A stretch of DNA of 64,000 nt, from contig CAYJKP010000002.1 in the NCBI GenBank assembly GCA_964371245.1, forward strand, positions 102,960-166,959. The letters are read 5' to 3'. The notes beneath the pieces were generated by a model. That model was given only the letters and a program-made list of their open reading frames with translations. It was not told the DNA's origin and ran no database searches. The position numbers were made by a program, and so were the translations under genes. This stretch comes from an uncultured Gammaproteobacteria bacterium (lineage in GTDB: Bacteria; Patescibacteriota; Patescibacteriia; JAHIZJ01). Positions 1 through 64,000 of this stretch are shown piece after piece. How positions within the stretch are numbered: the first letter of the stretch is position 1; each line of letters opens with the position of its first letter.

Positions 1-25
1 GGTTCGACTCCCTCCTCCGGCACCA
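1..25 (+). tRNA. 3' end of a tRNA truncated by the window start (T-arm, acceptor 3' strand, CCA)
   Basis: Sequence ggttcgactcc-ctcc-tccggc-a-cca shows the GGTTCGAnTCC T-loop consensus followed by 16 nt, which is 5 (T-stem) + 7 (acceptor) + discriminator + CCA. The 5' part lies outside the window, so identity is unknown. Confidence 0.5.
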
Positions 26-62
26 GCTGGCCTGGACAAAAATACAGAAATATCTGGAATAT

Positions 63-93
63 AAAAAAACCGGACGCGTGTCCGTGTTTTTTT
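63..93. terminator. Bidirectional rho-independent terminator hairpin between the tRNA (+) and the ABC transporter (-)
   Basis: aaaaaaaCCGGACgcgtGTCCGtgttttttt: a GC stem flanked by an A-run on one side and a T-run on the other. Confidence 0.5.
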
Positions 94-99
94 GATTCC

Positions 100-1848
100 T
101 TATGCTTCTGAAGCGGCGCTTTGTTGTCGCCAGAGGGCTGCGTACAGTCCGCCTCCGCGCAGCAACGTCTGATGGTTTCCCTGTTCAATAATTTTTCCTT
201 TTTCCAGGACATAAATCCGGTCCGCCCCTGCAATTGTTGAGAGCCGATGCGCGACGAGCACGGTAATAAGGTTTGGCCGCGTCGCCACCACCTGATCAAT
301 CGTTTCGGTGATCGCCTGCTCGGTGATCGAATCGAGGCTGCTGGTCGCTTCATCAAAAATTATCAGGTCGGGATTACGCAGGAGCGACCGGGCAATCGCC
401 AGCCGCTGTTTTTCGCCGCCGGATATTTTAATCCCGCCTTCGCCGATTTTCGTATCCAGCCCCAGTCCCCCGCGCTCAAGCAACGAGCTCGCGGCCGCGG
501 CTGCCAGCACCTGCCGGCATTCGTCGTCTGACGCGTGAGGATTGACGAAAAGCAAGTTTTCACGGATTGTGCCGGCAAAGAGCTGCGTATCTTGTGAGAC
601 AAGACCGATCTTTCGACGGTATGCCTCGAGATCAATATTGTTGAGGCGGGTGTTATTCACACGGACACTGCCGATCTGAGCCCCGTACAAACCGACGATG
701 AGCTTCATGATCGTTGTCTTACCTGAACCCGACGGCCCGACAAAGGCGACTTTTTCGCCTGCTTGGACGCGGAAGTTTATATCGGAGATGGCCGGCTGAC
801 TGGCGCTCTGATGCTGGTAGCACACGTGCTCGAACTCTATTGTTTGCAGCGGCCCGAGCGTTACTGCCTGAGCCGGTCTCGGCTCGGGTTTCATTATGAG
901 GACGGCCTCGAGAATTTCCACGCTCGCGCGCGCCTCTTGATATTGCGTCGCGACTTGGCCGAAATCGGCCAAGGGCGTAAAAATAAAGAAGGAATAGATA
1001 AACAAGCTGAACAGTTGGCCGATCGTGATTTTACCGTCAAACAATAGCCAGAGCATGAGGAGCAACAACGCTGAGCGCAGGGTGTTTACGAGCGTCCCCT
1101 GAATGAAACTTAATCGTCGAATCAAACGTATTTTTCGAAGCTCGAGACCGAGTATTTTTTCGTTAACTGCATTGAGCCGTTTAATTTCCTGCTCATCCAA
1201 GCCGAGACTCTTCACCAACTCAACATTCCGGATCGTCTCAGTGGTTGAACCGGCCAGGTCGGCTGTTTCGCGCACAACATTCTGCTGGGCCTGTTTCACG
1301 CTGCGGCTGATGAGATAGGTAACGCCGGAGATAATCGGGATAACAAGGAAAAAAAGAAGTCCAATCGTCCAGTGGACAATGGTTGCATAGATCAAAACAA
1401 AGACAACGCCGACGGCCGCGAAAAAGACTGTGCTGATGAGACTGGTAATCAGCGTCTGAGTATCGGTCCGGGCCTTCTGTAATTTTTGGAGGAGTTCACC
1501 GGAGCGCTGGTCTTCAAAAACGGAATACGGCAACGAGAGCGCGTGCTCAACGCTGGTGGCATACAGCCGCGTGCCGAGCCGTTGGGTGATAACGTTGGTG
1601 TAATAATCCTGGAAATTCTTCGCCACTCGAGAAACGAACGCCACTCCCATAGAGGCTAGCAGCCAAACGATAATGCCGCGGAAAAATTGACCGGCCGTAA
1701 AATGGCCGACCTGCTGGGCAAATCGGTCGATAATAATCCGGAAAATTTGCGGATCCAACAACGAAAAAACTTGGTTAACCGTGGCCAGGGCCAACGCTAA
1801 AACAAGTGTTTTCTTATACCGGCTGAGATATTTCCAAATAAACTTCAT
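100..1848 (-). CDS. ABC transporter, fused permease/ATP-binding protein (MsbA/exporter type)
   Basis: 582 aa with N-terminal TM helices, then Walker A GPSGSGKTT, ABC signature LSGGEKQRLAIARSLL and Walker B IIFDEATSSLD. Confidence 0.9.
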   Translation of the reverse strand: MKFIWKYLSRYKKTLVLALALATVNQVFSLLDPQIFRIIIDRFAQQVGHFTAGQFFRGIIVWLLASMGVAFVSRVAKNFQDYYTNVITQRLGTRLYATSVEHALSLPYSVFEDQRSGELLQKLQKARTDTQTLITSLISTVFFAAVGVVFVLIYATIVHWTIGLLFFLVIPIISGVTYLISRSVKQAQQNVVRETADLAGSTTETIRNVELVKSLGLDEQEIKRLNAVNEKILGLELRKIRLIRRLSFIQGTLVNTLRSALLLLMLWLLFDGKITIGQLFSLFIYSFFIFTPLADFGQVATQYQEARASVEILEAVLIMKPEPRPAQAVTLGPLQTIEFEHVCYQHQSASQPAISDINFRVQAGEKVAFVGPSGSGKTTIMKLIVGLYGAQIGSVRVNNTRLNNIDLEAYRRKIGLVSQDTQLFAGTIRENLLFVNPHASDDECRQVLAAAAASSLLERGGLGLDTKIGEGGIKISGGEKQRLAIARSLLRNPDLIIFDEATSSLDSITEQAITETIDQVVATRPNLITVLVAHRLSTIAGADRIYVLEKGKIIEQGNHQTLLRGGGLYAALWRQQSAASEA

Positions 1849-1909
1849 GTTTTTTCGAGATAATAGTATGAAAGATTATACCATATTCCAGGCGCGCCTT
1901 CCAGGCAGC

Positions 1910-1938
1910 TTGATTCTTTTGCTGAATTAGTATAGTAT
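1910..1938 (+). promoter_or_regulatory. Candidate sigma70 promoter upstream of the tRNA pair (TTGATT -35, about 17 nt spacer, TAGTAT -10)
   Basis: Hexamers read directly from the sequence. The -10 matches the consensus only partially. Confidence 0.25.
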
Positions 1939-1973
1939 ACAAATGCACTAAACAGAGTGTTTTTTCGTAACGA

Positions 1974-2049
1974 CGCGGGGTGGAGCAGTTGGCAGCTCGC
2001 AAGGCTCATAACCTTGAGGTCGCCGGTTCGAGTCCGGCCCCCGCACCCA
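1974..2049 (+). tRNA. tRNA-Met (anticodon CAT); the C1xA72 acceptor mismatch suggests a possible initiator
   Basis: Manual cloverleaf: acceptor cgcgggg/ccccgca with a C1-A72 mismatch, D-arm gagc-agttggca-gctc, anticodon stem caagg/ccttg with loop ctCATaa, T-arm gccgg-ttcgagt-ccggc, encoded CCA. Anticodon stem positions 29-31/39-41 carry only two of the three G-C pairs typical of initiators. Confidence 0.8.
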
Positions 2050-2139
2050 AGCCTTTTATTTCCATATATATTTTCCATCACCGTGTTGACGAGAAGCGCC
2101 GCCGAAACACAACAGGAGTCGCCACTCGCAATCACGCGT

Positions 2140-2216
2140 GCCAGGGTAGCTCAGTTGGTTAGAGCGTGGGACTCATAAGCCCAAGGTCGAGGGTTCGAAC
2201 CCCTCCCCTGGTACCA
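2140..2216 (+). tRNA. tRNA with CAT anticodon (elongator Met, or Ile2 if the anticodon is lysidinylated)
   Basis: Acceptor gccaggg/ccctggt, D-arm tagctcagttggttagagc (Ile/Ala-like), anticodon loop ctCATaa, T-arm gaggg-ttcgaac-ccctc, discriminator A, encoded CCA. Confidence 0.8.
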
Positions 2217-2240
2217 GGTACTATCATTAAATACTATATA

Positions 2241-2441
2241 ATGCTGAAAAAAGTCTTAACGATCGTTCTTGGTGTTATCGGCTTTTCGGCGATCGGCTAC
2301 GGTTTTTTTAAACCCGATATAAAAGGCAACGATCCAATATATTTTGCCTCGTTTGTCGCAATTGTCTTGGTTACACTCCTGCAAGCGTGGCCGGCAAGGA
2401 AGGTGGATAAAAAGAATAACGTCTCCTCGCAACTGCAATAA
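2241..2441 (+). CDS. Small membrane protein (hypothetical)
   Basis: The tracked ORF 2166-2441 overlaps the tRNA, so the start was trimmed to the ATG at 2241 (MLKKVLTIVLGVIGFSAIGYGFF...). Two predicted TM helices. Confidence 0.4.
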   Translation: MLKKVLTIVLGVIGFSAIGYGFFKPDIKGNDPIYFASFVAIVLVTLLQAWPARKVDKKNNVSSQLQ

Positions 2442-2477
2442 TACGACATTCTTCTTATTATCTGTTCACCCTAATAC

Positions 2478-3011
2478 ATGTTTCTTACTACTCACGCCGC
2501 CGCGGGCGTTCTGATTAGCCAGCGTTTTGAGTCGCCGGTGGTTGTTTTTTTTGTTTCAATCTTCATCCATTTTATCATGGACTTTATCCCCCACGGCGAT
2601 GAAATGCTCTACCAGGAGTGGGACGAGAAGAAGCGCCGTCGAGCAATTATACTGGGTCTCATCGACTTTATGCTGGTCGTGATCATGATTGGAGTGCTCT
2701 ACAAAACCACTGAACTACCGCGCTTTGCCTTGGTTTCGGCCGGTCTCGCTGGTTCGCTGCTGCCCGATCTCGTCTCCCATGTTTTTCCATGGATTCACCA
2801 AAAATTCCGTGAGGTCTTCATCTTCCGCTCGCTTGGCTTTTTAAAGAAGAAGATATTCCTACTCCATCCCCTCATGGAACGGCACAATATTCTACATGAC
2901 AAGTTTCATCAATTTTTCGACCAGTTCTTAGATTACCGGATCTCGCCGATTGCCGGTTTGGCGATCCAAGTGCTCATCGTCGCAGTGTTTTTAATCTCTG
3001 AATTTCGCTAA
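2478..3011 (+). CDS. Membrane protein, tandem paralog 1 (possible YdjM/DUF457-like membrane metal-dependent hydrolase)
   Basis: 177 aa. N-terminus MFLTTHAAAGVLISQ and motif DFIPHGDE, then hydrophobic segments. Paralogous to the next ORF. Confidence 0.4.
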   Translation: MFLTTHAAAGVLISQRFESPVVVFFVSIFIHFIMDFIPHGDEMLYQEWDEKKRRRAIILGLIDFMLVVIMIGVLYKTTELPRFALVSAGLAGSLLPDLVSHVFPWIHQKFREVFIFRSLGFLKKKIFLLHPLMERHNILHDKFHQFFDQFLDYRISPIAGLAIQVLIVAVFLISEFR

Positions 3012-3012
3012 T

Positions 3013-3522
3013 ATGTTTCTCACCGTTCATGCTTCGGCCGCTCTGTTAATCGGCCAAACAATGCACCAGCCCGTCTGGTCGTTTTTTTGTGCGCTCGGCT
3101 CGCATTATCTGCTTGATATAATCCCGCATGGGGATGAAGGGATCGGTTGGTGGATACACGGCCGGCCGAAACGTATTTGGTGGATTGGCCTGGTCGATCT
3201 CAGTGTTGTTTTCCTGCTGGTTATAATGTTTCTTCATTTTCGATCAACCGCAAACGTCTGGCCGTTTGTCTGGGCACTCATCGGTGCGCTCTTGCCAGAT
3301 TTCCTCTCGGAAACAAATTATCAAATACGCCAGGCCAGGGCGCCCCTTCATCGATTCGCCCATATGATCAACAAAATCCCTTTCTTTGACCGTTTCTTAT
3401 ATATACATAATTACTTTCATCATCGGCTTCATTGGCTGATTAAACGGCATCTTCCCTGGCGTCCGGGCCTATTTTTCCAATTCCTCTTGGCCGGTGCATT
3501 TTTTGGATTGGCGTTATTATAA
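3013..3522 (+). CDS. Membrane protein, tandem paralog 2 (same family as 2478-3011)
   Basis: 169 aa. MFLTVHASAALLIGQ and DIIPHGDE are conserved with the upstream ORF. Separated from it by only 1 nt. Confidence 0.4.
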   Translation: MFLTVHASAALLIGQTMHQPVWSFFCALGSHYLLDIIPHGDEGIGWWIHGRPKRIWWIGLVDLSVVFLLVIMFLHFRSTANVWPFVWALIGALLPDFLSETNYQIRQARAPLHRFAHMINKIPFFDRFLYIHNYFHHRLHWLIKRHLPWRPGLFFQFLLAGAFFGLALL

Positions 3523-3559
3523 AAAAAGAGGGGCAAGTTCCGAAGAACCCACCCCCGTA

Positions 3560-4924
3560 CTACATACCTGCGAGGACCGGCTCGTTCATCACGTGAACGA
3601 TGACACTTGCCGTTCCCCGATTGTCGAAATAGCAGCTGGTACCATCCGTGTCGGGCTGATAGCGATTATCACCCTGGCGGACGGTATCATTGATATCGAG
3701 CCACAGATACCCCTTGGCGTTGACCTGGACGTAGCCGACCAAGTCATCGCCCGGCGGAAAGGCTGGATACCAGTTGTCGCCGCGATCGCCGATCCGATAG
3801 ATCACCGATCCGGCCGGCGCCTCGAGGGTGTAGAACCATCTCGGCGCCCGGAAGATCCGAGGATAGGCCAGCTGTCCCTGATGGACGCAGCCTCGGACCG
3901 TGGCCGTGTAGATCTTCGTCGTGCCAGGGGTCACCTCCCGCAGCCACTCGTACTGCGTGGTGTCTGCTTCCTCGAAGGCGAGGTACTGGCCAGGGTTGAG
4001 CATGATCGGGATCGGGTGCGGTCCAGGGCTTCGCGTGTCAAACGTGACCTGATACCGCGTGTCGTCGATCTTCTGCGTCAGCGGCGGCGCGATGACTGAC
4101 CCGAGCGCTTGCCCGTAGAACCCAGTGACTGGCTTATGGGTCAGTGACGGGAAGCCGACCTTGACAAGGCCGGCGCCGCTCAAACCCAGCAGGGCCAGTG
4201 CGAGCATCATCGCGGGAACCAGTCGCGTCGCCCGGTTCATGCCCATGGCGACCAGCGAAAGGATGAAGCCAAGCAAGACCATCTGGGAAGCGCTCTCGAA
4301 GCCGAGCCAACCGCTGACCGTGTGGAACAGGATCTTCAGATACAGCGGCATGCTCGCGGTCAGTGGCGGGATCAAGACGGTACAGGCGAAGAAGATGACG
4401 GCCATTTGAATGATAGCCAGTCCCTCCTTTCCGCCCGGCAGGCTCGTCACCTTCCGCTTGATCATATACCGCGTGATCAGCCAGGCCATCATGAGCGTGA
4501 GCAGCGGAATCGCGAACTGCATGGACCTGTAGATGTTCCAGGCGGTGTCGGGGTTGAACCAGGGGTAGACTCTCTTGATCGCGGCGACGGCCGACTGGTA
4601 CTGTTCCGCCTGGCGCTGGAGCGCGGCGCCGACGTTCTCGGTCACCGGGTGGGTCTTGACGTAGACGATCTTGGCCCAGAGGGGCTGGTTGTCCACATCG
4701 ATGACCGACTGGTACTTCACATACCCGGGGATCGTGCAAACCGCGATGACGATGACGAAGAGCGGAACCACTACCCTGGTCAGCTTCGAGAAGAAGTAGT
4801 CGCCGAGCCCGACGTGCACCGGTTCGCCCGCGGTTGCCCTGGCTTTTCGTTTCTTGACCTCGACAATACTGAAGACCACCGTCAGAACATAGACGATGAT
4901 CAGGAGCCACCAGAACCATGACAT
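3560..4924 (-). CDS. Polytopic membrane protein with a C-terminal extracytoplasmic domain (hypothetical), in a GC-rich island
   Basis: 454 aa with several hydrophobic helices (LLIIVYVLTVVFSIV, VVPLFVIVIAVCTI, AIPLLTLMMAWLI and others). High GC3 codon usage, unlike the neighbouring genes. Confidence 0.5.
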   Translation of the reverse strand: MSWFWWLLIIVYVLTVVFSIVEVKKRKARATAGEPVHVGLGDYFFSKLTRVVVPLFVIVIAVCTIPGYVKYQSVIDVDNQPLWAKIVYVKTHPVTENVGAALQRQAEQYQSAVAAIKRVYPWFNPDTAWNIYRSMQFAIPLLTLMMAWLITRYMIKRKVTSLPGGKEGLAIIQMAVIFFACTVLIPPLTASMPLYLKILFHTVSGWLGFESASQMVLLGFILSLVAMGMNRATRLVPAMMLALALLGLSGAGLVKVGFPSLTHKPVTGFYGQALGSVIAPPLTQKIDDTRYQVTFDTRSPGPHPIPIMLNPGQYLAFEEADTTQYEWLREVTPGTTKIYTATVRGCVHQGQLAYPRIFRAPRWFYTLEAPAGSVIYRIGDRGDNWYPAFPPGDDLVGYVQVNAKGYLWLDINDTVRQGDNRYQPDTDGTSCYFDNRGTASVIVHVMNEPVLAGM

Positions 4925-4984
4925 ATCGTGTACCTCCGTTGAGTACGGAAGGGGCTACCCGGTTACGAGCAGCCCCGACCAGTT

Positions 4985-6880
4985 CTACTTGCTTGCCGGA
5001 GGAGGCGGGCCTGAACCTTTCGATTCATCCTTGCCTCCCTTTTCCTTTTCTTCCTTACCCTTGTCGCCACCGCCGCCCTTGCCCTTTCGTCCGATCAGTT
5101 CGGCCGTCAGAGCGCTGTTCACTTCCTGACCGCCACCAATGATGACGACGGCGCCGGGCGGCAGATGTGTCAGTGTGTCCTGTTGAACCAGTGCGGCAGC
5201 GAGATCACCTTGACCGAGATAGGCCTTGCCGCGTTTGTCGATGGCTGCTGCCTCGGCATCGGCCTTGATCCGTAGCGCCTTGCCTCTCTTGTCGGCTTCG
5301 TATTCGATACGTAACAGTTCCGCGTCCTTCTCATCGGACGGATTGACGTCCGTGATCGCCATGTCGGTGATCACGAACCCAAACCTCCGCAAGGAACGCA
5401 GCGCCTGGAGAACGCCCGCTTCGGCCGGCTTGAAGTTGACCCTGTCGCTATCCGGCTCCATCTCGAGTGTTACCGGTTCGCCCTTGGCACAGCGCGACAC
5501 CGTTGTTGAGAGCTTGTCCTTGTTGCCGTAGGCGGCGGTGAACGACAGTTTCCGGATCAACGACCGCATGAAATCGAGCAGGATCTGGACGACGGCGTGT
5601 TCCCAGTCGTCGACCTCATAGATCGCCCGATAGGGGTTGCGGATCCGGCCGAAAACGACAAAGCTGATAGACACAGCCGGCCCGCTCAGGGTTTCCGCTT
5701 TCGGAATGGTGATCTGGATGCGGATTTGCCCAAGCGAGAGGTCGGGTCGGAGTTTCCGTTCCTGGCACACGGGATGGCCCCTGGCATCGCTTGTCCAGAC
5801 CCCAGGCTCCCGAATCGGGCGGATGACGTCAAATCCGGGGATGCCAATCACCTGAACGCCACCAAGCAGTTTCGCCCGCGGCTTTTCAAACGTCGGACAA
5901 TCTTCGATCGCCCAACGAATGTGATGCGCCGGCAGACGAAGCTCAGGCGAGAACGCAGTTTCATCTTGAAGTTCGTCGAGCGTGATAATATCGTGTTGGT
6001 CGAACAGCTCGGTCCAGCCCCCAACCATCTCAAACGCAGCCAATACCTCGAGAACCTTGTGTCGAGGCTGGGTCAGTGCCCAAGTCCAGAAACTCTCGGC
6101 CAGTGCGCGTGCGCGCTCCATGTCGATCGGATCGGAGTCGGGCTTGTCTGTCAGCCAGTTGTCGACCAAAGCCTTGTCTTTCATCGCCCGCTTCAGCCGC
6201 TCGGACAGCCACGATTTTGAGCGCACCTCGTCAGGCGGTTTGTTACGTTTTGGCTGCGCCAGAACGAGGCTGAGAAGAAACATCAGGCCGTTCAGTTTGG
6301 CTGCCGCGTCGGACGTGACGTGGGTGCGGTTGCGGTACGCCCAGAGGATCCAGCGGAAGCGTTTCTCCCGCTCGACCACCCTGAACGTCGCTTCGTAGAC
6401 AGTGGTGAGCCCGTAGTCCGCCTTCACCATCGAATCGATCGCGCCCACGAGGAGCACGAAATAGATGATGATGGCGACGATCTCCGGAACGACGTGACCC
6501 CTGGCAGCGATCAGAATGGCTGTGATCACAACGACCGACATGAACAGAATGACCGACCAGTATGTCTTGCCCGGCCCGCTCACCGTCAGGTTGTTCTTGT
6601 AAAACAGCCCCAGTGCCTCCAGCCAGCCGACCGGGCGGCTGAGTTTCTGTCTCTGTTTGCGTCGATACCACCACCACCAGCCTCCGAAGAGGCCAGCGAG
6701 GATACCGACCACGAGCAGGGTCACGACCAGCTGCGTCAAACCGTGAGTAACGGTAGCCGCAGCAGACCGCAGGCCAACGAGTCTCAAAACAGCCAGTATC
6801 AGCACAATGGCCACGGCTGCAATGAACAGCGGATAGACAACCCGCAACACGCTCTGCCACCGAAACGTACGTCCGAACAT
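4985..6880 (-). CDS. SPFH/band-7 (stomatin/flotillin-like) domain protein with an extended N-terminal membrane domain
   Basis: 631 aa. N-terminal TM helices and a WWWWYRRKQRQK stretch. A central band-7-like core (IPGFDVIRPIREPGVW...SISFVVFGRIRNPYRAIYEV). A flotillin-like Ala/Glu-rich C-terminus (RIKADAEAAAIDKRGKAYLGQGDLAAAL) and a Gly/Lys/Glu-rich tail. Confidence 0.6.
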   Translation of the reverse strand: MFGRTFRWQSVLRVVYPLFIAAVAIVLILAVLRLVGLRSAAATVTHGLTQLVVTLLVVGILAGLFGGWWWWYRRKQRQKLSRPVGWLEALGLFYKNNLTVSGPGKTYWSVILFMSVVVITAILIAARGHVVPEIVAIIIYFVLLVGAIDSMVKADYGLTTVYEATFRVVEREKRFRWILWAYRNRTHVTSDAAAKLNGLMFLLSLVLAQPKRNKPPDEVRSKSWLSERLKRAMKDKALVDNWLTDKPDSDPIDMERARALAESFWTWALTQPRHKVLEVLAAFEMVGGWTELFDQHDIITLDELQDETAFSPELRLPAHHIRWAIEDCPTFEKPRAKLLGGVQVIGIPGFDVIRPIREPGVWTSDARGHPVCQERKLRPDLSLGQIRIQITIPKAETLSGPAVSISFVVFGRIRNPYRAIYEVDDWEHAVVQILLDFMRSLIRKLSFTAAYGNKDKLSTTVSRCAKGEPVTLEMEPDSDRVNFKPAEAGVLQALRSLRRFGFVITDMAITDVNPSDEKDAELLRIEYEADKRGKALRIKADAEAAAIDKRGKAYLGQGDLAAALVQQDTLTHLPPGAVVIIGGGQEVNSALTAELIGRKGKGGGGDKGKEEKEKGGKDESKGSGPPPPASK

Positions 6881-7069
6881 TGAGACACCTCCGTTTCATC
6901 CGTTTCAGGCTTTCGCCTCTATACCGTTTGGATACCCTGTATTTCCAAGCTTACCCGCTGATTACCGCTAGGTTAAGCGTTACTAAACTGAAGTCCGTAG
7001 ATAACATGTCAAACAGCGAGTCTGACCCGCGATAGTAGCAAATTGTTTTCGTTTTGTCAAGGTCTTTGG

Positions 7070-7106
7070 AAAACAAAAAATCGCCAAACTGGGACACGAG
7101 GCGATA
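7070..7106 (-). terminator. Rho-independent terminator downstream of lgt (minus strand)
   Basis: Minus-strand read: atcgcctcgtgtcccagtttggcgat followed by ttttttgtttt. Confidence 0.4.
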
Positions 7107-7110
7107 TGTC

Positions 7111-7944
7111 TTAGACCTTATTGGATTGCGGAGGTCTGACCAGAAAAATAACCAAAAGACCGCAGATTATCGTACCAATCGAAAACCACTGGCTCGGATG
7201 CAGGTTGAAATATGTCAGCGGGTCAGACCCAATCAGGTCGGTCGCCCGCCAAAAATCGGCGACGAAGCGGAAAATTCCATAGAGGATAAAAAACAGTCCG
7301 CTCAACCAGCCGGGCCGGTCCGCAATAAATGGCGCCTTGCGTAATCGCCAAAAAATCATAAACACAACTAGCCCAAAAATAATTTCGTAAAAAGCCATGT
7401 CGTGCCGGATCGTCCCATCGATTAATTTTACTCCCCACGGCACCGTGGTTAGCTTCCCGAGATGGTCGTGGACGAAAAAACAGCCGAGCCGGCCCACAGC
7501 CAGGCCGAGCGGCAGCGAAAAGATGATTGTATCGGCATGCTCCCAGAACGGACGCTTCTTTACCCTTAAATAGAGCCAGCCAGCAAAAACGGCACCGGCT
7601 AAACCGCCATAGATGCCAAGTCCGCCCTCCCAGAGCTTAACAATATCGAGCGGCTGGTTTTGAAATTGCGACCATTCGTTCAAGACATAAAAAATCCGGG
7701 CGCCAACAAAAGCCGACACGATAATCACAATCGCTAAATCAAGTATTGTCGATACGGATTGGTTTTTCCGCTTCGCCTCGGACATACTTACTAGGACGCC
7801 GACCAATAAGCCGGCCGCCACCAATAAACCCCAAACATTTATGGATATTGGGCCGAGGCTGAAAGAATCTATTTCAAAATATGGAATCATAGGAACATCG
7901 AATAAATAAAAAAACGCGTTGTCAGCGTCTTTTCTTTTCTTCAA
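7111..7944 (-). CDS. lgt: Prolipoprotein diacylglyceryl transferase
   Basis: 277 aa polytopic protein. Lgt-like motifs VKLWEGGLGIYGGLAGAV and GRLGCFFVHDHLG (compare GRLGNFING/GGLSFHGG in characterised Lgt). Confidence 0.6.
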   Translation of the reverse strand: MKKRKDADNAFFYLFDVPMIPYFEIDSFSLGPISINVWGLLVAAGLLVGVLVSMSEAKRKNQSVSTILDLAIVIIVSAFVGARIFYVLNEWSQFQNQPLDIVKLWEGGLGIYGGLAGAVFAGWLYLRVKKRPFWEHADTIIFSLPLGLAVGRLGCFFVHDHLGKLTTVPWGVKLIDGTIRHDMAFYEIIFGLVVFMIFWRLRKAPFIADRPGWLSGLFFILYGIFRFVADFWRATDLIGSDPLTYFNLHPSQWFSIGTIICGLLVIFLVRPPQSNKV

Positions 7945-7960
7945 CTACCCCGAACACATG

Positions 7961-8131
7961 CTACCCGTGAGCTTTCAGAAAAATATGGAGATGCTCTTTT
8001 TCCATAATCGCCCCGCACTTGCAGCGCTTCGGCTCATCCGCGCTCGCCCAGCACCAGGGACAAACGTACCGCTCGCGTGAGAGCAAGCGGGCTTTGGTCG
8101 GTTGTCGGCGATAGGAAACTTTTACTTTCAT
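7961..8131 (-). CDS. Small Cys4 zinc-ribbon protein (hypothetical, 56 aa)
   Basis: Hand translation of the minus strand gives MKVKVSYRRQPTKARLLSRERYVCPWCWASADEPKRCKCGAIMEKEHLHIFLKAHG, with CPWC...CKCG as a zinc-ribbon signature. Below the ORF-track length cutoff. Confidence 0.3.
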   Translation of the reverse strand: MKVKVSYRRQPTKARLLSRERYVCPWCWASADEPKRCKCGAIMEKEHLHIFLKAHG

Positions 8132-8245
8132 ACTGCCATCAATACTACAATCTCCTAGAAATGCTGGAAGTTGATGGACTGTTGAAAAGACGTAAAAACT
8201 GTGTATGAAACTGTTGAAAAGATCGTTCTTTTGGCCAATGACAGC

Positions 8246-9019
8246 TTAATTCAGCGTCGCCGTGTTTGTTTCGGTGAGATCGAGGTTTGCCGGATTTAGC
8301 TCTGGAATAAACTGGTCGAGAAGATCATAGAAATCTTGCTTGCTCAACGCACCCTCAATCCGATACCCATTAATAAACATTGTCGGCGTTCCCTGGACAT
8401 GAGCAGCCAATCCTTCTTGGTAATCTGTTTTTACCTGCTCGGCATATTTTTGGCCCTCAAGACAACCAGTAAACGTGGTGACGTTTAGTCCAGTTCCTTG
8501 GGCTAGGGTGATGAGACTCGCTTGATCATTCGCCTCCGGCTGCAACCAGTACCGATCGTGAAAAAGCCAAAACTTCCCTTGCTCGTGGGCGCATTTGCCC
8601 GCTTCCGCCAGTCGAACAGAGGTAGCGTCAGTTTGATCGACGAAATCCCGATAGATCAACCGTACACTCGTTCCGTATTCAGAGGCTATCTCGCGAACAA
8701 TTTGGCCGGTTGCCTGACACTCCGCGCAGGCAAAATCCGAGAACTCTACAATGACAACCAGGGGGTTTATTTCACCGATGGCCGGACGATCAGCTGCCTC
8801 AACCTCCCGGTGCCGATCGAGTGACAGTCGGTCCACCGCCGAAACTGTTTGCGATTGACGCGCGTCGGCTGGCGTTTTCGTATTAAATAAATGATTCGAC
8901 CAGAGGATGACGCCAAGACCGAGCAGGGACAATCCAATGACGAGCAACAACAACCCCCACCGACGGAATTGCCGTGATGAGGGTTTATTGATTTGACGTG
9001 TATTCGTTTGCTCGGCCAT
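8246..9019 (-). CDS. DsbA-family thiol:disulfide oxidoreductase, membrane-anchored
   Basis: 257 aa. N-terminal TM (WGLLLLVIGLSLLGLGVILW), then a thioredoxin fold with VVIVEFSDFACAECQ (E-F-x-D-F-x-CxxC). Confidence 0.7.
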   Translation of the reverse strand: MAEQTNTRQINKPSSRQFRRWGLLLLVIGLSLLGLGVILWSNHLFNTKTPADARQSQTVSAVDRLSLDRHREVEAADRPAIGEINPLVVIVEFSDFACAECQATGQIVREIASEYGTSVRLIYRDFVDQTDATSVRLAEAGKCAHEQGKFWLFHDRYWLQPEANDQASLITLAQGTGLNVTTFTGCLEGQKYAEQVKTDYQEGLAAHVQGTPTMFINGYRIEGALSKQDFYDLLDQFIPELNPANLDLTETNTATLN

Positions 9020-9069
9020 GCGAAACCTCCCTTTAACCGACTGTCTTCGCTCGGTTCTCGCGTCCGAGA

Positions 9070-9897
9070 TTACTTGCCAATGATCGCTTTTACCTGGGCT
9101 TCAAGCGACGCGTATGAAACTGCGCCACCGAGCTCGGTTCCGTTCAAGAAATTCCCCGGCGTACCCTGGACACCGTTGCTCGTTCCGACGGTCGTATCGT
9201 TTGTGACGACGCTGGCCGTTGTCTTATTGGTGATACAATCATTAAATTGTGTCGCGTTCAAGCCAAGATCCTTGGCAATCTGTTTGTACAGATCGGTGCC
9301 AAGCGTCGCCTGATTTTCATACAACTTGTCGCTATATTGCCAGAAAACGTCGTTGCCTTTTTGTTTGGCGGCACACTCGGCGGCAATGGCGGCCGGCGTC
9401 GCCTCAGGGTGAAAGCTCAGTGGAAAATTCTTGAACACCCAGCGGACATCATTCGGATATGCCTTCATCAGCTGTACCATCGTTTCATGAAACTTCTCGC
9501 AATACGGGCATTGGAAGTCCGACCATTCGAGAATCGTCACTTTGGCGTCTTTGTTGCCACGAACATGGTCCGTGTCGGCAATGGCATAGTCGGTGGTCAG
9601 TGGCGCGCTCGGTGCGGAATTTGTATTGGTGTTGGCATTTGCACCGGCGACTACCTTGTTGGCGTTGTTCGTGTTGCTATTTTTTGCGGCTGTTTCGGGG
9701 AAACCGCCTTTAAAATATACGCCCAGCATGATAAAAAATCCGATTGAAAACAAAAGCATCATTCCGCCGACTAAACCAAAGATAAAGCTGGCTTTGGCAG
9801 ATAAGTTGGCGAAAATGCCTTTTACGCCTGATGGGCCAGACGGATTTTCTGGTCGGTCTTGACCGTGATAACCTTCAGCATATTGCATAGTACGCAT
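9070..9897 (-). CDS. DsbA-family thiol:disulfide oxidoreductase, membrane-anchored (second copy)
   Basis: 275 aa. TM (FIFGLVGGMMLLFSIGFFIMLGVYF), then ILEWSDFQCPYCEKFH (CPYC active site). Confidence 0.7.
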   Translation of the reverse strand: MRTMQYAEGYHGQDRPENPSGPSGVKGIFANLSAKASFIFGLVGGMMLLFSIGFFIMLGVYFKGGFPETAAKNSNTNNANKVVAGANANTNTNSAPSAPLTTDYAIADTDHVRGNKDAKVTILEWSDFQCPYCEKFHETMVQLMKAYPNDVRWVFKNFPLSFHPEATPAAIAAECAAKQKGNDVFWQYSDKLYENQATLGTDLYKQIAKDLGLNATQFNDCITNKTTASVVTNDTTVGTSNGVQGTPGNFLNGTELGGAVSYASLEAQVKAIIGK

Positions 9898-10075
9898 TCT
9901 CCTTTAAATTAAGAGTTAAGCGGCGTAACTAATTGTTTATAGTACGTGAATTTTATTAACTTGTCAAATAGATTTTTCTCCACAGTCCGCCTGTTTGCCA
10001 AACCCTCAGCTCACTTTCAGCTTTCGTATAAAAAAATAACAAAAAATGAGCCCGCATTAACATTTTTTGTTTGAG

Positions 10076-10609
10076 TTACTTTTTACGATACTTACGTATG
10101 ACGATAACAATTGCCGCCGCGCCGAGTAACGGCCAGACGATCATGAAAATGGTAAGATACAGCGTGCTCTTTTTTTGCAGGCCATTACCCTCCTGTTCAG
10201 GGTGCGCCAGATACTCATAATATCGGTCAAGGACTTCCTGGGGTGAATCGCAACGCACGGCTTGGCACTGAATGATTGTGTTCTCAATCTCGCTTGTGAT
10301 GGCGGCGCTATACCCGACATATACGTTTTTTCCGGCAAAGACGGTCGGCGTCTGTCGACTCGGCATCTGATAGAGTGTCAGTAGATCTTCAAAAATTGCC
10401 CGGTTATCTGAATCTGTGCTCACGTCAAAGGTCGCTAAAATGATACCATATTTATTTTTGAAGCCGGACAGCGTATCGTCCATCGATTGGCAGCTCGGGC
10501 AACCGCTTTCATAGAAATAAAATACTTCCACCGTTTCTTTCGCCTGGGCGGGTCGAACTGAGAGTGCCGCCGCCACGACGATGAGACTGATGAGTAGGTA
10601 TTTCTTCAT
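10076..10609 (-). CDS. Exported thioredoxin-like CxxC protein with a C-terminal TM anchor
   Basis: 177 aa. Signal peptide MKKYLLISLIVVAAALSVRPAQA, CPSC motif (VFYFYESGCPSCQ), C-terminal TM LYLTIFMIVWPLLGAAAIVIVI followed by RKYRKK. Confidence 0.55.
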   Translation of the reverse strand: MKKYLLISLIVVAAALSVRPAQAKETVEVFYFYESGCPSCQSMDDTLSGFKNKYGIILATFDVSTDSDNRAIFEDLLTLYQMPSRQTPTVFAGKNVYVGYSAAITSEIENTIIQCQAVRCDSPQEVLDRYYEYLAHPEQEGNGLQKKSTLYLTIFMIVWPLLGAAAIVIVIRKYRKK

Positions 10610-10610
10610 C

Positions 10611-12290
10611 TTAAAAACGGACTACTTGTTTAGGTTGCAGTGGATGCGTCTGGTCGTTCCGGCGAGGCGGTTGCGTTGGCTGAGGCCTCGGTCGCTGGTT
10701 ATTGTTCGGCTTATTCTTGGGACGTTGGTTCGGTGCGGGTGGCGGACCGGGACGTTTCATTTGCTTAAACAATACCGGCTCTTGCTTGAGCGCCGTCTGC
10801 AAGCTGATCGCCTGTGGGACCGCCGGCCCGTCTTCGACAATTTGAACGCCCGTTTCTTCGTCAGCATCGTTGCTGGCCAGATTTATTCTCACCCGTTGAT
10901 GATCACCGTTTGGTCTCGGCTGGACGTCGTTCCGCGGTCGACTGTTGGCTGGGGTCGTCTCGTTCTGGTCTTCATCATCGTCGCCGTTCTCGGTCGGTTC
11001 AATGCCGGCCCAACGGGATATTTTTTCCTCAACCACTTGGCGGGCGGTTGAATACCGTTCCCGGGAAACCTTGATAATTTTTTCATGAGTCTCTTCTGCC
11101 TCGGCCGTATAGAGCGGTGGCAGCCCTCGGGCGGAAAACGGCTCCGAGGCAACGCCATCAATCATGAGCTTGAGATACATTTCAAACTTGGTCAGATTAA
11201 CAAGATCGTTTTGCATGAAAACAGGCTCGAACTCCTTTTCGAGAAACTCAGCGTCAGCGGCGCCCACCCGGAAACAGACTAAGGTACCGACGTTCCCGAA
11301 AACCGCCGCCTGAACCGTTTCATCAAGCTGCTCAATATATTGATGGGCAATAATCAGATCAAGCCGATATTTTCGGGCTTCGGACAGGATATTCGCAAAG
11401 CTTTCCGTGGCAAAATTCTGAAACTCATCGACGTACAGAAAGAAATCGCGGCGCTCTAATTCCGGCATATCGACCCGACTCATCGCGGCGAGCTGGAGTT
11501 TTGTGATCATCATCGCGCCAAGCAAGGCCGCATTATCCTCGCCAATCCGTCCTTTTGACAGATTCAGCAAGAGGATTTTCCCGCTGTCCATAATATCGCG
11601 CATGTCAATCGAGCTTTTTGTTTGACCGACAATATTTCGGATGATCGAGCTCGATAAAAATTGCCCGACTTTGTTCTGGATCGGAGAAATCGCCTCGGTC
11701 CGAAATTGATTGCTATAAGCGGCATATTCATCAAGCCAAAACGCCTTGAGGATCGGATCGGTTAGGCGGGTGACAACTTTTTTTCGGTATTTGTTATCGA
11801 CGAGCAGACGAGTGATGCCGAGCAGAGTTGAGCCGGGGTACTCAAGCAACGATAAAACCGTGTTACGGAGTACATACTCCAACCGCGGGCCCCAGGAGTC
11901 CGCCCAGATTTTTTTGAAAACGCCCACCAATCCCGAGGCCACGAGGTGTCGGTGAACGGGATTCACGGATTCCAGGACGTTAAAGGCGATCGGATAATCA
12001 ATATCAGCCGGATTGAAATAGATCACGTCGTTCGTTCGATTAGCCGGAATAAAATCAAGGAGTTTTTCGACCAGGTCGCCGTGCGGATCCACGACCGCGA
12101 GCCCGTGACCGGCCTGGATGTCGGAAACGATCATGTTCTCGAGCAGCGTCGTTTTTCCCATTCCGGTTTTTCCGATGACATACATGTGCCGGCGCCGATC
12201 ATCCAGTTTAATGCCAAAACGCCGTTTTTGATTACGGAAGTTTGTTTCTCCAAAAAGGGTAATATAGTTTTTTGGCTCGGGCATTGTCAT
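10611..12290 (-). CDS. TrwB/TraD/VirD4-like P-loop ATPase (type IV coupling-protein family) with no obvious TM segment and a Pro/Gln-rich C-terminal tail
   Basis: 559 aa. Walker A plus family motif HMYVIGKTGMGKTTLLENMI...LAVVDPHGDL (TrwB has ...GATGTGKS...IVDPNGD). Walker B FFLYVDEFQNF. LIIAHQYIEQL Q-motif. Low-complexity PPAPNQRPKNKPNNNQRPRPQPTQPP tail. Confidence 0.55.
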   Translation of the reverse strand: MTMPEPKNYITLFGETNFRNQKRRFGIKLDDRRRHMYVIGKTGMGKTTLLENMIVSDIQAGHGLAVVDPHGDLVEKLLDFIPANRTNDVIYFNPADIDYPIAFNVLESVNPVHRHLVASGLVGVFKKIWADSWGPRLEYVLRNTVLSLLEYPGSTLLGITRLLVDNKYRKKVVTRLTDPILKAFWLDEYAAYSNQFRTEAISPIQNKVGQFLSSSIIRNIVGQTKSSIDMRDIMDSGKILLLNLSKGRIGEDNAALLGAMMITKLQLAAMSRVDMPELERRDFFLYVDEFQNFATESFANILSEARKYRLDLIIAHQYIEQLDETVQAAVFGNVGTLVCFRVGAADAEFLEKEFEPVFMQNDLVNLTKFEMYLKLMIDGVASEPFSARGLPPLYTAEAEETHEKIIKVSRERYSTARQVVEEKISRWAGIEPTENGDDDEDQNETTPANSRPRNDVQPRPNGDHQRVRINLASNDADEETGVQIVEDGPAVPQAISLQTALKQEPVLFKQMKRPGPPPAPNQRPKNKPNNNQRPRPQPTQPPRRNDQTHPLQPKQVVRF

Positions 12291-12293
12291 AGG

Positions 12294-13814
12294 CTAGGCA
12301 AAAGGCAAATTGGGTGGCGGTTGACCAGCCGGCGGTTTCGATGGTTCGGCCGGAGGCGGGGTGGCTGGGACAGCAGTCGGCGGCACAGCAAAAGGCGGCG
12401 GTGTTTGCGGCTGGGGCGTAGCCGGCAGAGCTGCTGGTGGCGCCTGTTGAGGTTGCGTCGGCAGGGAGGTTGGCGGTGGCGCGGCCGGGGTGACAGATGG
12501 CTGGAAGGGCCGAAACGGTGAGCCAAATTCATGCATCGGTAAGCCGGCCGGCGGTTCGCCGCGTTTGCTTTCGATCTTGCTCACCAGAGGCGCTTTCACG
12601 GTTAAAACCGGGAAGTGGAAAATGGTCGCCAGCTCCTCGATATTCATAATAATACCTTTTCCGGCCAGGCGCTGTTTATAGGTTTTCATCAACCGCCGCT
12701 GACGACGGGCCAGGCGAGCTTTATTAAAGAAGATGAAATTACTTTTTGTAAAAGTAACCTTGTCAGGCTTGAAGCTGTTCATATTCACGGTCGCGAATTG
12801 ATTTAAGGCACCAAAAATTGCGTTGATACCAGTTCCTTTGTTCGTCAGCGCCTTTTCAGCCAAATAGCAATAGCGGAATTTCGTTTCATAGGCACGCTTC
12901 GCCATTTTCACCTGCATCGCTTCAACAATCCCCTTTTCGCCGGGCGTCAGCTGCATCATCCAGTTTTTCGGCTTAGTCTGTTCCGGCCTGGTTTCGCCCG
13001 GGGCAAAGAGCGAGGCAGTCAAGGTTTCATAGGTTCCCTTGGCTACTCCACCGACCGGCCCGAGGAGTGGCTTGGCTTTGCTTTGTTCACCGATCATTTT
13101 ATTGATAATTGTACGGCCTTGCTCCATCCAGCCAGTCGAATCAATCGGCCGGATAACAAGCTGGATCCAAATCTGCTCGCCCTGCCTGAGCTTGCCTAAT
13201 ATTTCCAGCAAGCCCGCCATCGGATCAGCAAGCTGTTGCGACAAGCTGTGCTCAAAATCGACATAGGTGCGGATTGGAAACGCATTCGGCTTTGAAAACA
13301 CAATGCTCGATCCGTAGAGATCATATTTATCGTTCGGGAATTTATCCGGTGAGCCTTTCGTATAATCATCGACCTCGGTAATAACGGAGTCGGGATATTG
13401 GGCATAGAAAGCGGACTCGACCAGATCACGGAACTGCACCGGCGTCCGGATCATAAATTGAATATATCCGCTGATGCTGGCCAGCTCGAGACTAAGGGTT
13501 AACTGGACCTTCCCTTTAAAATATTTCTCGATAATGTTCGGTTTTGAGAGTATGCCCGAAAACTGCGCGTAGATTTGTTCAATCGCTTTCAGATTCGGCT
13601 CGATTTCCCGCGGGACGTCAATGGCCAAGAGGACAAACTTCTGCGAGGCGATAAATCTTTGTTTGAGCGTCAGCTGCCAATACGAAATGCCGATGACAAA
13701 GATTGAGGCGACTAACATCACCCACCCGCCACTAATAAAAAACTGCCAGAAGTAACCGAAGGGCAGGAGACTCCCAATAACTGAAGGCTCACTGACGTCA
13801 ATCACGAATGGCAT
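12294..13814 (-). CDS. Membrane protein partner of the TrwB-like ATPase (hypothetical; N-terminal TM, Pro-rich C-terminal tail)
   Basis: Start moved to MPFVID (ATG complement at 13812-13814) so it does not overlap the upstream gene. TM helix GGWVMLVASIFVIGISYW. C-terminus is about 80 aa of P/A/T/Q-rich low complexity. Confidence 0.45.
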   Translation of the reverse strand: MPFVIDVSEPSVIGSLLPFGYFWQFFISGGWVMLVASIFVIGISYWQLTLKQRFIASQKFVLLAIDVPREIEPNLKAIEQIYAQFSGILSKPNIIEKYFKGKVQLTLSLELASISGYIQFMIRTPVQFRDLVESAFYAQYPDSVITEVDDYTKGSPDKFPNDKYDLYGSSIVFSKPNAFPIRTYVDFEHSLSQQLADPMAGLLEILGKLRQGEQIWIQLVIRPIDSTGWMEQGRTIINKMIGEQSKAKPLLGPVGGVAKGTYETLTASLFAPGETRPEQTKPKNWMMQLTPGEKGIVEAMQVKMAKRAYETKFRYCYLAEKALTNKGTGINAIFGALNQFATVNMNSFKPDKVTFTKSNFIFFNKARLARRQRRLMKTYKQRLAGKGIIMNIEELATIFHFPVLTVKAPLVSKIESKRGEPPAGLPMHEFGSPFRPFQPSVTPAAPPPTSLPTQPQQAPPAALPATPQPQTPPPFAVPPTAVPATPPPAEPSKPPAGQPPPNLPFA

Positions 13815-13851
13815 AAAACATACGTATAATTGTGGTTTAGGTGTTTGTTTC

Positions 13852-15030
13852 TTACGACTGGACTGGTTCGGCTGGCGCTTTCTCAGCGAGACGGAAGTGT
13901 CCATCCGATGTTTTCGTAAACCGTTTCTGATCGGTTAGCGCTAAATGAATGGTATTTTTTTTCACCAGCCGCTGCTTCAGGACCGCTTCGACGATTTGTT
14001 CGCGGCTCAGCGGCTCTGACGACTTCTTTAATATTTCGACGATAACGTCAGCGACGACGCCCGGCTTGTACCCCCATTCTTTCAGGGCATAAATGCCACG
14101 GCCGACGAGGACATAGCGGTCATTCAATATCAATTCGTTGTGGATGGTCGGTGGGTAGGCTTTTCGGTTGTCAAAATGAATTTTATTAATCCGTTCGGCA
14201 ATCTTCGTAAAATGCATCGGCTTGCCTTCTTTTTTCAGAATCAAGTATATCTTATCGTTCATCCGCCGCGGTACGATCGTGCCCCATTCGCTTAAGCCGT
14301 AGTCGCCAAAGGGATTGCGACTAATTTTCTGGCTCATGGTGGCGTACCCGATGAGTGCCTGGTCGTTCGCCTCCGGCTCGCTTGGCCCGGCTGGGTGCTT
14401 CTGCCGGTAGGATTGGATCAATTCTTTTTCAGTCATCGGCTCGCCCTTGGCCGTAATGTTGGCGACCAGCCGGTCGATCACCTGACGCACCTGCTCAAGC
14501 GAACAGGTCGGAAGATACCAGGAAGCGCAAAAATAATCATTCTCTGGCTGGGCGATGAATTGCTTCGTCAACAGCCGAGAGAGGATGAACATCACCGACT
14601 GCCGGGCGATCGGCGTATCAGTCGAAAATTCAAAAAGTTGCTCGAGGAGTCGATCTTTTGAGATAGCCCCGCCGTCCCGTTCGATCACGGTTTTAATCGT
14701 TTGATCAATCGGCTCGATCAGTTCCCGAAAGTTCTTTAAACCGCGAATTTTTTTCACGGCTGTGCTTTCGATTTGCCGGATCCGTTCTCGAGTCAAGTTA
14801 TAGAATTGGCCGATTTCCTCCAACGTCTGCTTTGTTTTGCCATTCAACCCATACCGGCGTCGCAAGACGTCTTCTTCTTTGTTCGTGAGCAATTTCAAGA
14901 GCGCAGCCACTGCCTCGGGCGGGTTGAATTCGCGCATTTGTTCAGTCTGCTTGCTGAGAATTACTTTGTCGAGAATTGAATCTTCCATAAAAATGTATTT
15001 TTTTCCCAAATATTGAAGCAAAAACGGCAA
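13852..15030 (-). CDS. Protein with an N-terminal sigma70 region-4-like HTH and a long C-terminal domain (hypothetical regulator)
   Basis: 392 aa. LRRRYGLNGKTKQTLEEIGQFYNLTRERIRQIESTAVKKIRGL matches the sigma70 region 4.2 HTH consensus. The remaining 300 aa are unassigned. Confidence 0.45.
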   Translation of the reverse strand: MPFLLQYLGKKYIFMEDSILDKVILSKQTEQMREFNPPEAVAALLKLLTNKEEDVLRRRYGLNGKTKQTLEEIGQFYNLTRERIRQIESTAVKKIRGLKNFRELIEPIDQTIKTVIERDGGAISKDRLLEQLFEFSTDTPIARQSVMFILSRLLTKQFIAQPENDYFCASWYLPTCSLEQVRQVIDRLVANITAKGEPMTEKELIQSYRQKHPAGPSEPEANDQALIGYATMSQKISRNPFGDYGLSEWGTIVPRRMNDKIYLILKKEGKPMHFTKIAERINKIHFDNRKAYPPTIHNELILNDRYVLVGRGIYALKEWGYKPGVVADVIVEILKKSSEPLSREQIVEAVLKQRLVKKNTIHLALTDQKRFTKTSDGHFRLAEKAPAEPVQS

Positions 15031-15170
15031 TGAACGATATTACTATACTTTTGGTACTCTGTCAACAATATTTCTCCTCTATCATTAGTATAGCATAACA
15101 TTGATAAAGTGTCAAGCTTTTGTATTCAAATATAAAATTGCCTTCTTGGCAACTTGAATATCAGACTTTC

Positions 15171-16079
15171 CTATCTTGCTTGGCGCCGCGTTTTCAATTT
15201 TTGCCAAACCACCAGGAGCGGGCTGGCCACAAAGATCGATGAATACGTTCCGGCGATGATTCCGATGATCATGGCAAAGACAAACCACCGAATAGAGTCG
15301 CCGCCGAAAAAATAGAGGGCGGTAAGGACGAAGAGTGTGGTTAATGATGTGTTGAGTGAGCGAGCCAGAGTCTGGTTGATCGCTTGATTGATTGTTTCCT
15401 CAAAATTATTGGCCGCGCCACGCAACATATTTTCCCTGATTCGATCGAAGACGACGATCGTGTCATGGACGGAAAAGCCAAGGATCGTTAAGAGGGCGGT
15501 GATAAAGAGCGCGCCCACCTCAACCTGATAGACGTAGCCGAGAAAAGCGTAGACGCCGAGAATGACAATCATATCGTGCACCAAGGCGATCACGGCTGCC
15601 ACGCCCATAACCCAGCTCGGGATGATCGTCGTTTTTGATATTTTCCGAAAAGCGATGGTGATATAGATGATGATTCCAAGCATGACAAAAATTACGGCTT
15701 GGACGGCGCGGGACTGTAATTCCTTGCCGATCGTCGGTCCAACCGATTCAAAGCTTTCTTCTTGAACATTGCCATAGGCCTGGTTCAGTCCATCAAGGAG
15801 GGCGGCCCGTTTCTCATTATCGATTGTTTGGGATCGGATCGTTATTCCTTGATCTCCCGAGGGTTGGATGGACTCGGTTGGCAAACCTAGCTCTTTTAGT
15901 TTTGCTTGGAGATCCTGGGGACTCGGTCGATTGGCAGAAAAATTTAGCTGCCAGATCGTACCACCAGTGAAATCAATATTCGGTTTCAGGCCGCCAAGAG
16001 AAAGGAAAACGATACCAGGAACAAGAATGATGCCTGAGAGCACGAACCACCAATATTTTCTTTGGATAATTCGATACAT
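15171..16079 (-). CDS. secF: Protein translocase subunit SecF
   Basis: 302 aa with six TM helices and a SecD/SecF family C-terminal TM bundle. Adjacent to secD. Confidence 0.85.
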   Translation of the reverse strand: MYRIIQRKYWWFVLSGIILVPGIVFLSLGGLKPNIDFTGGTIWQLNFSANRPSPQDLQAKLKELGLPTESIQPSGDQGITIRSQTIDNEKRAALLDGLNQAYGNVQEESFESVGPTIGKELQSRAVQAVIFVMLGIIIYITIAFRKISKTTIIPSWVMGVAAVIALVHDMIVILGVYAFLGYVYQVEVGALFITALLTILGFSVHDTIVVFDRIRENMLRGAANNFEETINQAINQTLARSLNTSLTTLFVLTALYFFGGDSIRWFVFAMIIGIIAGTYSSIFVASPLLVVWQKLKTRRQAR

Positions 16080-17743
16080 TAGTGAAATATACCAAGTAAT
16101 CGTTTATGCTTAACCAGCCACTCGCCCGCCAACAGCCGTAACAGCGTGCGCGTAACCGTGATGGCCGTGAACATGCTGACGAGAATGCCGATCGCCAGTG
16201 TCAGAGCAAAACCTTTAATCAAGCTGGTTCCAAACCAGGTCAGAATCAAACAGGTGATCAAACTGGACGCGTTCGAATCGCGGATCGACAGCCAGGCGCG
16301 CCGGAAACCCTCTTCGATCGCGCTCGCCAACGGTTTTCCAAGGCGGATTTCTTCCTTTAAACGCTCGAAGATCAAGACATTCGCGTCAACCGCCATGCCA
16401 ATAGATAAGATGAATCCGGCCACACCAGCCAGGGTGAGCGTAACAGGCCAAAGTTTAAAAATCGCCAACGAAATAAGCGAATAGATTCCCAGAGCGATAA
16501 TCGCCAGCAAGCCCGGGAAGCGATAATAGACAATCATGAAAAAGGCGACTAACGCAATCCCGATCAAGCCGGCAAACAAGCTTTTTTGAACGGATAATTT
16601 TCCCAGCGAAGCGCCGATATTCTGTTGGTTGACTAGGCTAATCGGCACCGGCAGCGCGCCGGAGTTCAACCGTTGGGCCAGGGTTTTGGCCTCGTCGAGC
16701 GTGAAGGTACCGGTAATAACCGCTTCACCAGAATCGATTTCCGTTTCCACCCGCGGCGTGCTGATCGGCGAGCCGTCAAGATAAATGGCCACGATCTTGC
16801 CCACATTCCGCTTGGTAATTTCACCAAAGAGTTTCTTCCCTTCGTCGTTAAAAACCAGCGTCACTTGCGGCGCGCTCGTATTCGGATCAAATTGGACATC
16901 GGCCCGCTTGAGCTGTTTGCCGGTCAGTCCGGTATTCACAAACTCGGGCGTAGTCGAAGCCTCGGTTGACTCTTTCGTAAACAAAATGTGGCTGGCCTGG
17001 TCTTCAACTGTTTTTTGATCGCCCTCACCCGTTGTGCGCTCGTCGGTTTTCTTAATGATATGCCAACCGTAGCTGGTTTCGACCAGCTGCGGATAAGTTT
17101 CACCGACCTTCATATTATCAAAAACGACGTTTTCAAATTCGGCCACCATTGTCCCTTTAGCGAAATAACCAAGGTCGCCGCCAGTCTCGCTCGTGGAAGT
17201 ATCTTGGGAATACTGTTTCGCCAGCGCCGCAAAATCTGCATTTGGCGCCAAGGCCAATTGTAATACTTCCTCGGCTTTTTTCTTTTGTTCGGCATTTAAG
17301 GCCTCGATCGCCTTTTTTTGTTCGTCGGTCAGTGGTTCAGGCGCCTTCTCTTCGCGGAACTCGAGCAGCGGGGTTTCGCCGATCCGCTTGATCGCATCAT
17401 TGATATCAAAAACGCCGGCAATCTCCACAATCACCCGCCACTTGCCACCGACTTGGCTGGTTTGGATAACCGGCTCAGACACCCCAAACGCATTGATCCG
17501 GCGCTCAATCACGTCGCGCACTCCATCAACGGCGTTCTTCTGGTCGGCTTTTTGGAGCTGCGAAACATCCGCTTCGTAGACTAGCCGCGACCCGCCCTGG
17601 AGATCAAGGCCGAGCTGAACGTTGCCCCGAACCCAATTGCCGATTTTCAGATCCGGACTCTTCGGAAAATCAAAATAGCCGGCGGCTAAAGCCAGCGCGA
17701 GAATAATACCGAATGTCATCCAAACCTTCTTCCGTGGAGTCAT
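16079..17743 (-). CDS. secD: Protein translocase subunit SecD carrying an inserted parvulin-like (PpiC-type) PPIase domain
   Basis: 554 aa. SecD P1 motif GLDLQGGSRLVY and C-terminal TM core. The roughly 130-aa insert contains ADFAALAKQYSQDTSTSETGGDLGYFAKGTMVAEFENVVFDNMKVGETYPQLVETSYGWHIIKK, which matches the parvulin/PrsA signature. Confidence 0.85.
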   Translation of the reverse strand: MTPRKKVWMTFGIILALALAAGYFDFPKSPDLKIGNWVRGNVQLGLDLQGGSRLVYEADVSQLQKADQKNAVDGVRDVIERRINAFGVSEPVIQTSQVGGKWRVIVEIAGVFDINDAIKRIGETPLLEFREEKAPEPLTDEQKKAIEALNAEQKKKAEEVLQLALAPNADFAALAKQYSQDTSTSETGGDLGYFAKGTMVAEFENVVFDNMKVGETYPQLVETSYGWHIIKKTDERTTGEGDQKTVEDQASHILFTKESTEASTTPEFVNTGLTGKQLKRADVQFDPNTSAPQVTLVFNDEGKKLFGEITKRNVGKIVAIYLDGSPISTPRVETEIDSGEAVITGTFTLDEAKTLAQRLNSGALPVPISLVNQQNIGASLGKLSVQKSLFAGLIGIALVAFFMIVYYRFPGLLAIIALGIYSLISLAIFKLWPVTLTLAGVAGFILSIGMAVDANVLIFERLKEEIRLGKPLASAIEEGFRRAWLSIRDSNASSLITCLILTWFGTSLIKGFALTLAIGILVSMFTAITVTRTLLRLLAGEWLVKHKRLLGIFH

Positions 17744-17893
17744 ACTAAAGAATTATAGCATATAGAATATATTTCACAACCGGCCAATAATCTGGAGATT
17801 TTTACGTTTTCTTAACGATACCAGTAACCGCATCCACCCCGGCATGCGCCGGGGCAGGCTTCCACCCATTCCAAAGTTTTGTTTCCTTAATAA

Positions 17894-19333
17894 TCATATT
17901 TTTCTAACCACTCCTTTTGTGGCGTCAACTTCCACCCAATCGCCGTCTCGGAAAACCTTCGTGGCAATCCGCGTGCCAACGACGCAGAACTTGTGCATTT
18001 CCCGCGCCACGATCGCCGCGTGGCAGGTGATCCCGCCCTCATCCGTGACAATAGCCGCCGCCCGCTTCATCACCGGCACATATTCCGGCAGCGTCATGCC
18101 GCAGATCAGGACGTCGCCAGCTTTCACCTTTTGACGCGCTTCAGCCACGCCATTACACACCCGCGCCCGCGCCCGGACAATGCCTTTGGTGACGCCGACG
18201 CCCTTTACGGCCGTATCAGTACGCTTAAAAGAGCCAAGTGCTTGGTTTCGTCCTGCCAGCGCGCGCGGTCCGCTCATAATTACGAAACTCGACCGATCAG
18301 CCAGTACGTAGAGCGTTTTTTTTCGGCGCAACAGCTCAGTCCGGTCAAAATTTCGACCGCGAAAAAAACGAATTATTTCCTGAGAATAAAACCATTCCAA
18401 ATCATTAACCGTGACTTTCAACCGACGCGCTGCCTCACGCAACCAGAGGTGAAACGCATACATAGTTCGGCACTGCATCTCTTTCCGCCGATCATGATAA
18501 TACGAATAACGATCAAGCACGCCGAGCCAGTATTTTACGGCAGGCGCGCAATGATATCGACGCAGTATTTCCGTTCGGTTTTTGGCCGCAAGGGACGGCA
18601 ATCGCGCCATCCGTTTTAGTCTTTGTTGCGTCGGCCGGTTTCGAAGATACTGAAGTATTTTTTTCAGGTAAATATTTTCGTTGACATAGTTCACCTGCTC
18701 CCAGCCAAGTCCCGTCCACCAAAAACGCTCATAGAGCCTGGAAACATCAGCGGCCGGCAAGCCCTTTTGTATTGCCCGCTCAATCGCCAGTTCTTCCTCG
18801 GCCACATACGTCTGATGGATCGGGATGGATAATTTTTTAAACAGAGCGGTATATTGTTTTTCAGATAGACGAATCGGAACGTTCTGACGGATTCTTTCGT
18901 ACAAAAAATTCTCGAGCAACGCATCAACCGCGTCAATATCAATATCCAAAAAACCGTGGGCCGGGCCGGTTTCCTGAAATAGCCACTGCTGAAGCTTAAT
19001 TAGTTCCGGCTGGCTCAACCCTCGCAGATCGAGATGGCGCGTCCGTTCCGCGGCTCGATTCGCCCGATCAATGACGTTTTGGATCGCCCGAAAATGGCGT
19101 TCTTGTCCCACCCGGGTGGAACATTTTCGGATGATGCTTTTTCCAACCGCGAATAGCTGTGCCTCGTCCCAGGCCCAGGTTAAATTCAAGCCATGGCTCG
19201 TGTGAAGTACTCGATCAATTCGTGTCCCATTGTACTTCGTACCAAACACCTGCACGCCGCGCAAGGCAATTTCCAGTCGGTAGGGCGGTACAACACCGCG
19301 GGTGAACGTGAACCACATAATATTCTTTGGCAT
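17894..19333 (-). CDS. PEP-utilising-enzyme mobile-domain protein (swivelling phospho-His domain at the C-terminus; N-terminal 350 aa unassigned)
   Basis: 479 aa. C-terminal GGITCHAAIVAREMHKFCVVG matches the PEP-utilising enzyme mobile domain (GGxTSHAAIxARE). No ATP-grasp motifs recognised in the N-terminal part. Confidence 0.5.
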   Translation of the reverse strand: MPKNIMWFTFTRGVVPPYRLEIALRGVQVFGTKYNGTRIDRVLHTSHGLNLTWAWDEAQLFAVGKSIIRKCSTRVGQERHFRAIQNVIDRANRAAERTRHLDLRGLSQPELIKLQQWLFQETGPAHGFLDIDIDAVDALLENFLYERIRQNVPIRLSEKQYTALFKKLSIPIHQTYVAEEELAIERAIQKGLPAADVSRLYERFWWTGLGWEQVNYVNENIYLKKILQYLRNRPTQQRLKRMARLPSLAAKNRTEILRRYHCAPAVKYWLGVLDRYSYYHDRRKEMQCRTMYAFHLWLREAARRLKVTVNDLEWFYSQEIIRFFRGRNFDRTELLRRKKTLYVLADRSSFVIMSGPRALAGRNQALGSFKRTDTAVKGVGVTKGIVRARARVCNGVAEARQKVKAGDVLICGMTLPEYVPVMKRAAAIVTDEGGITCHAAIVAREMHKFCVVGTRIATKVFRDGDWVEVDATKGVVRKI

Positions 19334-19384
19334 ATCACATAAATACTGCGACCCTTTCGGATCGTTGGTGATTATATACAGACA

Positions 19385-20314
19385 TTATTTTATTGCCTTT
19401 TCAACCTTTAGCTCCCGCCGGGACAAGTAAAAGAAGAATCCCACCACGATAAATGTGATTACCGGCGACACCCATGAGTAGATATGGACGCTGAAGCTTT
19501 CGAGTACCATGATCAAACCGAGCAGGCCGATCGAATACATGGCGCCGTTTTTCAAATAGGCGTATTTTTTTACCGTATGTATTCCGTGGACGGTCAAATA
19601 CCGGACAATGAACGCGCCGATGCCGTTTCCCACCAAAATAAGCGGCACGGAGATGGTGAAGGCAAACGCGCCGAGCACGCCGTCAACTGAAAACGAAGCG
19701 TCAATAAGTTCAAGATAGAGAACCTTGCTGATGTCGCTCAAGTGCCCGTGCATCATCTGTTTTTCCTTTTCCTCGGCGTTTCGTTTAAATCCGCTGACGA
19801 TGAAGAAAGCGGTTGACCCGACGACCGTGCCCAGAGCGATCAGGGGATTCAGCCGGATGGTCGACCAGACGATAACCAATAAAATAACAGAGGCAATGGC
19901 ATAGAACCAGAACCCGAGTTTGTGATGGATGTGCCGCTCGATGAAAAAAGCATATTTTTTTTCCTCTAAAAAAAGCCAGTGTAAAAATAAAAAAATCAAA
20001 AAAATGCCGCCGCCGGCCAGTAGGATCGGCGCCTGTTTCTCGATCGCTTCCTTCGCCCCGCTACCCTGGGAAAAGGTCGCAATAAATGTCTGGCCAATGG
20101 TTATGCCGGGCGTTGAGAGATACACGATCAGCAACGGCAACAGACCGCGGATGACGAAGACGGCGAAAAATATGCCGTATATCAAAAACCAGCGCCGCCA
20201 GCGCTCGGACATCGTTCCGAGCACGTCGGCGTTCACCACGGCGTTATCGACGCTCGTAATTACCTCGAACAGCGTCAGGCCGAGAACGACAACGATAATA
20301 CTTTCAAAACTCAT
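19385..20314 (-). CDS. TerC/DUF475-like integral membrane protein
   Basis: 309 aa polytopic protein. N-terminal ...LTLFEVITSVDNAVVNADVL resembles the TerC-family E-x-x-LS-x-DN motif. Confidence 0.4.
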   Translation of the reverse strand: MSFESIIVVVLGLTLFEVITSVDNAVVNADVLGTMSERWRRWFLIYGIFFAVFVIRGLLPLLIVYLSTPGITIGQTFIATFSQGSGAKEAIEKQAPILLAGGGIFLIFLFLHWLFLEEKKYAFFIERHIHHKLGFWFYAIASVILLVIVWSTIRLNPLIALGTVVGSTAFFIVSGFKRNAEEKEKQMMHGHLSDISKVLYLELIDASFSVDGVLGAFAFTISVPLILVGNGIGAFIVRYLTVHGIHTVKKYAYLKNGAMYSIGLLGLIMVLESFSVHIYSWVSPVITFIVVGFFFYLSRRELKVEKAIK

Positions 20315-20419
20315 GCTATATATTTTGCCTGAAAAACGGAGACTTGTAAAGATGTGTTTACAATAAACGTAGGCGAGCCTTAAGGCTCGCCTACAGAAAA
20401 TATCCTATACGTAATCTTT

Positions 20420-21799
20420 TTACTGCACCAACATCAGCCGATTCTTCTCTTTCTTCACTGGCACCCACTTGAAGCTGCCAGTCACCGAGTCGATATAGGC
20501 AACTTTCAAATATTTACGGCCGAGGAGATTAGCCAGTTTCGTCCCAATCCGGGCTGAATCCGACTCGAGCATTTGGAGGCGCTGTTTTAACAGGTATTGG
20601 AGCCAGAGGCTGTAAAATACCGGGTCGGTCGGCTGGGCGTCGAACTGAGTCAATGATTCTGGTCCGTATTTCTCTTTCAAATAATCCCGAAACACACTGT
20701 CGGTTTTCATAACCATAGCTAAATCCTGAGTTTTCGCCAAAACGTGCAAGAACGCTATCACTCGGTTTCGGTTATTGCCTCGAATTGCCTCTTCAAATTC
20801 CGGCCGGATGTTCAGCTGTTCCCGGCCGACTCGTTTCAGAATATTTTTTTCCTCCTCGTAGATCGCCTTTTGCTCATCCGGGTTTTGGGAGTAGATTTTC
20901 AGGAGATTCTCGACACCAAGGTGGCTTGGCTTGGCGTTTGTTTGCTCCGCCGCTGGCCGAGCACCGACGGTAGCCGGAGCGGCGCCGGCCTTGCTTCGGT
21001 TGTAATCAGCGTCGTATTTTTCGACTATGTCATACCATTTTTCCATTCGTTTCTGCTCTTCCCGCTCTTTTTCGCTGTATTTTTCTAATACGCCGCCGCG
21101 AATCGTGCCCGTTGCAGCCGGATCATCGACCGGCACGGCGGATTCAAAACCGGCCGGCGAATCAGACGGCGTCTTCAGATACTCGAGGAACTCAAAGAAA
21201 GACCGCAAGCGCTCGCGCGACTCTTTGCCTAGCGCTTTCGTGTTTTGGCTGTTAACGAGATATTCCGACAGGCGGATTGACGTAATCTGTTGGGTACCTA
21301 GCGCAATCACCTCGTCAAGCGCCCAATTTTTTACCGTTCCAGCCTGCTCTTTGCCGTCTTTGGTGACTGATTCATGCGTTAAGACCTCAGTATTGTTCCG
21401 GATGGCCTCGAGAATTTCTTTTCTCAGCGCATTTCTGTCCTCGAGACGGACGAACGTAACCAGCTTGTGCTTCAATTTCTCGATTAAATTAAAGTCGGGG
21501 ATCTGCCACGTTAAGATATAGTGGTCCTGAAACAAGGGGATAATGACCGGTTCGCGGTACCAGGGCAAGGCGATCCAACGCAGCTTCCACTGCAGGGTTT
21601 CGTACTCCTTATAGACGGCGGCGTCACTGGTCGGCAGCTCCGGACGCGCGGCCAGGTTGCGGGCGATTACCTCGGCCAATTCAAACGCCTGCTCGCCCAT
21701 GTCATATTTCGCGCAAACGCTAAAAGAATCCTGAAACCTGGCTAGTGTCTCGGGGCTTTCAAATGCTTTGGCTTGGTTGTTTGGTGTTGCGTCGACCAT
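20420..21799 (-). CDS. Hypothetical cytoplasmic protein (459 aa), last gene of the giant-protein operon
   Basis: No recognisable motifs. Has a charged Glu/Lys-rich central segment. Co-oriented and tightly spaced with the upstream genes. Confidence 0.4.
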   Translation of the reverse strand: MVDATPNNQAKAFESPETLARFQDSFSVCAKYDMGEQAFELAEVIARNLAARPELPTSDAAVYKEYETLQWKLRWIALPWYREPVIIPLFQDHYILTWQIPDFNLIEKLKHKLVTFVRLEDRNALRKEILEAIRNNTEVLTHESVTKDGKEQAGTVKNWALDEVIALGTQQITSIRLSEYLVNSQNTKALGKESRERLRSFFEFLEYLKTPSDSPAGFESAVPVDDPAATGTIRGGVLEKYSEKEREEQKRMEKWYDIVEKYDADYNRSKAGAAPATVGARPAAEQTNAKPSHLGVENLLKIYSQNPDEQKAIYEEEKNILKRVGREQLNIRPEFEEAIRGNNRNRVIAFLHVLAKTQDLAMVMKTDSVFRDYLKEKYGPESLTQFDAQPTDPVFYSLWLQYLLKQRLQMLESDSARIGTKLANLLGRKYLKVAYIDSVTGSFKWVPVKKEKNRLMLVQ

Positions 21800-21804
21800 A
21801 AATT

Positions 21805-24594
21805 TTATAAGACTACTGGTGGCTCATGCGCCGTGGCCGGTGCCTCTTGGTGCGTCTCGCTATAGCCCGTTACTACCCGGTCAACATTATCCAGTTTCAT
21901 GCCTTCCTTACCTGCGAAATCACGCAACTTACTTAAAAACACATCATAATTTTCCATAACGAAATCCTTGTAGTGCGCTTGGAATTCAGCTGGTGTTTCG
22001 GCGTCAATATTCGATTTTTTTATCGCATCCCGATTGGCTTCAAAATATCGCGTCACCACATCGATATTATTCTGTTCTACACCCGCCTGCACGTCAACCA
22101 TTTCGCGTATCGGTCCGGTAAGTAGCCCTTGGTTATATTCGTTCGTTAAATGACGGGCATTGCTGACATTAAACCGCTCTTTGCCGATCGAGCTGGCAAT
22201 CGCCGGCCATTTTTCCGCGATCATCTTCGCGCCATACCCGGTCAGCTTGCCGTATCGTTCGCTCTCTGGATTGGTTGGATCTTTCAGGTATTCATCCATG
22301 AAACCAAGCCTGTTGAATCGCCGCAGCGCGGTTTCAAAGTCCTGTTTACCCATCTCCGTGTCCACGCGCAGATTTTGAAGTTTGCGCGAACGCTGATGAA
22401 GCGTTCCATCGGAAGTCGTACCGATCGCTTGTCCGACGTTCCAATGCCCCGTCTGCTCAGCTACGTTGCTGACATCGTTTTCGAGGGCATAGGCCACCTG
22501 CTGATTCATTTTTAGCTTCTTGATAAAGGCTTCGCGGATGAACGCGTGCATACCCTGCAGGCCGGAGGGCAGCTGCTCGCCCGCTTTGATGATCGCCTGT
22601 CCGCCATGCTCAAACTCTTCCTTTATCTTATCGGCCGACATGCCCTTTGTAAAATCATCAAACTCCGTTTTGCTCATCAGGCCCTTTTCCCGATGTTCAT
22701 AATAATCCTCGGTCGGCTTATAGGAATAATTTACGACTTCGTTCTCATGGCCAACGCGCGCCGCTTGCAGCAAGATCGCGCGCGCCGCCGCCATATCGCC
22801 CCGGGCAATGGCGCCCTTCATCAGGGAGATCAGCTCTTCCTCGCTGGAGGTATTGTATTTCTTGCTTTCTTCCGCGTCCTGGGCGCGCCGCAGCTGCTGG
22901 GCCATAAAATCGCGCGGCTTGTACGCTTCGTATTTCGCGACCACTTCCTTTAACGAGGCGACTGCCCTTGCTTCCTGGTCGCGCAGGGCCGTTAATTGTT
23001 TGTATTCTTCGCCGCCTATTTCTTTCGTCGCGCGAGCTCGGGCGACTTCCTCGGACAAGTCTTTATCATTGGCCATTAACTCTCCCGTTCGAGCATCAAT
23101 CTCGTCCTTATGCGCCTCCTCGTAACTCGTCATTCTGGATTTCGCCACGTTCAGTTTTTCTTCGCCCTCGGTCAGCCTACGCTCTGCCCTGCCTTGCGGT
23201 ATCCGGCGGCCCCAAGTTTTAAAACCATGATTATAGAACAGGCCTTGCATGTAGGTTTCAACCAACGACGGCGCGCCAGCACCGGAAATCGGCGCGAGAA
23301 AACCGCCTTTGCGTAATCGTTCTTCGGCAAATATTTTCCCTTCCCGTTCTTCTTTCGCCCGCTTTAAGACCATACCTTCTTTTATGTTCCGATAGACATT
23401 GACCGGATTGAACTCAAGGCCTTTCCCGACGCGGCCAGGCAGAGCGCCAGATTTAATTTTACGTGCTCCCCAGGCATACGCGGTTCCCGGAGCTCGAGCC
23501 AGCCACGCACCCGTGGCCGCCGCCATTCCACCGGCGACTTTTGACCCTAGTCCGCTTCCGAGCGTGCGCGTCTGCTGGGCGGCCATGACCGCAGCGTACA
23601 GTAGGCCGATAGTCACAAAATAACTCATGAGATTGTCCGAGGTCGACATTTCCGAGATCCCCGCGGCTAAACCGGTTGATTGCTGTCCTGCTTCGACAAA
23701 CGCTCGCGTGCCCTCCGGTATGCCCTGGGTAATCTCTCGACCGACATTGCCCGGATTTGTCGCCATAACCGCCATTGCGAGCCATAGATAAAAAGCAATA
23801 ATGGGTCCGACGGTCACGTAATTTCCAAACGTACTCCACCACTGGGTGGCCGCCTTCTTCAACGGACTGATCATTTCCCCAAGATAGGCCAGGGGCGATA
23901 GCACCACCAGGATCCAAAGCACGATGATTCGGCCGAGTAAAATAAAGATGATCATCAGCACGGCGCCGATCATAAACAGTAACAGAAAGATACCGAGAGC
24001 GACGGCAGCGAATGCCTCACCGACGCTGGCGATCGCGCCCGTATCAGTTTCCTGGGCAAACATGAGCACCTTCTGCAAACCACTGGAAGTTGTTAAATTC
24101 GCGGCGGCCGCATCGGCGAAACGCGAGGTAAATGTATTCATGATGACCTGGCACAGATCGATGAAAAAGCCGGCGATGGTCTTCGAAAAGTTCAGCAAGA
24201 ACGCCATAATGATAAACTTCGGCAGGGTGCGCTTATAATGATAACTTTCGATCCGGAGCACCGTGCCCCAAGAAATGGCCAGCAGGATCAAAACAAGAAA
24301 GACGTTGCACATATCGCGTACCACCACCCAGCCCTTCTGTACAGCCGTCGTGTCAACAAAGTTATTAAACTGAACAAACGCCAGCATGATGTTGATCAGG
24401 ACAACGAGCAGTTTCCCGAGCAGCGAGAGAATCATAAAGAACGGATAGGTCACCCACATCAGGATCCGATCGGTTATGCCCATCGCGGCGTGAATCGGCG
24501 TCCAGGTCACGAGAATACCAGCCAATACGAAAATACAGACGATCAGAATCGTGAGGCGCTGGGTTTTTCTTGTGGGTTGAAAGTTGATTTTCAT
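21805..24594 (-). CDS. Large polytopic membrane protein with a C-terminal cytoplasmic coiled-coil domain (hypothetical; VirB6/TrbL-like topology)
   Basis: 929 aa. At least seven hydrophobic helices in the N-terminal 350 aa, then a long charged alpha-helical region (EAHKDEIDARTGELMANDKDLSEEVARARATKEI...). Confidence 0.45.
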   Translation of the reverse strand: MKINFQPTRKTQRLTILIVCIFVLAGILVTWTPIHAAMGITDRILMWVTYPFFMILSLLGKLLVVLINIMLAFVQFNNFVDTTAVQKGWVVVRDMCNVFLVLILLAISWGTVLRIESYHYKRTLPKFIIMAFLLNFSKTIAGFFIDLCQVIMNTFTSRFADAAAANLTTSSGLQKVLMFAQETDTGAIASVGEAFAAVALGIFLLLFMIGAVLMIIFILLGRIIVLWILVVLSPLAYLGEMISPLKKAATQWWSTFGNYVTVGPIIAFYLWLAMAVMATNPGNVGREITQGIPEGTRAFVEAGQQSTGLAAGISEMSTSDNLMSYFVTIGLLYAAVMAAQQTRTLGSGLGSKVAGGMAAATGAWLARAPGTAYAWGARKIKSGALPGRVGKGLEFNPVNVYRNIKEGMVLKRAKEEREGKIFAEERLRKGGFLAPISGAGAPSLVETYMQGLFYNHGFKTWGRRIPQGRAERRLTEGEEKLNVAKSRMTSYEEAHKDEIDARTGELMANDKDLSEEVARARATKEIGGEEYKQLTALRDQEARAVASLKEVVAKYEAYKPRDFMAQQLRRAQDAEESKKYNTSSEEELISLMKGAIARGDMAAARAILLQAARVGHENEVVNYSYKPTEDYYEHREKGLMSKTEFDDFTKGMSADKIKEEFEHGGQAIIKAGEQLPSGLQGMHAFIREAFIKKLKMNQQVAYALENDVSNVAEQTGHWNVGQAIGTTSDGTLHQRSRKLQNLRVDTEMGKQDFETALRRFNRLGFMDEYLKDPTNPESERYGKLTGYGAKMIAEKWPAIASSIGKERFNVSNARHLTNEYNQGLLTGPIREMVDVQAGVEQNNIDVVTRYFEANRDAIKKSNIDAETPAEFQAHYKDFVMENYDVFLSKLRDFAGKEGMKLDNVDRVVTGYSETHQEAPATAHEPPVVL

Positions 24595-24620
24595 TATTTG
24601 CCGATGAATCGACGTCTTCG

Positions 24621-27600
24621 TTATTGCGTGATTACGACACTGCCGTCAAAAAGGCTATTGCAATACGCACCCGCACCTTGACACTGCCCCTGATTTTGAC
24701 AGATATTCAGCGGGGTCGTGCCACCGCGACAGGCGCCCACGCAGGTACCACCGCCACAGTTCAGATCGCTCGAGCAATCAGTGCCGTCGTTGTCGCAATA
24801 CCCGCTGCCCTTGTCCCAGTTATCTTCGACAAAGACACGGACAAAGCAGGTATCGGGACCGCCGCCGGCTGCTCCGCAATCCCCATAGGTATAGTCATGT
24901 GTCAAGGTATGATACGGCCCATTCGGGTCTGACCGCGGCGGGATACCGGGATTCTTTGGAAATGATTCCCAGTGGTTATTGCCCCAGTCAACAACAAACT
25001 TCTTGATCGGCATTTGCTCGGGGTCGACCATGGAATTGAAGGTGACCGTGGCCGTCCCTGATCCATTCTTGATTTGCACCGGCCCGGTCCGGCCGTTAAT
25101 CTTAATATTGAACACTGTTGGTTGCGCCCAGCAAAAATCAAACGGAAAACCGGTGATGTCATTCGGTCGATTATCCGACATGCCGTTTGAACCGTTGTGC
25201 ACTTTGCATTGATCCATTGCCTCAAATGCATCCGAGTAGGCGGCCTTGAATGAATTCAGGCTGAGGTCCGGCTCATACTTGGCCTCGGTCGGGTCTGGCG
25301 CTGAATCAGGCAAACCATTGCAGTATTGTAGTTGTTTGCTTTGGCCATGCTGCGCTTGGATATGGCCGAGCGTGCAATTATCACCCGATCGGATACCGCC
25401 CTCGCACTCCCAGTCAGCGCATTCGGCAACAACTCCGGGTGCGCACGCGCCCGGCACCTCACAACAATCCGCCGCATCCTGGCCGACCCGGCACGGATTA
25501 CCCAGTAACTCGCCGCCCGTGCAAATACCATTGTATTGGATACATGACCCGCCGGAAATACCCGTGCAATTTGAGTCAGAGGCGCAGGCTTGGCCGCACC
25601 AATAGCCACAACCGGGTGGATTACCGTTTTCATTCCAACCGCAGATCGCCTCGGCGCAAGAACCTTCAGGGCAATCCCCCTGTCCTGAGCACGGTCGTCC
25701 AGCGTTAGTGCCACCGACGCAGACTTTATCGACACAGGAACTTCCAACTTCGCATGAACCGCTACCGCACGGTAAGCCGCTCGTGCTGCATCGTTCCTTC
25801 TCTTCGCAAACCCCACCGTTACATACGCCGGCGTCACAACGGGCGTTATTTAAGCGGCAGATATCAGCGTTTCCGAGACAGGCGGCACCGCCGGGACATG
25901 GATTGGTCGGCTGATTATTTGAGGCACATAGCGTCGTGGCTTGATTGGAGCAGACACCGTCGGCGCAGAAGCCGCTTCGACAATCGCATTGGCCAACTGC
26001 ATCATAGGTGCACTTTGAATTGGCATTACAGGAATAACCGGCTGGACAGGCATTAGCCGGCTGACAGGTCTGTGTGTGGTCGCCCGAGCAGCGTGGCCGA
26101 TTCCAACATACTTGGGCTGGGTTCGCGTACAGGCAGAATATTCCGGCATTACAATTAGAATCATCAATGCACTGCGTCCCAGGATAATCGCCCCAGCCGT
26201 CGACATTATTATCGCAATATTTCGAACAATTCTGGCCACCGTTGCATTCCTCCCCCGTATCACGGCATATTGAAATGTTGACGCAGCTTCCTTCGTTCGG
26301 ACAGTCGCAGGCTGCCGGCACATTCGAGACACATTTCTTCAGTGCGCCCTGGGTCAGACATGTGGACCCAGTCGGACAATTGTTGGCAATATTACACTGG
26401 TCGCTACCCGCGTCCGTTCCCCCGACGCACCGTTGGGCGACACAGGCATTACCGCCGCCCGGGCAGGCGCCGAGGCCGCACGGGATGGTTGGATCATTAC
26501 TGCAGCGCTGGCTCAGCTCGCAGACCTCGCCAGCCGCGCAGCCGCACGGCGTCATCGGACTTGGGTTGTCGGGGTCAATGCTAATACAGAGCTGACCCGA
26601 ACACACGCCATTGCCGATATTACACTCGTCATTGTTTTCACACCCAGTTCCTCTGAAGGGGTATTGCGGGTCATTGGCTTTGAAGCAGCCCATCGTCGTG
26701 ATGTCGACGCATTTGCCGTCAGACCATACCCAGACGCCATAGACATCAGCAAAGATCCGCTGGATGCGACGCAGCCCTAAGCCCCCGCCCGTGGCCGTGT
26801 AATTTGTCGGCGGCTGGTTGGGTGGTGGCGGTTCGCCTGGGGTTAATGGGCCGCTGAATTGTTCCGTCGTTGTATAGCGATTTGGGAAGACGTCATCACA
26901 AATGGTTATTTCCGATCGGTCATAACGGAAGCCAGTCCACCAGCCCCAGCTATACAACCGTTTATTGGCTTTATGCTTGCATGAATATGGAACGCCAGCG
27001 CGCGGATAGCTAAGATAATCCACCTCATCAAAGCCGTGTTCAACGCCCCGGTACGGCGACCAGCCCCAGTCCTGAGCGAAGGGCGAGAATGAACCGCCGC
27101 CTGTTTGCTGCTGCGGATCCCACCATAGGTAGATGATTGGTTGGTATTTTGAGCCCAGGTCTTTCGTCATTTCATACGGATTGCCCCAGACTGACGTGTA
27201 GTCTGTGTCCCAGGTCGCCGGATCGCCCGGCACGTTGGTCACGTTATTCCCAGCGTGTCCAACTGAACCAGGATAGGTCAAACTGCCGTATGGATTCGCA
27301 TCATCGTCAAAGGTAACGCCAAGATCCCAGATCTGGGAATAATTCCCCTTGATCCGTTCGGCCCAAGCTTTGTTCGCGCCGCTCGGATCGACTGTCTGGC
27401 CGATCACGTCGCAACGGAACGCGAGCACCTCGCCGATGTTTCCCGGCCAGGCTTCGCCGAGATGATTATGGCTCAGCCAACCGTCAAATGGTTGCCAGAC
27501 ACCCGGTGCGATTGGGTTGAGGCCGTTTTGGTGGTTCGAATCCCACCAGTTATACTGGAGGTTTTCACCGCCGCCGCCGCTGTGCGACCAGTATTCACAG

Positions 27601-30600
27601 ACATCGGAATCCGGTATTTCGTTCGGCACACACACGTATAAACATTTGTCTTGATGGCCGCCGCCGCGGACGGCTTTTTCGCAGAGCTTGCGATGATAGC
27701 CAAGCTCTTCACAGGAATAGTGGCTGGCGTAATTGCAATTGCCGTTGGAAAGACCATATGGTCGTCGGAATTCATAGAATGACCCTTGGAGACAGTAGTA
27801 GAGCGGCGCGTCGCCAAAATAACCGACCAGCTGATCCGTATCATCGGCCTCGCCGGAAATGATATCAACCGGCCACCACTGCAAACAAACGCTGCGATTT
27901 TGCGGGTCGGTTTCGAGACAGTAGCCTTTCCAGCCGCGATAAATCTTCCGGGCCGTACCGGTGGTCTTGGTATAGTCGCATGTTAACGAATTCGATTCCG
28001 GATAGAGTCGACAGGATCTGACCACAAACCGCGGATCGTTCGGAAGCTCGGGCGGCATCTGCGTGGATTTCTTTTCCAGCAAGGTCTGGAACATCACGTC
28101 ATCAACCTGGAATTTTTGCAGCCCGGCGTTCCCGCCCGCGTCCACAATACTGAGATAGGTATTTTTAAATACGCCACTGACGACCATCGCATTACCAAGC
28201 GGCAAGGTAAAGATCTGCCAATTCATCGTGGCCGTAACCGTGCCAAAAACCTGACATGGCCCCGCATCATCGTTATAACAAAGCTGAACTTTTATCTTAG
28301 AATCTTGATCAGCCCGCAATTTCAGGCTTATAACCAACGGCTGGTTATCAAATATGAGCGAATCGAGATTAATCTTCGCTCCCGAATCGGCTCCGGTCAA
28401 ACCGCCTACCTCCATCACCCAATTCTGTTTTGTCGGATCAAGCGGGTCTTCGACAGCCTTCAGGGCATTCGGCGGGTTGATGTTCCGCGGCTCCCACGGT
28501 GAGGAGTTTTTAAACTGAAAGTCGTAATTCGGTAAATTCATACCGATGCCGATTTCTTGCATCGATCCGGTTGGGTAATACCCATGGATGACTTGGCAGA
28601 CGTTGCTCTCGCCGACACACTGATCGCAATAGGTCGGATTATTGAGATCGCAAGCCGTGTTATTTGGGCATACGCCGCCGGGGCAATCGTCTGGTTTTTG
28701 GCAGAGCAGTCCGTCCTTGTCGCCGCCCTGACAGATGCCATCGCGCCAGCAGACCGTGTTCGGATCTTCGCTGCATCGCCAATTATAGCCGACCCGCGCA
28801 TAGCCTGAATAATTTACGGAGTTGTCAACTTCCGTTTTGTGATCAAACGTCAAGTCAGTCGGGTGGTTCGGAGGTGTCACTAGTCGATTCATGTACTCGA
28901 CGGTCGGGGTGGCATTTTCAAATTTCGGCGTTCGAATGCAATGTGAAGTCAAACCGCAATCGGCATCGATGAGACAAGGTCGCGAGGGATCGTTTTCACA
29001 TTGCCCTTCGCCGACCGGCTTGATACATTGGCCGGACGTGCCTAGCTGACGGCAATTTCCAATATCATAACAGGTCAATTCCTTCGAACCATCGCTTTTC
29101 TCCACTTCGTAGCTCGTCTTGCAATACAACCACTGATTACAGACCCGATCACGATCAACTTTATAGACGCTGTTGGAATCGGCCGTGCAACCGCCGCCAG
29201 TGCACGTTTCGGGCGTTCCTCGGTTTGTATCCAGTTTCGCGTATGTCAAATCGCTATCATAGGTGAGACCCTGTGAATTAGTGGTGTCGTTGAATAGAAT
29301 GCAGCCCTCGTCTTTATTAACCACCCCGGCACAACTCGCCGAATCGATAGTGCTATCAATATAGTAGTAGGGCTGGCAGCCAGACAGATAATCAGGCGGG
29401 AGAGCGCCGTTCTGGTAGGGCCGGCACTGTTGATCCGTCCGGTAAAACTCGCCTTGGTCGTTATATTCAGCCCGACAATTCGCGTTGCAGCCTTGGAAAA
29501 CACAGGTGCTTTGAGGACAGTCGGCGTTGATTTTACAATTCTGTCCCCCGCTCGGGCCAGCTAAACAGACGCCATCTGGCGTTACTTTATCCGGTGACGG
29601 CGTTTGGGGATCGCGGTACTCACTGCAACCGCTGGCTCCATTTTGACATTTACCAACCCAATACTCGGTACATTTCTGACCTTCCGGACACTGACCGTCG
29701 TCTTGGCATATTCTTTCCGCGCAGTAGCCGTCGTTCGAACTGTTCGCGTCGGCGCAGCCATATGCGGCATCGTTTGGATCGGCGTCAGAATCGCAGGCTT
29801 GCCCGGCGCGTATTCCGCCATAGCAGACTTCCGTCAAGTCGGAGCATAAACCGTCGTTATTGCCACCCGCCTGATCACAGCCATAGAGTGGATCCTTCGG
29901 ATCAACTTGCGAATTACATTTTTCTCCGGCCCGATAGCCACCGCGGCACGTTTCTTGCAGCCGTGGTCCGCAGACCTTCGTCGGCATTGGCGATTCTGGA
30001 TATTGCTCGCAAAGGCCGCCGTCACATGACGCGAGATCGCCCGGCCCGAAACACGCCACGCCCGGATTGTTTCCGCCAATACAGGAGTATTTTTGGACGG
30101 GGCAAAATTTATCCGTCCCACTCTTCAGCCAAGCATCATAGACCTCGCCTTGATATTTGAGACTCTTTCGAAAATCGCAGACTTGGGCGTTTGGCTGCTT
30201 AAACTGCGTAAAACTTCCGGAATCTGCGCCAATCTGGAATTGATCACAGAATGTTTCTTCTTTCGTACAGAGTGTTTGGTCGTATTCGTCGGGATTATTG
30301 ATGAGATAGGTTGTCTTAAACTTCGTTACCCGGCCTTCCACGTCAAAGCTCGGCAAACCGAGGCCTTCGCAGCCTTTCGCTTTGGCTTGGCATTTGTACT
30401 TCGCCGCGTTGACGATCGGCCGGACATTGTCCGCCTCTACTCTTACGCCTTTGTCTGCCGGCTCATAAGGAAAGGCGGTGGTCGAGTTGTTCGTTTCGAT
30501 GGCGGCGGTACAACCGACTTTCTCAGGTCGGCAGAGATTCGTGAAACTCTGGATATATTGATCGTTTCCTTCACTGTCCGTATAGAGCGAGCAACCAACC

Positions 30601-33600
30601 CATTGCGCCGGGCATTCTTGGTAGGTTTTATATCGGAGATAGACGCTATCGCGGGTTTCCCAAACCGTAATATTATCGATGAAAAAGCCGGCGCCCGCTT
30701 CAATCGTCAGCACCTCGGCCGGGTCAGGCGCGCCAATAAAATGGGCTGGGCCAAGAACATAATGATTCCAATTCTCGTTGGTTGCGGTCACGCCCGCGAC
30801 TGGCACAAAGTCGATTGCTGGATTCGGTGCAAATTTCACCGTGATCTGGGCGTCGTCCGCTTCAGCCTTCGCCCAGAATTCAATCATGTAATCCTTGCCG
30901 TCTTCAACCAGCTCGCTGACGGCCGTTGACATACTGGGGGTTACTTTGGCTGAGCCGCCGCCGGCCTTCAGCGATTCAGTGCTCCAGGTGACATTACCAG
31001 CCCAGCCAGCCGTATCGCCGTCATCAAAATTATCCGTGATAATCTTCCGGATATTGTATCCGGTGCTCCCCCGATACTCACGACAGGCCGCCTGGTTAGC
31101 CGGACAGCGTATGCCCTGATCGGGGATCGCATTGTAAATTGTGTTATCGAGGGTGTTCCTGAGCGGGTGGCAGTCTTCCGAGCAGGTGATGGTGTTAAAC
31201 ATCGGGCAATAGTAACTGTTGCCACTCTGATCATAGTATTGGGTGCAGCCGAAATCATTCGGGTCGCAACCACACGCCCCGCCCGGCGTCATTTCCGGCG
31301 GCGCATTCGTACCGCCCTTCAGGTCTTCGGCTACCAGTTCAAATCCATTAACATCGTCGCCTTCCCAGCGATAGTACGTCGCGCAGGTCGGATTCGGCTG
31401 TTCACAGCGGCGGATGGCGCTGTAATACTCAAGCCCCTCGCCGCCCTGGGCGACGATATCAAGATTGGTGTATTCCTCACAACCGACATAAGCTGCGTCG
31501 CAGGTTTTCCCCGTCGTGGCGATAAAAGTCGTCGACAATATTCCCGACCGGTCAACCAAGGCCTGGTCGGTGCCGTTTGATACGGGCATCTGCTGATAAT
31601 CTTTGCACCCGACAAATTCAGCCGGACAATAGTCGTCCGAGGTTACCACCGCCGGCACCTTGTCGCCTTTTTCATCAGGCGTATACATGTCGCACCCGAT
31701 TTCATCTACCCGGCAAGCGATCGAATCCTTCGACAAGCTGACGCTCACCTGGTCAAATTGTCCGCCGCTTAATAAAACCCTGATAAACGCCGCGTCCGGT
31801 TTATCGGCCTCAACCCCAAAGGTAACAAAATCCCATCGGCCGGTATTTGTTTCACGCTGGGCGCGCGGATCGGCGCCAACGACCGTCAGGTCACAGTCGG
31901 CAACCACGGCCCGGTTCTTATCACGACATTCGGTGAGGAGCGGGGTAGCGCCGCCGCCTTTCACCCAAGCCGAGACATCATAGCGCGTACCATAGACGAT
32001 CGGCACGTCCTGATATCCGCCGGAGCCGGAGTAATAATCCCCATATCCTTGAGCGGCATCGATGGCGGTACCAACCCAGCCGTCGGCCAGATGATCGCCA
32101 GCGACATAATTGTCATTCGTGTCGTCTTTATAATAATCATGCCCGCTGTCGATACTAAAGCTGGAATTCGAAATGTAATTTTCCGCCTTATTTTTCAAAT
32201 ACGCTTGGTTAGCCGTGTCGTACATCGCGTGGGCCGTGACGTCGCCCAATTCAAGCTGTACGCCATCGAGCGTGATCTCGCAATTCGGAGTAATCTTAAA
32301 AGCTACCTGGTTTGGATTTGCGGTCGGGGCAGGCGGATCGGTTTCTCCAACCTCGCCAAACTGACCGGTCACGACAACTCTCGACCAGCCGTCAGCGCTC
32401 ACCCGGTGGGAATCCAGCGGATCGACGTAATTCATCCAAGCCCCGCCGGTGTGGTTTCCGCCGATCTCAACGTGGACATTGTCGCATGCGCCTTTTGCAA
32501 AGAAAGAAGCGGTAAATTTCTTATGATAGACCGGCGACTCAGTATCGAAATAATACGCCACCTCGCCGCTTGTCCGAACGGCATAGGTACCGTCCGTGGC
32601 ATCGGTTGTTGCGAAGGCGTCACTGGCGAACTCCCATTTCCACTGCGAGTAATCAGCCGCGAAGACGTCTGGATCATTATCGTCGACTATCCCGGCAAAC
32701 GTTTCAAAGCTCGAATTGGCCGCGAGATTACTCCCGGCGATAACAGGAATGTATTCCGTGCAACCGCGGTCGCCACTCGAGCACTTCGTGGCATTATTAT
32801 CCAGACGGATCTGGTCGCCGGCAGCGAGATAATCAGGCTCGGCCGGGTTGACCAAATGCTCCGGGGAGCTGCAGACAAAGCCTTTTTCCTTATTGTCATA
32901 ATTCTGGCAGTACCACTGACAGCCGGCATTATCCGCCGAACAGGAATCGTGATTGACCGTGCTTTCAATGAAAGATGCTTCCTTTTTCTTTGAATCAACA
33001 AAAGTTTGACAGGTATTTTCATAGGCCTGGCAAGCAGTTCCGGAAAACCGCCAGATCGGTTTTTCCTCAGCGCAGTAGCCATAGAACAAGCAGGTGCCAT
33101 CTTCGGCTTCCTGTATGCAGGTACGTTCATCCGCGCAATAGCTCCCCCGTTCAACCTGCCGTGACGGCGTATCGCGAGAATCAATCACGCCGTCATTGTT
33201 CGTGTCGTCTAACTGGACTAGCGCATCGGCCACCAGTTGCTCGCCCGGCCCTTCCTTTTTGCAATATGTTTCAGGCGCCTTCAACACCCAATTTGGGTCA
33301 ATAAGATGATAAAACGGATTGTCTATTTGAACGCCTTGGGGGTTGGTCCATTTTTCATCATCATAGAGATCAACCAGTTCTTTCAGTCCAAATCCCTGGG
33401 CCGGTACAACATAATTTTTGATATAGAGCGCGGCCGCTTCCCAGGTCGAGGGGATGACGCGATATTTGCGCAGGATAACCAAGCTGCGGTAGGGATAGCC
33501 GTTGGTATATTCCGGCTCTTGTCCATTTTGATCAAAACCAAACGTGCCGGTACTGTTGAGCGAGCCTTCTTCAAGGGCTTGCTTCACCGTGATCCGGCGG

Positions 33601-34676
33601 TTAATCGCGTCCGCGAAGTTCTCGTCGATCACGCAATTATTTGTCACGCGGTACTCGCTTGGACAGGCGGCGAGCGTGCTCACGATATCGACCGGCCCGC
33701 GCGCTCGGAAGGTTGGTCGGACGAGCTCGGCAAAATACCGTTTGGCCGCGGAAACACCGCTGGTTGTCATTTCAAAGCTATCCCCGCTGCCCGACGGCAG
33801 GATTCCTTTTTCAAAAATTGTTTTATAGAGCCGATTGATTAAGGTGTTAGTGAATAGGGAAAACGCATCGGCCAGCGGCTCGCCCGTATAGACTTTGTCG
33901 GCGGCCGTACTTTCTTGGATTGATAGGTTGGCGACCGTGTTGATGTATTCTTTTGGCGTTTTTGTTATGCCGGTTACCAAATCCTTCACGCCGAGAAAGG
34001 AGCTGGCCGTCTGCTCCAAGCGCATTTTCGCTTCCGCTTTTGCGACCGCCTTTTCGGTTTCATCCATGATCAAGAAATAGGCGCCGATTTGCGATGAGTT
34101 GACATCGAAGACATGCTGAAAATCCACCATGTCCTGAAGCGACATCTTGGATATCTTGTTGAAATTCTTGGCCATGTTTGTCACCGGACAGGAAGCTTTT
34201 GGTTCGAGCGTTTGCTTGGCATAGACACCGAGCCTTAAACGAATGGCCGGGTCAAATGATATCGTACACAAGCTCTCGCCGAATAGGCTCTGAAATTCTG
34301 TATCGAGAAATTCACCAGCCGCGCCGTCAACAACCTGAGTGAGATACTTCCCAGGATTCGAAATAAAGAGTGGTTTTTGCCCTTTGCCGCCCGAGCCGAT
34401 ATAGACGGCGGTATCATAGGCGATCTTATTTAAGAAATATGAAAGGCCTTTTTTCCAAGCCACGGCCGCGGCGCTTTTCAGCACCTTTAATATGGCATCG
34501 GTGACATTGCGATGTTCTTGGGCGACGTCTTCAACGGGGATAACGGCTTGAACCTTGGTTGGGACAAAATAAAACACTCCCAAGCTAAGAACGAGTGAGA
34601 GCGATAACATAACGCCGACGACAAGAGAGCGTATTTTTTTAGCTCGGCTTTTTATTTGAGGATGGCTCTGTGGCAT
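24621..34676 (-). CDS. Giant secreted cysteine-rich surface protein (3351 aa) with repeated disulfide-module motifs
   Basis: Single uninterrupted ORF. Signal sequence MLSLSLVLSLGVFYFVPTKVQA. Hundreds of Cys in recurring C-x(3-6)-C-x(2-4)-G-x-C modules (CPGGGNACVAQRCVGG, CEVGSSCVDKVCVGG, CPEGSCAEAICG). All long antisense ORFs across it are short and low-complexity. Confidence 0.75.
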   Translation of the reverse strand: MPQSHPQIKSRAKKIRSLVVGVMLSLSLVLSLGVFYFVPTKVQAVIPVEDVAQEHRNVTDAILKVLKSAAAVAWKKGLSYFLNKIAYDTAVYIGSGGKGQKPLFISNPGKYLTQVVDGAAGEFLDTEFQSLFGESLCTISFDPAIRLRLGVYAKQTLEPKASCPVTNMAKNFNKISKMSLQDMVDFQHVFDVNSSQIGAYFLIMDETEKAVAKAEAKMRLEQTASSFLGVKDLVTGITKTPKEYINTVANLSIQESTAADKVYTGEPLADAFSLFTNTLINRLYKTIFEKGILPSGSGDSFEMTTSGVSAAKRYFAELVRPTFRARGPVDIVSTLAACPSEYRVTNNCVIDENFADAINRRITVKQALEEGSLNSTGTFGFDQNGQEPEYTNGYPYRSLVILRKYRVIPSTWEAAALYIKNYVVPAQGFGLKELVDLYDDEKWTNPQGVQIDNPFYHLIDPNWVLKAPETYCKKEGPGEQLVADALVQLDDTNNDGVIDSRDTPSRQVERGSYCADERTCIQEAEDGTCLFYGYCAEEKPIWRFSGTACQAYENTCQTFVDSKKKEASFIESTVNHDSCSADNAGCQWYCQNYDNKEKGFVCSSPEHLVNPAEPDYLAAGDQIRLDNNATKCSSGDRGCTEYIPVIAGSNLAANSSFETFAGIVDDNDPDVFAADYSQWKWEFASDAFATTDATDGTYAVRTSGEVAYYFDTESPVYHKKFTASFFAKGACDNVHVEIGGNHTGGAWMNYVDPLDSHRVSADGWSRVVVTGQFGEVGETDPPAPTANPNQVAFKITPNCEITLDGVQLELGDVTAHAMYDTANQAYLKNKAENYISNSSFSIDSGHDYYKDDTNDNYVAGDHLADGWVGTAIDAAQGYGDYYSGSGGYQDVPIVYGTRYDVSAWVKGGGATPLLTECRDKNRAVVADCDLTVVGADPRAQRETNTGRWDFVTFGVEADKPDAAFIRVLLSGGQFDQVSVSLSKDSIACRVDEIGCDMYTPDEKGDKVPAVVTSDDYCPAEFVGCKDYQQMPVSNGTDQALVDRSGILSTTFIATTGKTCDAAYVGCEEYTNLDIVAQGGEGLEYYSAIRRCEQPNPTCATYYRWEGDDVNGFELVAEDLKGGTNAPPEMTPGGACGCDPNDFGCTQYYDQSGNSYYCPMFNTITCSEDCHPLRNTLDNTIYNAIPDQGIRCPANQAACREYRGSTGYNIRKIITDNFDDGDTAGWAGNVTWSTESLKAGGGSAKVTPSMSTAVSELVEDGKDYMIEFWAKAEADDAQITVKFAPNPAIDFVPVAGVTATNENWNHYVLGPAHFIGAPDPAEVLTIEAGAGFFIDNITVWETRDSVYLRYKTYQECPAQWVGCSLYTDSEGNDQYIQSFTNLCRPEKVGCTAAIETNNSTTAFPYEPADKGVRVEADNVRPIVNAAKYKCQAKAKGCEGLGLPSFDVEGRVTKFKTTYLINNPDEYDQTLCTKEETFCDQFQIGADSGSFTQFKQPNAQVCDFRKSLKYQGEVYDAWLKSGTDKFCPVQKYSCIGGNNPGVACFGPGDLASCDGGLCEQYPESPMPTKVCGPRLQETCRGGYRAGEKCNSQVDPKDPLYGCDQAGGNNDGLCSDLTEVCYGGIRAGQACDSDADPNDAAYGCADANSSNDGYCAERICQDDGQCPEGQKCTEYWVGKCQNGASGCSEYRDPQTPSPDKVTPDGVCLAGPSGGQNCKINADCPQSTCVFQGCNANCRAEYNDQGEFYRTDQQCRPYQNGALPPDYLSGCQPYYYIDSTIDSASCAGVVNKDEGCILFNDTTNSQGLTYDSDLTYAKLDTNRGTPETCTGGGCTADSNSVYKVDRDRVCNQWLYCKTSYEVEKSDGSKELTCYDIGNCRQLGTSGQCIKPVGEGQCENDPSRPCLIDADCGLTSHCIRTPKFENATPTVEYMNRLVTPPNHPTDLTFDHKTEVDNSVNYSGYARVGYNWRCSEDPNTVCWRDGICQGGDKDGLLCQKPDDCPGGVCPNNTACDLNNPTYCDQCVGESNVCQVIHGYYPTGSMQEIGIGMNLPNYDFQFKNSSPWEPRNINPPNALKAVEDPLDPTKQNWVMEVGGLTGADSGAKINLDSLIFDNQPLVISLKLRADQDSKIKVQLCYNDDAGPCQVFGTVTATMNWQIFTLPLGNAMVVSGVFKNTYLSIVDAGGNAGLQKFQVDDVMFQTLLEKKSTQMPPELPNDPRFVVRSCRLYPESNSLTCDYTKTTGTARKIYRGWKGYCLETDPQNRSVCLQWWPVDIISGEADDTDQLVGYFGDAPLYYCLQGSFYEFRRPYGLSNGNCNYASHYSCEELGYHRKLCEKAVRGGGHQDKCLYVCVPNEIPDSDVCEYWSHSGGGGENLQYNWWDSNHQNGLNPIAPGVWQPFDGWLSHNHLGEAWPGNIGEVLAFRCDVIGQTVDPSGANKAWAERIKGNYSQIWDLGVTFDDDANPYGSLTYPGSVGHAGNNVTNVPGDPATWDTDYTSVWGNPYEMTKDLGSKYQPIIYLWWDPQQQTGGGSFSPFAQDWGWSPYRGVEHGFDEVDYLSYPRAGVPYSCKHKANKRLYSWGWWTGFRYDRSEITICDDVFPNRYTTTEQFSGPLTPGEPPPPNQPPTNYTATGGGLGLRRIQRIFADVYGVWVWSDGKCVDITTMGCFKANDPQYPFRGTGCENNDECNIGNGVCSGQLCISIDPDNPSPMTPCGCAAGEVCELSQRCSNDPTIPCGLGACPGGGNACVAQRCVGGTDAGSDQCNIANNCPTGSTCLTQGALKKCVSNVPAACDCPNEGSCVNISICRDTGEECNGGQNCSKYCDNNVDGWGDYPGTQCIDDSNCNAGIFCLYANPAQVCWNRPRCSGDHTQTCQPANACPAGYSCNANSKCTYDAVGQCDCRSGFCADGVCSNQATTLCASNNQPTNPCPGGAACLGNADICRLNNARCDAGVCNGGVCEEKERCSTSGLPCGSGSCEVGSSCVDKVCVGGTNAGRPCSGQGDCPEGSCAEAICGWNENGNPPGCGYWCGQACASDSNCTGISGGSCIQYNGICTGGELLGNPCRVGQDAADCCEVPGACAPGVVAECADWECEGGIRSGDNCTLGHIQAQHGQSKQLQYCNGLPDSAPDPTEAKYEPDLSLNSFKAAYSDAFEAMDQCKVHNGSNGMSDNRPNDITGFPFDFCWAQPTVFNIKINGRTGPVQIKNGSGTATVTFNSMVDPEQMPIKKFVVDWGNNHWESFPKNPGIPPRSDPNGPYHTLTHDYTYGDCGAAGGGPDTCFVRVFVEDNWDKGSGYCDNDGTDCSSDLNCGGGTCVGACRGGTTPLNICQNQGQCQGAGAYCNSLFDGSVVITQ

Positions 34677-34683
34677 GGTCGAA

Positions 34684-35526
34684 CTATTGATTTACACCGT
34701 TGATCGACTCAAGAAAGATGGCCTTGAGCGTCGTGTCGTCAATCTGTGACAGCGTCTCCGCCGGCACGCCCGAGGCAATCATTAATTCCCTGATTTCGGC
34801 CGGCGTGAGCTGGCTCAATTGCGCCAGCGTCTGCTGGTCGGTTTCGTTCAAGTTCGAGGCGTTCGCATTGTTCGTTACCGGCAGATTGGTGTTGCTGTTT
34901 GCTGACTCTTGAGAAAGCGCGTCAGCGTAGAGCTGCCGGAGCTCGACATCGGACAATGCATTCAGCGTTTCGGTCGGCACGCCAGCCCCCTTGAGCGCTT
35001 CCCGGAGCGCGCCTATGGAAACATTCTCTGGAGCAGGATTGGTATTTGAGTTCCCAGTGGTGTTCGTATTGCCGTTTTGGCTGCTATTCGCGTTGGTTGG
35101 TTGGTTTGTGTTTTCGCCCGCGTTGACGTTCGTGTTTTGGTTGATATTGTAAAAATTTGCGAGATTGCTATAGCCATTCGTGTTCGTCACTGCAATCGCG
35201 CAGGATTTTCCCTGCGGACAATTCGGATCTGTGCCATTCGCCAACTCCATGTTATCTGGAATCCCGTCGCTGTCAGAATCAGCCAGGTAGGGTGACGTGC
35301 GATGAATTTTCAACTCATCAAAATCCGAAAGGGTGTCATTGTCGGTATCCTTGTCACGCAAAGCGAGAATTTCCTTCCGCGCATTTACCGAATCTGAGGA
35401 TGACTCGTCCAGCCCGGTAAACGGACTCTTGAGGGAGCGCGAAAGCTGAAAAATTCCCAAACCTATTCCGAAACATCCCACCACAAAAATGAGCAACCAG
35501 AGAGTTTTTGGCGAGACTTCTTTCAT
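34684..35526 (-). CDS. Membrane-anchored protein with thrombospondin type-3-like Ca-binding repeats and an Asn-rich low-complexity region
   Basis: 280 aa. N-terminal TM LWLLIFVVGCFGIGLGIF. Two D-x-D-x-D-G-x-x-D-x-x-E type motifs (DKDTDNDTLSDFDE, DSDSDGIPDNME). N/T-rich linker. First gene downstream of the consensus promoter. Confidence 0.5.
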   Translation of the reverse strand: MKEVSPKTLWLLIFVVGCFGIGLGIFQLSRSLKSPFTGLDESSSDSVNARKEILALRDKDTDNDTLSDFDELKIHRTSPYLADSDSDGIPDNMELANGTDPNCPQGKSCAIAVTNTNGYSNLANFYNINQNTNVNAGENTNQPTNANSSQNGNTNTTGNSNTNPAPENVSIGALREALKGAGVPTETLNALSDVELRQLYADALSQESANSNTNLPVTNNANASNLNETDQQTLAQLSQLTPAEIRELMIASGVPAETLSQIDDTTLKAIFLESINGVNQ

Positions 35527-35599
35527 TTTGTTTGTCGACTTTTGTTTGGACTTTAAATATAGAAACCAAACTCAGGAACTGTGCACATTTTACCCCACC

Positions 35600-35628
35600 A
35601 TTATATCACAATAGCCCGCGTGTGTCAA
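35600..35628 (-). promoter_or_regulatory. Perfect-consensus sigma70 promoter (TTGACA - 17 nt - TATAAT) on the minus strand, driving the TSP3-repeat and giant-protein operon
   Basis: Minus-strand read TTGACAcacgcgggctattgtgaTATAATggtgggg. The -35 complement is at 35623-35628 and the -10 complement at 35600-35605. The first ATG of the downstream operon is at 35526. The promoter overlaps the 3' end of ksgA. Confidence 0.6.
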
Positions 35629-36475
35629 CTTTATGACTTTTGCCAATATTAGCCATTAAACTGTTTTTGCTGAGTTCGTATAAAGTCTCCCACTGCACCA
35701 AAGAAAGTTCCTGAGCTCGCGCGTTTTGAGATATTTCGCATTTGTCAAATAGCTCTGTTACCGCCTCGCGGGTCAAGTGAAAACCCGCGTCCAGGTTGTT
35801 GTGCAATTGTTTTCGCCGGGCTGAAAAGCCGACGCGGAGAAATCGAAAAAAATCGCGATCGGAGGGTTGCGGTTCTCGTTTGACGATAATGCGCACAACC
35901 GCTGAATCCACCTCGGGCTGGGGCCAAAAGCTCGTTCGCGGTACTGTAAAAAGTTTTTCAACCGCGCCATAGAACTGAACCGAGATCGAGAGGAGACTGT
36001 GCCCGCCGGGCTGAGCGATGATCCGATCGGCGACCTCGGCTTGAACCAGTAGTACCAGCCGCGCGGGTTGCGGTTTTTGCGAAAGAAACTCTCGAATAAT
36101 CAGGCTGGTGAGATAATACGGAATATTCGCGACAACCAGATAGCCACGGTCTGAGAGTACGGGCGGCTGCTGCTTCCGCCAACGAATAACATCGTCTTGT
36201 ATGAACTGGATATTTTTCAGTGTGCCGACATTTTTGTGAAGGAGCGGGATCATGTTCCGATCGTTTTCGATCGTGATAACGCGACCAGCCGCAGGTGCCA
36301 AAAGCCGAGTTAAATTCCCCGGGCCCGACCCGATCTCGAGCACGGTGTCGCTTTTTTTCAGCTCGCCGGCCGCCGCAATCCGTTCCAGAACCTGTTGATC
36401 CAATAAAAAACATTGGCCGCTTTTTTTCGACGGGTGAAGACCAAGTTGGTGGAGCTGCTTTTTTATGTCCATCAC
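35606..36475 (-). CDS. rsmA: 16S rRNA (adenine1518/1519-N6)-dimethyltransferase
   Basis: 289 aa. SAM-binding motif VLEIGSGPGNLTRLL and KsgA/RsmA family architecture. Confidence 0.9.
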   Translation of the reverse strand: MMDIKKQLHQLGLHPSKKSGQCFLLDQQVLERIAAAGELKKSDTVLEIGSGPGNLTRLLAPAAGRVITIENDRNMIPLLHKNVGTLKNIQFIQDDVIRWRKQQPPVLSDRGYLVVANIPYYLTSLIIREFLSQKPQPARLVLLVQAEVADRIIAQPGGHSLLSISVQFYGAVEKLFTVPRTSFWPQPEVDSAVVRIIVKREPQPSDRDFFRFLRVGFSARRKQLHNNLDAGFHLTREAVTELFDKCEISQNARAQELSLVQWETLYELSKNSLMANIGKSHKVDTRGLL

Positions 36476-37638
36476 AAAATATTATACAGCAATGACATGC
36501 CGCCGGCTAACAGAAAGGCGAAAATGAATCCGACCGAGACGCCAAATGCCTGCATAACCACAAAGATGCTCGCGATCGCGACGAGCTTCCCGATCACCAA
36601 CGACATCTCCAGAAAAAGCACCCCTTTCATGATGTCATAGCGCCTCGCCCGATAATAGGTGATCGCGGTCAGCGGCACATAAACCATGTTTTTCGCAATC
36701 CGAGACAACGAATCCAGCAAGAATATCTGGATGCCGGTACCAGCGAACACGCGCAGCGTCCACGACAGCGCATAGAGCGCCGAGCCAAGCTTGATCACCG
36801 GATGCTTGCGGTGTTTGTCGCACACCCGACCAACATAGACCGTCACCAGGGTCGTAACCAACGTGGCAAGCGCCACGACCGTACCGACGGCCAGCGACGT
36901 CTTCATTATTAGGAAGATGAAAACCGGCCATAAAACGAGCACAACCAATTCCTCGCCGAAGCCGAGATAAGCCAGAAACTGGCGGCGGCGATCTTTTTTC
37001 AAAAGCCGACGATAGGCCTTGATATATGAAAAGGAATGCGGCGTATATGGCTGCCGCGAAATTATTAGCGGGAAGTTCGATACCGCGATCAGTGCAATGA
37101 CAACGATAAAAAGCGCCTGGTAACTCGAGAAGGTGATAATCAATCCGCCGACGAGCGGGCCGACAATATAGACAAGGCTGTCAATCACGCGCAGGGTGCT
37201 GATTTCTCTCGCCTGCTCACGTTCATCCGAATAGCGGGCAAAATCGGCATGATAGCCTGGCCAATAAAATGTTTTTTGAAAGGCAAGAAAAACCGGAGCG
37301 AAGAAAATCAGCCAGCGATGCTGCGGCAAGATAAATAGGCTCAAGTAGTAACAAACCAAAAAGAAGGTGCTAAAGAGAATGCTCCGTTCATAGCCACGCG
37401 CGTTGGCGAACTTGGCGCCCAGCGGCATGATTATAAAATACAAACAATAGGTGATGAAAAAGAAAATGAGTATTTGTTGGATGGAAAACTTGAGCGTATA
37501 CAGATAGATCGGCTCAAAGATCATGACGGCGGCCGTGGCCAAGTCCATGATGGCGACCGTCAAATATAATTCTTTCACCGGCCGGGTGAGCCGATGGGCG
37601 AAAAAGTGGGGCAGGTTGTAGCTGAAACGATTAAACAT
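36472..37638 (-). CDS. MFS-like polytopic membrane transporter, paralog A
   Basis: 388 aa with about 12 hydrophobic helices. Paralogous to 38267-39430. Confidence 0.5.
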   Translation of the reverse strand: MFNRFSYNLPHFFAHRLTRPVKELYLTVAIMDLATAAVMIFEPIYLYTLKFSIQQILIFFFITYCLYFIIMPLGAKFANARGYERSILFSTFFLVCYYLSLFILPQHRWLIFFAPVFLAFQKTFYWPGYHADFARYSDEREQAREISTLRVIDSLVYIVGPLVGGLIITFSSYQALFIVVIALIAVSNFPLIISRQPYTPHSFSYIKAYRRLLKKDRRRQFLAYLGFGEELVVLVLWPVFIFLIMKTSLAVGTVVALATLVTTLVTVYVGRVCDKHRKHPVIKLGSALYALSWTLRVFAGTGIQIFLLDSLSRIAKNMVYVPLTAITYYRARRYDIMKGVLFLEMSLVIGKLVAIASIFVVMQAFGVSVGFIFAFLLAGGMSLLYNIL

Positions 37639-38257
37639 GGTGTTGTTTCTTTGTGACGCGCGCGCCGGTCCGCAAGATGCGTTTTCCGCGACTGGTGAAT
37701 TGGATGATGTGTGACGGTCGGCTATTCGGCAAACGACCCGCGTCGATCACAAGGTCGGGCTGGCCCGATCGGCGACGAAATTGTTTCAGTATCGTTCGAA
37801 TCGAGTTGCTCGCGGGTTGTCCGCTGATATTCGCGCTGGTAGCCGTGATCGGCTGACCATAAGATGTTAGGAGCGCGATAACGAAGCGCTGCCGCGGCCA
37901 ACGGACCGCGATCGTCTTCCGCTGTCCCGTGAGCCAAAGTGGAACGCGCTTCTGTTTCGGCAGTACCACCGTCACCGGGCCAGGCCAAACCGGTTTCAGG
38001 TTTTTTGCATCACGCACGGTTGTAGCGGCAACGTGTTTAAGTTGCGCCTGATTCGCGATCAAAACCGAAATCCCCTTCCGCGCTGACCGCCCTTTGATGG
38101 CCAGTATTTTTTTATACGCGCCCTGACTGAACGGATCGGCGCCAAGACCATAGAGCGTATCCGTTGGATAGACGATCGTGCCGCCGCGTCGCAGAATCCG
38201 GCAGGCGCGCCGGATAATTGACGCTTGGCGTGAGGCTGTCAGCCGGACAATTTCCAT
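37631..38257 (-). CDS. tsaC: L-threonylcarbamoyladenylate synthase (YrdC/Sua5 family)
   Basis: 208 aa. YPTDTLYGLGADPFSQGAYKKILAIKGRSARKGISVLI matches the conserved YrdC core. Confidence 0.8.
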   Translation of the reverse strand: MEIVRLTASRQASIIRRACRILRRGGTIVYPTDTLYGLGADPFSQGAYKKILAIKGRSARKGISVLIANQAQLKHVAATTVRDAKNLKPVWPGPVTVVLPKQKRVPLWLTGQRKTIAVRWPRQRFVIALLTSYGQPITATSANISGQPASNSIRTILKQFRRRSGQPDLVIDAGRLPNSRPSHIIQFTSRGKRILRTGARVTKKQHHV

Positions 38258-38266
38258 GTCGGCAAA

Positions 38267-39430
38267 TTAAATTACGTTGATAAAGAGGGAAAATATCGCC
38301 GCGATCCAAAACAGCGTATTCAAGCCGATGGCGCCGACCAGGAAAAATAACAAGATAAAAACAATAATCCGACCGATATTGAGTGACATTTCGCGGAAGA
38401 CGCTCATTTCATCGACGTAATGGCCGGCATCGGCCATTTGTTCATAGGTCAAGGCGTCGAATGGCGTCCGCATAACCGTACTGGCGAGGTTGTGATAGGT
38501 TGAGGCGATAAAAATCTGATAGCCGGTCGTGACAAACGTCTTCGCACCCCAGCCGATCGCGTAAATCACCGTGCCCCAGCGAAGCAGTTTGTGTTTGGAA
38601 AAGGCGTCGGTAAACCGCCCCATGATGAGCTGCACGACGATCGTCACAAAAACCGCCAACGTAGAGACGGCGCCGATTTCGAAATAGTTGTGATTCAATA
38701 TTTGGTAGATAAAGAGCGGCCAGATGGACAGACCGATTCCATTTTCAGCCCCCTCGGCGGCATAGGCAAACAACAAACGCCGGTGCTTCGTAAAAAGGAG
38801 GCGGTAGGTTTCAAAATAGCCGTAGGAAAACTTTTCTCTCACCGGACGAGTGAAGATCAGGGGGAAGATCGACAGAAAGACTAATATAACCACAATAATT
38901 AAGAGATTTTGGTACCCATATTTGGCAATGATGAAGCCGGCCGCGATCGGAATGGTGATGCCGACCAGATCGGCGATGGCATTGAAATAGCTGAGTTGCC
39001 GGCCGCGATTTCGGCGGCTCGTGAACTCAGCCAGCTCGGTGTGATACGGCACCCAGTATAAACACCGCCAGATAGTTGTCATCCCGATTGCAATCAAGAT
39101 AAAGGTCCAAACGCCGTTTTGAACAAAATAATACGCGACGTAGGAAAGCGCTAAAAACGGTATGCCGATCATCATTGACCGCTTCAAGCCCAGCCGGCTC
39201 ATCGCCCGGGCGCCCGGCTGGATGAACAGGAGGTAGGCCAACCATTCGAGGATGTAAAACACGATCACCGCCTTGAGCGAGAAATTCAGCTTCTCGTACA
39301 AAAAGATGGGCAAAAATATGCCCAGCAGGCTCGTGGCCGCATTCTGAATCAAGCGCTGCGAATAGAGCGCGATGATGTCGGGCGTGAACTTTCCCTTTGG
39401 TTTTTCGAGTGAAAAGGTCTCTTTAGACAT
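38267..39430 (-). CDS. MFS-like polytopic membrane transporter, paralog B
   Basis: 387 aa with the same architecture as 36472-37638. Confidence 0.5.
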   Translation of the reverse strand: MSKETFSLEKPKGKFTPDIIALYSQRLIQNAATSLLGIFLPIFLYEKLNFSLKAVIVFYILEWLAYLLFIQPGARAMSRLGLKRSMMIGIPFLALSYVAYYFVQNGVWTFILIAIGMTTIWRCLYWVPYHTELAEFTSRRNRGRQLSYFNAIADLVGITIPIAAGFIIAKYGYQNLLIIVVILVFLSIFPLIFTRPVREKFSYGYFETYRLLFTKHRRLLFAYAAEGAENGIGLSIWPLFIYQILNHNYFEIGAVSTLAVFVTIVVQLIMGRFTDAFSKHKLLRWGTVIYAIGWGAKTFVTTGYQIFIASTYHNLASTVMRTPFDALTYEQMADAGHYVDEMSVFREMSLNIGRIIVFILLFFLVGAIGLNTLFWIAAIFSLFINVI

Positions 39431-42400
39431 TCGGGACGACCAGATTTATTATTTTTCCTTTGACGTAGATTATTTTTTTCGGCTGCTGGCCGCTCAGGGA
39501 TTTCCGGATTTTCTCGCGCGACAACGTCTGTTTGGTAACCTCGTCTTCAGTCGCCTCGGCCGAGACAGTGATCCGGTCGCGCATTTTACCGTTGACCTGG
39601 ATGATAATTTCAATTTCGGCATCATGCAAGAATCGTTCATCCGTCGTTGGCCAGCCGGCGGCTGAGGCCAGTCCCTTGCCCCCGTGTTGAGCCCATAGTT
39701 CCTCGGCGAGATGAGGCGCAAACGGCGATAGAATCCGAACGAAGGCAGCAAAATCAGAGCTGCTAATTTCGCCCGCTTGACCCAGGTGATTAATAAAAAT
39801 CATCAGCGCGCTGACCGCCGTATTGAACTTGAACGCCTCGAGATCGTGGCTGACCTTTTGAATTGTCCGATGAAGGAGTTTTTCCGTGGTCGCGTTGGTC
39901 TGTTGACCGATTTTTTTCTGGCTGTCCCAAACCTTGTCCAGAAAACGCCGGACGCCGATCAACCCTTGGGTCGACCAAGGAATCGTGTCCTCGAACGGCC
40001 CCATAAACATCTCGTAAATCCGTAGGCTGTCAGCGCCGTATTGTTTCACCAGATCATCGGGATTGATAACGTTACCGAAGCTTTTCGACATTTTGCGTCC
40101 GTCCTCAGCCAGAACAATGCCGTGCGAATGCCGCCGCCGATACGGTTCGGGATGAGGCACCAGGCCCTGATCGTATAAAAACTTGTGCCAGAAACGGGAA
40201 TACAAAAGATGCAGGGTCGTGTGTTCCATGCCGCCGTTATAAATATCAACCGGCAACCAATAATCGAGCTTTTTCCGATCGGCGAAAACGGCCGGATTGT
40301 GCGGGTCGCAAAAACGCAGGTAGTACCACGACGAACCCGCCCAATTCGGCATCGTGTCGGTTTCGCGTTTCGCCGGCTTCTGGCAAATCGGGCATTTTGT
40401 GTTTACCCATTTTTTTATGCCGGCCAGGGGCGACTCGCCTGTATCCGTCGGTTGGTATTTTTTGACGTACGGCAATTCCACCGGCAGTTGGTCCTCCGGC
40501 ACGGGCACCGGACCATGTTCGGGACAATGAATGATCGGAATCGGCTCGCCCCAGTAGTGCTGGCGGGAAAACACCCAGTCGCGAAGTTTGTATTGGACGG
40601 CTGGCGCGCCAAACGCCTTGGCCATTTTTCCGATCGCCTCGTTGGATGACAACCCGTTATACGGGCCGGAATTGCAGACAACGCCTTCACCGGTGTAACA
40701 ATTAGAATCCGACACGTAGGCCTCCCAGATGTATTTGAAGGAGGCTAAATTCAACCATTCGCCCATTTTTGCTTTTTCTATCCAAACCGCCGTATGATGT
40801 TTCGTGTGTTCATCCGAAACTGGCTCCCTCGTTTCATCGACCAGTTCAAAAAGCATGCCCTGCCCGTACGCATACCGGTTTTCGTCTTTGTGCGTGGCGA
40901 AAAAATGATTGTGCTGCTCGCCGCCAAGGTTTTTTACGAACTTCAAATTCAGATAACCGGTTTCTTCGCGGATTTCCCGACGGGCCGCATCCTCATAGCT
41001 TTCCCCCTCATCAACGCCGCCGATAATACCGGAACGCCAGTCGTATTTTTCCCAGTCCAGGCATAAAAAGGCGTTTTTCTTTTTGCTGTAAACCAGGGCG
41101 TAGGCTGTTTTGCGTTTTACTGTTTTCTTATCCGGTCGGAGCGCGTCTTTGTCTTCCGCATTTTTTGTAAAATATGGCGCAATCACCTGACGGATCGGTA
41201 AATCATATTTTTTCGCGAACTCATAATCCCGCTCGTCATGAGCCGGCACGGCCATGATCGCGCCCGTACCGTAACTCAACAGCACATAGTCGGCCACCCA
41301 AATTGGAATTTCCTCATTGTTCGCCGGATTAATCGCTTTCACTCCTTTCAACTCAACGCCGGTTTTTTCTTTGGCTAAATCCGTCCGGTCCAAATCCGAC
41401 TTCTTCGCCGCTTTCTCGATATATTTTTTAACCTCTCCAAAATTTTGAATTTTGAATTTTGAATTTTGAATTATCTCATGCTCCGGCGCCACGACCAAAT
41501 ACGTGGCTCCGAAAATCGTATCCGGCCGCGTCGTGAAGACTGGTATCGCCGGACTCAATAGCCGGCAGAGCGCGTCCGAATACGGCTTCAATTCAATATA
41601 TTCTTCGGCCGCGGTTTGATCATACGGATAGCGTCCGGTCGCTTTTACGTGATACAACGACCGGAGCGGAAAATGCCAGTCGACTTTCTCGTGCGGTTTC
41701 GTCAAGAGAATAATATCGCGGCGTCCCTGGCTCTGAGTTTCGCGACCATCAGGGGTAAGCAACACCAGTGCGTCGATCCAGTATCCGGCCACGCCGGCTG
41801 GCTGCTTCTCTGCGATCGCTTTGTAAAAATTTAATATCGCCTGTCCGATTTTTTCCGGTGATAAGTTCTTTTCAGTGCGGCCGCGGAAGGCATTTCGCTT
41901 CACCTGCGCCGGGTCGATCATTTCGCCATCAATGAAAAGACCGGTGTCAGTGCCGAGAATCGGCAGATCGGTTTTACCGAAATACGCCTTAGCTTTCCGT
42001 CGGGCGTTTTCGACGAGGTTGCTCTCTTCCGTTACGTCGACGGTTGATAATCCGATTTCCGCCGGCGTAACGACTGACACATTCGGTAAATATTTTGCGA
42101 GCAGTTTTTTGACTCGGTCAACCTTGCTCGGGTTATTCGTGGCTAGCAATACTTTTTTTACCTCAGAGTTTTGAACTCGAAATTGTATTTCCGCCCCTTC
42201 GCTCCGGCCGATCCAATTGACTTGCTGGGTTTTTATCTTCTTCAAATAGTCGACTGTATCCAAATCTTTCAACAACCGATCAGCATAGGCGGTTATTTTT
42301 AACATCCATTGTTTCTGAAGCCGCCGCGTTACCGGCGTGCCGCAGCGCTCGCACTTGCCGCCGATCACCTCTTCATTGGCTAAGCCGATTTTATCTTTCG

Positions 42401-42896
42401 GACACCAGTTGATCGGGATCGTCGCTTGATAGGCCAAGCCCTTTTTATACAATTGGAGAAAAATCCACTGGGTCCATTTGTAATAGTTTGGGTCGGTCGT
42501 ATCGATTTCGCGCGACCAGTCAAACGAGAGGCCGAGCGACTTCATTTGTTTCCGAAAGGTGGCGATGTTTGTATCGGTCGCTTGGCGGGGATGGACGCCC
42601 GTTTTGATGGCATAGTTTTCCGTCGGCAAGCCGAACGCGTCCCAACCAATGGGATAGAGCACGGCAAAACCTTTCAGGCGGCTATACCGCGCCAGGGCGT
42701 CGATGGCACTATAACTGCGAACGTGGCCGACGTGAAGCCCGTCGCCCGAAGGATAGGGGAACTCAACCAAGAGATAGCGTTTTGTCCGCTCGGTATTTTC
42801 CGGCGCCTCAAATGCCGCCTGTTCCAACCAGGTTTTTTGCCACTTCCGTTCAATTTTTTCCGGCTGATACCGTGTTCGTCGCGAAGGCAGAGGCAT
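39423..42896 (-). CDS. leuS: Leucyl-tRNA synthetase with two inserted extra domains (Ham1/RdgB-like and Nudix)
   Basis: HIGH motif (HVGHVRSYS), WIGRSEG, TTRPDTIFGATYLVVAPEH, GTGAIMAVPAHDERDYEFAKKY, KMSKS (RKMSKSFGNV). Start placed at MPLPSRRTRYQPEKIERKWQ (ATG complement at 42894-42896). The ORF track extends it to 43007. Confidence 0.9.
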   Translation of the reverse strand: MPLPSRRTRYQPEKIERKWQKTWLEQAAFEAPENTERTKRYLLVEFPYPSGDGLHVGHVRSYSAIDALARYSRLKGFAVLYPIGWDAFGLPTENYAIKTGVHPRQATDTNIATFRKQMKSLGLSFDWSREIDTTDPNYYKWTQWIFLQLYKKGLAYQATIPINWCPKDKIGLANEEVIGGKCERCGTPVTRRLQKQWMLKITAYADRLLKDLDTVDYLKKIKTQQVNWIGRSEGAEIQFRVQNSEVKKVLLATNNPSKVDRVKKLLAKYLPNVSVVTPAEIGLSTVDVTEESNLVENARRKAKAYFGKTDLPILGTDTGLFIDGEMIDPAQVKRNAFRGRTEKNLSPEKIGQAILNFYKAIAEKQPAGVAGYWIDALVLLTPDGRETQSQGRRDIILLTKPHEKVDWHFPLRSLYHVKATGRYPYDQTAAEEYIELKPYSDALCRLLSPAIPVFTTRPDTIFGATYLVVAPEHEIIQNSKFKIQNFGEVKKYIEKAAKKSDLDRTDLAKEKTGVELKGVKAINPANNEEIPIWVADYVLLSYGTGAIMAVPAHDERDYEFAKKYDLPIRQVIAPYFTKNAEDKDALRPDKKTVKRKTAYALVYSKKKNAFLCLDWEKYDWRSGIIGGVDEGESYEDAARREIREETGYLNLKFVKNLGGEQHNHFFATHKDENRYAYGQGMLFELVDETREPVSDEHTKHHTAVWIEKAKMGEWLNLASFKYIWEAYVSDSNCYTGEGVVCNSGPYNGLSSNEAIGKMAKAFGAPAVQYKLRDWVFSRQHYWGEPIPIIHCPEHGPVPVPEDQLPVELPYVKKYQPTDTGESPLAGIKKWVNTKCPICQKPAKRETDTMPNWAGSSWYYLRFCDPHNPAVFADRKKLDYWLPVDIYNGGMEHTTLHLLYSRFWHKFLYDQGLVPHPEPYRRRHSHGIVLAEDGRKMSKSFGNVINPDDLVKQYGADSLRIYEMFMGPFEDTIPWSTQGLIGVRRFLDKVWDSQKKIGQQTNATTEKLLHRTIQKVSHDLEAFKFNTAVSALMIFINHLGQAGEISSSDFAAFVRILSPFAPHLAEELWAQHGGKGLASAAGWPTTDERFLHDAEIEIIIQVNGKMRDRITVSAEATEDEVTKQTLSREKIRKSLSGQQPKKIIYVKGKIINLVVPNV
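41441..41468. repeat. Perfect 4 x 7-bp microsatellite (aattttg)4 inside the leuS coding region
   Basis: Read directly: aattttgaattttgaattttgaattttg. On the coding strand it encodes ...NSKFKIQNF.... The unit length is not a multiple of 3. Confidence 0.8.
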
Positions 42897-43073
42897 GATC
42901 ACAATACAATTAATTAATCGACGGCTCGTCTTCAAAAGCATATCATTTTTTTGGGGTTTTGCCACGTGAAAATCCATCATACGACTATACCTTGACAGTA
43001 CCGGCATCGCATGATAACCTACTAAATATCAAAACGAAGTGATGCAATAACGTAGCTAATATTAGCCAATTAA

Positions 43074-44447
43074 TTGGCTATTATTTCACGATTAAGGCCA
43101 AAGGCCATTAGCATTTACCTCAAAAAATACAGTCTTACCGCCCTCCGCCAGATCATGCGCGGACTTTCTTATTTATTCAAAGGTTTGGCTCGGATGCTCA
43201 ACCTGGTAATGATTCGACCGATTCGAGTTATTGGCCGCGTCCTCCTCCGCTCCGTCCTTCCGCGCATTTACCTGACTGTTTATTTTCCGATTAAGCGGCG
43301 ATTGATTGAGCGGTTTGCCTTTGCTAAAAGCAAAATTTGGTATCCATTTGCATCGAAATATATCCTGCATTTCTTTCTCCTCGTCATGGCCGGCGGCGTT
43401 TTAGCGCATAGCATAAAAACTCGCGCGGTTTCAGCCGAAGAATTTGGCTCGGATAGTTTGATCAGCCAGTTTATCGGCTTGGATAATCAGATCATCGAAG
43501 AAACTGCCAACGCGACGCCGACGACATCAATGAGCTATCTGAATCAAAAAGGGCTTGTCGGCGGCTCGAACCTTGAAACGCAGGGACCGGCTCCGGATGA
43601 GAGCGAGAACCTCAATCTCTCCCTGGCTCAAGGCGGCAGCTCGATTGTCAAACCGAATATACCAACCACGGAAATCACCGACCAGCCGCGCGAGCTAGTG
43701 GACTATTACGTCGTCCAGGGCGGTGACACGGTCAGTACGATTGCCGATCAATTTAACGTCTCCACGAACACTATTCTCTGGGAAAACCGGCTGGGCGCCA
43801 AGGATTATATTAAACCTGGCGATAAGCTGACTATTCTTCCGACCAGCGGCGTTTCGCATCAGATCAAAAAGGGCGACACCATTGCCAGTATCGCGAAAAA
43901 ATATGGCGTTGAAACCCAGGCGATCATTGATTACAACCAACTCGCCTCCGCCGATGCCATCCAAGTCGATCAAATATTGATCGTGCCGGGCGGCATCGCG
44001 CCGGAAACCATCGCGCCGGCGGCGCCGGCTACTGGCCTCGGTCGCTATGTTAGTGGTGGAACGCCTCCGCCCCCGGCCCGGGTCCCAGCCTCGCAAAAAA
44101 TGCTCTGGCCGACCGGCAGCCACCGCATTAACCAGTACTTTGGTTTTCGTCATACTGGTCTCGATATTGATGGGAATATCGGCTCGCCTATTTATGCCGC
44201 CGAGGGTGGTCGCGTCGAAGTTGTCGGCTGGGGAAAAGGGTACGGTCTGCATGTCATTATTAACCATGGCGGTGGCAAAAAGACGCTCTACGGGCATTTC
44301 AGCAAGGCATACGTAAATTCCGGCCAGCAGGTAAACAAAGGCGACTCAATCGGTCTCATGGGTTGCACCGGCTGGTGCACTGGCCCGCATCTCCACTTTG
44401 AGGTCATCGTCAACGGGAAAAAGATCAATCCGCTGTCATATCTCTAA
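43074..44447 (+). CDS. LysM-domain M23-family peptidoglycan endopeptidase
   Basis: 457 aa. N-terminal TM. Two LysM repeats (YYVVQGGDTVSTIADQFNVSTNTILWENRL and HQIKKGDTIASIAKKYGVETQAIIDYNQL). M23 motifs HTGLDIDGNIGSPIYAAEGG...GLHVIINHGGG...HLHFE. Confidence 0.85.
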   Translation: MAIISRLRPKAISIYLKKYSLTALRQIMRGLSYLFKGLARMLNLVMIRPIRVIGRVLLRSVLPRIYLTVYFPIKRRLIERFAFAKSKIWYPFASKYILHFFLLVMAGGVLAHSIKTRAVSAEEFGSDSLISQFIGLDNQIIEETANATPTTSMSYLNQKGLVGGSNLETQGPAPDESENLNLSLAQGGSSIVKPNIPTTEITDQPRELVDYYVVQGGDTVSTIADQFNVSTNTILWENRLGAKDYIKPGDKLTILPTSGVSHQIKKGDTIASIAKKYGVETQAIIDYNQLASADAIQVDQILIVPGGIAPETIAPAAPATGLGRYVSGGTPPPPARVPASQKMLWPTGSHRINQYFGFRHTGLDIDGNIGSPIYAAEGGRVEVVGWGKGYGLHVIINHGGGKKTLYGHFSKAYVNSGQQVNKGDSIGLMGCTGWCTGPHLHFEVIVNGKKINPLSYL

Positions 44448-44816
44448 ATCAACATATTCCGAGATTCTATAAGGCGGTCGAATGACCGCCTTTTTTGTTG
44501 ATAACTGCATTGACAGCCTTATAATATGATGAAATAATATATCCGGATGGGAGTTCTGCCTGCAGACTTCCGGACAGGGCAACTGACGCCTTCGCATGGA
44601 CCGACCTCCTCTGGTGTATCCGACTGACCGGCATGGTCGCCTTCCTGAAAGGAGGAAGCGAATGCACAAAGTCGCTGTGCGGTAGGTAGAGGGGCCAACC
44701 CATTGCTGCGCCATGGCTCCGTGGTAATGTGGTGAGCCCGCTCGGACCTGATCGTTCAACCTGAGCCTGGATCGTGTCTCTGTACCACAACCACCCCGAA
44801 CGGGAGGAAAGGTACG

Positions 44817-44957
44817 ATGCCCAAGAACCACAGGTCGGCGCCCGGATGTGGGCCGCCGATGTTCGCGCAGGTTCTGTCGAAGATGAAGGCCACGACCAAG
44901 GTCGCCAAGAAGAACGCCGGCACGATCGCCGCCGAGATGGAGGAGACCGGGAGCTAG
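44817..44957 (+). CDS. Candidate 46-codon small ORF with a strong RBS inside the GC-rich 44460-45060 segment
   Basis: gggaggaaaggtacgATG..., MPKNHRSAPGCGPPMFAQVLSKMKATTKVAKKNAGTIAAEMEETGS*, followed by a T-run terminator-like sequence near 45030-45052. Composition is anomalous. Could be a ncRNA instead. Confidence 0.2.
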   Translation: MPKNHRSAPGCGPPMFAQVLSKMKATTKVAKKNAGTIAAEMEETGS

Positions 44958-45225
44958 CGCGTCACCTGCGCCGACCCGGTACGTTCGAACACCCCGCCAT
45001 GGGCGGGAACCAGGGCGCGCGTGATCTACCCAGATCCGCCGCCCGTTTTATTTTTTTAGGTCAAGTGAAGAATTTTAGAAATCATCCCCGACGTGACCGG
45101 GGATCAGAAAGAAGAACATCAGTTGTCACGTTGCGGGACTACAATAATTATTACTTCTGAATTTTGAATTCAGCAGTTTATTAATATACCAAAATTATTG
45201 CTTTCCCTAGCCTATATTGCCCACA

Positions 45226-45254
45226 TTGACAGGAATCCGCGGCCGTGATAGACT
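45226..45254 (+). promoter_or_regulatory. Candidate sigma70 promoter for the RRM-protein gene (TTGACA - 17 nt - TAGACT)
   Basis: ccacaTTGACAggaatccgcggccgtgaTAGACTgacc, about 95 nt upstream of the ATG at 45350. Confidence 0.4.
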
Positions 45255-45349
45255 GACCGCGCTTATCGTTTTGGGACAATCTAATGGTAACATTAGAGGA
45301 TAAAGGTCTCCCGAAATTAGAGAGCGCTCTAATTAAGTGAACAGTACAA

Positions 45350-45685
45350 ATGGCAAAAAAACTGTACGTCGGAGGTTTATCCTACGATGTTACCGACGCC
45401 CAGCTGAACGAGTTCTTCGCTCAAGCCGGGACCGTTGAGTCCGCTTCTGTGATCATCGACCGAATGACCGGCCGCTCGCGCGGTTTCGGCTTCGTCGAGA
45501 TGGCCTCGGATGAGGACGCGAAAAAAGCGGTCGAAACCCTGAACGGTCAGGAATTCGCCGGACGGACCATTACCGTCAATGAAGCCCGACCCATGGCTGA
45601 TCGCCCCCGCGGCGGTGGCGGTGGCGGCGGTTTCGGTGGCGGACGCGGTGGACGCGGTGGCTTCCAGCAACGACGCGACTACTAA
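45350..45685 (+). CDS. RRM-domain RNA-binding protein with a Gly/Arg-rich tail
   Basis: 111 aa. RNP-2 LYVGGL and RNP-1 RGFGFVEM. C-terminal RPRGGGGGGGFGGGRGGRGG. Confidence 0.85.
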   Translation: MAKKLYVGGLSYDVTDAQLNEFFAQAGTVESASVIIDRMTGRSRGFGFVEMASDEDAKKAVETLNGQEFAGRTITVNEARPMADRPRGGGGGGGFGGGRGGRGGFQQRRDY

Positions 45686-45707
45686 GCTTCGATACGAAGT
45701 TTCGAAA

Positions 45708-45737
45708 AAAAGACCTTCTCTACGGAAGGTCTTTTTG
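45708..45737 (+). terminator. Rho-independent terminator after the RRM-protein gene
   Basis: aaaAGACCTTCtctacgGAAGGTCTttttgg. Confidence 0.55.
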
Positions 45738-45812
45738 GTCGATGACAAAGAAAATCATCGGCGGGACGCCTCGGATTGGTAGTTTAATAAACATATATTT
45801 CGATAATCAATG

Positions 45813-46679
45813 TCATTCCATCACCCGGTACTGTAATGCCTCCGCCACCTGATGTATTTGAATCGTATTACTGCCCTCAAGATCGGCAATCGTCCGGCTG
45901 ACTTTCAGCAGGCGCGAGTATGACCGCGCCGAGAGCTGCAACCGAGTCATGGCCGAGCGGAGGAGGTCACCGGTTTTACTATCCAATACACAATGCCGCG
46001 CGATCTCCCGACTGTCCATTTCCGAGTTCGCATATTTCGACTGGCCAGGAAAACGTTGACGCTGGATCAGCCGTGCCGCAATAACGCGTTGACGGATCGT
46101 TTCGGAATTCTCCGCCGGCTGCCGCGATGTCAATTCATCATACTTTACCCGTGGTACAGGAAGGTGGAGATCGATCCGGTCGAGTAAAGGACCAGATATT
46201 TTTTTTCGATAGTATGAAACTTGTTGCGTTGAACAGGTGCAAGCCTTTTCTTTATCACCAAAAAAACCGCACGGGCAGGGATTTTGGGCGGCCACGAGGA
46301 TAAATCGCGCCGGAAAACGCAGGCTGCCGTGCACCCGACTGACATGGATGACGCCGTCCTCAAGCGGTTGGCGCAGACTCTCGAGAACCACCCGGGGGAA
46401 TTCCGGCAGTTCGTCGAGAAACAACACGCCTCGATGGGCCAATGAGATTTCGCCGGGCCGGGGAATCCGTCCGCCGCCGATCAGCGAGGCGGCTGAGGCG
46501 GTATGGTGCGGCGAACGGAATGGCCGTTGCCAGATCATCGGCCGTTCCGGTGCGATCAAACCGGCGATGCTGTAAATCTGGGTGACCTCGACCGATTCTT
46601 CCAGCTCAAGCTCAGGCAAGATCGAAATGAGGGCTTTGGCCAAAAGGGTCTTCCCTGAACCGGGCGGTCCGGAAAAAAG
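45813..46679 (-). pseudogene. comM: comM (YifB/Mg-chelatase-like AAA ATPase), C-terminal part of a gene split by element insertion
   Basis: The frame reads back to LFSGPPGSGKTLLAKALISILPELE (Walker A) at 46679, then ...FLDELPEFPRVVLESLRQPLEDG...NPCPCGFFGD...LLDRIDLHL. Upstream of 46679 the reading frame enters AT-rich foreign DNA and meets a stop. Confidence 0.75.
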
Positions 46680-48244
46680 GAAGTTGTGGACGCAGTACTA
46701 CCTGTACTCTGCTTATCCTCTGTGTTAACGGGGATTGCTCCCAATATATCAATCTGATTATGTCCAAACTCTATCTTTCTTACTAGGCTCTGAAGAATAA
46801 ACTGCTTTTCATCAAATGTAGTATTATTCAGTCTTTTTGAGACATGTTTACAGTAATATTTAATTCCCCTGGAGATAATACTATAAGTAGGATTGTTCTG
46901 TTGTGTTTGGCATGTGTTTTTTTGTTCATTAAGTCGTTTAATGTTTTCTTTAATATTCACCATTTTATCCTTCAATTGATTTAGCTCAACTGCCCCCTCA
47001 CTGTATGCGTCCAACAAACGCTTCTCCTTTTGTTGCTCATTATTAATATCTTTATCTAAGCGTGTTATTTCATTACTGGTTTCCTGAATAGATAGAATAT
47101 TAGTATTTTTTATTCTCTTTACCTGACTCATTATTATATTTGGGTTTATTAATGCCTCACAGACAGTTCCCCAAACTAATGGCTCAAGTATATGCGTACT
47201 GACCATGCTAGCACTACATGTTCTGGGTAACGGAAAATTACGGTGGCGATTACCACATCTGTAAAACGTCTTGTCGTGAACCGGAGTACCATAATATGGC
47301 GATCCACAATCCTTACAAACAACTAAGCCCCTAAGTAAATAGTGGTTCTTTATATTCCTTGGAGACAACTTAACGTTTTCTTTTAATTGTTTTTGAGCTC
47401 GGTCAAAAACGTCCTGTCCAATTATTGACGGCACACTAATGGGTATCCACTCTGATTTATTCCTCAGTTTTCTGCCAGTCCTAACACTCCGTTTATATTT
47501 AACGTTAGTCGGAGACTCAATAGACGCATATTTGTTATAATAGGTTATCCCTGTATATGTGTTATTTCTAATTATTCTAGCCACGCTACTTTTCGCCCAT
47601 TTTCCCTTGCCCCCTCTAGGTTGAATGTTCTCTTGTGTTAATTTTTTAGTAATACCTCGAATACTAAGTCTGTCATCAGTAAACCATTTATAAATTAATC
47701 TAACTACCTTGGCTTCTGTTTCAAGTATTTTGTAATAGCCGTTACGTTTTTCGTTTTTCTTAACATATGTGTATCCATATGGCGGTAAACTTCCAACAAT
47801 ATCGCCCCTTCTGGCCTTTGCTAATCTGCCCCTACGCGTTCTCTCCAATATTTTTCCTTTTTCGTATTCGGCGATTAACCCCTGGAAACCAAGCAATAGT
47901 TGATCCTCTGGATTATCACCAATTTCTCTATTAAAAAATAGTAGTTTTACTTTGTTCTTCTCAAGCTCCTCTTTGATTAAATACTGGTATGCGTAATTTC
48001 TCGCCAATCGATCAGGGGAATGAATTAATGCACCCTCAAAAAGATTCTTTTTAGCGTCATCTCTTAGCCTATCCATGCCTGGCCTAGCCATTATTTCACC
48101 GCTCCAGCCGTCATCAATATATTCATCAATAACTGTATGGTTGTTTTTTTTGGCATACTCTTTCAAAGCATCTACCTGTGATCTAATGGTTTTTTGTTGT
48201 TCTTGCCTCTCAGTCGAAACGCGAGCATAAATCGCAATTTTCAT
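46556..48244 (-). CDS. Large serine recombinase (integrase) of the element; its ORF reads across the left junction into host DNA
   Basis: 562 aa. N-terminal resolvase catalytic domain MKIAIYARVSTERQEQQ (Ser nucleophile). Recombinase domain. Cys-rich zinc-ribbon CKDCGSPYYG...CGNRHRNFPLPRTC. Coiled-coil. The last ~40 codons are GC-rich host sequence in an alternative frame of comM. Confidence 0.85.
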   Translation of the reverse strand: MKIAIYARVSTERQEQQKTIRSQVDALKEYAKKNNHTVIDEYIDDGWSGEIMARPGMDRLRDDAKKNLFEGALIHSPDRLARNYAYQYLIKEELEKNKVKLLFFNREIGDNPEDQLLLGFQGLIAEYEKGKILERTRRGRLAKARRGDIVGSLPPYGYTYVKKNEKRNGYYKILETEAKVVRLIYKWFTDDRLSIRGITKKLTQENIQPRGGKGKWAKSSVARIIRNNTYTGITYYNKYASIESPTNVKYKRSVRTGRKLRNKSEWIPISVPSIIGQDVFDRAQKQLKENVKLSPRNIKNHYLLRGLVVCKDCGSPYYGTPVHDKTFYRCGNRHRNFPLPRTCSASMVSTHILEPLVWGTVCEALINPNIIMSQVKRIKNTNILSIQETSNEITRLDKDINNEQQKEKRLLDAYSEGAVELNQLKDKMVNIKENIKRLNEQKNTCQTQQNNPTYSIISRGIKYYCKHVSKRLNNTTFDEKQFILQSLVRKIEFGHNQIDILGAIPVNTEDKQSTGSTASTTSFFPDRPVQGRPFWPKPSFRSCLSLSWKNRSRSPRFTASPV

Positions 48245-48351
48245 ATTTATTGTCTAAATTATTGGTTATGTTAGAATACAAAAGCAGTAATCTGCACCAA
48301 AGACTTCTTGTTTAGCGATGGGGAGTCTTTTGGTATATTGTTTCGCTTTCT

Positions 48352-48756
48352 TTACTGTGGGTATCTTTTAAAACATTCATCTTTCGATTCTTTACGAAAA
48401 CTTTCAATATGATTTGCGGTTGCTGAAGGAAGGCTACAGTCGTCCTTTAATTTTCTTGATTCACATTCTGTCTTCCATTGCGCCAAATAGCTTTCATCTG
48501 CTGACTGTAGACATACATTTAATAATCTTGTGTTCAATGATTCTTTTGATTTTTCATCCTCTATTTTTTTTTGTTCTGACGACCATTTGTCTCTCTCAAA
48601 GTCTAATTTCGCTTTCTCTTTTTGCGGTATAAAAATCACAAAGTAGTAAAATATTGACCCGGCGACAATTAATATACCTAATACAATGGCGATTGTAATA
48701 ATTTTTTTATGATATTTATGTCTATTTTCTTGTTCGTTGATTAATTGCTCTTCCAT
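48352..48756 (-). CDS. Element-encoded small membrane protein (hypothetical)
   Basis: 134 aa. TM helix KIITIAIVLGILIVAGSIFYYFVIFI. Charged C-terminus. Confidence 0.4.
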   Translation of the reverse strand: MEEQLINEQENRHKYHKKIITIAIVLGILIVAGSIFYYFVIFIPQKEKAKLDFERDKWSSEQKKIEDEKSKESLNTRLLNVCLQSADESYLAQWKTECESRKLKDDCSLPSATANHIESFRKESKDECFKRYPQ

Positions 48757-48768
48757 AAATTATAAAAG

Positions 48769-48933
48769 TTAATTGTTAGTCTTGTTTAATAATTTATAAA
48801 TATTTTTTTCACTAATTCTCCAATGCCCAATCTTAGAAGCTTTTATTTTACCAGATTTAATATAACGAAAAATCGTTCGTTCACTTACTCTTAATATAGC
48901 GGCTACTTCTTTGATCGTTAGTAGTCTGTCCAT
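48769..48933 (-). CDS. Excisionase/Xis-like HTH DNA-binding protein (54 aa)
   Basis: Hand translation: MDRLLTIKEVAAILRVSERTIFRYIKSGKIKASKIGHWRISEKNIYKLLNKTNN. Typical excisionase-family HTH. Sits next to the recombinase gene. Confidence 0.55.
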   Translation of the reverse strand: MDRLLTIKEVAAILRVSERTIFRYIKSGKIKASKIGHWRISEKNIYKLLNKTNN

Positions 48934-49075
48934 ATAAACATAGTGTAAAACGATATATTTCTATTGTCAAGTATTGTCATGCTTTGTCATTCTATTGACT
49001 TGTTGGGCTTACGGGCGTATGTTTGGGTTGCAAGAGTTCCTTGATTAAACGCTAATTGTCTAATTAATCCTGTAT

Positions 49076-49861
49076 ATGAAAGAAAAATCAATTATTCATT
49101 TCTTGATTCTCGGAATGTTCTCCATTATTGTTGGTGGTGGAATTCTTTGGTATGCATCACAATTCAAGACTGATTCTTCTACCATAGGAATTATTCATAA
49201 TATTCCAAAAGTATTAGGCGAAGAAACAAAAAATATTAATGTTCCGGCAGTAAATACTAATGAACCTATTGTAGAAGAAAAAGCTGCATCTCAACCAGTT
49301 GCTTCAACAGGAATGTCATCTAGCGAAGTAAGTGGACTATTTTTGACTTATTATAATCGCGGCGCTAGCCAAGATGAACTTAATTGGTGGTCGGGGCGAA
49401 ATAAATCAGAACTAGAGTCTAACTTAAAGAGCCATCCACTAACTAAAGACAATAATCAATCCCAACAAACTGCTACAAATACTAATACCAACTCAACACC
49501 TACTACAAATACCAACGCCACGCCCACACCGACTCCTACTGTTGACCCTGCGATAAAAATCGAGCTCTGTAAGTCCGAAGCGGATACAGCTAAGATAGCC
49601 GCAAAAACAACATGCACTAACTCTGCGATGGAAGCGTTTCGTGCAGACCCCAATAACGTCATGGCCCTGAAAGAATCGTCGAAGTGCAACACCAAATATT
49701 CCGACATCTTTGATCCCAGTGCAAGAAATTCCTTAATAAATCAATGCGTAAGCATGTATACTCAAGTAATGAGCGACATAAAATCCGGCTACCTGACCAA
49801 GATACCTGCATGCACAGATGCGGTCTATCAAAATACCTATACTGAATGTTTGAATAAGTAA
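49076..49861 (+). CDS. Element-encoded secreted protein with a Thr/Asn-rich linker and a Cys-containing C-terminal domain (hypothetical)
   Basis: 261 aa. N-terminal TM/signal IIHFLILGMFSIIVGGGILWYA. Linker QQTATNTNTNSTPTTNTNATPTPTPTV. C-terminal domain with 6 Cys. Confidence 0.5.
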   Translation: MKEKSIIHFLILGMFSIIVGGGILWYASQFKTDSSTIGIIHNIPKVLGEETKNINVPAVNTNEPIVEEKAASQPVASTGMSSSEVSGLFLTYYNRGASQDELNWWSGRNKSELESNLKSHPLTKDNNQSQQTATNTNTNSTPTTNTNATPTPTPTVDPAIKIELCKSEADTAKIAAKTTCTNSAMEAFRADPNNVMALKESSKCNTKYSDIFDPSARNSLINQCVSMYTQVMSDIKSGYLTKIPACTDAVYQNTYTECLNK

Positions 49862-50086
49862 CACCATTTGAGCATAAGAATACTTTTTCATAGTACTAGA
49901 CAACTGGTATTTTTTACTTTATTTAATCAACCTCTTTTAAGTAGTAACAAAATCACTTAACTCTCTTTATATGATTCGTAAAATCATAATCAAGTCTCTT
50001 GAGTAATCCATAGTTACTATATACCCCATAGTTACCTACTTAATAGAACAGATACTATATAGTTACTAGAGTACTATATTAGGGTA

Positions 50087-50380
50087 TTACGTCTGTAAGC
50101 TTTCTTTGAAGACCTGATTATTGAATTCTTCGACTATCTTCGTTTCTAATTCTTTCCATAGTTCGGGGTTTTCGCAATAATAGTAGAATTCCCATTTTTT
50201 GTTATCCTTTTGTTTTCTGGGTGGATAAACAAAATAGTTACCATCTAATTTACGAAGATGTACGGTGAAACCTTTTATCCTGTGAACGTCATCAATAATG
50301 ATGTTGGCGATAGCCAGTGTTGAGCTACCCGGTTTTTTAGTTTTAACGCTGACTTTGATGTTTGATGTATCAATACTCAT
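50087..50380 (-). CDS. SpoVG-like protein
   Basis: 97 aa. ...KVSVKTKKPGSSTLAIANIIIDDVHRIKGFTVHLRKLDGNYFVYPPRKQKDNKKWEFYYYCENPELWKELETKIVEEF follows the SpoVG pattern (..AiAsitlD.efvvhdirvi.g.nGlFVamPsrk...g.frdi.hpin...r..i...vl.ey). Confidence 0.4.
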   Translation of the reverse strand: MSIDTSNIKVSVKTKKPGSSTLAIANIIIDDVHRIKGFTVHLRKLDGNYFVYPPRKQKDNKKWEFYYYCENPELWKELETKIVEEFNNQVFKESLQT

Positions 50381-50451
50381 TTTCGATAAATTATTTTGTT
50401 AGAGGACAATTTTTAGTGCTCACAGACACAAATAGGGGGGTCAAAACGGGG

Positions 50452-50661
50452 TCATAACAAAAGCTGACGTCTTAGGATGTCCTTGATTATCTGTTCTTTT
50501 TCAGAAGGGTCATAATCGTCCCTTGAGACACACTTGTTGAAGTGTTTACGGATCAGCCTCGGTTTGTCGGTATTATTCAATGACTGCCAAAATGCAGGTA
50601 CATCACCAACAAGTGGGTTTTTTCTTTTAATTGCCTTGAATCGTGTTGATATTGATTTCAT
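50452..50661 (-). CDS. Element-encoded hypothetical protein (69 aa)
   Basis: ORF only; no motifs. Confidence 0.25.
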   Translation of the reverse strand: MKSISTRFKAIKRKNPLVGDVPAFWQSLNNTDKPRLIRKHFNKCVSRDDYDPSEKEQIIKDILRRQLLL

Positions 50662-51250
50662 GGTTTTTGTGAGTTATTCATCTTGATTTTAATTATTGTT
50701 ATGTCGTATTTTCTTCTCAATTTCATAAATATCTTTTAGCAGTAAATCAAACACAATGTTTAAACTATTATTCTGTAATTCGTTTTTTTCTTGTATGATT
50801 GTTATTTTGTAAAGATTTGTTTTTTCCATATAAAAAGAGCTAACCAATTTAGCTCCTCACGGGTATGCGCGAAGATTTAATAATTTATTTATTACAAATC
50901 ATAAATTATTGGTCAAGCTTCTAAGCAGCACAGCCTATGAACATGTTATTAACAATTTACGTAATATATTAACAAAACTGGAGTAATTTCCAGTTTATTG
51001 TTTATATATTAATCGAGTAATTTGATGGTATATCCCTACTATTTTGTACCAATCGCAGTACGTATACTGTTTTAGTCAAGACGAGTGTAATATGTGCCAG
51101 TTATCGGTTACACCGAAGTATGCAAATTGTAATGGCCTTTTTGTGATATATGGTTTGAGAGTCATAAAATTACTACGACCCCAAACTACACCCCACCCCT
51201 CTATGTCCCCTCGTTGTATTTGGTTAAATAAATGTTTATTCCAGAGCTTT

Positions 51251-52255
51251 CTACCCGCCTGGGCAAATGCTCTCACATGGCACACCATCTTTATCATTAT
51301 CTCTAATTGAACAACCACAATTATTCAACTGATAATATGCCTCCTCGCAGGTGGATATTTGCGTGCAAGTCTTCTTGCAGTCGCATGTATATTTTGACGT
51401 ATTAGTATCTGTGGCTGTGTTTGTATTTGTAACAACGTTTGTGTTGGTAGTTGTGTTCGTATTTACGACTGTATTGATATTTGCTGCTGTGTTAGTACTT
51501 GTCTGTGTTGTGGGTATTTCCGTAGAACCATTGCAAGTATTATCCGCCCATAATCCCTTCTTGCCTTCACGAGCCCGAGTTTCTAGAGTTTTATATTCCT
51601 CCGTCTTTGAAGTCGGATACTTCAAATAGGCATACGCGTACCCTTCCCGAATCATCGTTGCTCCAATGTCTTCATTTTCTAAGTATATATACCGCAACAA
51701 CCTGCCGTACTTATCTCTATCCCCTTGGCTAGCATCCACTAATAGTATTACCTTTTTACCATTAACCAACTCTTTCATTTTATCAGACGCTTCCTTGCCA
51801 AAACACTGAACCGCTTTTCTAGGATCAACTGTCTCTGGAGTATCAATTCCGAGAATACGTATCTTGTTTCCATCAGATAATTTTACTGTGTCCCCATCAA
51901 CCACGCTTGAAATAATTGCTTCCGAACCAACCGGATTTGTTATACTTGAATTACTCGACGATACAACTGTATAGTTTGAGGGGATTGTTACGTCCTCTTG
52001 TTTTATATCTACTACAGAATCATCTGCGGTCTTATCATCGTCATATTCTACCAGTGAAGGTATAGTGATTGTTTTTGTGACTTCTGAATTGACGTTATTA
52101 TTTGTATTGTTTTGCGGCTGATTTGAATTTGTTTTATTGCTACTACTAATTGACGCAATTCCAATTATAAATAATATAAAGCCACCTATAATCCAAAGCC
52201 ATTTTTTACTTTTCTTTTTTGGTTTTTGTTCTTGATCTGTCTGTTGATTGTCCAT
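51251..52255 (-). CDS. Membrane-anchored secreted thermonuclease (staphylococcal nuclease/SNase family) with a Thr/Asn-rich linker and a Cys-rich C-terminal module
   Basis: 334 aa. TM WLWIIGGFILFIIGIASI. SNase core VVDGDTVKLSDGNKIRILGIDTPET...GRLLRYIYLENEDIGATMIREGYAYAYLKYP. T/N-rich stretch. C-terminus CDCKKTCTQISTCEEAYYQLNNCGCS...CESICPGG. Confidence 0.7.
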   Translation of the reverse strand: MDNQQTDQEQKPKKKSKKWLWIIGGFILFIIGIASISSSNKTNSNQPQNNTNNNVNSEVTKTITIPSLVEYDDDKTADDSVVDIKQEDVTIPSNYTVVSSSNSSITNPVGSEAIISSVVDGDTVKLSDGNKIRILGIDTPETVDPRKAVQCFGKEASDKMKELVNGKKVILLVDASQGDRDKYGRLLRYIYLENEDIGATMIREGYAYAYLKYPTSKTEEYKTLETRAREGKKGLWADNTCNGSTEIPTTQTSTNTAANINTVVNTNTTTNTNVVTNTNTATDTNTSKYTCDCKKTCTQISTCEEAYYQLNNCGCSIRDNDKDGVPCESICPGG

Positions 52256-52270
52256 AAATGTATTGATTAT

Positions 52271-52462
52271 TTAAGTACCAAAATGCCTCCCACACAATGT
52301 TGTGCAACCTTGGGCTTTAATGTCGGGCATGTCTTTAAGACATTGAATCCGGCAAGCCTCAAATTCTGTCTTTTGGCTTGGCCTTAAAACAAGATAATAT
52401 GCAACCGATAACGCAACAAGCCAAATTCCAAATACGATGCTGATTTTTAGAAACTTGCTCAT
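52271..52462 (-). CDS. Element-encoded small membrane protein (63 aa, 4 Cys)
   Basis: TM ISIVFGIWLVALSVAYYLVL, then CRIQC...C..LC. Confidence 0.3.
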   Translation of the reverse strand: MSKFLKISIVFGIWLVALSVAYYLVLRPSQKTEFEACRIQCLKDMPDIKAQGCTTLCGRHFGT

Positions 52463-52523
52463 AACATTGTTAGTTAATTTTTAATAATATATCGATCTAA
52501 TCTCGTCAATAATATATATGATC

Positions 52524-52982
52524 CTATTTATTTGCTTGTTTTTTAGTTGTATATTTTTCAGCCATCTCAATAATGTAGGAATTGTAACTACCGCTATTCC
52601 ATAAATCTTTATTAAACCAAGCCCAAATTTTAATTTTTTTCATCAGAATATTCTTAATCTCTTCTATTTCTTGATTTGTTGGTATCGTTATATTTTGTTT
52701 ATTGTTCTTTTCTTTGTAGTAATAAATATAGCCATCAATGAGTTCTTGTCTCGCACGAACAAATCCGGAATGTTGAGCATATACCAATAAGATAAGTGAC
52801 AGAAAATATACAACAATTAATATAACCCACCAATTTCCATCAGCCTGTAGCTTTGAAATACCATCATCAATTACTCGGAAAATAGTAATGATTAGTAAAC
52901 CAACAAAAGCAACAATTGGAACATAAGCTAGGGCAATTAGCATATTTTCCCACAAATTTCTTTTCCTAAACGTAATAAGCAC
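52524..52982 (-). CDS. Element-encoded membrane protein (152 aa, hypothetical)
   Basis: Two TM helices. AT-rich codon usage like the rest of the element. Confidence 0.35.
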   Translation of the reverse strand: MLITFRKRNLWENMLIALAYVPIVAFVGLLIITIFRVIDDGISKLQADGNWWVILIVVYFLSLILLVYAQHSGFVRARQELIDGYIYYYKEKNNKQNITIPTNQEIEEIKNILMKKIKIWAWFNKDLWNSGSYNSYIIEMAEKYTTKKQANK

Positions 52983-53134
52983 TTTTGTTGATTTTCACTT
53001 AATGCCCTGTATTGAAGTTATATGCCCAGGCCATACCCCCCCCTATATACGCCCCCTCTTTGTATATATAGTTAAATTATACCCTCTTTGGCATCTTTTT
53101 GACCAACCGAAACTCAATGCTTGTTGTACTGTGT

Positions 53135-53830
53135 CTATAATTTAAGCAGGTTATGCCCGCCGGCGGCGGCAATCTCAAGCGCCCGTTTTGCCTGTTCTTG
53201 TCCTTTTATCTGGGAAAAATTAACTGGATATTCAAAGCATTCCCGCCTCGACGCGGTCTGGGTAAACACGGTTAGCGGCGTCGTTCCCTCCAGATGGGCA
53301 ATGAGCGTGTTGAGCGACTGAACCGGATAAATTTCGAGACCGGGAATGATGGCTGCTTCAGCTGCGTTCGCCGCTGGTAAAAATATTTTCCGTAGGCCGT
53401 GGCGTTTGGCTGCCTGCATAATTGAGAGCATCCCCGTAACTGGCCGGAGACGTCCTTCTAAAGAAAGCTCACCGATAAACAGCGCATTGTGGTTGGCCGG
53501 CTGGATTTGGCGCGAGGCCATCAGGATGCTGACCGCGATCGGTAAATCAAACCCTGGTCCTTCTTTTTTCATATCGGCCGGTGCCAGATTCACCGTCACG
53601 CGCGTCGTCGGAAAACGAACGGCGCTGTTTTTTATCGATGAACGAACCCGTTCGCGCGCTTCTTGGACGGCGAGATCCGGCAATCCGACGATGAAAAATT
53701 TTGGCAGACCCGAGGCGATATCCGCCTCGACCTCGACTAATTCGGCCTCGAGGCCGACCACGGCCGCTGATAACACTTTTCCAGGCATAGAAAAACAGGC
53801 TCGTCTCGCCTGCCATTTAAAACCTACCAT
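53135..53830 (-). pseudogene. comM: comM, N-terminal part (ChlI-like N-domain up to just before the P-loop), truncated by the element
   Basis: 231 aa ending ...FSQIKGQEQAKRALEIAAAGGHNLLKL*. In intact ComM/YifB this segment is immediately followed by the GPPGxGKT Walker A motif, which is found at 46679. Confidence 0.75.
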
Positions 53831-53925
53831 AATGAATTAACCCGTGTCAACCGCTTCTTCTAGAAAAGAAGAAGCCCCACAAGCATTGCCTGTAGGGCAG
53901 CGTCGGTCTGAACCGACGTAACAGA

Positions 53926-54360
53926 TCAGGATCTAATTGGCTTGGGCCCGGGAGGAAACATCACCCGGGCCAGCGAGTCCGCCGGATAGGGCGAGAACAT
54001 CAGCACCGATGCGCGCGACATGGGATCGTAAAGATCTCTGGCGGCCGTGACGACACCGATGGTGCGATCCCACTTGGCGAAATCCTGTAACTCTATCGGC
54101 TTGATCAGCTCTTGCTTCCAAGCCTTATACAGGATGGTCGTGTGGTCATCAACGTTGGCCAGGAACTTGAGCCGTCCGTCGAGATCCTCCACTCCGACGA
54201 GACACAGACCATCGGTATTCTGGATGATCATGCGGCCGGAGAGCGCCTCATACGTCAGGTACTCTGGATTCGTGGTCAGTGCCGGATGAGTGGCGCACCC
54301 ACCGACAACCAGTGCGGCGACCAGAATCGAAACGGCGAACAACGACTGCAGCAGTCTCAT
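53926..54360 (-). CDS. Lipoprotein (hypothetical)
   Basis: 144 aa. Signal peptide with lipobox MRLLQSLFAVSILVAALVVGGC. Confidence 0.5.
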   Translation of the reverse strand: MRLLQSLFAVSILVAALVVGGCATHPALTTNPEYLTYEALSGRMIIQNTDGLCLVGVEDLDGRLKFLANVDDHTTILYKAWKQELIKPIELQDFAKWDRTIGVVTAARDLYDPMSRASVLMFSPYPADSLARVMFPPGPKPIRS

Positions 54361-54509
54361 AATGAAACTTCCCCTTTCCGCGATGTACCGACTTCTGTCT
54401 AGGCCTAGGTTGTCAACCGAGTAATTTAGCAGAAAACACAGTTTTTGTCAATACCCTAGCCGGATAGAACATTTATCAACATTTATTAACCTGCTATGAT
54501 AGCAATACT

Positions 54510-55157
54510 ATGCTCGGTTTTCTTCACAAAAAAACAACCCGGCGTATCTTGGGCGAATTCGGTTTTTCCGAATCCGCGCAGGCCCTGGTCGTTTCGTCCT
54601 GCGTCTGGCCTGACGCGGTTCGATATTTTGACGACCGCTACCACGCCCAAACACCCCTTCGATCGGACGGTCGGCCGCAACCGGCTGATGAGGCTGCTTT
54701 ACGCTTCAGCCTGCTCTTGTCTCTATTAATCAATAAAGTCCGGTCGGACGAACCAGCCGAACGGATCGCGTGGCTGGGCGTCTGCCTGCATCTTGTCCAA
54801 GACCTGGCCGTCCACCAAGGCAATACCGGACCGGAACATTTCTGGCAATTATTTTGGCTGTGGAAATTCCCTGATATCGCACCAGCTGATGTTCGACGGG
54901 CGCGTGATTTCAGCCGACAATTTCTCGCTGCTATCCGAGTAAAATTTGGCGAAGTGTTTTGGCACGATCTTATTACTACGCCCATCCCCGCCCTAACGCC
55001 AAACCAGTTGCGCCAGCGTCTTCTTGGAAAAAGTGATTTTTCCTGGCAATCTGTTTTTCAATTTGTCCGAAACGTCTGGCAATATCTCTGGTGGCCGCGA
55101 TCAGCCAAGCGCACGCGCTGGGACATTGCGGCAGTCTTGCGGCAGGCCTTACAATAA
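54510..55157 (+). CDS. Hypothetical protein (215 aa), the only sizeable + strand gene in this block
   Basis: GC-rich ORF with no overlapping better ORF. Contains several His and Trp (HLVQDLAVHQGNTGPEHFWQLFWLW) but no confident family match. Confidence 0.35.
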   Translation: MLGFLHKKTTRRILGEFGFSESAQALVVSSCVWPDAVRYFDDRYHAQTPLRSDGRPQPADEAALRFSLLLSLLINKVRSDEPAERIAWLGVCLHLVQDLAVHQGNTGPEHFWQLFWLWKFPDIAPADVRRARDFSRQFLAAIRVKFGEVFWHDLITTPIPALTPNQLRQRLLGKSDFSWQSVFQFVRNVWQYLWWPRSAKRTRWDIAAVLRQALQ

Positions 55158-55203
55158 ACACAAAAAAACAGCACTGACACCCAGGCTGTTTTTTTTGTTA
55201 CCC

Positions 55204-55674
55204 TTATTTTTCCGCCGGTTGCTTTTTGGCGCTCGGCCGGAGCCACGAGAGCAGGACGAGAACAACTCCGCCGATGATAAGTAAATCGGCAAAATTAAAT
55301 ACCGGCCAACCGAAAAGACTGAAGTAGTCGATCACGTGGCGATATATGAGCCGGTCAATCAAGTTGCTTAGCGCCCCAACGCAAACTATACTCAAACCCC
55401 AAATGAGAAATATTTGCTTGTGCCGAAACGACTGGATTAGCCAGACCAACACACCGGCTATTGCCACCCCGACAGCGGCGATGATCACCGGATACGGTAC
55501 GGTTAAACCAAATCCGATGCCGGTATTGGTAAAATACCCGTAGACTAAATGCGAACCGAGCAACGGCCGGGGCGCGCTCAGTTGTTTCGCGACAAGCTTG
55601 CCGGCTTGGTCCGTGAATAAAACAAGCCAGAGCAGAAGCGCGTAGATATAAGGATAACGAAAGGGATTAAGCAT
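55204..55674 (-). CDS. lspA: Lipoprotein signal peptidase (signal peptidase II)
   Basis: 156 aa with four TM helices. LspA motifs YFTNTGIGFGL and WPVFNFADLLIIGGVVL. Confidence 0.8.
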   Translation of the reverse strand: MLNPFRYPYIYALLLWLVLFTDQAGKLVAKQLSAPRPLLGSHLVYGYFTNTGIGFGLTVPYPVIIAAVGVAIAGVLVWLIQSFRHKQIFLIWGLSIVCVGALSNLIDRLIYRHVIDYFSLFGWPVFNFADLLIIGGVVLVLLSWLRPSAKKQPAEK

Positions 55675-55812
55675 GGTAAATAAAAATCCTCCACCCTTAG
55701 TATAGCCGTTCGGGTCGAGGCCGACAAATCTTTTCCCAAAAAGAAGAAGCCGCGAATGCCCTATAGAAAGATTATATGGCCTGCGGCCTCCATCGTCATA
55801 GCTCGATCCTCG

Positions 55813-55858
55813 TTGGATAGTTTGACTACTCCACTCTTGAAGCGTTCAAACTATCCAA
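55813..55858. repeat. Perfect 13-bp inverted repeat (stem-loop) in the lspA upstream intergenic region
   Basis: TTGGATAGTTTGA - 20 nt - TCAAACTATCCAA, read directly from the sequence. Confidence 0.6.
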
Positions 55859-56273
55859 CGAAGGCATTCCCGCCATAACGTTATTGCGTTGTTCTATCCG
55901 GCTATCGAACACGCGAATCTCACACCGTTCTTGTGGTATGCCCCGAAACCCGAAGGTTTTAAAGCGTACCTTTTTGATTTTTGTTTTCCCTTTTTGGGGG
56001 GAATTTTTTTTGGTTTTCAGCCTGCCGGAAAGGCAAGCGTTTCGAACAGTGTGAAATTCCCATCCCTGGTGTTGTAGAAGGGGCATCTCACACCATTCCG
56101 GCATGAAATCGTTATACTGTCAATGTTCTAGCTCCAGTATAGCAAAGAAAATAGGCCTTGTCAAGAGCGAGCATAATAACCGTTTTATCCTAATACTAGC
56201 CACTATCTCGTTTATTCGCTCTTGCGGTGCATTGTGAGCAACTTGTGAAGAACATGTGGCGTTATCCACACAG

Positions 56274-57926
56274 CTATTTATATGGTTCAATGCAGAATGT
56301 TAGATAAATATTTTGATCTTTGGTGGCGTCGGCAACGAAAACGCGCGCGGCATACTGTCCGTACTCCGGACTGAGCAGCAGTTGGTCACGATTGACCACG
56401 AGCAAACGCTTGCCTGAGATTTTGCGTACGCAGGCTGGTTCATCAGCCGCGCTTGATTGTTTCGCGATTGCTTCAATCATCGCCGGCGCGTTGGAAACGA
56501 CCACCCGATTGTCGAGTTGTCCATAGACGAGGGTATTTTCTCCACCCGGCAGCTCAATCTGCCAAAGTTTCTGGATCGACTGGCTATCAACACGAAAATC
56601 TTTTTGGTTTCCCGCCTGGGTATCCGGCACCAGCTCGGTTACAGTCGTGCCGTCGCTTAATGTTTTTTCGATTTTGCGGGGTGAGAGGACGCTCAGGACG
56701 TTTTTTATCAAGGCATCCGTGTTATTGGCGACGTCGTTGAGTCCTTCTGGAGCGTTTGGTTGCATTGTCAGTAGGAAGGCCTGCGGGCTATCGTCCGCGG
56801 CCGGCTGTTGCCCAATAATCATATCGGTCTGAAGATTTACGAGCGGCAGAACGTGCTTCGCCCAATCAAAACGAAATTCATTCGTGAAAAAGCTGGGCCA
56901 ATAAAAAATCGATTCGTTATCCGTTGACGGTTCGGCCGCGCTCAACGACTGAAAAACGTCGCGTAAATTGATCCCTAGCCAGGCCAGCCGATAGCTGGGC
57001 GGAAAATAGCGTTCCGCTTGCCGATAAATATTGCTCGCGTCGCCGGCGCTGAGTTTTTCCAGCAAGGTTGCGGGATGATTTGTAACCGAGCCAACAAACA
57101 ATCCGTCGCTGAGATCGACTTGAAAAAATAGATCCGTTTCGGTCATTGTATCGGCGTTGAAATATGTCCGGATCTGTTCGGGCACCGCCTTGGCAAGATC
57201 ATAGCCGGCCGGTTTCAGCCAAAGCGAGAACAGCGTGGCGTTCGGACGATAGACGCTGATGGTGGCGGCCAGCGCATCGGCTTCTTTGTTTTTCACATCG
57301 ATGACGGCGTGAATCGGCGCGGCTGAGTCAGCAATCACAAACATGCCTTTCTTCACCTCGCTCCAATAGAGCCCGGCCGCAGTTTGTGAATCGACGTTGG
57401 AAAAAGGTAAATCAGCAAACAAATCGGCTGGCCGGCTGTCGATCGACACCCCGTGATAGTCAGCGGCTTCACCGCTGCCGCGAAAAAGCTCGTTGAGCAT
57501 TACTCGAAAATCCTTGGCTGACCGCGCCTCGATGATGAACGCCCGACCTTGATTACCCGGGAGAACAAAAAAAGCGGCCTCCTGCCCCAGGACTTTATAC
57601 AAGCGCTGATTATCGAAGGCAGCGGGCAGTTTTTTCTTTATGGCTAGCTCGATCTTCGCGCTCAGCTGTTGCCAGGATTGGTTATCCCGCATCGTTTGGT
57701 CGGCCCGATTAAACAAGCCAAGGTTGAGGTGGGCATAGACAATCGCTGAACGCGGGATGAGCGCGTCGATCCGGTTTGAGCCATGACCAGGCGTATAGGC
57801 ACGCAGAAAAAGCGAAAGCACAATGATACCGACGATAATAACAACGCCCACGCCCAGAGCGAGGAGAAAGCGCGGCTCGATAAGTTTTTTCCGTTCAGCC
57901 GACCACATGGGCGCGGAGATGTTCAA
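56274..57926 (-). CDS. Membrane-anchored hypothetical protein (550 aa)
   Basis: N-terminal TM LLALGVGVVIIVGIIVLSLFL, then a large soluble domain. No motifs recognised. Confidence 0.45.
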   Translation of the reverse strand: MNISAPMWSAERKKLIEPRFLLALGVGVVIIVGIIVLSLFLRAYTPGHGSNRIDALIPRSAIVYAHLNLGLFNRADQTMRDNQSWQQLSAKIELAIKKKLPAAFDNQRLYKVLGQEAAFFVLPGNQGRAFIIEARSAKDFRVMLNELFRGSGEAADYHGVSIDSRPADLFADLPFSNVDSQTAAGLYWSEVKKGMFVIADSAAPIHAVIDVKNKEADALAATISVYRPNATLFSLWLKPAGYDLAKAVPEQIRTYFNADTMTETDLFFQVDLSDGLFVGSVTNHPATLLEKLSAGDASNIYRQAERYFPPSYRLAWLGINLRDVFQSLSAAEPSTDNESIFYWPSFFTNEFRFDWAKHVLPLVNLQTDMIIGQQPAADDSPQAFLLTMQPNAPEGLNDVANNTDALIKNVLSVLSPRKIEKTLSDGTTVTELVPDTQAGNQKDFRVDSQSIQKLWQIELPGGENTLVYGQLDNRVVVSNAPAMIEAIAKQSSAADEPACVRKISGKRLLVVNRDQLLLSPEYGQYAARVFVADATKDQNIYLTFCIEPYK

Positions 57927-58461
57927 TGACTTTTTTAATTACCGCCTCTTTGCCGATTCGCGTGGTATCCAGGACGTAATCATAATGCTTCGGGTCGTAG
58001 ATATCGGCTTGACCATAATACTTCTGATAGCGAAGCTGGTCGCTGGCAATGCGGTTTTTCACGCTGGCCTCGACGTCGGCCTGGCTTTTTGGATTGGCCA
58101 TTTCATTGCGCTTATCCGGGTGGGCTTTCAGATCAAGCCATATTCTCTTCGCGCCTTCCTCGGGGGTGACATCGAGCAATATCTTATACGAATGTGGAAT
58201 CAGAAAATACGATGTCCGGCCTTCAATGACGAAATTATCGTCAGTCTGGCCAAGCTTCTTTTGATATTCGTCAACTTCGCGATCGGTCGAGAAATCGGTT
58301 TCACCTAAATGATTGTATTCCTCCAGGGTCATGCCCCGCTTTCTGGCCATTTCACGACGGAGACCGCCCATGTAGTAGCGCTTCAAACCAAACTCGTCGG
58401 TAATCGCTTGCGCCACCGAACTTTTTCCTGAGCCGGGCTTGCCACTGAGCGTAATAATCAT
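57895..58461 (-). CDS. cmk: Cytidylate kinase, archaeal-type (CMP kinase family 2)
   Basis: 188 aa. MIITLSGKPGSGKSSVAQAITDEFGLKRY... P-loop and overall pattern match the short archaeal Cmk family. Confidence 0.55.
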   Translation of the reverse strand: MIITLSGKPGSGKSSVAQAITDEFGLKRYYMGGLRREMARKRGMTLEEYNHLGETDFSTDREVDEYQKKLGQTDDNFVIEGRTSYFLIPHSYKILLDVTPEEGAKRIWLDLKAHPDKRNEMANPKSQADVEASVKNRIASDQLRYQKYYGQADIYDPKHYDYVLDTTRIGKEAVIKKVIEHLRAHVVG

Positions 58462-58536
58462 GTTGTTACTGTACCAGATAACCGCTGATTGGTAAATAAA
58501 AAAATGGCGGCCGCGGCCGGTTTTTATATTCCAACA

Positions 58537-58839
58537 CTAGGTTTTTATTTCCGGGTCTATTTTTCGCTTGGCCAATTTCCTTTTCGCGTAGGCCGGATAA
58601 AAAAACATAATTAGGCCGGTCAATGCCATCAGCGTTAGAATACCCCCGAACCAGGGGCTTAATCGGTTATGGACATAGCGCAGTAAACCGAGATCAACAA
58701 ATGACATTGACCGTGATACAAAGTCCGGATATTTCAACAATAGTCCTGATGTCGCCATAACAAGAATCAGCGCCGAGATTAACAAGACAAGTAATCGATG
58801 GATTTTTTTCGAAAGGAGAAAGCTATTCATAGCCGTCAT
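58537..58839 (-). CDS. Small membrane protein (100 aa, hypothetical)
   Basis: Two to three TM helices. Confidence 0.35.
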   Translation of the reverse strand: MTAMNSFLLSKKIHRLLVLLISALILVMATSGLLLKYPDFVSRSMSFVDLGLLRYVHNRLSPWFGGILTLMALTGLIMFFYPAYAKRKLAKRKIDPEIKT

Positions 58840-58847
58840 TATTAAAA

Positions 58848-59279
58848 TTATTTGGTGTTTGAATTATTAATATCAAGAGCGCCGATGAGATACGGTGCCA
58901 AGTCGGCATACGCAGCCGGCGAGTGGGCGCCTCGGCCGGCCTTCGTCTGAAAAGCCTGCGTTGCCTCTTGTCCGCAATATTGGGTTATTATATTGCTGCC
59001 GCCCGGATGTTGCTTGAGATAATGAGTAACATTATAAATTTTGTCTTGGATAATAATCCAACAATCGGTGGGGGTTGTATGTTGAGCGACGATACTGGTA
59101 GTGAGGATTGCCTGGTTCGTATTTGAATTACTACCGGTTATCGGACCAGCCGTCTTGTGTCGATAATACCCCGCGGCATAATAGCCGATGATTACCCCGA
59201 AGATGAGGATTAATATCACCCCGATGACAATTTCTTTTCTCATATGACGCAGTATATCATGTCGAATACTCTGAAACAA
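58848..59279 (-). CDS. Membrane-anchored cytochrome b5-like heme-binding domain protein
   Basis: 143 aa. N-terminal TM IVIGVILILIFGVIIGYYAAGYY. Cyt-b5 signature HPGGSNIITQYCGQEATQAF (HPGG). Confidence 0.55.
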   Translation of the reverse strand: MFQSIRHDILRHMRKEIVIGVILILIFGVIIGYYAAGYYRHKTAGPITGSNSNTNQAILTTSIVAQHTTPTDCWIIIQDKIYNVTHYLKQHPGGSNIITQYCGQEATQAFQTKAGRGAHSPAAYADLAPYLIGALDINNSNTK

Positions 59280-59328
59280 TTCAATAACAAAACCGGATTA
59301 TTCATCCGGCCTTGTTATGTTGCGCTAC

Positions 59329-61581
59329 TTAATATCTCCGCGGACCGCCATGGCCGCCGCCGTGCCGATCAAACGGCCGCCGGGGCGGACGGGAACGGGC
59401 GAAGTTCATCCGCTCTTCATGTTCCGCCGGTGTTTCGAGCAGCGCTCGCCGGGACAGACTGATCCGGCCGCGCTCGGCATCCACTTCGAGCACCTTCACC
59501 TTCATGGCATCGCCCACCTTCACCACATCCTCGATTTTGTAAACCCGTTCGCGAGCCAGCTCGGAGATATGGACCATGCCGTCTTTTCCGGGCAGGAATT
59601 CGACGATCACGCCGATTTCTTTGCCGGTGTTCCGGTCGCTGACGATCTGCGTTACCGTGCCTTCGTATTCTTCACCGATCTGAATATCGCGGGTGAGGTT
59701 TGTAATCCAGTCGATCGCCTTCTGAGCCATCTCGGAATTATGCGACGTGACCATGATCAAGCCGTCATCCTCGATATCAATCTTAGTGACGTCCTTGCCC
59801 CCGCAATTATCGATAATGTCGTTAATCGTTTCACCGCCCTTGCCGATGACCTCGCGGATCTTCTTCGGATCAATGCGCATTGAGGTGATCCGTGGGGCGT
59901 AGGGCGAGAGTTCGGCCCGCGGCGCAGCGATGGCCTCAGCCATTTTATCCAGAATAACAGCACGCACTTTTTTCGCCCGTTCGAACGTCTTCTCACAAAT
60001 CTCCAGGCTGATGCCGGCGCATTTCACGTCCAGCTGAACGGCGGTGATCCCATCCTGCGTGCCGGCGACTTTGAAATCCATATCGCCCGAATGGTCTTCC
60101 AGGCCTTGGATATCGCTCAGTAAACGGAATTTATTTTGTGCTTCATCGGACATCATGCCGATTGAGATACCGGCGACGGGTTTTGTGATCGGCACCCCGG
60201 CATCCATGAGGGCGAGGGTTGAGCCGCAGGTTGAAGCCATCGAGGTTGAACCGTTTGATGACAGGACCTCCGACACCACCCGAACGGTATACGGAAACGT
60301 TTCTTTGTCGGGCAAAACCGGCAGTATCGCCTTTTCGGCGAGCGCCCCGTGGCCGATTTCTCGCCGGCCCGGGCCGCGCAACGGCGCGACTTCGCCCACG
60401 GAAAACGCGGGAAAGTTGTAGTGATGCATATACCGCTTCTTGCCGCTTTCTTCCATCGTATCAAGGAACTGTTCGTCGCCCGGCGAACCAAGCGTTACAA
60501 TCGACAGTACCTGGGTCTCGCCGCGATTGAACAGGCCAGAACCATGCGTGCGCGGCAGGATGCCGACTTCGACGGACAAGGGCCGGATGTCTTCGATTCC
60601 GCGGCCGTCCACGCGCTTACCTTTCTCTAGGACCATCGTCCGGATCGCCCGTTCGAGCAATTTTTCAACCAGGTCCGGCGCTTTCAGCCGCATTTCTTTC
60701 GTCACCTCGTTGTCGGCTTTCAGACTGGCGTCAAGGTCAGACAAAAGCTTGGCCTTTTTTTCTTCGAGGCGTGGCTTCTCAGCGGTCTGGATGATATCGC
60801 CCAGGCCGTTCTCGCAAAAAGCGTTGACTTTTTGTTCGAGCAAGAGCTTCGACTTTTCAACTTCGTCCTCAGCCGCGACCTCGACCACCATTTTCGGCGT
60901 GCCGACTTTTTGCCGCACCTCTTCGATGAGGTCAATTATTTTTCGCAGGTGTTTCTGACCAAAGCGTAGAGCCTCCATCATCGTCACTTCAGGGACTTCT
61001 TTCGCACCCGCCTCGAGCATGACAATTTTTTCGGCATTACCGACAACGACAAGATCGAGCTCTGATTTTTCCCGAGCCGAATAGGTTGGGTTCAAAACCC
61101 ATTCACCATTTATCTGGCCGACTCGGACGCCGCTGACCGGACCGTTCCAGGGAATGCTGGAAATCGTCAGCGCGCACGATGCGGCGATCAGCGCGGAAAT
61201 GTCAGGATCGTTTTCTTGATCAATCGACAGCACGGTAATCACAACCTGGACGTCATTGCGAATCGTGTCTTTGAAAAACGGTCGGATCGAACGGTCGATC
61301 ATACGCGATGATAAAATCGCCTCGTCGGTTGGTCGGCCCTCGCGTTTAATGAAGCGTGAGCCTTTAATCTTCCCAGCCGCGTAGAGACGTTCTTCATAAT
61401 CGACGAGCAACGGGAAGTAGTCGATGCCTTCCCGAACGGTATCGCTCATCACCGCCGTGGCTAATACGACTGTGTCGCCGTAACGGATGGTACACGAACC
61501 ATTCGCTTGGCCGGCGAATTTCCCGGTCTCGATGGTCATTTTGCGACCACCGATTTCGGTTTCAAATGTGTTGAGTGGCAT
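59329..61581 (-). CDS. pnp: Polynucleotide phosphorylase
   Basis: 750 aa. Two RNase PH domains, KH and S1 domains (GEEYEGTVTQIVSDRNTGKEIGVIVEF...). Arg/Gly-rich tail. Confidence 0.9.
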   Translation of the reverse strand: MPLNTFETEIGGRKMTIETGKFAGQANGSCTIRYGDTVVLATAVMSDTVREGIDYFPLLVDYEERLYAAGKIKGSRFIKREGRPTDEAILSSRMIDRSIRPFFKDTIRNDVQVVITVLSIDQENDPDISALIAASCALTISSIPWNGPVSGVRVGQINGEWVLNPTYSAREKSELDLVVVGNAEKIVMLEAGAKEVPEVTMMEALRFGQKHLRKIIDLIEEVRQKVGTPKMVVEVAAEDEVEKSKLLLEQKVNAFCENGLGDIIQTAEKPRLEEKKAKLLSDLDASLKADNEVTKEMRLKAPDLVEKLLERAIRTMVLEKGKRVDGRGIEDIRPLSVEVGILPRTHGSGLFNRGETQVLSIVTLGSPGDEQFLDTMEESGKKRYMHHYNFPAFSVGEVAPLRGPGRREIGHGALAEKAILPVLPDKETFPYTVRVVSEVLSSNGSTSMASTCGSTLALMDAGVPITKPVAGISIGMMSDEAQNKFRLLSDIQGLEDHSGDMDFKVAGTQDGITAVQLDVKCAGISLEICEKTFERAKKVRAVILDKMAEAIAAPRAELSPYAPRITSMRIDPKKIREVIGKGGETINDIIDNCGGKDVTKIDIEDDGLIMVTSHNSEMAQKAIDWITNLTRDIQIGEEYEGTVTQIVSDRNTGKEIGVIVEFLPGKDGMVHISELARERVYKIEDVVKVGDAMKVKVLEVDAERGRISLSRRALLETPAEHEERMNFARSRPPRRPFDRHGGGHGGPRRY

Positions 61582-61695
61582 TGAGAAATTCTCCTTTTGA
61601 GAATCCTCGTGACCCCCAGACTCCAGACTTTCATTAGGATAAAATGAAAAAGTCTGTTGGTCTGCGGGCCAAAGAGGACGCTGTAGTTAATTATG

Positions 61696-62292
61696 TTAAG
61701 ACTTCGTTTTTGGTATTGATTGGTTTGCGGGTCTCGCCCGGCCAACATTCTGTATTGGTTTTACCAGACGTTTCAAATTGAACGGTCCGCGGTGGTTGCG
61801 CAGCAAATATTTCGACTCATCGAGACAGAGGTCGGTGAAATCATCAACCACCTCAGTCAAACGGGTGGAGGCGGAACGGGCGAAGGCGACGACTTCGACT
61901 TGCTGGCCGGTGAATTTCAGGTACTCAACCAGCGGAATAAAATCGCCGTCACCGCTGACGATCACAACGACGTCGAGCCGGCTCGCCAAGCGGATCGCAT
62001 CAACGGCCACACCGACATCCCAATCGCCTTTTTTCTGGCCGCCGTAGAAAACTTGCAAATCTTTCGAGCGTATTTCGAACCCTTGCTTACTGAGGGCGTC
62101 AAAAAAACTCTGTTCGTCCGGCGCCTCGGCTTTTATCACATAGGCGATTGCCCGGATAAGCTTTCGACCAGCCACGGCGGTTTTCAAAATTTCGCCAAAA
62201 TTGACCTTTGAGTTATAAATATTCTTGGCGGAATAGTACATGTTCTGCACGTCGACGAATACGCCGACACGCTGTTCTGGATGTTTCATCAT
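61696..62292 (-). CDS. NYN/LabA-like (DUF88) domain protein
   Basis: 198 aa. VGVFVDVQNMYYSAKNIY...DVVVIVSGDGDFIPLVEYLK follows the NYN/LabA pattern (acidic residues D15, D107, D109 typical of the family). Confidence 0.6.
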   Translation of the reverse strand: MMKHPEQRVGVFVDVQNMYYSAKNIYNSKVNFGEILKTAVAGRKLIRAIAYVIKAEAPDEQSFFDALSKQGFEIRSKDLQVFYGGQKKGDWDVGVAVDAIRLASRLDVVVIVSGDGDFIPLVEYLKFTGQQVEVVAFARSASTRLTEVVDDFTDLCLDESKYLLRNHRGPFNLKRLVKPIQNVGRARPANQSIPKTKS

Positions 62293-62341
62293 ATGTTTTT
62301 TGTCTTATCGAAAAAAGCCCGACTCAACGGGTATGCAATAA

Positions 62342-62611
62342 TTAATGCTTGAGTTTTAACTTTTTGATCAGGTTTTGATAGCTCTCGGCATTCTCTTTTT
62401 CAAGATAGCGGAGCAGGCGGCGGCGTTGGCCGACCTTGCGGAGTAGGCCGCGTCGGGAAGAAAAATCCTTTTTATGATCGCGCAGGTGATCGGTGAGCTG
62501 CTGGATTTCCTCGGTCAAAATGGCGATCTGCACCTCGGACGAACCGGTATCGGTTTCGTGCGTTTTAAACTTTTTGATGAGCTCTTCTTTTTTTTGCTTG
62601 TCGATTGCCAT
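62342..62611 (-). CDS. rpsO: 30S ribosomal protein S15
   Basis: 89 aa. ...[49 protein letters not shown] is a canonical S15. Confidence 0.9.
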
Positions 62612-62854
62612 ACGGCGTTCCTTTCGCGTCCGCGAAACCCGAGTTGCGTCCTAACTTTCGCTCCAATTCATCAGTCATGGAGGGGCGCAACCAAGGAGTC
62701 GTAATAAATTAATTAGCTAGCTTAAAATATCACAATCCTTATCTTCTGTCAAGAAGTACGGTTTCTCCAATATTATTAAATAAAAACTGCCATAACTCCG
62801 ATCTGAGAGTCTGGCAGTCACCTTATGGAAAAGAGCGGGGGTCTGGCCCGGCGG

Positions 62855-63175
62855 CTAGATACTTGTCACCAGACTGAACTGGATCGGCGGAGTCTTCTGG
62901 TCCGTACTGTAGGCGCACATGTAACTACAGTCTTCCAGGTGAACGTTGCCAGGTGTCCAAAAGCCGTGTTCTTCGTCATACTGCACCGTGGCCCAGCCCG
63001 TGGCTTGCTGGCCGTCCCCATAGGTAAAGGTGAAATCGACCTTGAGTTTCTGGCTGCGGTCGATGCCGGCCAGCTCGAACGTCACCTTCTCCGGCCTTCC
63101 GAATCGCCGCCGTATGGCGCTTTCGGCCATTCGCACGACCAGATCCTTCACTTCCGCAGAGTCATTTCCTGGCAT
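62855..63175 (-). CDS. Hypothetical protein (106 aa)
   Basis: GC-rich ORF with an ATG start in good context. No motifs. Confidence 0.3.
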   Translation of the reverse strand: MPGNDSAEVKDLVVRMAESAIRRRFGRPEKVTFELAGIDRSQKLKVDFTFTYGDGQQATGWATVQYDEEHGFWTPGNVHLEDCSYMCAYSTDQKTPPIQFSLVTSI

Positions 63176-63239
63176 GCCTTTTTCCTCCCGGGTATTATCC
63201 CTTACCAGGACGGCGTGTCCTGGCTTGCTACCGAACTGC

Positions 63240-63980
63240 CTAGAGTCGCTTAGTCATGAAGGAAAGATCTGAACCTTCAACTTCAAGAATCGCGTACCCC
63301 GGATGCCCCACTCCGAACTGTACGCCCCAGACCGCGGGCACAAACATCATCTCATACGGAACCGGTCCGAACTTGGCCAGCTCCTGGTCTGCCTTCAGTT
63401 TGGCATGGAAGTCACCGAATACTACCGCCTTGATTCTGCCAGAGTAGTCTGAGATCCGTTCCTCAGAGATGACGTTCATCCGGTGGGTGAACAGCACGAC
63501 TTGCTTCGGACCACTGCGGGCAAGCGTCTCCGTGATGAAATCATTCTGCCGGCGAAGCAAATCCTGCAAGAAGGCGCTGTTCGAATCCTTGATCTGCCGC
63601 TTCCACCGAAAGAGGTCGCAGTCGATCCAAACGAACCGGAGGGCGCCGACTTCCTTCATGCCCCAGAGCGGGCCGGCCAATTCAAGCCAGTTGCGGATCG
63701 CCTCTTCACTCAGGTCACCTCCGATATCCCGAGTGATCTCAATCAGGATCTTCGACAGGTCGTTTCCCCAGCGAGGCCGGAAGAAATAATCGACCCCGTC
63801 GCGATATCCTAGGGGGTGCTCCGATGGGACGTGAAACAAAGTCTGTCCCATCGTTTGGCATAGCCTCAGAAATTCTCCGAGAACCGATCGGCCCGCTTTT
63901 CCCTCGGCACCGCGTTCGGCAATGCCGTGGATTTGGTCACCGAGCGTTATCAGCCCGTCACTCTGCAATGACGGATACAC
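63240..63980 (-). CDS. Hypothetical protein, possibly metallophosphoesterase-like. N-terminus may extend or be truncated near the window end
   Basis: 246 aa. ...VVLFTHRMNV...VVFGDFHAKL... loosely resembles calcineurin-like phosphoesterase motifs. The ORF approaches the window edge. Confidence 0.3.
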   Translation of the reverse strand: MYPSLQSDGLITLGDQIHGIAERGAEGKAGRSVLGEFLRLCQTMGQTLFHVPSEHPLGYRDGVDYFFRPRWGNDLSKILIEITRDIGGDLSEEAIRNWLELAGPLWGMKEVGALRFVWIDCDLFRWKRQIKDSNSAFLQDLLRRQNDFITETLARSGPKQVVLFTHRMNVISEERISDYSGRIKAVVFGDFHAKLKADQELAKFGPVPYEMMFVPAVWGVQFGVGHPGYAILEVEGSDLSFMTKRL

Positions 63981-64000
63981 CCGCTGGAGCTTAGCGATCG

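Follow-up and report, generated by a model that had tools for sequence, protein, structure and literature searches.

The 64,000-nucleotide stretch of Patescibacteria (CPR) DNA analyzed here (the window) carries three consecutive open reading frames for thioredoxin-fold proteins with CxxC motifs. All three are membrane-anchored and encoded on the minus strand, just upstream of lgt, the gene for prolipoprotein diacylglyceryl transferase (7111-7944, minus strand; Pfam LGT, 1.7e-57). Protein A (8246-9019, minus strand; 257 amino acids) is a divergent DsbA-like paralogue with an N-terminal membrane anchor, the active-site motif CAEC, the cis-proline motif GTPT and a second pair of cysteines (C143/C186). 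Protein B (9070-9897, minus strand; 275 amino acids as listed) is a DsbA/BdbD-like thiol-disulfide oxidoreductase in which an N-terminal anchor and a low-complexity stalk precede a domain with CPYC, the cis-proline motif GTPG and the cysteines C175 and C221. Protein C (10076-10609, minus strand; 177 amino acids) combines a signal peptide and a C-terminal transmembrane (TM) segment with a minimal Grx/Trx fold, a CPSC motif, the cis-proline P88 and an extra C115-x4-C120 motif. The open reading frames, Pfam matches and hydropathy thus bear out the preliminary description of three membrane-anchored CxxC proteins beside lgt.

Between A and lgt, the open reading frame listing includes a zinc-ribbon-like frame of 56 amino acids (7961-8131, minus strand; CPWC...CKC), and a related locus (L087) has a counterpart gene at the same position that can be aligned over its full length. 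On the other side of the trio is a gene for a TrwB/VirD4-like ATPase (10611-12290, minus strand; Pfam TrwB_AAD_bind, 2.8e-12), whose stop codon is 1 nt from the ATG of C (tttTAAgATG). C and B are separated by 178 nt, within which lies a match to a sigma-70-like promoter (TTGACA-17-TACTAT; 9939-9967, minus strand; 10 of 12 positions in a consensus scan). This pattern match, from a weak terminator/promoter scan, suggests that B and A may form a transcription unit of their own.

Genomic contexts of relatives were collected both via the ATPase and via protein A. The gene order C-B-A-lgt is also present in five other Patescibacteria assemblies (L001/L002, L089, L086, L087, L088). Given that A and B are only 31% identical and that the order is repeated in independent assemblies, the arrangement is neither chance nor an assembly artefact, and the tandem paralogy of A and B proposed earlier is ancient. 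It is virtually inconceivable that the pair results from assembly duplication or that the proteins are cytoplasmic thioredoxins or glutaredoxins. C does have a weak match to Glutaredoxin (PF00462, 20.7 bits against a cut-off of 22.9), but a strong hydrophobic anchor or a signal peptide is present in each of the three, and C, with its signal peptide and TM anchor, was rejected as a cytoplasmic glutaredoxin. Compared with three relatives in the clade, identity is 71-78% for the ATPase, 50-56% for lgt, 49-64% for B, 37-43% for A and 37-38% for C, making A and C the two fastest-evolving genes of the block.

Profile searches for the thioredoxin fold, which the preliminary description had recommended, place A and B far above the cut-offs of two Pfam families. 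B matches Thioredoxin_4 (PF13462) at 3.2e-31 (109.2 bits; cut-off 23.2) and DSBA (PF01323) at 2.3e-16 (60.6 bits; cut-off 25.6), and the corresponding values for A are 4.7e-24 (85.9 bits) and 1.5e-15 (58.0 bits). The Pfam matches of C are weak and fall only within the thioredoxin clan. A and B each have one N-terminal TM segment, which spans approximately residues 19-45 in A, behind five Arg/Lys residues, and approximately residues 34-66 in B, ahead of a linker rich in Asn, Thr and Ala. Translation of B probably begins at the second ATG (9888), for a protein of 272 amino acids. An AAGGAG box precedes the first ATG by 1 nt and the second by about 10 nt, and an orthologue begins MQYAEGY. Net charge is alike on both sides of the TM segment of B, so that the positive-inside rule gives no orientation. 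Its stalk and its second cysteine pair, which is invariant, lead us to predict that the thioredoxin domain of B is extracytoplasmic.

The active-site stretches of A (FSDFACAEC) and B (WSDFQCPYC) belong to a common motif, E-x-x-D-F-x-CxxC, which is one residue longer than the form E-x-D-F-x-CxxC in which it was first reported. Orthologues of B all carry CP[YF]C or CSYC at this position, and B is probably a conserved catalytic oxidase. The corresponding sites in orthologues of A read CEEC, CTGC, SQYS and SETS, with the second cysteine pair and the cis-proline kept. Proline is absent from the motif throughout the clade, and CxxC has been replaced by SxxS (SQYS, SETS) in two of five clade genomes. 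Differences among the CxxC dipeptides of the trio had been read as differences in redox potential or substrate class. The SxxS replacements in two orthologues argue otherwise for A, where CAEC looks more like active-site decay than a tuned redox potential. Since its CxxC is still intact in the window genome, A may be active here. The SxxS orthologues resemble F-plasmid TraF, a thioredoxin-fold protein that lacks CxxC.

The same contrast is apparent in a larger set of 88 distinct DsbA-like sequences from related loci. All 88 have the second cysteine pair and a cis-proline 'TP', and the active site is CxxC in 82, CxxS in four and SxxS in two. The norm is CP[YFVAH]C, whereas CAEC, CEEC, CTGC, SQYS and SETS are found only in the A orthologues of the clade.

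Among solved structures, the nearest relatives of A and B are BdbD, ScsC and actinobacterial DsbA-like proteins. Sequence comparison puts B closest to ScsC, BdbD and further proteins of the DsbA type. Two Gram-positive DsbA-like oxidases, BdbD of Bacillus subtilis and DsbA of Staphylococcus aureus (SaDsbA), share with A and B a thioredoxin fold with a helical insertion, membrane tethering and a Thr-cisPro loop. B resembles them further in its CPxC motif, and BdbD is among the best PDB sequence matches. The CPYC dipeptide of B is also that of SaDsbA, and the CPSC dipeptide of C that of BdbD. However, the A/B locus has no nearby gene for a BdbC/DsbB partner, and the invariant extra cysteine pair in the helical region of the A/B family does not align with the cysteines of BdbD, 3gyk or 4pwo. 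A also departs from BdbD and SaDsbA in its acidic, non-proline dipeptide and in the SxxS motifs of its orthologues. The best PDB matches of B include the ScsC entries 4xvw, 6nen/6mhh and 4gxz, which have the same CPYC motif. ScsC, DsbG and DsbC are proteins of the isomerase or reductase type, with CPYC or CGYC, that ScsB or DsbD keeps in the reduced state. Unlike them, B has a TM anchor and a low-complexity stalk instead of an N-terminal dimerization or trimerization domain, and neither ScsB nor DsbD is encoded near it. B was rejected as an isomerase of the DsbC/DsbG type on the basis of its NCBIfam scores (DsbG, 23.4 against a cut-off of 124; DsbC, 17 against 215) and its lack of an oligomerization domain.

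The gene that recurs beside the DsbA-like genes is lgt, which lies downstream of them throughout the clade. Outside the clade, the downstream sequence was long enough in 42 loci, and in 7 of them lgt follows within 600 nt; all seven have tandem DsbA-like genes. The recurrent partner is therefore lgt and not the giant cysteine-rich protein encoded elsewhere in the window, to which the trio had been functionally linked. This association could mean that the DsbA-like paralogues act with Lgt in lipoprotein maturation, for example by keeping the lipobox cysteine available or by controlling its oxidation before diacylglyceryl transfer. The short intergenic gaps in those seven loci (6-76 nt) and the presence of lspA in the window (55204-55674) fit such a role, but we consider it unlikely. 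A and lgt are separated in the window by a 301-nt gap and the small open reading frame, lgt is missing from the neighborhood in 35 of the 42 non-clade loci, and genes for envelope biogenesis often cluster without a direct mechanistic link. No DsbA is known to act in lipoprotein maturation.

Protein C belongs elsewhere in the thioredoxin superfamily. Its signal peptide ends at AQA, immediately before KE, the active site reads GCPSC, and the TM segment (residues 148-174) is followed by a basic tail, RKYRKK. Hydropathy and cysteine positions agree with the preliminary description of C as a CPSC protein with a signal peptide and a C-terminal anchor. An AlphaFold2 model (pLDDT 87.9) has a beta-alpha-beta-alpha-beta-beta-alpha core with an extra helix and the TM helix, and fold searches return generic Trx/Grx matches only. 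The fold predicted by this confident model is Grx-like. No specific Pfam model matches the family, which has 849 representatives at E<=1e-3. Among 36 of its members C37, C40, P88, C115 and C120 are invariant. C was rejected as a DsbA, being of a distinct family with a minimal Grx/Trx fold, a C-terminal anchor and the extra C-x4-C motif.

Multi-domain relatives provide the main indication of what C might do. In these proteins one to three copies of the C-family domain are fused N-terminally to a six-TM domain with two invariant cysteines. Three of six such relatives match SfLAP or DsbD_TM in Pfam, although just one does so above the cut-off. Within the fused membrane domains, the cysteine of an NPC motif in TM1 is present in 19 of the 19 sequences that cover the column, and that of an ELxCT motif in TM4 in 25 of 25. 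The fused relatives are only 22-33% identical to C. Because these membrane domains are two-cysteine conduits of the CcdA/DsbD type, the fusions point to a reductive or relay role for C, making it a candidate relay, reductase or isomerase rather than an oxidase. In addition, the gene for a single-domain member of the family in locus L003 overlaps a distinct SfLAP gene at its start.

We compared C with known clients of CcdA and DsbD, among which ResA, StoA, CcmG and TlpA were considered together with ScsB-type fusions (PMC3322552). An extracytoplasmic thioredoxin fold, CPSC and the cis-proline P88 are all present in C, and the C-family fusions have the same architecture of a conduit plus client domains. 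However, C itself is a single-domain protein with one C-terminal TM segment, and its extra C-x4-C motif has no counterpart in ResA, StoA, CcmG, TlpA or the ScsB-type fusions. The consensus dipeptide of the C family is CPHC, whereas known CcdA/DsbD-linked reductases have CxPC or CPxC. CPHC is also the dipeptide of the oxidase EcDsbA, which does not fit with a strongly reducing role.

The position of C directly after the ATPase gene could instead point to a TraF/TrbB-like accessory role in type IV secretion or DNA transfer, in which C would work with the upstream DUF8128 membrane protein and the VirD4/TrwB-like ATPase, for example by folding a pilin or channel component. Besides the single nucleotide between the two genes, this possibility draws on their adjacency in five further assemblies whose ATPases are as little as 71% identical, on a match of C to Pfam TraF (PF13728; 28.2 bits, cut-off 23) and on the name 'conjugal transfer protein TraF' given to a C orthologue by NCBI. 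It is nevertheless improbable. In 80 other Patescibacteria species loci centered on the ATPase, nearly all of which also have its DUF8128 partner upstream, no gene resembling C, A or B directly follows the ATPase, so the adjacency and the 'TraF' label are specific to the clade. C also scores far below the cut-offs of the NCBIfam models for TraF-like proteins (TIGR02740, 28.6 against 232.25) and TrbB (TIGR02738, 26 against 132), missing them by about 100-200 bits. Its marginal PF13728 match is confined to a third of the model (positions 126-201 of 224). Within the C family, matches to TraF are no more frequent than those to Glutaredoxin, Thioredoxin_2 and DSBA, and distant members occur in unrelated gene contexts. 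C differs from F-plasmid TraF and TrbB, furthermore, in being membrane-anchored and in its extra C-x4-C motif. We therefore downgraded the TraF match as proof of a conjugation function.

The giant cysteine-rich protein (24621-34676, same strand as the trio) has 3351 amino acids, an N-terminal anchor and 192 cysteines, mostly in pairs spaced 4-7 residues apart. Even cysteine counts are favored among the exported proteins of the window (11 even and 2 odd, versus 8 even and 11 odd in proteins without TM segments; Fisher p=0.028 with a crude classifier). This bias, which includes the giant protein, hints at oxidative folding at the level of the organism. These features could be taken to mean that A, B and C are all oxidases of one folding module, differing in redox potential and dedicated to the giant surface protein. 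However, the trio is not immediately upstream of that protein, as the preliminary description had it. Following transcription, it comes about 14 kb further downstream, after ten intervening genes that include those for SecD and SecF. Moreover, tandem DsbA-like genes recur beside lgt in differing upstream contexts, CxxC has been lost in A orthologues, and the C family is tied to CcdA-type domains, all of which make a dedicated module of three oxidases doubtful. Of the extracytoplasmic oxidative-folding module proposed earlier, the predicted extracytoplasmic location and the membrane tethering stand, but its uniformly oxidative character does not.

In general, an oxidase depends on DsbB, DsbI or VKOR for its recycling, and an isomerase or reductase on DsbD, ScsB or CcdA (PMC5403849). 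The earlier statement that the window encodes no DsbB or VKOR agrees with our Pfam scan, which detected no DsbB, VKOR or CcdA/DsbD among the scanned open reading frames (all but a minority of small or no-TM frames). A CcdA-like profile built here gave no match among window frames of at least 60 amino acids or in the flanks of the clade loci. Neither DsbB, VKOR nor CcdA/DsbD is encoded in the available flanks of the clade loci. Likewise, no polytopic open reading frame with CxxC is present in the window or beside the DsbA-like genes of 15 related loci. Four-TM frames of 205 amino acids upstream of DsbA-like genes in two loci (L102, L132) were rejected as VKOR or DsbB, each having a single cysteine. 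Not every DsbA-type protein needs such a re-oxidant; S. aureus DsbA, for one, functions on its own.

CPR bacteria generally have no respiratory chain (PMC5220378) and hence no quinone pool of the kind that DsbB and VKOR need. We considered a quinone-independent route in which C, with its invariant C-x4-C motif, would take part in recycling a DsbA-like oxidase, either by disulfide exchange with B or via a CcdA-like conduit and cytoplasmic CCG/Fe-S proteins, as the gene cluster of L003 suggests. Such a route is highly unlikely. If it existed, the trio would be a new type of system, generating or relaying disulfides by itself.

The reading we prefer, to which we assign a probability of roughly 60%, is that the region represents extracytoplasmic thiol-redox equipment with three non-equivalent parts: an oxidase (B), a decaying paralogue (A) and a relay, reductase or isomerase (C). 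It is built on domain families, predicted topology, the conservation and loss of motifs, synteny and fusions. Which way the electrons flow, what the substrates are and which partners would re-oxidize B or reduce C is inferred. B, as a membrane-tethered oxidase of the DsbA/BdbD type, would most likely form disulfide bonds in exported proteins on their emergence from the Sec channel. The catalytic motif of A is under relaxed constraint in the clade and has been lost outright in some relatives. A is most likely an accessory or substrate-binding thioredoxin-fold protein, or an enzyme of narrow specificity, and not a second general oxidase. C, from a separate and uncurated family, would most likely be of the relay, reductase or isomerase type.

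The trio departs only modestly from a well-known system; it is not a novel one and introduces no new principle. In the literature searched we found no description of disulfide-bond formation in Patescibacteria/CPR, organisms that rely on large surface proteins rich in cysteine and that are, for the most part, believed to have no quinones. What the locus adds is a conserved, predicted oxidase of the DsbA type whose second cysteine pair is specific to its family, a paralogue in the course of losing its catalytic cysteines, and a widespread, unannotated thioredoxin-fold family that is publicly mislabeled 'TraF' and that fusions tie to CcdA-type conduits. The practical gain is a corrected annotation for these proteins, together with the question of what re-oxidizes B.

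Three adjoining minus-strand genes, here designated A, B and C, encode membrane-anchored thioredoxin-fold proteins with CxxC motifs, as the preliminary description had observed. A (8246-9019; 257 aa; Pfam Thioredoxin_4 4.7e-24, DSBA 1.5e-15) has a single hydrophobic segment at its N-terminus, preceded by five basic residues, and the motif FSDFACAEC. B (9070-9897; 275 aa), whose start is probably the second ATG at 9888, matches the same models more strongly (3.2e-31 and 2.3e-16, respectively); its N-terminal anchor leads into an Asn/Thr/Ala-rich stalk, and its motif is WSDFQCPYC. C (10076-10609; 177 aa) yields only weak thioredoxin-clan matches and carries a signal peptide ending AQA|KE, the motif GCPSC and a C-terminal transmembrane helix followed by RKYRKK. 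Because the catalytic domains of A and B are 31% identical, these genes are old paralogues and not the product of an assembly duplication. Between A and the downstream lgt gene (prolipoprotein diacylglyceryl transferase; 7111-7944, minus strand) sits a 56-aa zinc-ribbon-like ORF (CPWC...CKC; 7961-8131, minus strand), conserved as a called gene that aligns over its full length in locus L087 (10197-10367).

The gene order SecD, SecF, sigma/HARE-HTH, DUF8128, ATPase, C, B, A, lgt recurs in independent assemblies of the window's clade (L001, L002, L089, L086, L087 and L088). Thousands of close homologues of the VirD4/TrwB-like ATPase adjoining C (10611-12290) are annotated as Patescibacteria, and an orthologue of C at 90% identity comes from a Patescibacteria MAG. 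Identities to the three more distant relatives, L086-L088, are 71-78% for the ATPase, 61-74% for SecF, 49-64% for B, 50-56% for lgt, 37-43% for A and 37-38% for C. The SecD protein (16079-17743, minus strand) contains an inserted PPIC-type peptidyl-prolyl isomerase domain at residues about 143-235, which is also present in L001 and L086-L088.

Alignment of the clade orthologues reveals that B retains CPYC, with CSYC in one genome, while the corresponding site of A reads CAEC in the window, CEEC in L001 and L089, CTGC in L086, SQYS in L087 and SETS in L088. Searching metagenome contigs with the A alignment recovered 80 loci, which together with the clade loci provided 88 distinct DsbA-like sequences. 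At the active site, 82 of these have CxxC, four have CxxS and two have SxxS; the dipeptide normally consists of P and then Y, F, V, A or H. Four relatives (L121, L129, L132 and L138) have CPxS in place of CPxC, keeping the nucleophilic cysteine and losing the resolving one; the family therefore includes monothiol forms. Loss of the proline is confined to the clade's A orthogroup, where both catalytic cysteines are also gone in two genomes. This pattern argues more strongly for relaxed constraint on the A active site than for the earlier proposal that the differing dipeptides reflect different redox potentials. Judged from these alignments, B appears to be a conserved enzyme and A a decaying one.

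All 88 sequences share the 'TP' cis-proline and a second cysteine pair (C143/C186 in A). The A/B family is a DsbA/BdbD-like group in which this pair would form an extra, presumably structural, disulfide; none of the cysteines in BdbD, 3gyk or 4pwo aligns with it.

C is a protein of another kind. An exhaustive HMMER search (E<=1e-3) placed it in a family of 849 representative clusters, mostly of 165-190 aa with the same layout and with CPHC as the commonest motif. No member of a 36-sequence alignment departs from C37, C40, P88, C115 or C120, and an AlphaFold2 model of C (pLDDT 87.9) has a glutaredoxin-like core, an extra helix past C-x4-C and the transmembrane helix. Against Pfam, C scores 28.2 bits for TraF, with Glutaredoxin under the cut-off. 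The public name 'TraF' is an artefact of this marginal match, since family members match Glutaredoxin (25 of 36), TraF (13 of 36), Thioredoxin_2, DSBA and Thioredoxin_4 about equally weakly; C also falls about 100-200 bits short of the NCBIfam TraF-like and TrbB cut-offs.

Roughly two dozen relatives of C carry the domain once, twice or three times, fused to a C-terminal polytopic domain. Three of six multi-domain relatives tested have a SfLAP or DsbD_TM Pfam match, one of them above the cut-off. The fused domain has one conserved cysteine in an NPC motif in TM1 (19/19 sequences covering the column) and another in an ELxCT motif in TM4 (25/25). Two such conserved membrane cysteines are a hallmark of CcdA/DsbD electron conduits. 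The general framework for these conduits has been described (PMC5403849, PMC3322552). In L003 a single-domain C-family gene overlaps a separate SfLAP gene, after which come CCG and LUD/Fe-S genes. These fusions suggest that the usual partner of the C family is a CcdA-type transporter. The L003 cluster, from a distant Patescibacteria genome (7001-10497; C-family, CcdA-like SfLAP, HdrB/LutA-like CCG-domain and LutB-like LUD-4Fe-4S genes), may encode a thiol relay in the membrane that is linked to Fe-S proteins of the cytoplasm.

Among those window ORFs that were scanned with Pfam there is no DsbB, VKOR or CcdA/DsbD, in keeping with the earlier remark that the first two are absent from the window. 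None of the window ORFs of 60 aa or more matched a CcdA-like profile derived from the fusions, and no polytopic CxxC protein lies beside the DsbA-like genes in 15 related loci. Full-text literature searches for disulfide-bond formation in CPR bacteria found nothing; the general description of these bacteria is that they have no capacity for respiration (PMC5220378). Elsewhere in the window, a cytochrome b5-like haem-binding protein with a membrane anchor (58848-59279, minus strand) adjoins a 100-aa membrane protein (58537-58839) with weak PepSY_TM and cytochrome b561 matches; the two could be partners in extracytoplasmic electron transfer, in an organism from which respiration is expected to be absent.

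With the ATPase as query, 80 species-level loci were recovered, nearly all with a DUF8128 gene directly upstream; farther upstream, where the flank suffices, lie SecF and, in most, a sigma-like gene (sigma70_r4/HARE-HTH). The ATPase lacks a transmembrane segment, which DUF8128 supplies, and its identity of 52-79% makes the DUF8128-ATPase pair (12294-17743, minus strand; L006-L085) look like a core, uncharacterised CPR machine. C abuts the ATPase gene tightly (tttTAAgATG), an arrangement that might point to C as a T4SS accessory. However, in none of the 80 loci is the ATPase directly followed by a gene resembling C, A or B; the junction is therefore a trait of this clade only, and an accessory role for C is improbable.

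The preliminary description also linked the trio to a giant cysteine-rich protein (24621-34676, minus strand; 3351 aa, 192 Cys, N-terminal anchor), whose cysteines mostly occur in pairs with a spacing of 4-7 residues and are most concentrated in its C-terminal third, and whose sole Pfam match is CBM_4_9. In general terms this protein is an evident candidate substrate, but 14 kb and ten genes, including SecD and SecF, separate it from the trio, and a dedicated module is unlikely. Even cysteine counts predominate among exported window ORFs, with 11 even versus two odd, compared with eight versus 11 for ORFs without transmembrane segments (p=0.028), although this comparison uses a crude classifier and a small sample. 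Small cysteine-rich exported ORFs also occur in a low-GC island of roughly 6.5 kb (35-43% versus about 51%) that splits a ComM/YifB-type Mg-chelatase gene (45813-53830, minus strand; N-terminal part 53135-53830, rest 45813-46643). With its large serine recombinase (46556-48244) and SNase+Excalibur nuclease (51251-52255), the island looks like an integrated mobile element. The leucyl-tRNA synthetase (39423-43007, minus strand; 1194 aa) has an unusual domain insertion, with internal Ham1p_like (residues 286-360) and NUDIX (632-746) matches.

Among loci outside the clade, seven of 42 with enough flank have lgt directly after DsbA-like genes. All seven have two or three tandem DsbA-like paralogues, and such tandems occur in only eight of 37 loci flanked on both sides. 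The recurrent unit is tandem DsbA-like genes followed by lgt; a functional tie to Lgt is unlikely. A, B and C lie in an envelope-biogenesis neighbourhood in which lgt is the recurrent partner. The original reading of the trio as an oxidative-folding module is thus only partly right: with a probability of about 0.6, B would be an oxidase of the BdbD/DsbA type, A a degenerating paralogue whose role is accessory or narrow, and C a thioredoxin-fold protein of the relay or reductase type, belonging to a CcdA-associated family that is uncurated.

Follow-up and report, generated by a model that had tools for sequence, protein, structure and literature searches.

Canonical coupling proteins (T4CPs) are single chains in which two N-terminal TM helices are joined directly to the ATPase. 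For pIP501, anchoring of the coupling protein TraJ by a separate membrane protein, TraI, has been proposed (PMC12857230). A large part of bacterial diversity belongs to the Patescibacteria, which live in dependence on host cells; their T4SS is essential in the one species tested, and its gene cluster has no recognisable coupling protein. For Southlakia, a T4CP homologue was reported to be non-essential while the T4SS is essential. T4CP homologues are present in 2,918 of 3,035 Patescibacteria genomes (96%), with only 148 near virB4, and VirB4 itself is found in fewer genomes, 2,417 (PMC12102498). This surplus of T4CP homologues over VirB4 implies that some of them work without a T4SS, and exaptation of these orphan T4CPs was raised as a possibility by the authors (Quinonero-Coronel et al., 2025; PMC12102498).

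The window, the whole 64-kb stretch of DNA that was analysed, encodes a T4CP-type ATPase, a membrane partner and a sigma-like protein that we call SigHARE, with all three ORFs on the minus strand as first described. Sequence comparison indicates that a single DUF8128-class T4CP is here divided between the 506-aa and 559-aa genes. Orphan T4CPs in Patescibacteria were already reported in 2025; the new element is the recognition of the ATPase and its partner as two halves of one protein, and no earlier description of the split architecture, the VirB4-like fold or the sigma-like partner was found in the literature searched. The features of the pair are as follows.

10611..12290, minus strand: T4CP-type ATPase, 559 aa (Pfam, PDB sequence, Foldseek, hhalign, 24-sequence alignment)
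11421-11438, minus strand: ATPase Walker B, LYVDEF
12150-12173, minus strand: ATPase Walker A, GKTGMGKT
12294..13814, minus strand: predicted DUF8128 half of the coupling protein, 506 aa (public gene calls, start M31)
12297-12320, minus strand: partner C-terminal motif, PPPNLPFA
~13665-13742, minus strand: partner N-terminal TM helix (single helix, Kyte-Doolittle mean 2.25)

The 559-aa product belongs to the T4CP ATPases (TrwB/VirD4 type) and has no membrane anchor of its own. The sequence-only reading had recognised a coupling-protein signature in it, and the motifs are indeed present (GKTGMGKTT, VVDPHGD, LYVDEFQ and IIAHQYIEQL), with Pfam scores above the cut-offs for TrwB_AAD_bind (46.7 bits; cut-off 20.5), T4SS-DNA_transf (24.9; 20.1) and TraG-D_C (26.1; 22). 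DUF87 also exceeds its threshold (29.5; 23.2), by less than TrwB_AAD_bind, and FtsK_SpoIIIE stays under its own (15.9; 24). The NCBIfam equivalog models (TraD, CD1115) score far under all of their cut-offs, so the protein is a member of none of those named subfamilies, and TIGR00929 (VirB4_CagE) gives 18.7 bits against a cut-off of 643. TrwB is the top match both among PDB sequences and in Foldseek with the AlphaFold model (E = 3e-11, TM 0.55 normalised to the target); HerA scores close behind (3e-10), DotL and Cagbeta are also returned, and TrwK is not among the top 50. Scans of the window gave no NurA-like or FtsK gamma-domain matches. With TrwB the best match in fold and sequence, and T4CPs of T4SS clusters aligning at E = 5e-67 (see below), there is no firm HerA or FtsK classification, the outcome that the sequence-only reading had named as fatal to its proposal.

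The ATPase was modelled with moderate quality (pLDDT 63 overall); the model shows an all-alpha (helical) insertion at about residues 111-236, within the nucleotide-binding domain, where the pLDDT is low (~50-70). An alignment of 24 homologues shows no variation in Walker A, Walker B or the HQ motif. The maximum 19-residue Kyte-Doolittle mean is 1.31, in agreement with the earlier statement that the protein has no TM segment. The tail (residues 429-559; 10614-11006) is rich in P, Q, N and R, disordered and modelled with low confidence; it holds the conserved short motifs ISLxxAL and, at the C-terminus, QVV[KR]F, and in most relatives it carries a zinc finger.

The longest ORF of the partner (12294-13904) encodes 536 aa; the public gene calls begin at M31. 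It is a membrane protein, as had been noted, and with its one TM helix it is not polytopic. The helix is followed by a cytoplasmic alpha/beta domain, an EPPxxLP junction motif, a Pro/Ala-rich linker and the terminal PPPNLPFA. Pro accounts for 38% and Ala for 15% of the C-terminal region (residues 427-506), which has low confidence in the AlphaFold model; the low-complexity tails described for both proteins are real. The gap between the two genes, given earlier as 4 nt, is 3 nt when counted to the ATG at 12290 and 9 nt when counted to 12284, the ATG chosen by gene callers. The partner and the 929-aa and 459-aa proteins of the window had no matches in our local Pfam and NCBIfam scans, for which the Pfam copy did not contain PF26449 (DUF8128); the partner's membership of this family is taken from its homologues, most of which among those listed, from 70% identity down, carry PF26449 in precomputed annotation, and from hhalign against the PF26449-bearing part of actinobacterial proteins (probability 95.8%). 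The family comprises 3431 clusters at 50% identity. In structural comparison the DUF8128 domain matches the fold of the VirB4 N-terminal domain (NTD), and we describe the modelled cytoplasmic domain as VirB4-NTD-like in this structural sense only: no sequence similarity to the VirB4 NTD was found with the partner profile against PDB sequences or with hhalign against the Embleya VirB4. Taken together, the two proteins are not a VirB4, either by ATPase domain or by sequence membership.

The case for a split protein comes from relatives in which the same parts form one chain. Actinobacterial homologues have PF26449 together with PF10412, PF01935 and PF12696 in a single protein, and BLASTP of the partner against the 812-aa T4CP of Embleya gave two collinear HSPs (E = 4e-6 and 2e-5). 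In hhalign, residues 43-434 of the partner align to positions 59-389 of the fused protein (probability 95.8%, E = 7e-9) and residues 21-424 of the ATPase to positions 400-807 (probability 100%, E = 5e-67); the partner alignment became significant once profiles stood on both sides, the partner profile giving a probability of 5-14% against single fused sequences. The TM helix lies on the separate DUF8128 protein in the window and on the same chain as the ATPase in the fused relatives. Fused forms of 878 and 923 aa also occur in a few CPR-like contigs, directly downstream of SigHARE. In the fused forms an EPPxKLP motif immediately precedes the ATPase N-terminus, and standalone DUF8128 proteins terminate in PxNLP[FIV]. 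The clusters of Embleya, Nonomuraea and Acidimicrobiia have VirB4-like, DUF8128-T4CP and Replic_Relax genes in a common order; those of Embleya and Nonomuraea also carry TrbL (VirB6-like), PrgI (VirB3-like) and NlpC/P60 genes, and that of Nonomuraea a T4SS_pilin gene. In these actinobacterial clusters, which are complete conjugative T4SS clusters, the fused gene supplies the coupling protein. Two Bacillaceae 'megaplasmids' with DUF8128 and ATPase genes were considered as misfiled code-25 CPR genomes; this was rejected because reading through TGA leaves the ATPase in three pieces, and the sigma-like genes on both are ordinary sigma factors, not SigHARE.

More than 8000 homologues of the ATPase were found at 60-95% identity, and species-representative genomes yielded at least 594 confirmed relatives. 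Across many Patescibacteria lineages and candidate phyla the identity is 59-79%. DUF8128 lies immediately upstream of the ATPase in 56 of 80 related loci, and the gene order of the module recurs in dozens of related genomes; the trio arrangement is far beyond chance, and the doubt voiced beforehand, that the three genes might not be kept together in relatives, is answered by these counts and by a SigHARE gene next to DUF8128 in 45 of 51 loci. In 19 of the 80 ATPase loci there is no adjacent DUF8128 gene, and four SigHARE-DUF8128 loci have no adjacent ATPase. In a tree of the ATPase the CPR sequences fall into a single clade, at whose base the fused CPR forms branch, and the tree follows the lineages. 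The module has been passed down vertically and is strongly conserved.

These data bear directly on the reading of the genes as the decaying remnant of an integrated conjugative element, a remnant of such an element having been suggested from the sequence alone. The family does descend from conjugative T4CPs, and there are no relaxase or mating-pair genes nearby: no VirB4, VirB6 or relaxase family was hit when the remaining large ORFs of the window were scanned with Pfam and NCBIfam, in line with the sequence-only reading, and the region 9800-15300 has no oriT-like inverted repeats. However, the catalytic motifs are all intact and invariant, the identity is high across candidate phyla, the chromosomal context beside secDF is fixed, the GC content of the module (0.50-0.51) is like that of its flanks, and among 2.9 million viral contigs there are only six relatives, none with the partners. 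The conservation data effectively refute a remnant, to which we give next to no credence.

The locus has further features upstream and downstream of the pair.

10076..10609, minus strand: exported thioredoxin/TraF-like protein, 177 aa (Pfam TraF, E = 2e-6, and Glutaredoxin; C-terminal TM segment)
13852..14988, minus strand: SigHARE, 378 aa (Pfam; public gene calls; the ORF reaches TTG at 15030, giving 392 aa)
~13855-14253, minus strand: two HARE-HTH winged helices of SigHARE (Pfam HARE-HTH, E = 8e-10, two stretches)
~14743-14898, minus strand: sigma-70 region 4 of SigHARE (Pfam Sigma70_r4, E = 3e-13, residues 45-96 of the 392-aa ORF)
15087..15115, minus strand: promoter-like site, TTGACA-17-TATACT with upstream TG (11/12 consensus matches; between secF and SigHARE)
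15135-15155, minus strand: terminator-like hairpin (after secF; promoter-like site just downstream)

The promoter-like site, a consensus match only, is likely to be the start of the transcription unit, and the intergenic gaps in the predicted operon are 1-37 nt. The TraF-like gene, 1 nt downstream of the ATPase stop codon, is probably co-transcribed with it; a homologue beside the module was found in none of the 80 related loci (phmmer, E <= 1e-5) and otherwise only in near-identical contigs, and the protein is not a conserved module member.

The sequence-only reading had also proposed a non-canonical system with the 929-aa membrane protein, or a DNA-uptake accessory role in view of the nearby comM. 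In a wider version, the ATPase, the polytopic 929-aa protein and a giant 3351-aa protein would together make up a non-canonical system for secretion or uptake, or the ATPase would be an accessory to comM-dependent DNA uptake. Proximity in the window is all that speaks for this (the 929-aa protein is 9.5 kb away and comM 34 kb). Against it, genes for secDF, a PEP-utilising enzyme and TerC intervene, the 80 related loci are free of homologues of the 929-aa, 459-aa, 631-aa and 454-aa proteins, and comM is split by a 6.5-kb insertion carrying a serine recombinase. The module has no link to the 929-aa protein or to comM, no positive evidence was found for the comM role, and the whole proposal is highly improbable. 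A 156-aa ORF (55204-55674) that was considered as the missing N-terminus of comM is LspA; the true N-terminal part is at 53135-53830.

SigHARE has the sigma-region-4 HTH previously noted; the two HARE-HTH domains were overlooked in the sequence-only reading, as was the nature of the partner as the detached N-terminal half of the coupling protein. Regions 2 and 3 are absent, and the NCBIfam and PDB sequence matches cover sigma region 4 alone. With only Sigma70_r4, no region 2 and the rest made up of two HARE-HTH domains, SigHARE is not a sigma factor. It could be a general transcription factor (RNA polymerase-associated, sigma-4/delta-like) that stands beside the coupling genes by inherited order and is functionally unrelated to them. 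Both sigma region 4 and the HARE-HTH of RNA polymerase delta are related to RNA polymerase, SigHARE is lacking in six of 51 pairs and in the actinobacterial and Bacillota relatives, and secDF too keeps its place in roughly half of the loci, a sign that local gene order is conserved by descent. Yet SigHARE relatives at only 26-39% identity keep DUF8128 immediately downstream in 16 of ~18 informative loci of the reciprocal search, this arrangement persists even where secDF or the ATPase lies apart, the gaps are frequently below 20 nt, and SigHARE is missing from every ATPase locus without DUF8128. We consider an unrelated general factor unlikely.

The reading that we prefer, with a probability of roughly 55%, is that the pair is a split DUF8128-class T4CP, a vertically inherited, housekeeping-like derivative of a conjugative coupling protein that most likely acts as substrate receptor and motor for the Patescibacteria T4SS encoded elsewhere in the genome. 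The architecture, the homology, the split/fused relation and the conservation are shown by the data, whereas binding of the halves to each other, the part played by SigHARE, the substrate and the coupling to a T4SS are inferred. The DUF8128 half would tether the ATPase ring at the cytoplasmic membrane; its C-terminal PPxNLP motif, the counterpart of the residues just before the ATPase N-terminus in the fused proteins, is probably a docking site for the ATPase, and its VirB4-NTD-like domain probably touches VirB3/6/8-type membrane partners. SigHARE would be a lineage-specific third component, either a DNA-binding adaptor that presents the nucleic-acid substrate or a dedicated regulator, and the disordered ATPase tail probably recruits substrates or adaptors. 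Several observations run against this reading: there is no T4SS gene in the window or within +/-8 kb of the 80 related loci (the latter by phmmer with actinobacterial queries, a weak test), more Patescibacteria genomes have T4CP homologues than have VirB4, the Southlakia homologue is reportedly dispensable, the loci noted above have only one of DUF8128 and the ATPase, the VirB4-NTD likeness is structural only, the ATPase model is moderate, and HerA comes close to TrwB in Foldseek.

Alternatively, the module could be fully exapted as a T4SS-independent, membrane-anchored nucleic-acid translocase, acting alone like FtsK/SpoIIIE or as a DNA import/export pump, with DUF8128 as the anchor and SigHARE and the zinc finger of the relatives' ATPase tails as DNA-recognition parts. 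The excess of T4CP homologues over VirB4 and the exaptation raised in PMC12102498 are in keeping with this, as are the lack of adjoining T4SS genes in related loci, the very high identity across lineages, the FtsK-like layout (TM anchor, Pro-rich linker, hexameric motor and winged-helix DNA binders) and alternative chromosomal contexts rich in nucleotide-metabolism genes (NrdR-NrdD-NrdG, RNase_T exonuclease, HIT, NUDIX). The last may be mere inherited synteny, however, and at least Saccharibacteria possess FtsK according to the literature; the nearest non-CPR relatives are coupling proteins within complete T4SS clusters, and the VirB4-NTD-like domain suggests docking to VirB3/6/8-type partners. 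An independent translocase is a possibility to be taken seriously, if not a probable one. A broader and distinctly doubtful proposal is that the trio is an ancient domesticated coupling machine with a conjugation-independent housekeeping function in nearly all Patescibacteria. It would be a membrane-tethered hexameric translocase that retains the ancestral VirB4-like two-domain layout, a living intermediate between VirB4 and VirD4, and SigHARE, as its own DNA-recognition subunit, would guide the movement of nucleic acid across the membrane or to a pilus-bearing T4SS, exchanging material with the host. If true, it would give a direct handle on the cargo of the essential T4SS.

On our preferred reading of a split T4CP, the module, present in most lineages and highly constrained, is a strong candidate for the missing T4SS substrate receptor, and its two previously undescribed partners are concrete proteins to study. 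A structural identity is assigned to a Pfam domain of unknown function with ~3,400 sequence clusters, and the VirB4-NTD-like fold bears on the divergence of the VirB4 and VirD4 ATPase families.

The orphan T4CPs of Quinonero-Coronel et al. (2025; PMC12102498) are very probably the same gene set as the window ATPase; absent from that study's account are the DUF8128 partner with its VirB4-NTD-like fold, the split/fused relation, the alternative contexts and the neighbour with sigma-4 and HARE-HTH domains. TrwB (R388), VirD4, DotL and Cagbeta share the ATPase fold (nucleotide-binding domain with an all-alpha insertion) and the Pfam families. Canonical T4CPs have no VirB4-NTD-like domain, however, and are only 16-18% identical to the window ATPase, which has no TM helices. 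In comparison with VirB4 (TrwK) and VirB3, the ATPase half matches T4CPs and not VirB4, and actinobacterial clusters encode a separate VirB4 beside the fused DUF8128-T4CP. FtsK/SpoIIIE resemble the module in the membrane anchor, the long Pro/Gln-rich linker, the hexameric FtsK/HerA-superfamily motor and winged-helix DNA recognition, but the module has its parts on three polypeptides, is below the FtsK_SpoIIIE cut-off and comes with no evidence of a role in division. The closest likeness is to the actinobacterial fused T4CPs (Embleya plasmid NZ_CP108778, Nonomuraea, Acidimicrobiia), in which both halves are homologous and collinear with the window pair and the junction motif EPPxxLP, the ATPase N-terminus that follows it and the Walker motifs match. 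There the protein is one polypeptide of 680-810 aa, on plasmids or ICEs beside VirB3, VirB4, VirB6, pilin, Replic_Relax and NlpC/P60, whereas in the window the two halves are separate genes whose products carry added Pro-rich tails, and the chromosomal surroundings are of a housekeeping kind, with a sigma-like gene alongside and T4SS genes absent from the vicinity. With TraJ/TraI of pIP501 (PMC12857230) the pair has in common the two-partner principle of a coupling ATPase without TM segments and a separately encoded membrane anchor. TraI is small, with two TM segments and no large cytoplasmic domain, in contrast to the 506-aa anchor with its VirB4-NTD-like domain; the ~81-164-aa one-TM proteins upstream of 'type B' relatives are closer to TraI than this anchor is.

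The window is part of a Patescibacteria (CPR) chromosome of Kerfeldbacteria-like type, and on its minus strand four genes come after secD-secF. The features of this locus are as follows.

15115–15087, minus strand: strong promoter-like site, downstream of a terminator-like hairpin after secF
13852–14988, minus strand: SigHARE, 378 aa (392 aa when the ORF is taken from 15030)
12294–13814, minus strand: DUF8128 partner, 506 aa (the longest ORF reaches 13904)
10611–12290, minus strand: TrwB/VirD4-type ATPase, 559 aa
10076–10609, minus strand: thioredoxin/TraF-like protein, 177 aa

The intergenic gaps are, in order, 37, 3–9 and 1 nt; the 4 nt first read between partner and ATPase is thus revised to 3–9 nt. 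The placing of the promoter-like site after the secF hairpin points to transcription of the four genes as a separate unit. The GC content here is 0.50–0.51, equal to that of the flanks. Directly downstream of the ATPase lies an envelope-biogenesis run (7111–10609, minus strand) of the 177-aa protein, two DsbA/Thioredoxin_4 proteins and Lgt, with LspA sitting apart (55204–55674, minus strand). The 177-aa gene is not kept beside the module in relatives.

The sequence-only reading had taken the 559-aa protein to be a type IV coupling protein (T4CP) ATPase with no transmembrane (TM) segment, and both points hold. Three T4CP profiles in Pfam match it above threshold (TrwB_AAD_bind, 46.7 bits; T4SS-DNA_transf, 24.9; TraG-D_C, 26.1); FtsK_SpoIIIE stays below its own, and the protein reaches no cut-off among the NCBIfam equivalog models. 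TrwB is its top PDB sequence match, the catalytic motifs are intact and there is no hydrophobic segment (maximum 19-residue Kyte–Doolittle mean 1.31). The AlphaFold model (core pLDDT mostly 70–90) has a RecA-type core with a helical insertion at about residues 111–236, and from residue 426 onwards the chain is disordered; Foldseek places TrwB first (E = 3e-11), followed by HerA (3e-10), DotL and Cagbeta.

The 506-aa partner is a membrane protein, as proposed, with a single N-terminal TM helix. Basic residues stand right after the helix, which under the positive-inside rule would place most of the protein in the cytoplasm. Both proteins do end in low-complexity tails, that of the partner being 38% Pro and that of the ATPase rich in P, Q, N and R. 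The partner's homologues carry PF26449 (DUF8128), a family of 3431 clusters at 50% identity (E ≤ 1e-3). Its model is good (pLDDT 78 overall, >90 in the core); a list of fold matches to it includes no RecA-type ATPase, and Foldseek, too, ranked TrwK chains first. Since DUF8128 has no P-loop, we infer from the predicted model that the match is to the VirB4 N-terminal domain; a search for a sequence-level signal between the two found none. Together the halves would have a VirB4-like layout of a membrane-associated N-terminal domain and an ATPase, although the ATPase is of T4CP type.

Using tblastn with the ATPase against plasmids gave relatives at 28–42% identity, one of which is an 812-aa Embleya protein with the ATPase as its C-terminal half. 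The partner aligns collinearly with the N-terminal half of this protein in BLASTP (E = 2e-5 and 4e-6), and profile–profile comparison pairs partner residues 43–434 with fused positions 59–389 (probability 95.8%, E = 7e-9) and ATPase residues 21–424 with positions 400–807 (probability 100%, E = 5e-67). A search with the Embleya N-terminal half returned actinobacterial proteins, most with PF26449 and many long enough to hold an ATPase; about a third have TrwB_AAD_bind, DUF87 or TraG-D_C matches on the same polypeptide. Two CPR-like metagenome contigs also encode fused proteins, 878 and 923 aa long. In fused forms the ATPase N-terminus begins within about 15 residues after an EPPxKLP motif, and standalone DUF8128 proteins have ..PxNLP[FIV] as their C-terminal end; in the window partner EPPAGLP closes the domain and PPPNLPFA lies at the extreme C-terminus, past a Pro-rich linker. 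Judged by this collinear homology and the junction motif, the partner and ATPase are the two parts of one gene that has been split, with the old junction marked by the motif kept at the C-terminus of the partner. In four loci (L093, L105, L107 and L113) a SigHARE–DUF8128 pair stands with no ATPase gene over the next ∼4.5 kb downstream, so the halves can be encoded apart; the DUF8128 protein stops exactly at ..PxNLP[FIV], with no Pro-rich linker, in the first three of these loci and ends differently in L113. On two Bacillaceae megaplasmids of ∼0.9–1.1 Mb (L007, NZ_CP062975.1, 341–345 kb; L008, NZ_CP045273.1, 692–696 kb) there is a DUF8128 with the ATPase broken into three separate ORF pieces, which reading TGA as sense fails to unite; in the Priestia megaplasmid record DUF8128 is joined to the first piece. 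The break-up may stem from frameshifts, insertions or assembly errors.

The fused gene occurs in like gene sets on an Embleya plasmid, on a Nonomuraea chromosome and in an Acidimicrobiia MAG, all with the order VirB4-like, DUF8128-T4CP, Replic_Relax. Genes for TrbL (VirB6-like), PrgI (VirB3-like) and NlpC/P60 are also found in the Embleya and Nonomuraea sets. The family is thus a genuine coupling protein of monoderm conjugative T4SSs, and the DUF8128-T4CP is distinct from the VirB4 of the same system. The Nonomuraea cluster (L178, 3002–12667) also has a T4SS_pilin (VirB2-like) gene; a review and a Cell paper describe the pilin as generally absent from Gram-positive T4SSs and characteristic of the Patescibacteria T4SS, and its presence here may be a sign that the actinobacterial and Patescibacteria systems share an origin.

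Homologues of the ATPase number more than 8000; the best 120 (60–95% identity) are almost all from Patescibacteria. At least 594 relatives were confirmed in species-representative genomes; the best 80 (59–79% identity) come from Kerfeld-, Falkow-, Moran-, Buchanan-, Uhr-, Magasanik-, Komeili- and Doudnabacteria and Parcubacteria. The trio is kept together in relatives: DUF8128 is immediately upstream of the ATPase in 56 of these 80 loci, mostly 1–30 nt away. Of the 51 whose flank is long enough to tell, 45 have the sigma-like gene ahead of DUF8128, and in about half secDF comes before the sigma-like gene. Among the 56 DUF8128-linked relatives, 40 carry a CxxC...CxxC zinc-finger pattern in the ATPase tail, as do 18 of the remaining 24 (the single tail run against Pfam, from L055, is zf_Tbcl_2); the tail of the window ATPase lacks it. 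An ISLxxL motif is common to all of the tails.

DUF8128 is absent beside the ATPase in 19 of the best 80 loci. Most loci lacking it have NrdR-NrdD-NrdG, a small one-TM coiled-coil protein (mostly 81–143 aa), an ATPase with a zinc-finger tail, an RNase_T-type exonuclease and a GT2 membrane protein (L015, L019, L022, L030, L032, L042, L045, L047, L048, L052, L053, L055 and L065, at ∼4000–12000 in each), with neither DUF8128 nor SigHARE within 8 kb. A third context, in L079, L080, L082 and L088, consists of a HIT-family gene, a NUDIX-like gene and a 705–753-aa ATPase, followed in L079 and L082 by a 110-aa ORF (the L082 copy has two zf_Tbcl_2 fingers); these four ATPases nest next to Uhr-/Magasanikbacteria-type loci that have secDF-DUF8128-ATPase and no SigHARE. 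In a rough neighbour-joining tree the variants without DUF8128 nest inside the DUF8128-linked clade, and the fused CPR forms, a Sulfitobacter plasmid gene and actinobacterial proteins fall outside it. This branching points to a fused ancestral gene that was later split, after which the partner was locally lost or relocated. Among 2.9 million viral contigs there are only six ATPase relatives, none with partners. The module is inherited vertically, and its reading as the remnant of a conjugative element was rejected. L084 has, 5 kb downstream of the trio on the same contig (11200–13613), a second T4CP-like paralogue that diverges far more (E = 1e-104 against the window ATPase); paralogues of this type may explain why the literature gives roughly two T4CP homologues for each genome.

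The upstream protein has the sigma-70 region 4 that had been recognized in its 392-aa ORF and, in addition, two HARE-HTH domains. Regions 2 and 3 are absent, so SigHARE is not a sigma factor. A reciprocal search from SigHARE found 23 full-length relatives in metagenomes at only 26–39% identity; in 16 of the ∼18 cases that are informative, the next gene downstream encodes DUF8128 or a fused protein, and in four of the 16 no ATPase adjoins. No other two genes of the module are thus as tightly linked as SigHARE and DUF8128, and so close an association speaks for a functional tie over simple synteny.

Two further proposals for the module were dropped. One was joint work with the 929-aa membrane protein (∼7–8 N-terminal TM segments); neither it nor the 459-, 631- and 454-aa window proteins have homologues in any of the 80 related loci. 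The 929- and 459-aa proteins match no family and follow a giant 3351-aa ORF (20420–34676, minus strand, for all three), whose sole family match is CBM_4_9. The other was a DNA-uptake role with comM, which is itself split by a ∼6.5 kb insertion of low GC content (35–43%) that looks like an integrative element.

45813–53830, minus strand: split comM with its insertion
53135–53830, minus strand: comM N-terminal part, ChlI and first 26 Mg_chelatase positions
51251–52255: SNase/Excalibur nuclease in the insertion
46556–48244: large serine recombinase in the insertion
45813–46643, minus strand: comM C-terminal part, Mg_chelatase positions 38–207 and C-terminal domain

Elsewhere, the 1194-aa leucyl-tRNA synthetase (39423–43007, minus strand) has inserted nucleotide-pyrophosphatase-type domains, matched in Pfam by Ham1p_like (residues 286–360) and NUDIX (632–746).

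The module is real and conserved and is a coupling-protein variant: a two-chain split T4CP with a conserved third gene. We propose that the DUF8128 chain would tether the ATPase hexamer at the membrane, its junction motif tipping a flexible Pro-rich tether, and that its VirB4-NTD-like domain would dock onto VirB3/6/8-type proteins of a T4SS encoded elsewhere; in the window no further T4SS family was detected, as first noted. SigHARE and the ATPase tail would choose the substrate, probably nucleic acid given the three HTH modules and the zinc fingers in relatives, and ATP hydrolysis would power its hand-over. The main rival, a translocase that works independently of any T4SS, draws on the nucleotide-metabolism neighbours and on the excess of T4CP-bearing over VirB4-bearing Patescibacteria genomes; set beside the fused gene in conjugative gene sets, we regard it as rather unlikely. 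Quinonero-Coronel et al. (PMC12102498) counted 5,713 VirD4-type homologues, spread over 2,918 of the 3,035 Patescibacteria genomes and with only 148 of the homologues near virB4, and VirB4 in 2,417 of those genomes; the Southlakia T4CP homologue was not essential, although the T4SS is, and the authors state that exaptation cannot be excluded.

The module is partly anticipated by this 2025 survey. In the literature searched, no paper names DUF8128 or describes the partner and its VirB4-like fold, the splitting of the coupling protein or the sigma-like gene beside it; this architectural detail is added here and makes the function of the module testable. Wang et al. (PMC10633639) reported an essential T4SS cluster with no recognizable coupling protein or relaxase, and in pIP501 the T4CP TraJ is proposed to be anchored by a separate membrane protein, TraI (2025 review; PMC12857230).

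Follow-up and report, generated by a model that had tools for sequence, protein, structure and literature searches.

The window considered here, i.e. the entire 64,000-nucleotide (64-kb) stretch of DNA that was analyzed, encodes on its minus strand the SecD and SecF subunits of a protein export motor as two adjacent genes (Table 1). The secD gene is a single unbroken reading frame, the limits of which are exactly those given in the original prediction, and it carries SecD sequence on both sides of a large insert. The stop and start codons of the two genes overlap in the junction sequence TAATG, the ATG of secF overlapping the TAA of secD, and a SecF-type ORF is found downstream of secD in 71 of 80 related loci.

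Table 1. Features of the secD-secF locus, in window coordinates
Feature	Residues	Position (nt)	Strand	Basis or remarks
secF	302 aa	15171..16079	(-)	TIGR00966, 295.5 bits against a cut-off of 160
secD ORF with embedded parvulin domain	554 aa	16079..17743	(-)	ORF list, TIGR01129, Pfam, Foldseek
N-terminal transmembrane helix KVWMTFGIILALALAAGYF, RKK just before	6-24	17672..17728	(-)	hydropathy window 6-26; model helix 3-23
P1 base, N-terminal part; last strand LLEFRE (127-132)	41-134	17342..17623	(-)	SecD_1st; Tth SecDF 32-120; model strand
Whole insert: linker, helical stalk, permuted parvulin, exit linker	135-267	16943..17341	(-)	missing from insert-free SecDs; domain model
Long helix, stalk and canonical α1 in one; contains VLQLA	140-164	17252..17326	(-)	DSSP H140-164 in full model, H8-33 in domain model
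Parvulin core, α1 to β4	151-236	17036..17293	(-)	holds D181, L191, M199, F203, T223, H228
D181	181	17201-17203	(-)	within parvulin core
T223	223	17075-17077	(-)	within parvulin core
H228	228	17060-17062	(-)	within parvulin core
Hairpin loop TTGEGDQK, β4 to relocated β1	237-244	17012..17035	(-)	variable and gappy in family; non-strand in both models
Relocated strand β1' TVEDQASHILFT	245-256	16976..17011	(-)	model strand; HMM mapping; un-permutation test
Catalytic His252 on β1'	252	16988-16990	(-)	conserved in family
Exit linker KESTEASTTPE back into SecD	257-267	16943..16975	(-)	coil, flexible, poorly conserved
P1 head and return to base; first strand FVNTGLTG	268-376	16616..16942	(-)	SecDF_P1_head; Tth SecDF 159-260
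SecD TM core with proton-pathway Asp453	377-545	16109..16615	(-)	SecD_SecF_C; Tth alignment

The protein is the SecD subunit of a Patescibacteria SecDF export motor. It matches the TIGR01129 secD model from end to end (model positions 1-397 of 397; 386.1 bits against a cut-off of 244.4), and three Pfam domains are recovered above their cut-offs, namely SecD_1st (residues 73-133), SecDF_P1_head (residues 271-366, corresponding to profile positions 19-114 of 114) and SecD_SecF_C (residues 370-538). Hydropathy and the structural model agree on the topology typical of SecD, in which an N-terminal TM helix is followed by a large periplasmic P1 domain and a bundle of five TM helices, with model helices at residues 3-23, 381-431, 438-467, 472-504 and 507-538. 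The top Foldseek matches of the SecD model, which has a full-length pTM of 0.51, are the SecDF crystal structures 5XAN, 5YHF and 3AQP (E 1e-22 to 1e-24). Given the RKK immediately ahead of the N-terminal transmembrane helix, the positive-inside rule and the known topology of SecD together suggest that P1 and the insert lie outside the cytoplasm. The proton pathway of Thermus thermophilus (Tth) SecDF reportedly depends on the conserved charged residues D340, D637 and R671, and as judged from alignments these are intact in the window proteins: D340 corresponds to SecD D453, which is invariant in 78 relatives, and D637 and R671 correspond to D206 and R240 of SecF.

The insert is situated at the tip of the β-hairpin between the P1 base and the P1 head. 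Both of the relevant Pfam profiles detect it above their cut-offs, Rotamase_3 (PF13616) at residues 150-235 (E 1e-23; 84.5 bits against 22.5) and Rotamase (PF00639) at residues 143-234 (E 4.7e-21; 76 bits against 21.7), so the possible objection that no rotamase profile would recognize the segment fails. A profile-profile comparison with hhalign aligned the insert to the canonical parvulin profile with a probability of 100% (E 6.5e-43), and an AlphaFold2 model of the domain alone (pLDDT 93.6, pTM 0.85) is predicted to adopt the four-stranded antiparallel sheet and four helices of the parvulin fold. T. thermophilus SecDF aligns to both flanks (residues 41-134 to Tth 32-120, and 272-541 to Tth 159-428) and leaves the insert unmatched. 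In insert-free SecDs of Patescibacteria the flanking strands are bridged by 3-25 residues, the gap from the LLEF(R/K)E motif to the (F/W)xxTxL(T/S)G motif being as short as 3 residues. As these relatives join the flanking motifs by so few residues, the insert is foreign to SecD, and by sequence and predicted fold it is a parvulin. These profile matches, fold comparisons and insert-free relatives bear out the original prediction of a parvulin-type peptidyl-prolyl isomerase (PPIase) inserted in the periplasmic P1 region, where it separates the N-terminal segment from the head, as opposed to ordinary P1-head sequence; the parvulin motif quoted in its support, ADFAALAKQYSQDTSTSETGGDLGYFAKGTMVAEFENVVFDNMKVGETYPQLVETSYGWHIIKK, is indeed present in the protein, and the agreement goes far beyond chance. 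The anticipated size of roughly 130 residues also holds, while the limits, placed at about nt 16960-17347, shift to 16943-17341.

At its N-terminal end the insert forms a long helix, in which a stalk of ~10 extra N-terminal turns of residues runs directly into α1 of the parvulin. The VLQLAL region, earlier thought to stand in for the missing HIL strand, is actually the C-terminal part of helix α1: it lies within the model helix and aligns to the α1 consensus 'kaeevlkk' of the parvulin HMM. At the opposite end the exit linker is modeled with low confidence (pLDDT 68 in the full model and 56 in the domain model).

Canonical parvulins follow the order β1(His)-α1-α2-α3-β2-α4-β3-β4(His). In the window protein β1 comes after β4: the segments run from helix 1 to strand 4, through a short loop, into the His-bearing strand EDQASHILF. 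For comparison, free parvulins open with EIRASHILV and close with WHLIKKTDER. In its native order the insert scored 229.7 against the canonical parvulin profile in hhalign and covered only template positions 14-93, whereas placing residues 245-258 ahead of 151-236 raised the score to 256.5 and extended the match to positions 3-93 of 93. Relative to a baseline of about 225 this is a gain of 31 score units (z about 15), as gauged by two null sets, sixty shuffles (225.5 ± 2.1, maximum 233.4) and 21 other 14-mers taken from SecD (221.5 ± 1.1). An equivalent test with a single sequence and Pfam gave a weak gain of 4.3 bits over controls. The canonical parvulin HMM maps residues 247-262 to its positions 4-19, with the strand by itself scoring a non-significant 1.1 bits. 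In the domain model residues 245-256 form a strand (pLDDT about 96) that pairs with β4 in a hairpin, and H252, I253 and L254 are each conserved at 96-97% in the family. Taken together, the un-permutation test, the HMM mapping, the domain model and the joint loss of H228 and H252 (see below) establish the insert, at the level of sequence and predicted structure, as a circular permutant of the parvulin fold, a possibility first raised by the position of ASHILF after the domain; it is therefore classed as a variant and not among the canonical members. The slot of β1' within the sheet and the closeness of H228 to H252 are predicted from DSSP assignments, pLDDT and sequence logic. That ASHILF is a native strand of SecD was considered and ruled out, insert-free SecDs having no such strand.

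For the active site we take as reference the catalytic tetrads of Pin1 (C113/H59/H157/T152) and Par14 (D74/H42/H123/T118), along with the hydrophobic proline pocket of Pin1 (L122, M130, F134), M130 being the counterpart of position 199 in the window protein. All the equivalent residues are present in the window protein: D181, H252, H228 and T223 for the tetrad, and L191, M199 and F203 for the pocket. The full tetrad recurs in 160 of 188 one-domain relatives (85%). Among 68 diverse one-domain proteins, D181 is retained in 61, T or S at position 223 in 66 and H228 in 63, and L191 and F203 of the pocket are each found in 56; position 199 is F, M or L across the family, the Met itself not being conserved. 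All five of the 188 proteins that have lost H228 have also lost H252 (Fisher p 1e-6, a value that ignores kinship between the sequences). With tetrad and pocket preserved across most of the one-domain relatives, the earlier alternative that the domain might be inactive as an isomerase is not favored, and these patterns suggest a foldase that is active or, failing that, still binds substrate.

The SecD-parvulin architecture is widespread within one bacterial group, the Patescibacteria. All 120 best homologues share the rotamase and SecD Pfam domains, and the fusion was confirmed in at least 348 genome matches, of which all the named ones belong to Patescibacteria; the best 80 of the 348 all come from Patescibacteria lineages, and 79 of 80 independent species-level loci display the same architecture. 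The homologues were drawn from NCBI, JGI, ENA and Logan, some of them on contigs of more than 1 Mb. A search with the insert alone recovered short free parvulins, which served as the canonical reference set, and zero SecD fusions, and no second parvulin was seen either in the 64-kb window or in about 0.48 Mb of related loci. PrsA annotations are reported in CPR genomes (PMC9166423), and hence the SecD fusion need not replace PrsA. In the largely open-access literature covered by our search we came across neither a SecD fused to a parvulin nor a parvulin with circular permutation.

The fusion occurs in one-domain, two-domain and degenerate versions. In the two-domain forms (e.g. P0245, P0256 and loci L050-L080) the insert is about 240 residues long and comprises a degenerate core 1, a canonical β1 with an intact core 2, and one further strand. 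Core 1 has a His at the position of H228 in none of 40 proteins, whereas core 2 has the His in 39 of 40, T or S in 40 of 40 and F203 in 38 of 40. Other SecDs retain degenerate parvulin units at the insertion loop (including P0283 and P0359) or carry unrelated low-complexity inserts of 67-84 residues there (P0289, P0321, P0389). The segment from β4 through the linker to β1' matches the junction of the P1 and P2 domains of SurA, with the TTGEGDQK loop corresponding to the interdomain linker there. In view of this match and of the two-domain sister forms, the likeliest origins of the permutation are an out-of-register reading of a tandem parvulin array or a duplication with later deletion. In a quick neighbor-joining tree the one- and two-domain forms are interleaved (16 Fitch changes over 109 tips), a reconstruction too crude to indicate direction. 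Free tandem multi-parvulin proteins were also considered as donors of the insert; this idea is unsupported, the named ones being from Eremiobacterota.

We propose that the complete, permuted parvulin which this SecDF motor bears in the P1 region of its SecD probably serves as a translocon-tethered foldase comparable to PrsA or PpiD. The parvulin would sit where the SecYEG channel opens, as a foldase that is active or at least binds substrate; as the P1 head, its swing driven by the proton-motive force, catches the unfolded chain on its way out, the tethered domain would meet the same chain and might isomerise Xaa-Pro bonds and/or hold the chain, thereby favoring forward movement and early folding. 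This may be the task for which Gram-positives use PrsA, E. coli uses PpiD/YfgM and Mycoplasma uses the Mdp444 dome, in each case without a covalent link. The single-chain arrangement is suggestive of a functional coupling between foldase and motor, for which PpiD/YfgM, SurA and Mdp444 at the Sec machinery (see below) provide precedents. A bolder and less likely version of this proposal is that the parvulin moves as a component of the motor, riding on its helical stalk at the hinge of base and head and swinging along with the proton-driven P1 head. The capture, prolyl isomerisation and release of the chain would be timed mechanically to each power stroke in a single-chain 'motorised foldase', such that no separate factor of the PrsA/PpiD type would be needed in the clade; it would also be the first case of circular permutation in a natural parvulin, and the two-domain sisters would represent the duplication intermediate.

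Alternatively, the domain could be a non-catalytic chaperone or substrate clamp that adds hydrophobic surface to the P1 head. The parvulin domains of PpiD and of SurA P1 are catalytically inactive despite their fold, and degenerate units persist at the SecD loop; for these reasons a non-catalytic role at this location is clearly viable. As an account of the one-domain form seen in the window it is unlikely, given that the tetrad is complete in the large majority of such proteins, that both histidines are lost together and that core 2 of the two-domain forms keeps the full site, all of which is the expected product of purifying selection on catalysis.

It is also conceivable that ASHILF stands outside the parvulin fold, being either a relic left by a second parvulin since lost or a linker strand of SecD itself, so that the domain lacks β1 and is an incomplete, inactive remnant. 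The collinearity with the SurA P1-P2 junction, where the strand belongs to the next domain, is consistent with such a relic, as are the two-domain relatives, in which exactly this arrangement is seen, and the non-significant score of the strand by itself. Against these stand the lack of the strand in insert-free SecDs, the lack of any second core for it to join, the strong conservation of H252-I253-L254 with H252 missing wherever H228 is missing, the confidently modeled hairpin with β4 and the outcome of the un-permutation test, and we regard both forms of this reading as very improbable. No more credible is that the insert chiefly regulates or anchors the motor instead of acting on translocating substrates, for instance by limiting or gating the swing of the P1 head or by binding components of the cell wall or a host surface. 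Its site at the base/head junction and its mounting, through a rigid helical stalk on entry and a flexible linker on exit, would suit this role, the loop evidently tolerates low-complexity inserts, and Patescibacteria are episymbiotic bacteria with elaborate surfaces; yet a regulatory plug would have no need of a conserved parvulin tetrad and proline pocket, and neither a binding partner nor an additional motif was found. Finally, the metagenomic origin of the sequence is the sole reason to consider a chimeric assembly or a mis-called ORF fusing a PrsA-like gene to secD, and the one uninterrupted frame with SecD sequence on either side of the insert, together with its recurrence in all 120 close homologues and nearly all independent loci, refutes this virtually beyond doubt.

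How folding factors beyond the membrane receive proteins that leave the Sec channel is an active question, as illustrated by PpiD/YfgM, by SurA with the holo-translocon and by the Mycoplasma dome. A widespread natural fusion of a foldase with SecD in a single chain provides 'Rosetta-stone' evidence that SecDF and parvulins share both a substrate and a place of action. With D181, H228 and H252 as defined sites, and with natural versions that are one-domain, two-domain, degenerate or insert-free, the fusion is also a minimal one-polypeptide system for studying their coupling. The permuted strand order, along with tandem intermediates in sister lineages, makes a clean case of permutation arising during domain insertion. 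Moreover, these fusion proteins are annotated merely as 'SecD', and the PPIase is consequently missed in inventories of the extracytoplasmic folding capacity of Patescibacteria.

Outside the insert the window protein resembles the SecDFs of T. thermophilus (phmmer E 5e-76) and Deinococcus radiodurans (PDB 3AQP, 5YHF and 5XAN for the two), with which it shares the N-terminal transmembrane helix, the P1 base and head, the 6-TM core, the proton-pathway Asp and, in SecF, the D206/R240 pair. Unlike in these proteins, SecD and SecF are here separate, translationally coupled genes. The P1 of characterized SecDFs lacks an enzymatic domain, and ~38 residues in T. thermophilus (121-158) take the place of the 133-residue parvulin module. 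PrsA of Firmicutes (B. subtilis 4WO7/1ZK6, B. anthracis 6VJ6/6XD8) is a separate lipoprotein that dimerises and holds a canonical parvulin inside an N/C chaperone domain. The window protein has no such chaperone domain, is anchored by SecD itself and has a permuted strand order; Pfam detected in it neither SurA_N nor any chaperone domain flanking the rotamase, and the NCBIfam PrsA models match its parvulin part only, at 61-66 bits against cut-offs of 343-361. Thus, it may work like PrsA but is no PrsA. In E. coli, PpiD/YfgM is associated with SecYEG (PMC9643414) and SurA with the holo-translocon (PMC9987972). These are parvulin-containing chaperones that dock on the Sec machinery from the periplasmic side, but they do so non-covalently and transiently, and SurA combines two canonical parvulins with a chaperone core, whereas in the window protein one apparently catalytic parvulin is built covalently into SecD. 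The Mycoplasma pneumoniae dome, in which the PPIase Mdp444 is found with SecDF (bioRxiv 10.1101/2024.09.05.611430, 10.1101/2025.04.25.650208), embodies the same idea of coupled translocation and folding, with a PrsA-like PPIase (Mdp444/Mpn444) above the translocon exit that contacts SecDF in a genome-reduced, wall-less/monoderm host; it is, however, a large trimeric lipoprotein assembly of separate polypeptides, as against a single-chain insertion of about 130 residues. The two-domain SecDs of other Patescibacteria have the insertion loop, the flanking SecD motifs and the clade in common with the window protein, and differ in that a degenerate core 1 precedes their intact core 2, whereas in the window protein one intact core is followed by the His strand.

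The predicted SecD protein combines the canonical SecD modules with an embedded rotamase domain that is recognized by two separate Pfam models (see table). The curated SecD model TIGR01129 gives a score of 386 bits (cut-off 244), and PrsA models reach just 61-66 bits, their cut-offs being >340. Alignment with the SecDF of T. thermophilus pairs residues 41-134 with 32-120 and residues 272-541 with 159-428, leaving the rotamase segment unaligned. Together, the Pfam domains, the TIGR01129 score and these flanking alignments indicate that the parvulin within SecD, placed at near-identical coordinates by the original prediction, is real.

The insertion site was delimited by comparison with insert-free proteins among the representatives retrieved with query residues 60-300. 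Some Patescibacteria SecDs without a parvulin have a gap of only 3 residues at minimum between the motifs LLEF(R/K)E and (F/W)xxTxL(T/S)G (e.g. GEG in P0338 and GKD in P0372); in others ~20 low-complexity residues bridge the same motifs. As so short a link joins the flanking strands in insert-free SecDs, the whole of residues 135-267 constitutes the insert, which by this comparison is foreign to SecD and precisely sited. It is mounted at the tip of a β-hairpin that, judging by the Pfam model boundaries, runs from the P1 base to the P1 head, and it probably occupies a hinge position. The same loop in relatives also accommodates degenerate parvulins and low-complexity segments of 67-84 residues.

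Features of the window and of its SecD protein
Feature	Position	Strand	Basis or remark
secD ORF, 554 aa	16079-17743	-	ORF list
SecD_1st	residues 73-133 of SecD		Pfam
Parvulin insert	residues 135-267 of SecD, nt 16943-17341	-	Comparison with insert-free SecDs
Rotamase	residues 143-234 of SecD		Pfam, E 4.7e-21
Rotamase_3	residues 150-235 of SecD		Pfam, E 1e-23
SecDF_P1_head	residues 271-366 of SecD		Pfam
SecD_SecF_C	residues 370-538 of SecD		Pfam
tRNA-Met (CAT) x2	1974-2049, 2140-2216	+	~90 nt apart
Two DsbA-like thioredoxins	9070-9897, 8246-9019	-	Downstream of secDF
TraF-like thioredoxin	10076-10609	-	Downstream of secDF
VirD4/TrwB-like coupling ATPase	10611-12290	-	Downstream of secDF
Sigma70 region 4 (residues 45-96) + HARE-HTH protein	13852-15030	-	Directly downstream of secF
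Neighbour of giant ORF, 459 aa	20420-21799		No Pfam match
Neighbour of giant ORF, 929 aa	21805-24594		No Pfam match
Giant ORF, 3351 aa	24621-34676	-	Sole Pfam match CBM_4_9, weak
Leucyl-tRNA synthetase ORF, 1194 aa	39423-43007	-	Far above usual length
Large serine recombinase	46556-48244	-	Within low-GC block
SNase-domain protein	51251-52255	-	Within low-GC block

The insert is predicted by structural modeling to be a parvulin by fold, and its alignment to PDB 8HM3 spans 119 residues. Its strand order, though, is circularly permuted: canonical single-domain parvulins start with EIRASHILV (β1, bearing the first catalytic histidine) and finish with WHLIKKTDER (β4, bearing the second), whereas the insert opens with α1, N-terminally lengthened into a 25-residue helix (140-164), and continues to WHIIKKTDER, which is followed by the loop TTGEGDQK and only then by VEDQASHILF. 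In profile-profile comparisons with a 93-column canonical parvulin profile the native insert covers positions 14-93 with a score of 229.7. Placing columns 245-258 before 151-236 raises this to 256.5 over 91 columns (positions 3-93), as against 225.5 +/- 2.1 (maximum 233.4) for 60 column shuffles of the relocated strand and 221.5 +/- 1.1 for 21 other SecD 14-mers. A canonical parvulin HMM likewise matches its positions 4-19 to residues 247-262, a small match that is non-significant by itself. In both the full-length and the domain-only AF2 models residues 245-256 form a strand (β1') in a hairpin with β4 (226-238), with a pLDDT of ~96 in the domain model; the exact pairing of β1' in the sheet is suggested by these models. 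The suspicion in the original prediction that the fold might be permuted is thus borne out by the un-permuted score and the modeled strand, whereas VLQLAL, which it took for a substitute of the HIL strand, belongs to α1 according to both the model helix and the HMM alignment. Because the β4-linker-β1' segment is collinear with the P1-P2 junction of E. coli SurA (a 32-letter stretch aligned against SYGWHIIKKTDERTTGEGDQKTVEDQASHILFT), the permutation would most simply derive from a tandem array of parvulins whose capture or trimming fell out of register. Free proteins of 3-5 tandem parvulin units without a SecD part also occur (P0292, P0298, P0305, P0310, P0317 and others); those with a named source come from Eremiobacterota, where they carry PrsA or peptidylprolyl isomerase annotations, and lend no support to such proteins as donors of the insert.

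The parvulin tetrad (C113/D74, H59/H42, H157/H123 and T152/T118 in Pin1/Par14) aligns with D181, H252, H228 and T223 of the window SecD, and L191, M199 and F203 represent the proline pocket. Among 68 diverse relatives with a single parvulin core, D181 is kept in 61, T or S at 223 in 66, H228 in 63, and L191 and F203 in 56 each; position 199 is F, M or L. All four tetrad positions are retained in 160 of 188 one-domain proteins. H228 is absent from five of the 188, all of which have also lost H252, and H252 never occurs without H228 (Fisher p ~1e-6, a statistic that ignores phylogeny). Such joint loss would follow if H252 on the relocated strand were the first histidine of the catalytic site to which H228 belongs. 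In sequence terms, the tetrad and pocket look intact and the tetrad appears to behave as one unit.

All of the 120 best full-length homologues (60-100% identity) contain Pfam domains of both the rotamase and the SecD type, and their sources annotate them as plain 'SecD'. A scan of GTDB species genomes with lineage-specific motifs confirmed at least 348 relatives, and independent fusions may exist in other phyla; the best 80 of these belong to Buchanan-, Kerfeld-, Falkow-, Komeili-, Kuenen-, Moranii-, Magasanik- and Uhrbacteria and other Parcubacteria-type lineages. One parvulin unit, as in the window, is encoded at 50 of these 80 loci and two at 28 (two-unit examples: L050-L080; P0245, P0256, P0258, P0274, P0279, P0282, P0260, P0264), while one carries an unrecognisable insert and one is partial. 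Proteins with two units have a degenerate first core (histidine at the H228 position in 0/40); after it come a canonical strand, EVKASHILI, and a second core that is intact (histidine in 39/40), then an extra strand that leads into the head and bears a histidine in just 10/40; at times this last strand still reads SHIF, as in P0245. The second domain may be nested inside the β4/β1' hairpin of a permuted first domain. Versions fused to SecF also exist (877-1075 aa). One- and two-unit forms are interleaved in a crude neighbor-joining tree of the SecD parts (109 tips, 16 parsimony changes), which hints, not robustly, at repeated gain and loss. Many TPA metagenome records labelled 'uncultured Gammaproteobacteria bacterium' (L003, L008, L010, L013, L014 and others) carry a Patescibacteria-type SecD-parvulin gene that shares 47-54% identity with the window protein; this organism name is probably a placeholder or mistaken.

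The SecDF motor itself looks functional from its sequence: D453 of SecD aligns with T. thermophilus D340 and is invariant among relatives, and D206 and R240 of SecF match D637 and R671. The two genes share the junction TAATG (16077-16081), in which the TAA stop of secD overlaps the ATG start of secF, and a SecF-type ORF lies downstream of secD in 71 of 80 related loci. The N-terminal helix of SecD (residues 6-24), preceded by RKK, suggests that P1 and the parvulin lie outside the cytoplasm. A TATAAT box precedes the secD ATG by ~9 nt (region 17744-17790), implying a very short or absent leader.

Elsewhere in the window, type-IV-secretion-like genes and genes for extracytoplasmic disulfide folding lie at 8246-12290 (-), near the foldase-bearing SecD, and the Sigma70 region 4 and HARE-HTH combination is an unusual sigma-like architecture. 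The leucyl-tRNA synthetase contains NUDIX (residues 632-746, E 1e-11) and Ham1p_like (residues 286-360, E 4e-7) Pfam matches embedded among its class-I synthetase, editing and anticodon-binding domains, and is possibly a second case of domain insertion of an enzyme within an enzyme. A low-GC block at about 46000-54000 (GC 0.35-0.43 versus ~0.51 elsewhere) is probably an integrated mobile element. The paired tRNA-Met genes are possibly an initiator/elongator or tRNA-Ile2 pair.

SecD and parvulins are each well known, and their fusion can readily be seen in public protein databases; in full-text searches, mostly outside subscription journals, neither a SecD-parvulin fusion nor a circularly permuted parvulin was found described. 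PrsA annotations have been reported in CPR genomes (PMC9166423); neither the 64-kb window nor 0.48 Mb of related loci contains a second parvulin.

In the established SecDF model (Tsukazaki 2011, summarized in PMC6028853), P1 binds the chain leaving SecYEG and, driven by the proton gradient, draws it off the pore. We infer that the parvulin acts on this SecD-captured chain: anchored through a helical stalk on one side and a flexible linker on the other, it would encounter the chain captured by the P1 head and either isomerise its Xaa-Pro bonds, hold it, or do both, thereby favoring forward movement and early folding. The main rival explanation is that the embedded parvulin is a pure chaperone or clamp, and the retention of degenerate units does make a non-catalytic role viable at the same SecD site; the conserved tetrad of the one-domain class, to which the window protein belongs, argues for catalysis. 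Parvulin foldases at the translocon have precedents in PpiD/YfgM at SecYEG (PMC9643414), SurA at the holo-translocon (PMC9987972) and the PrsA-like Mdp444, which forms a dome over SecDF-SecYEG in Mycoplasma (bioRxiv 10.1101/2024.09.05.611430, 10.1101/2025.04.25.650208). Given the model for P1 and these precedents at the same site, we propose that the window SecD hard-wires a known foldase-translocon partnership: the association is non-covalent in all three systems, whereas here the parvulin lies within the same chain as SecD.
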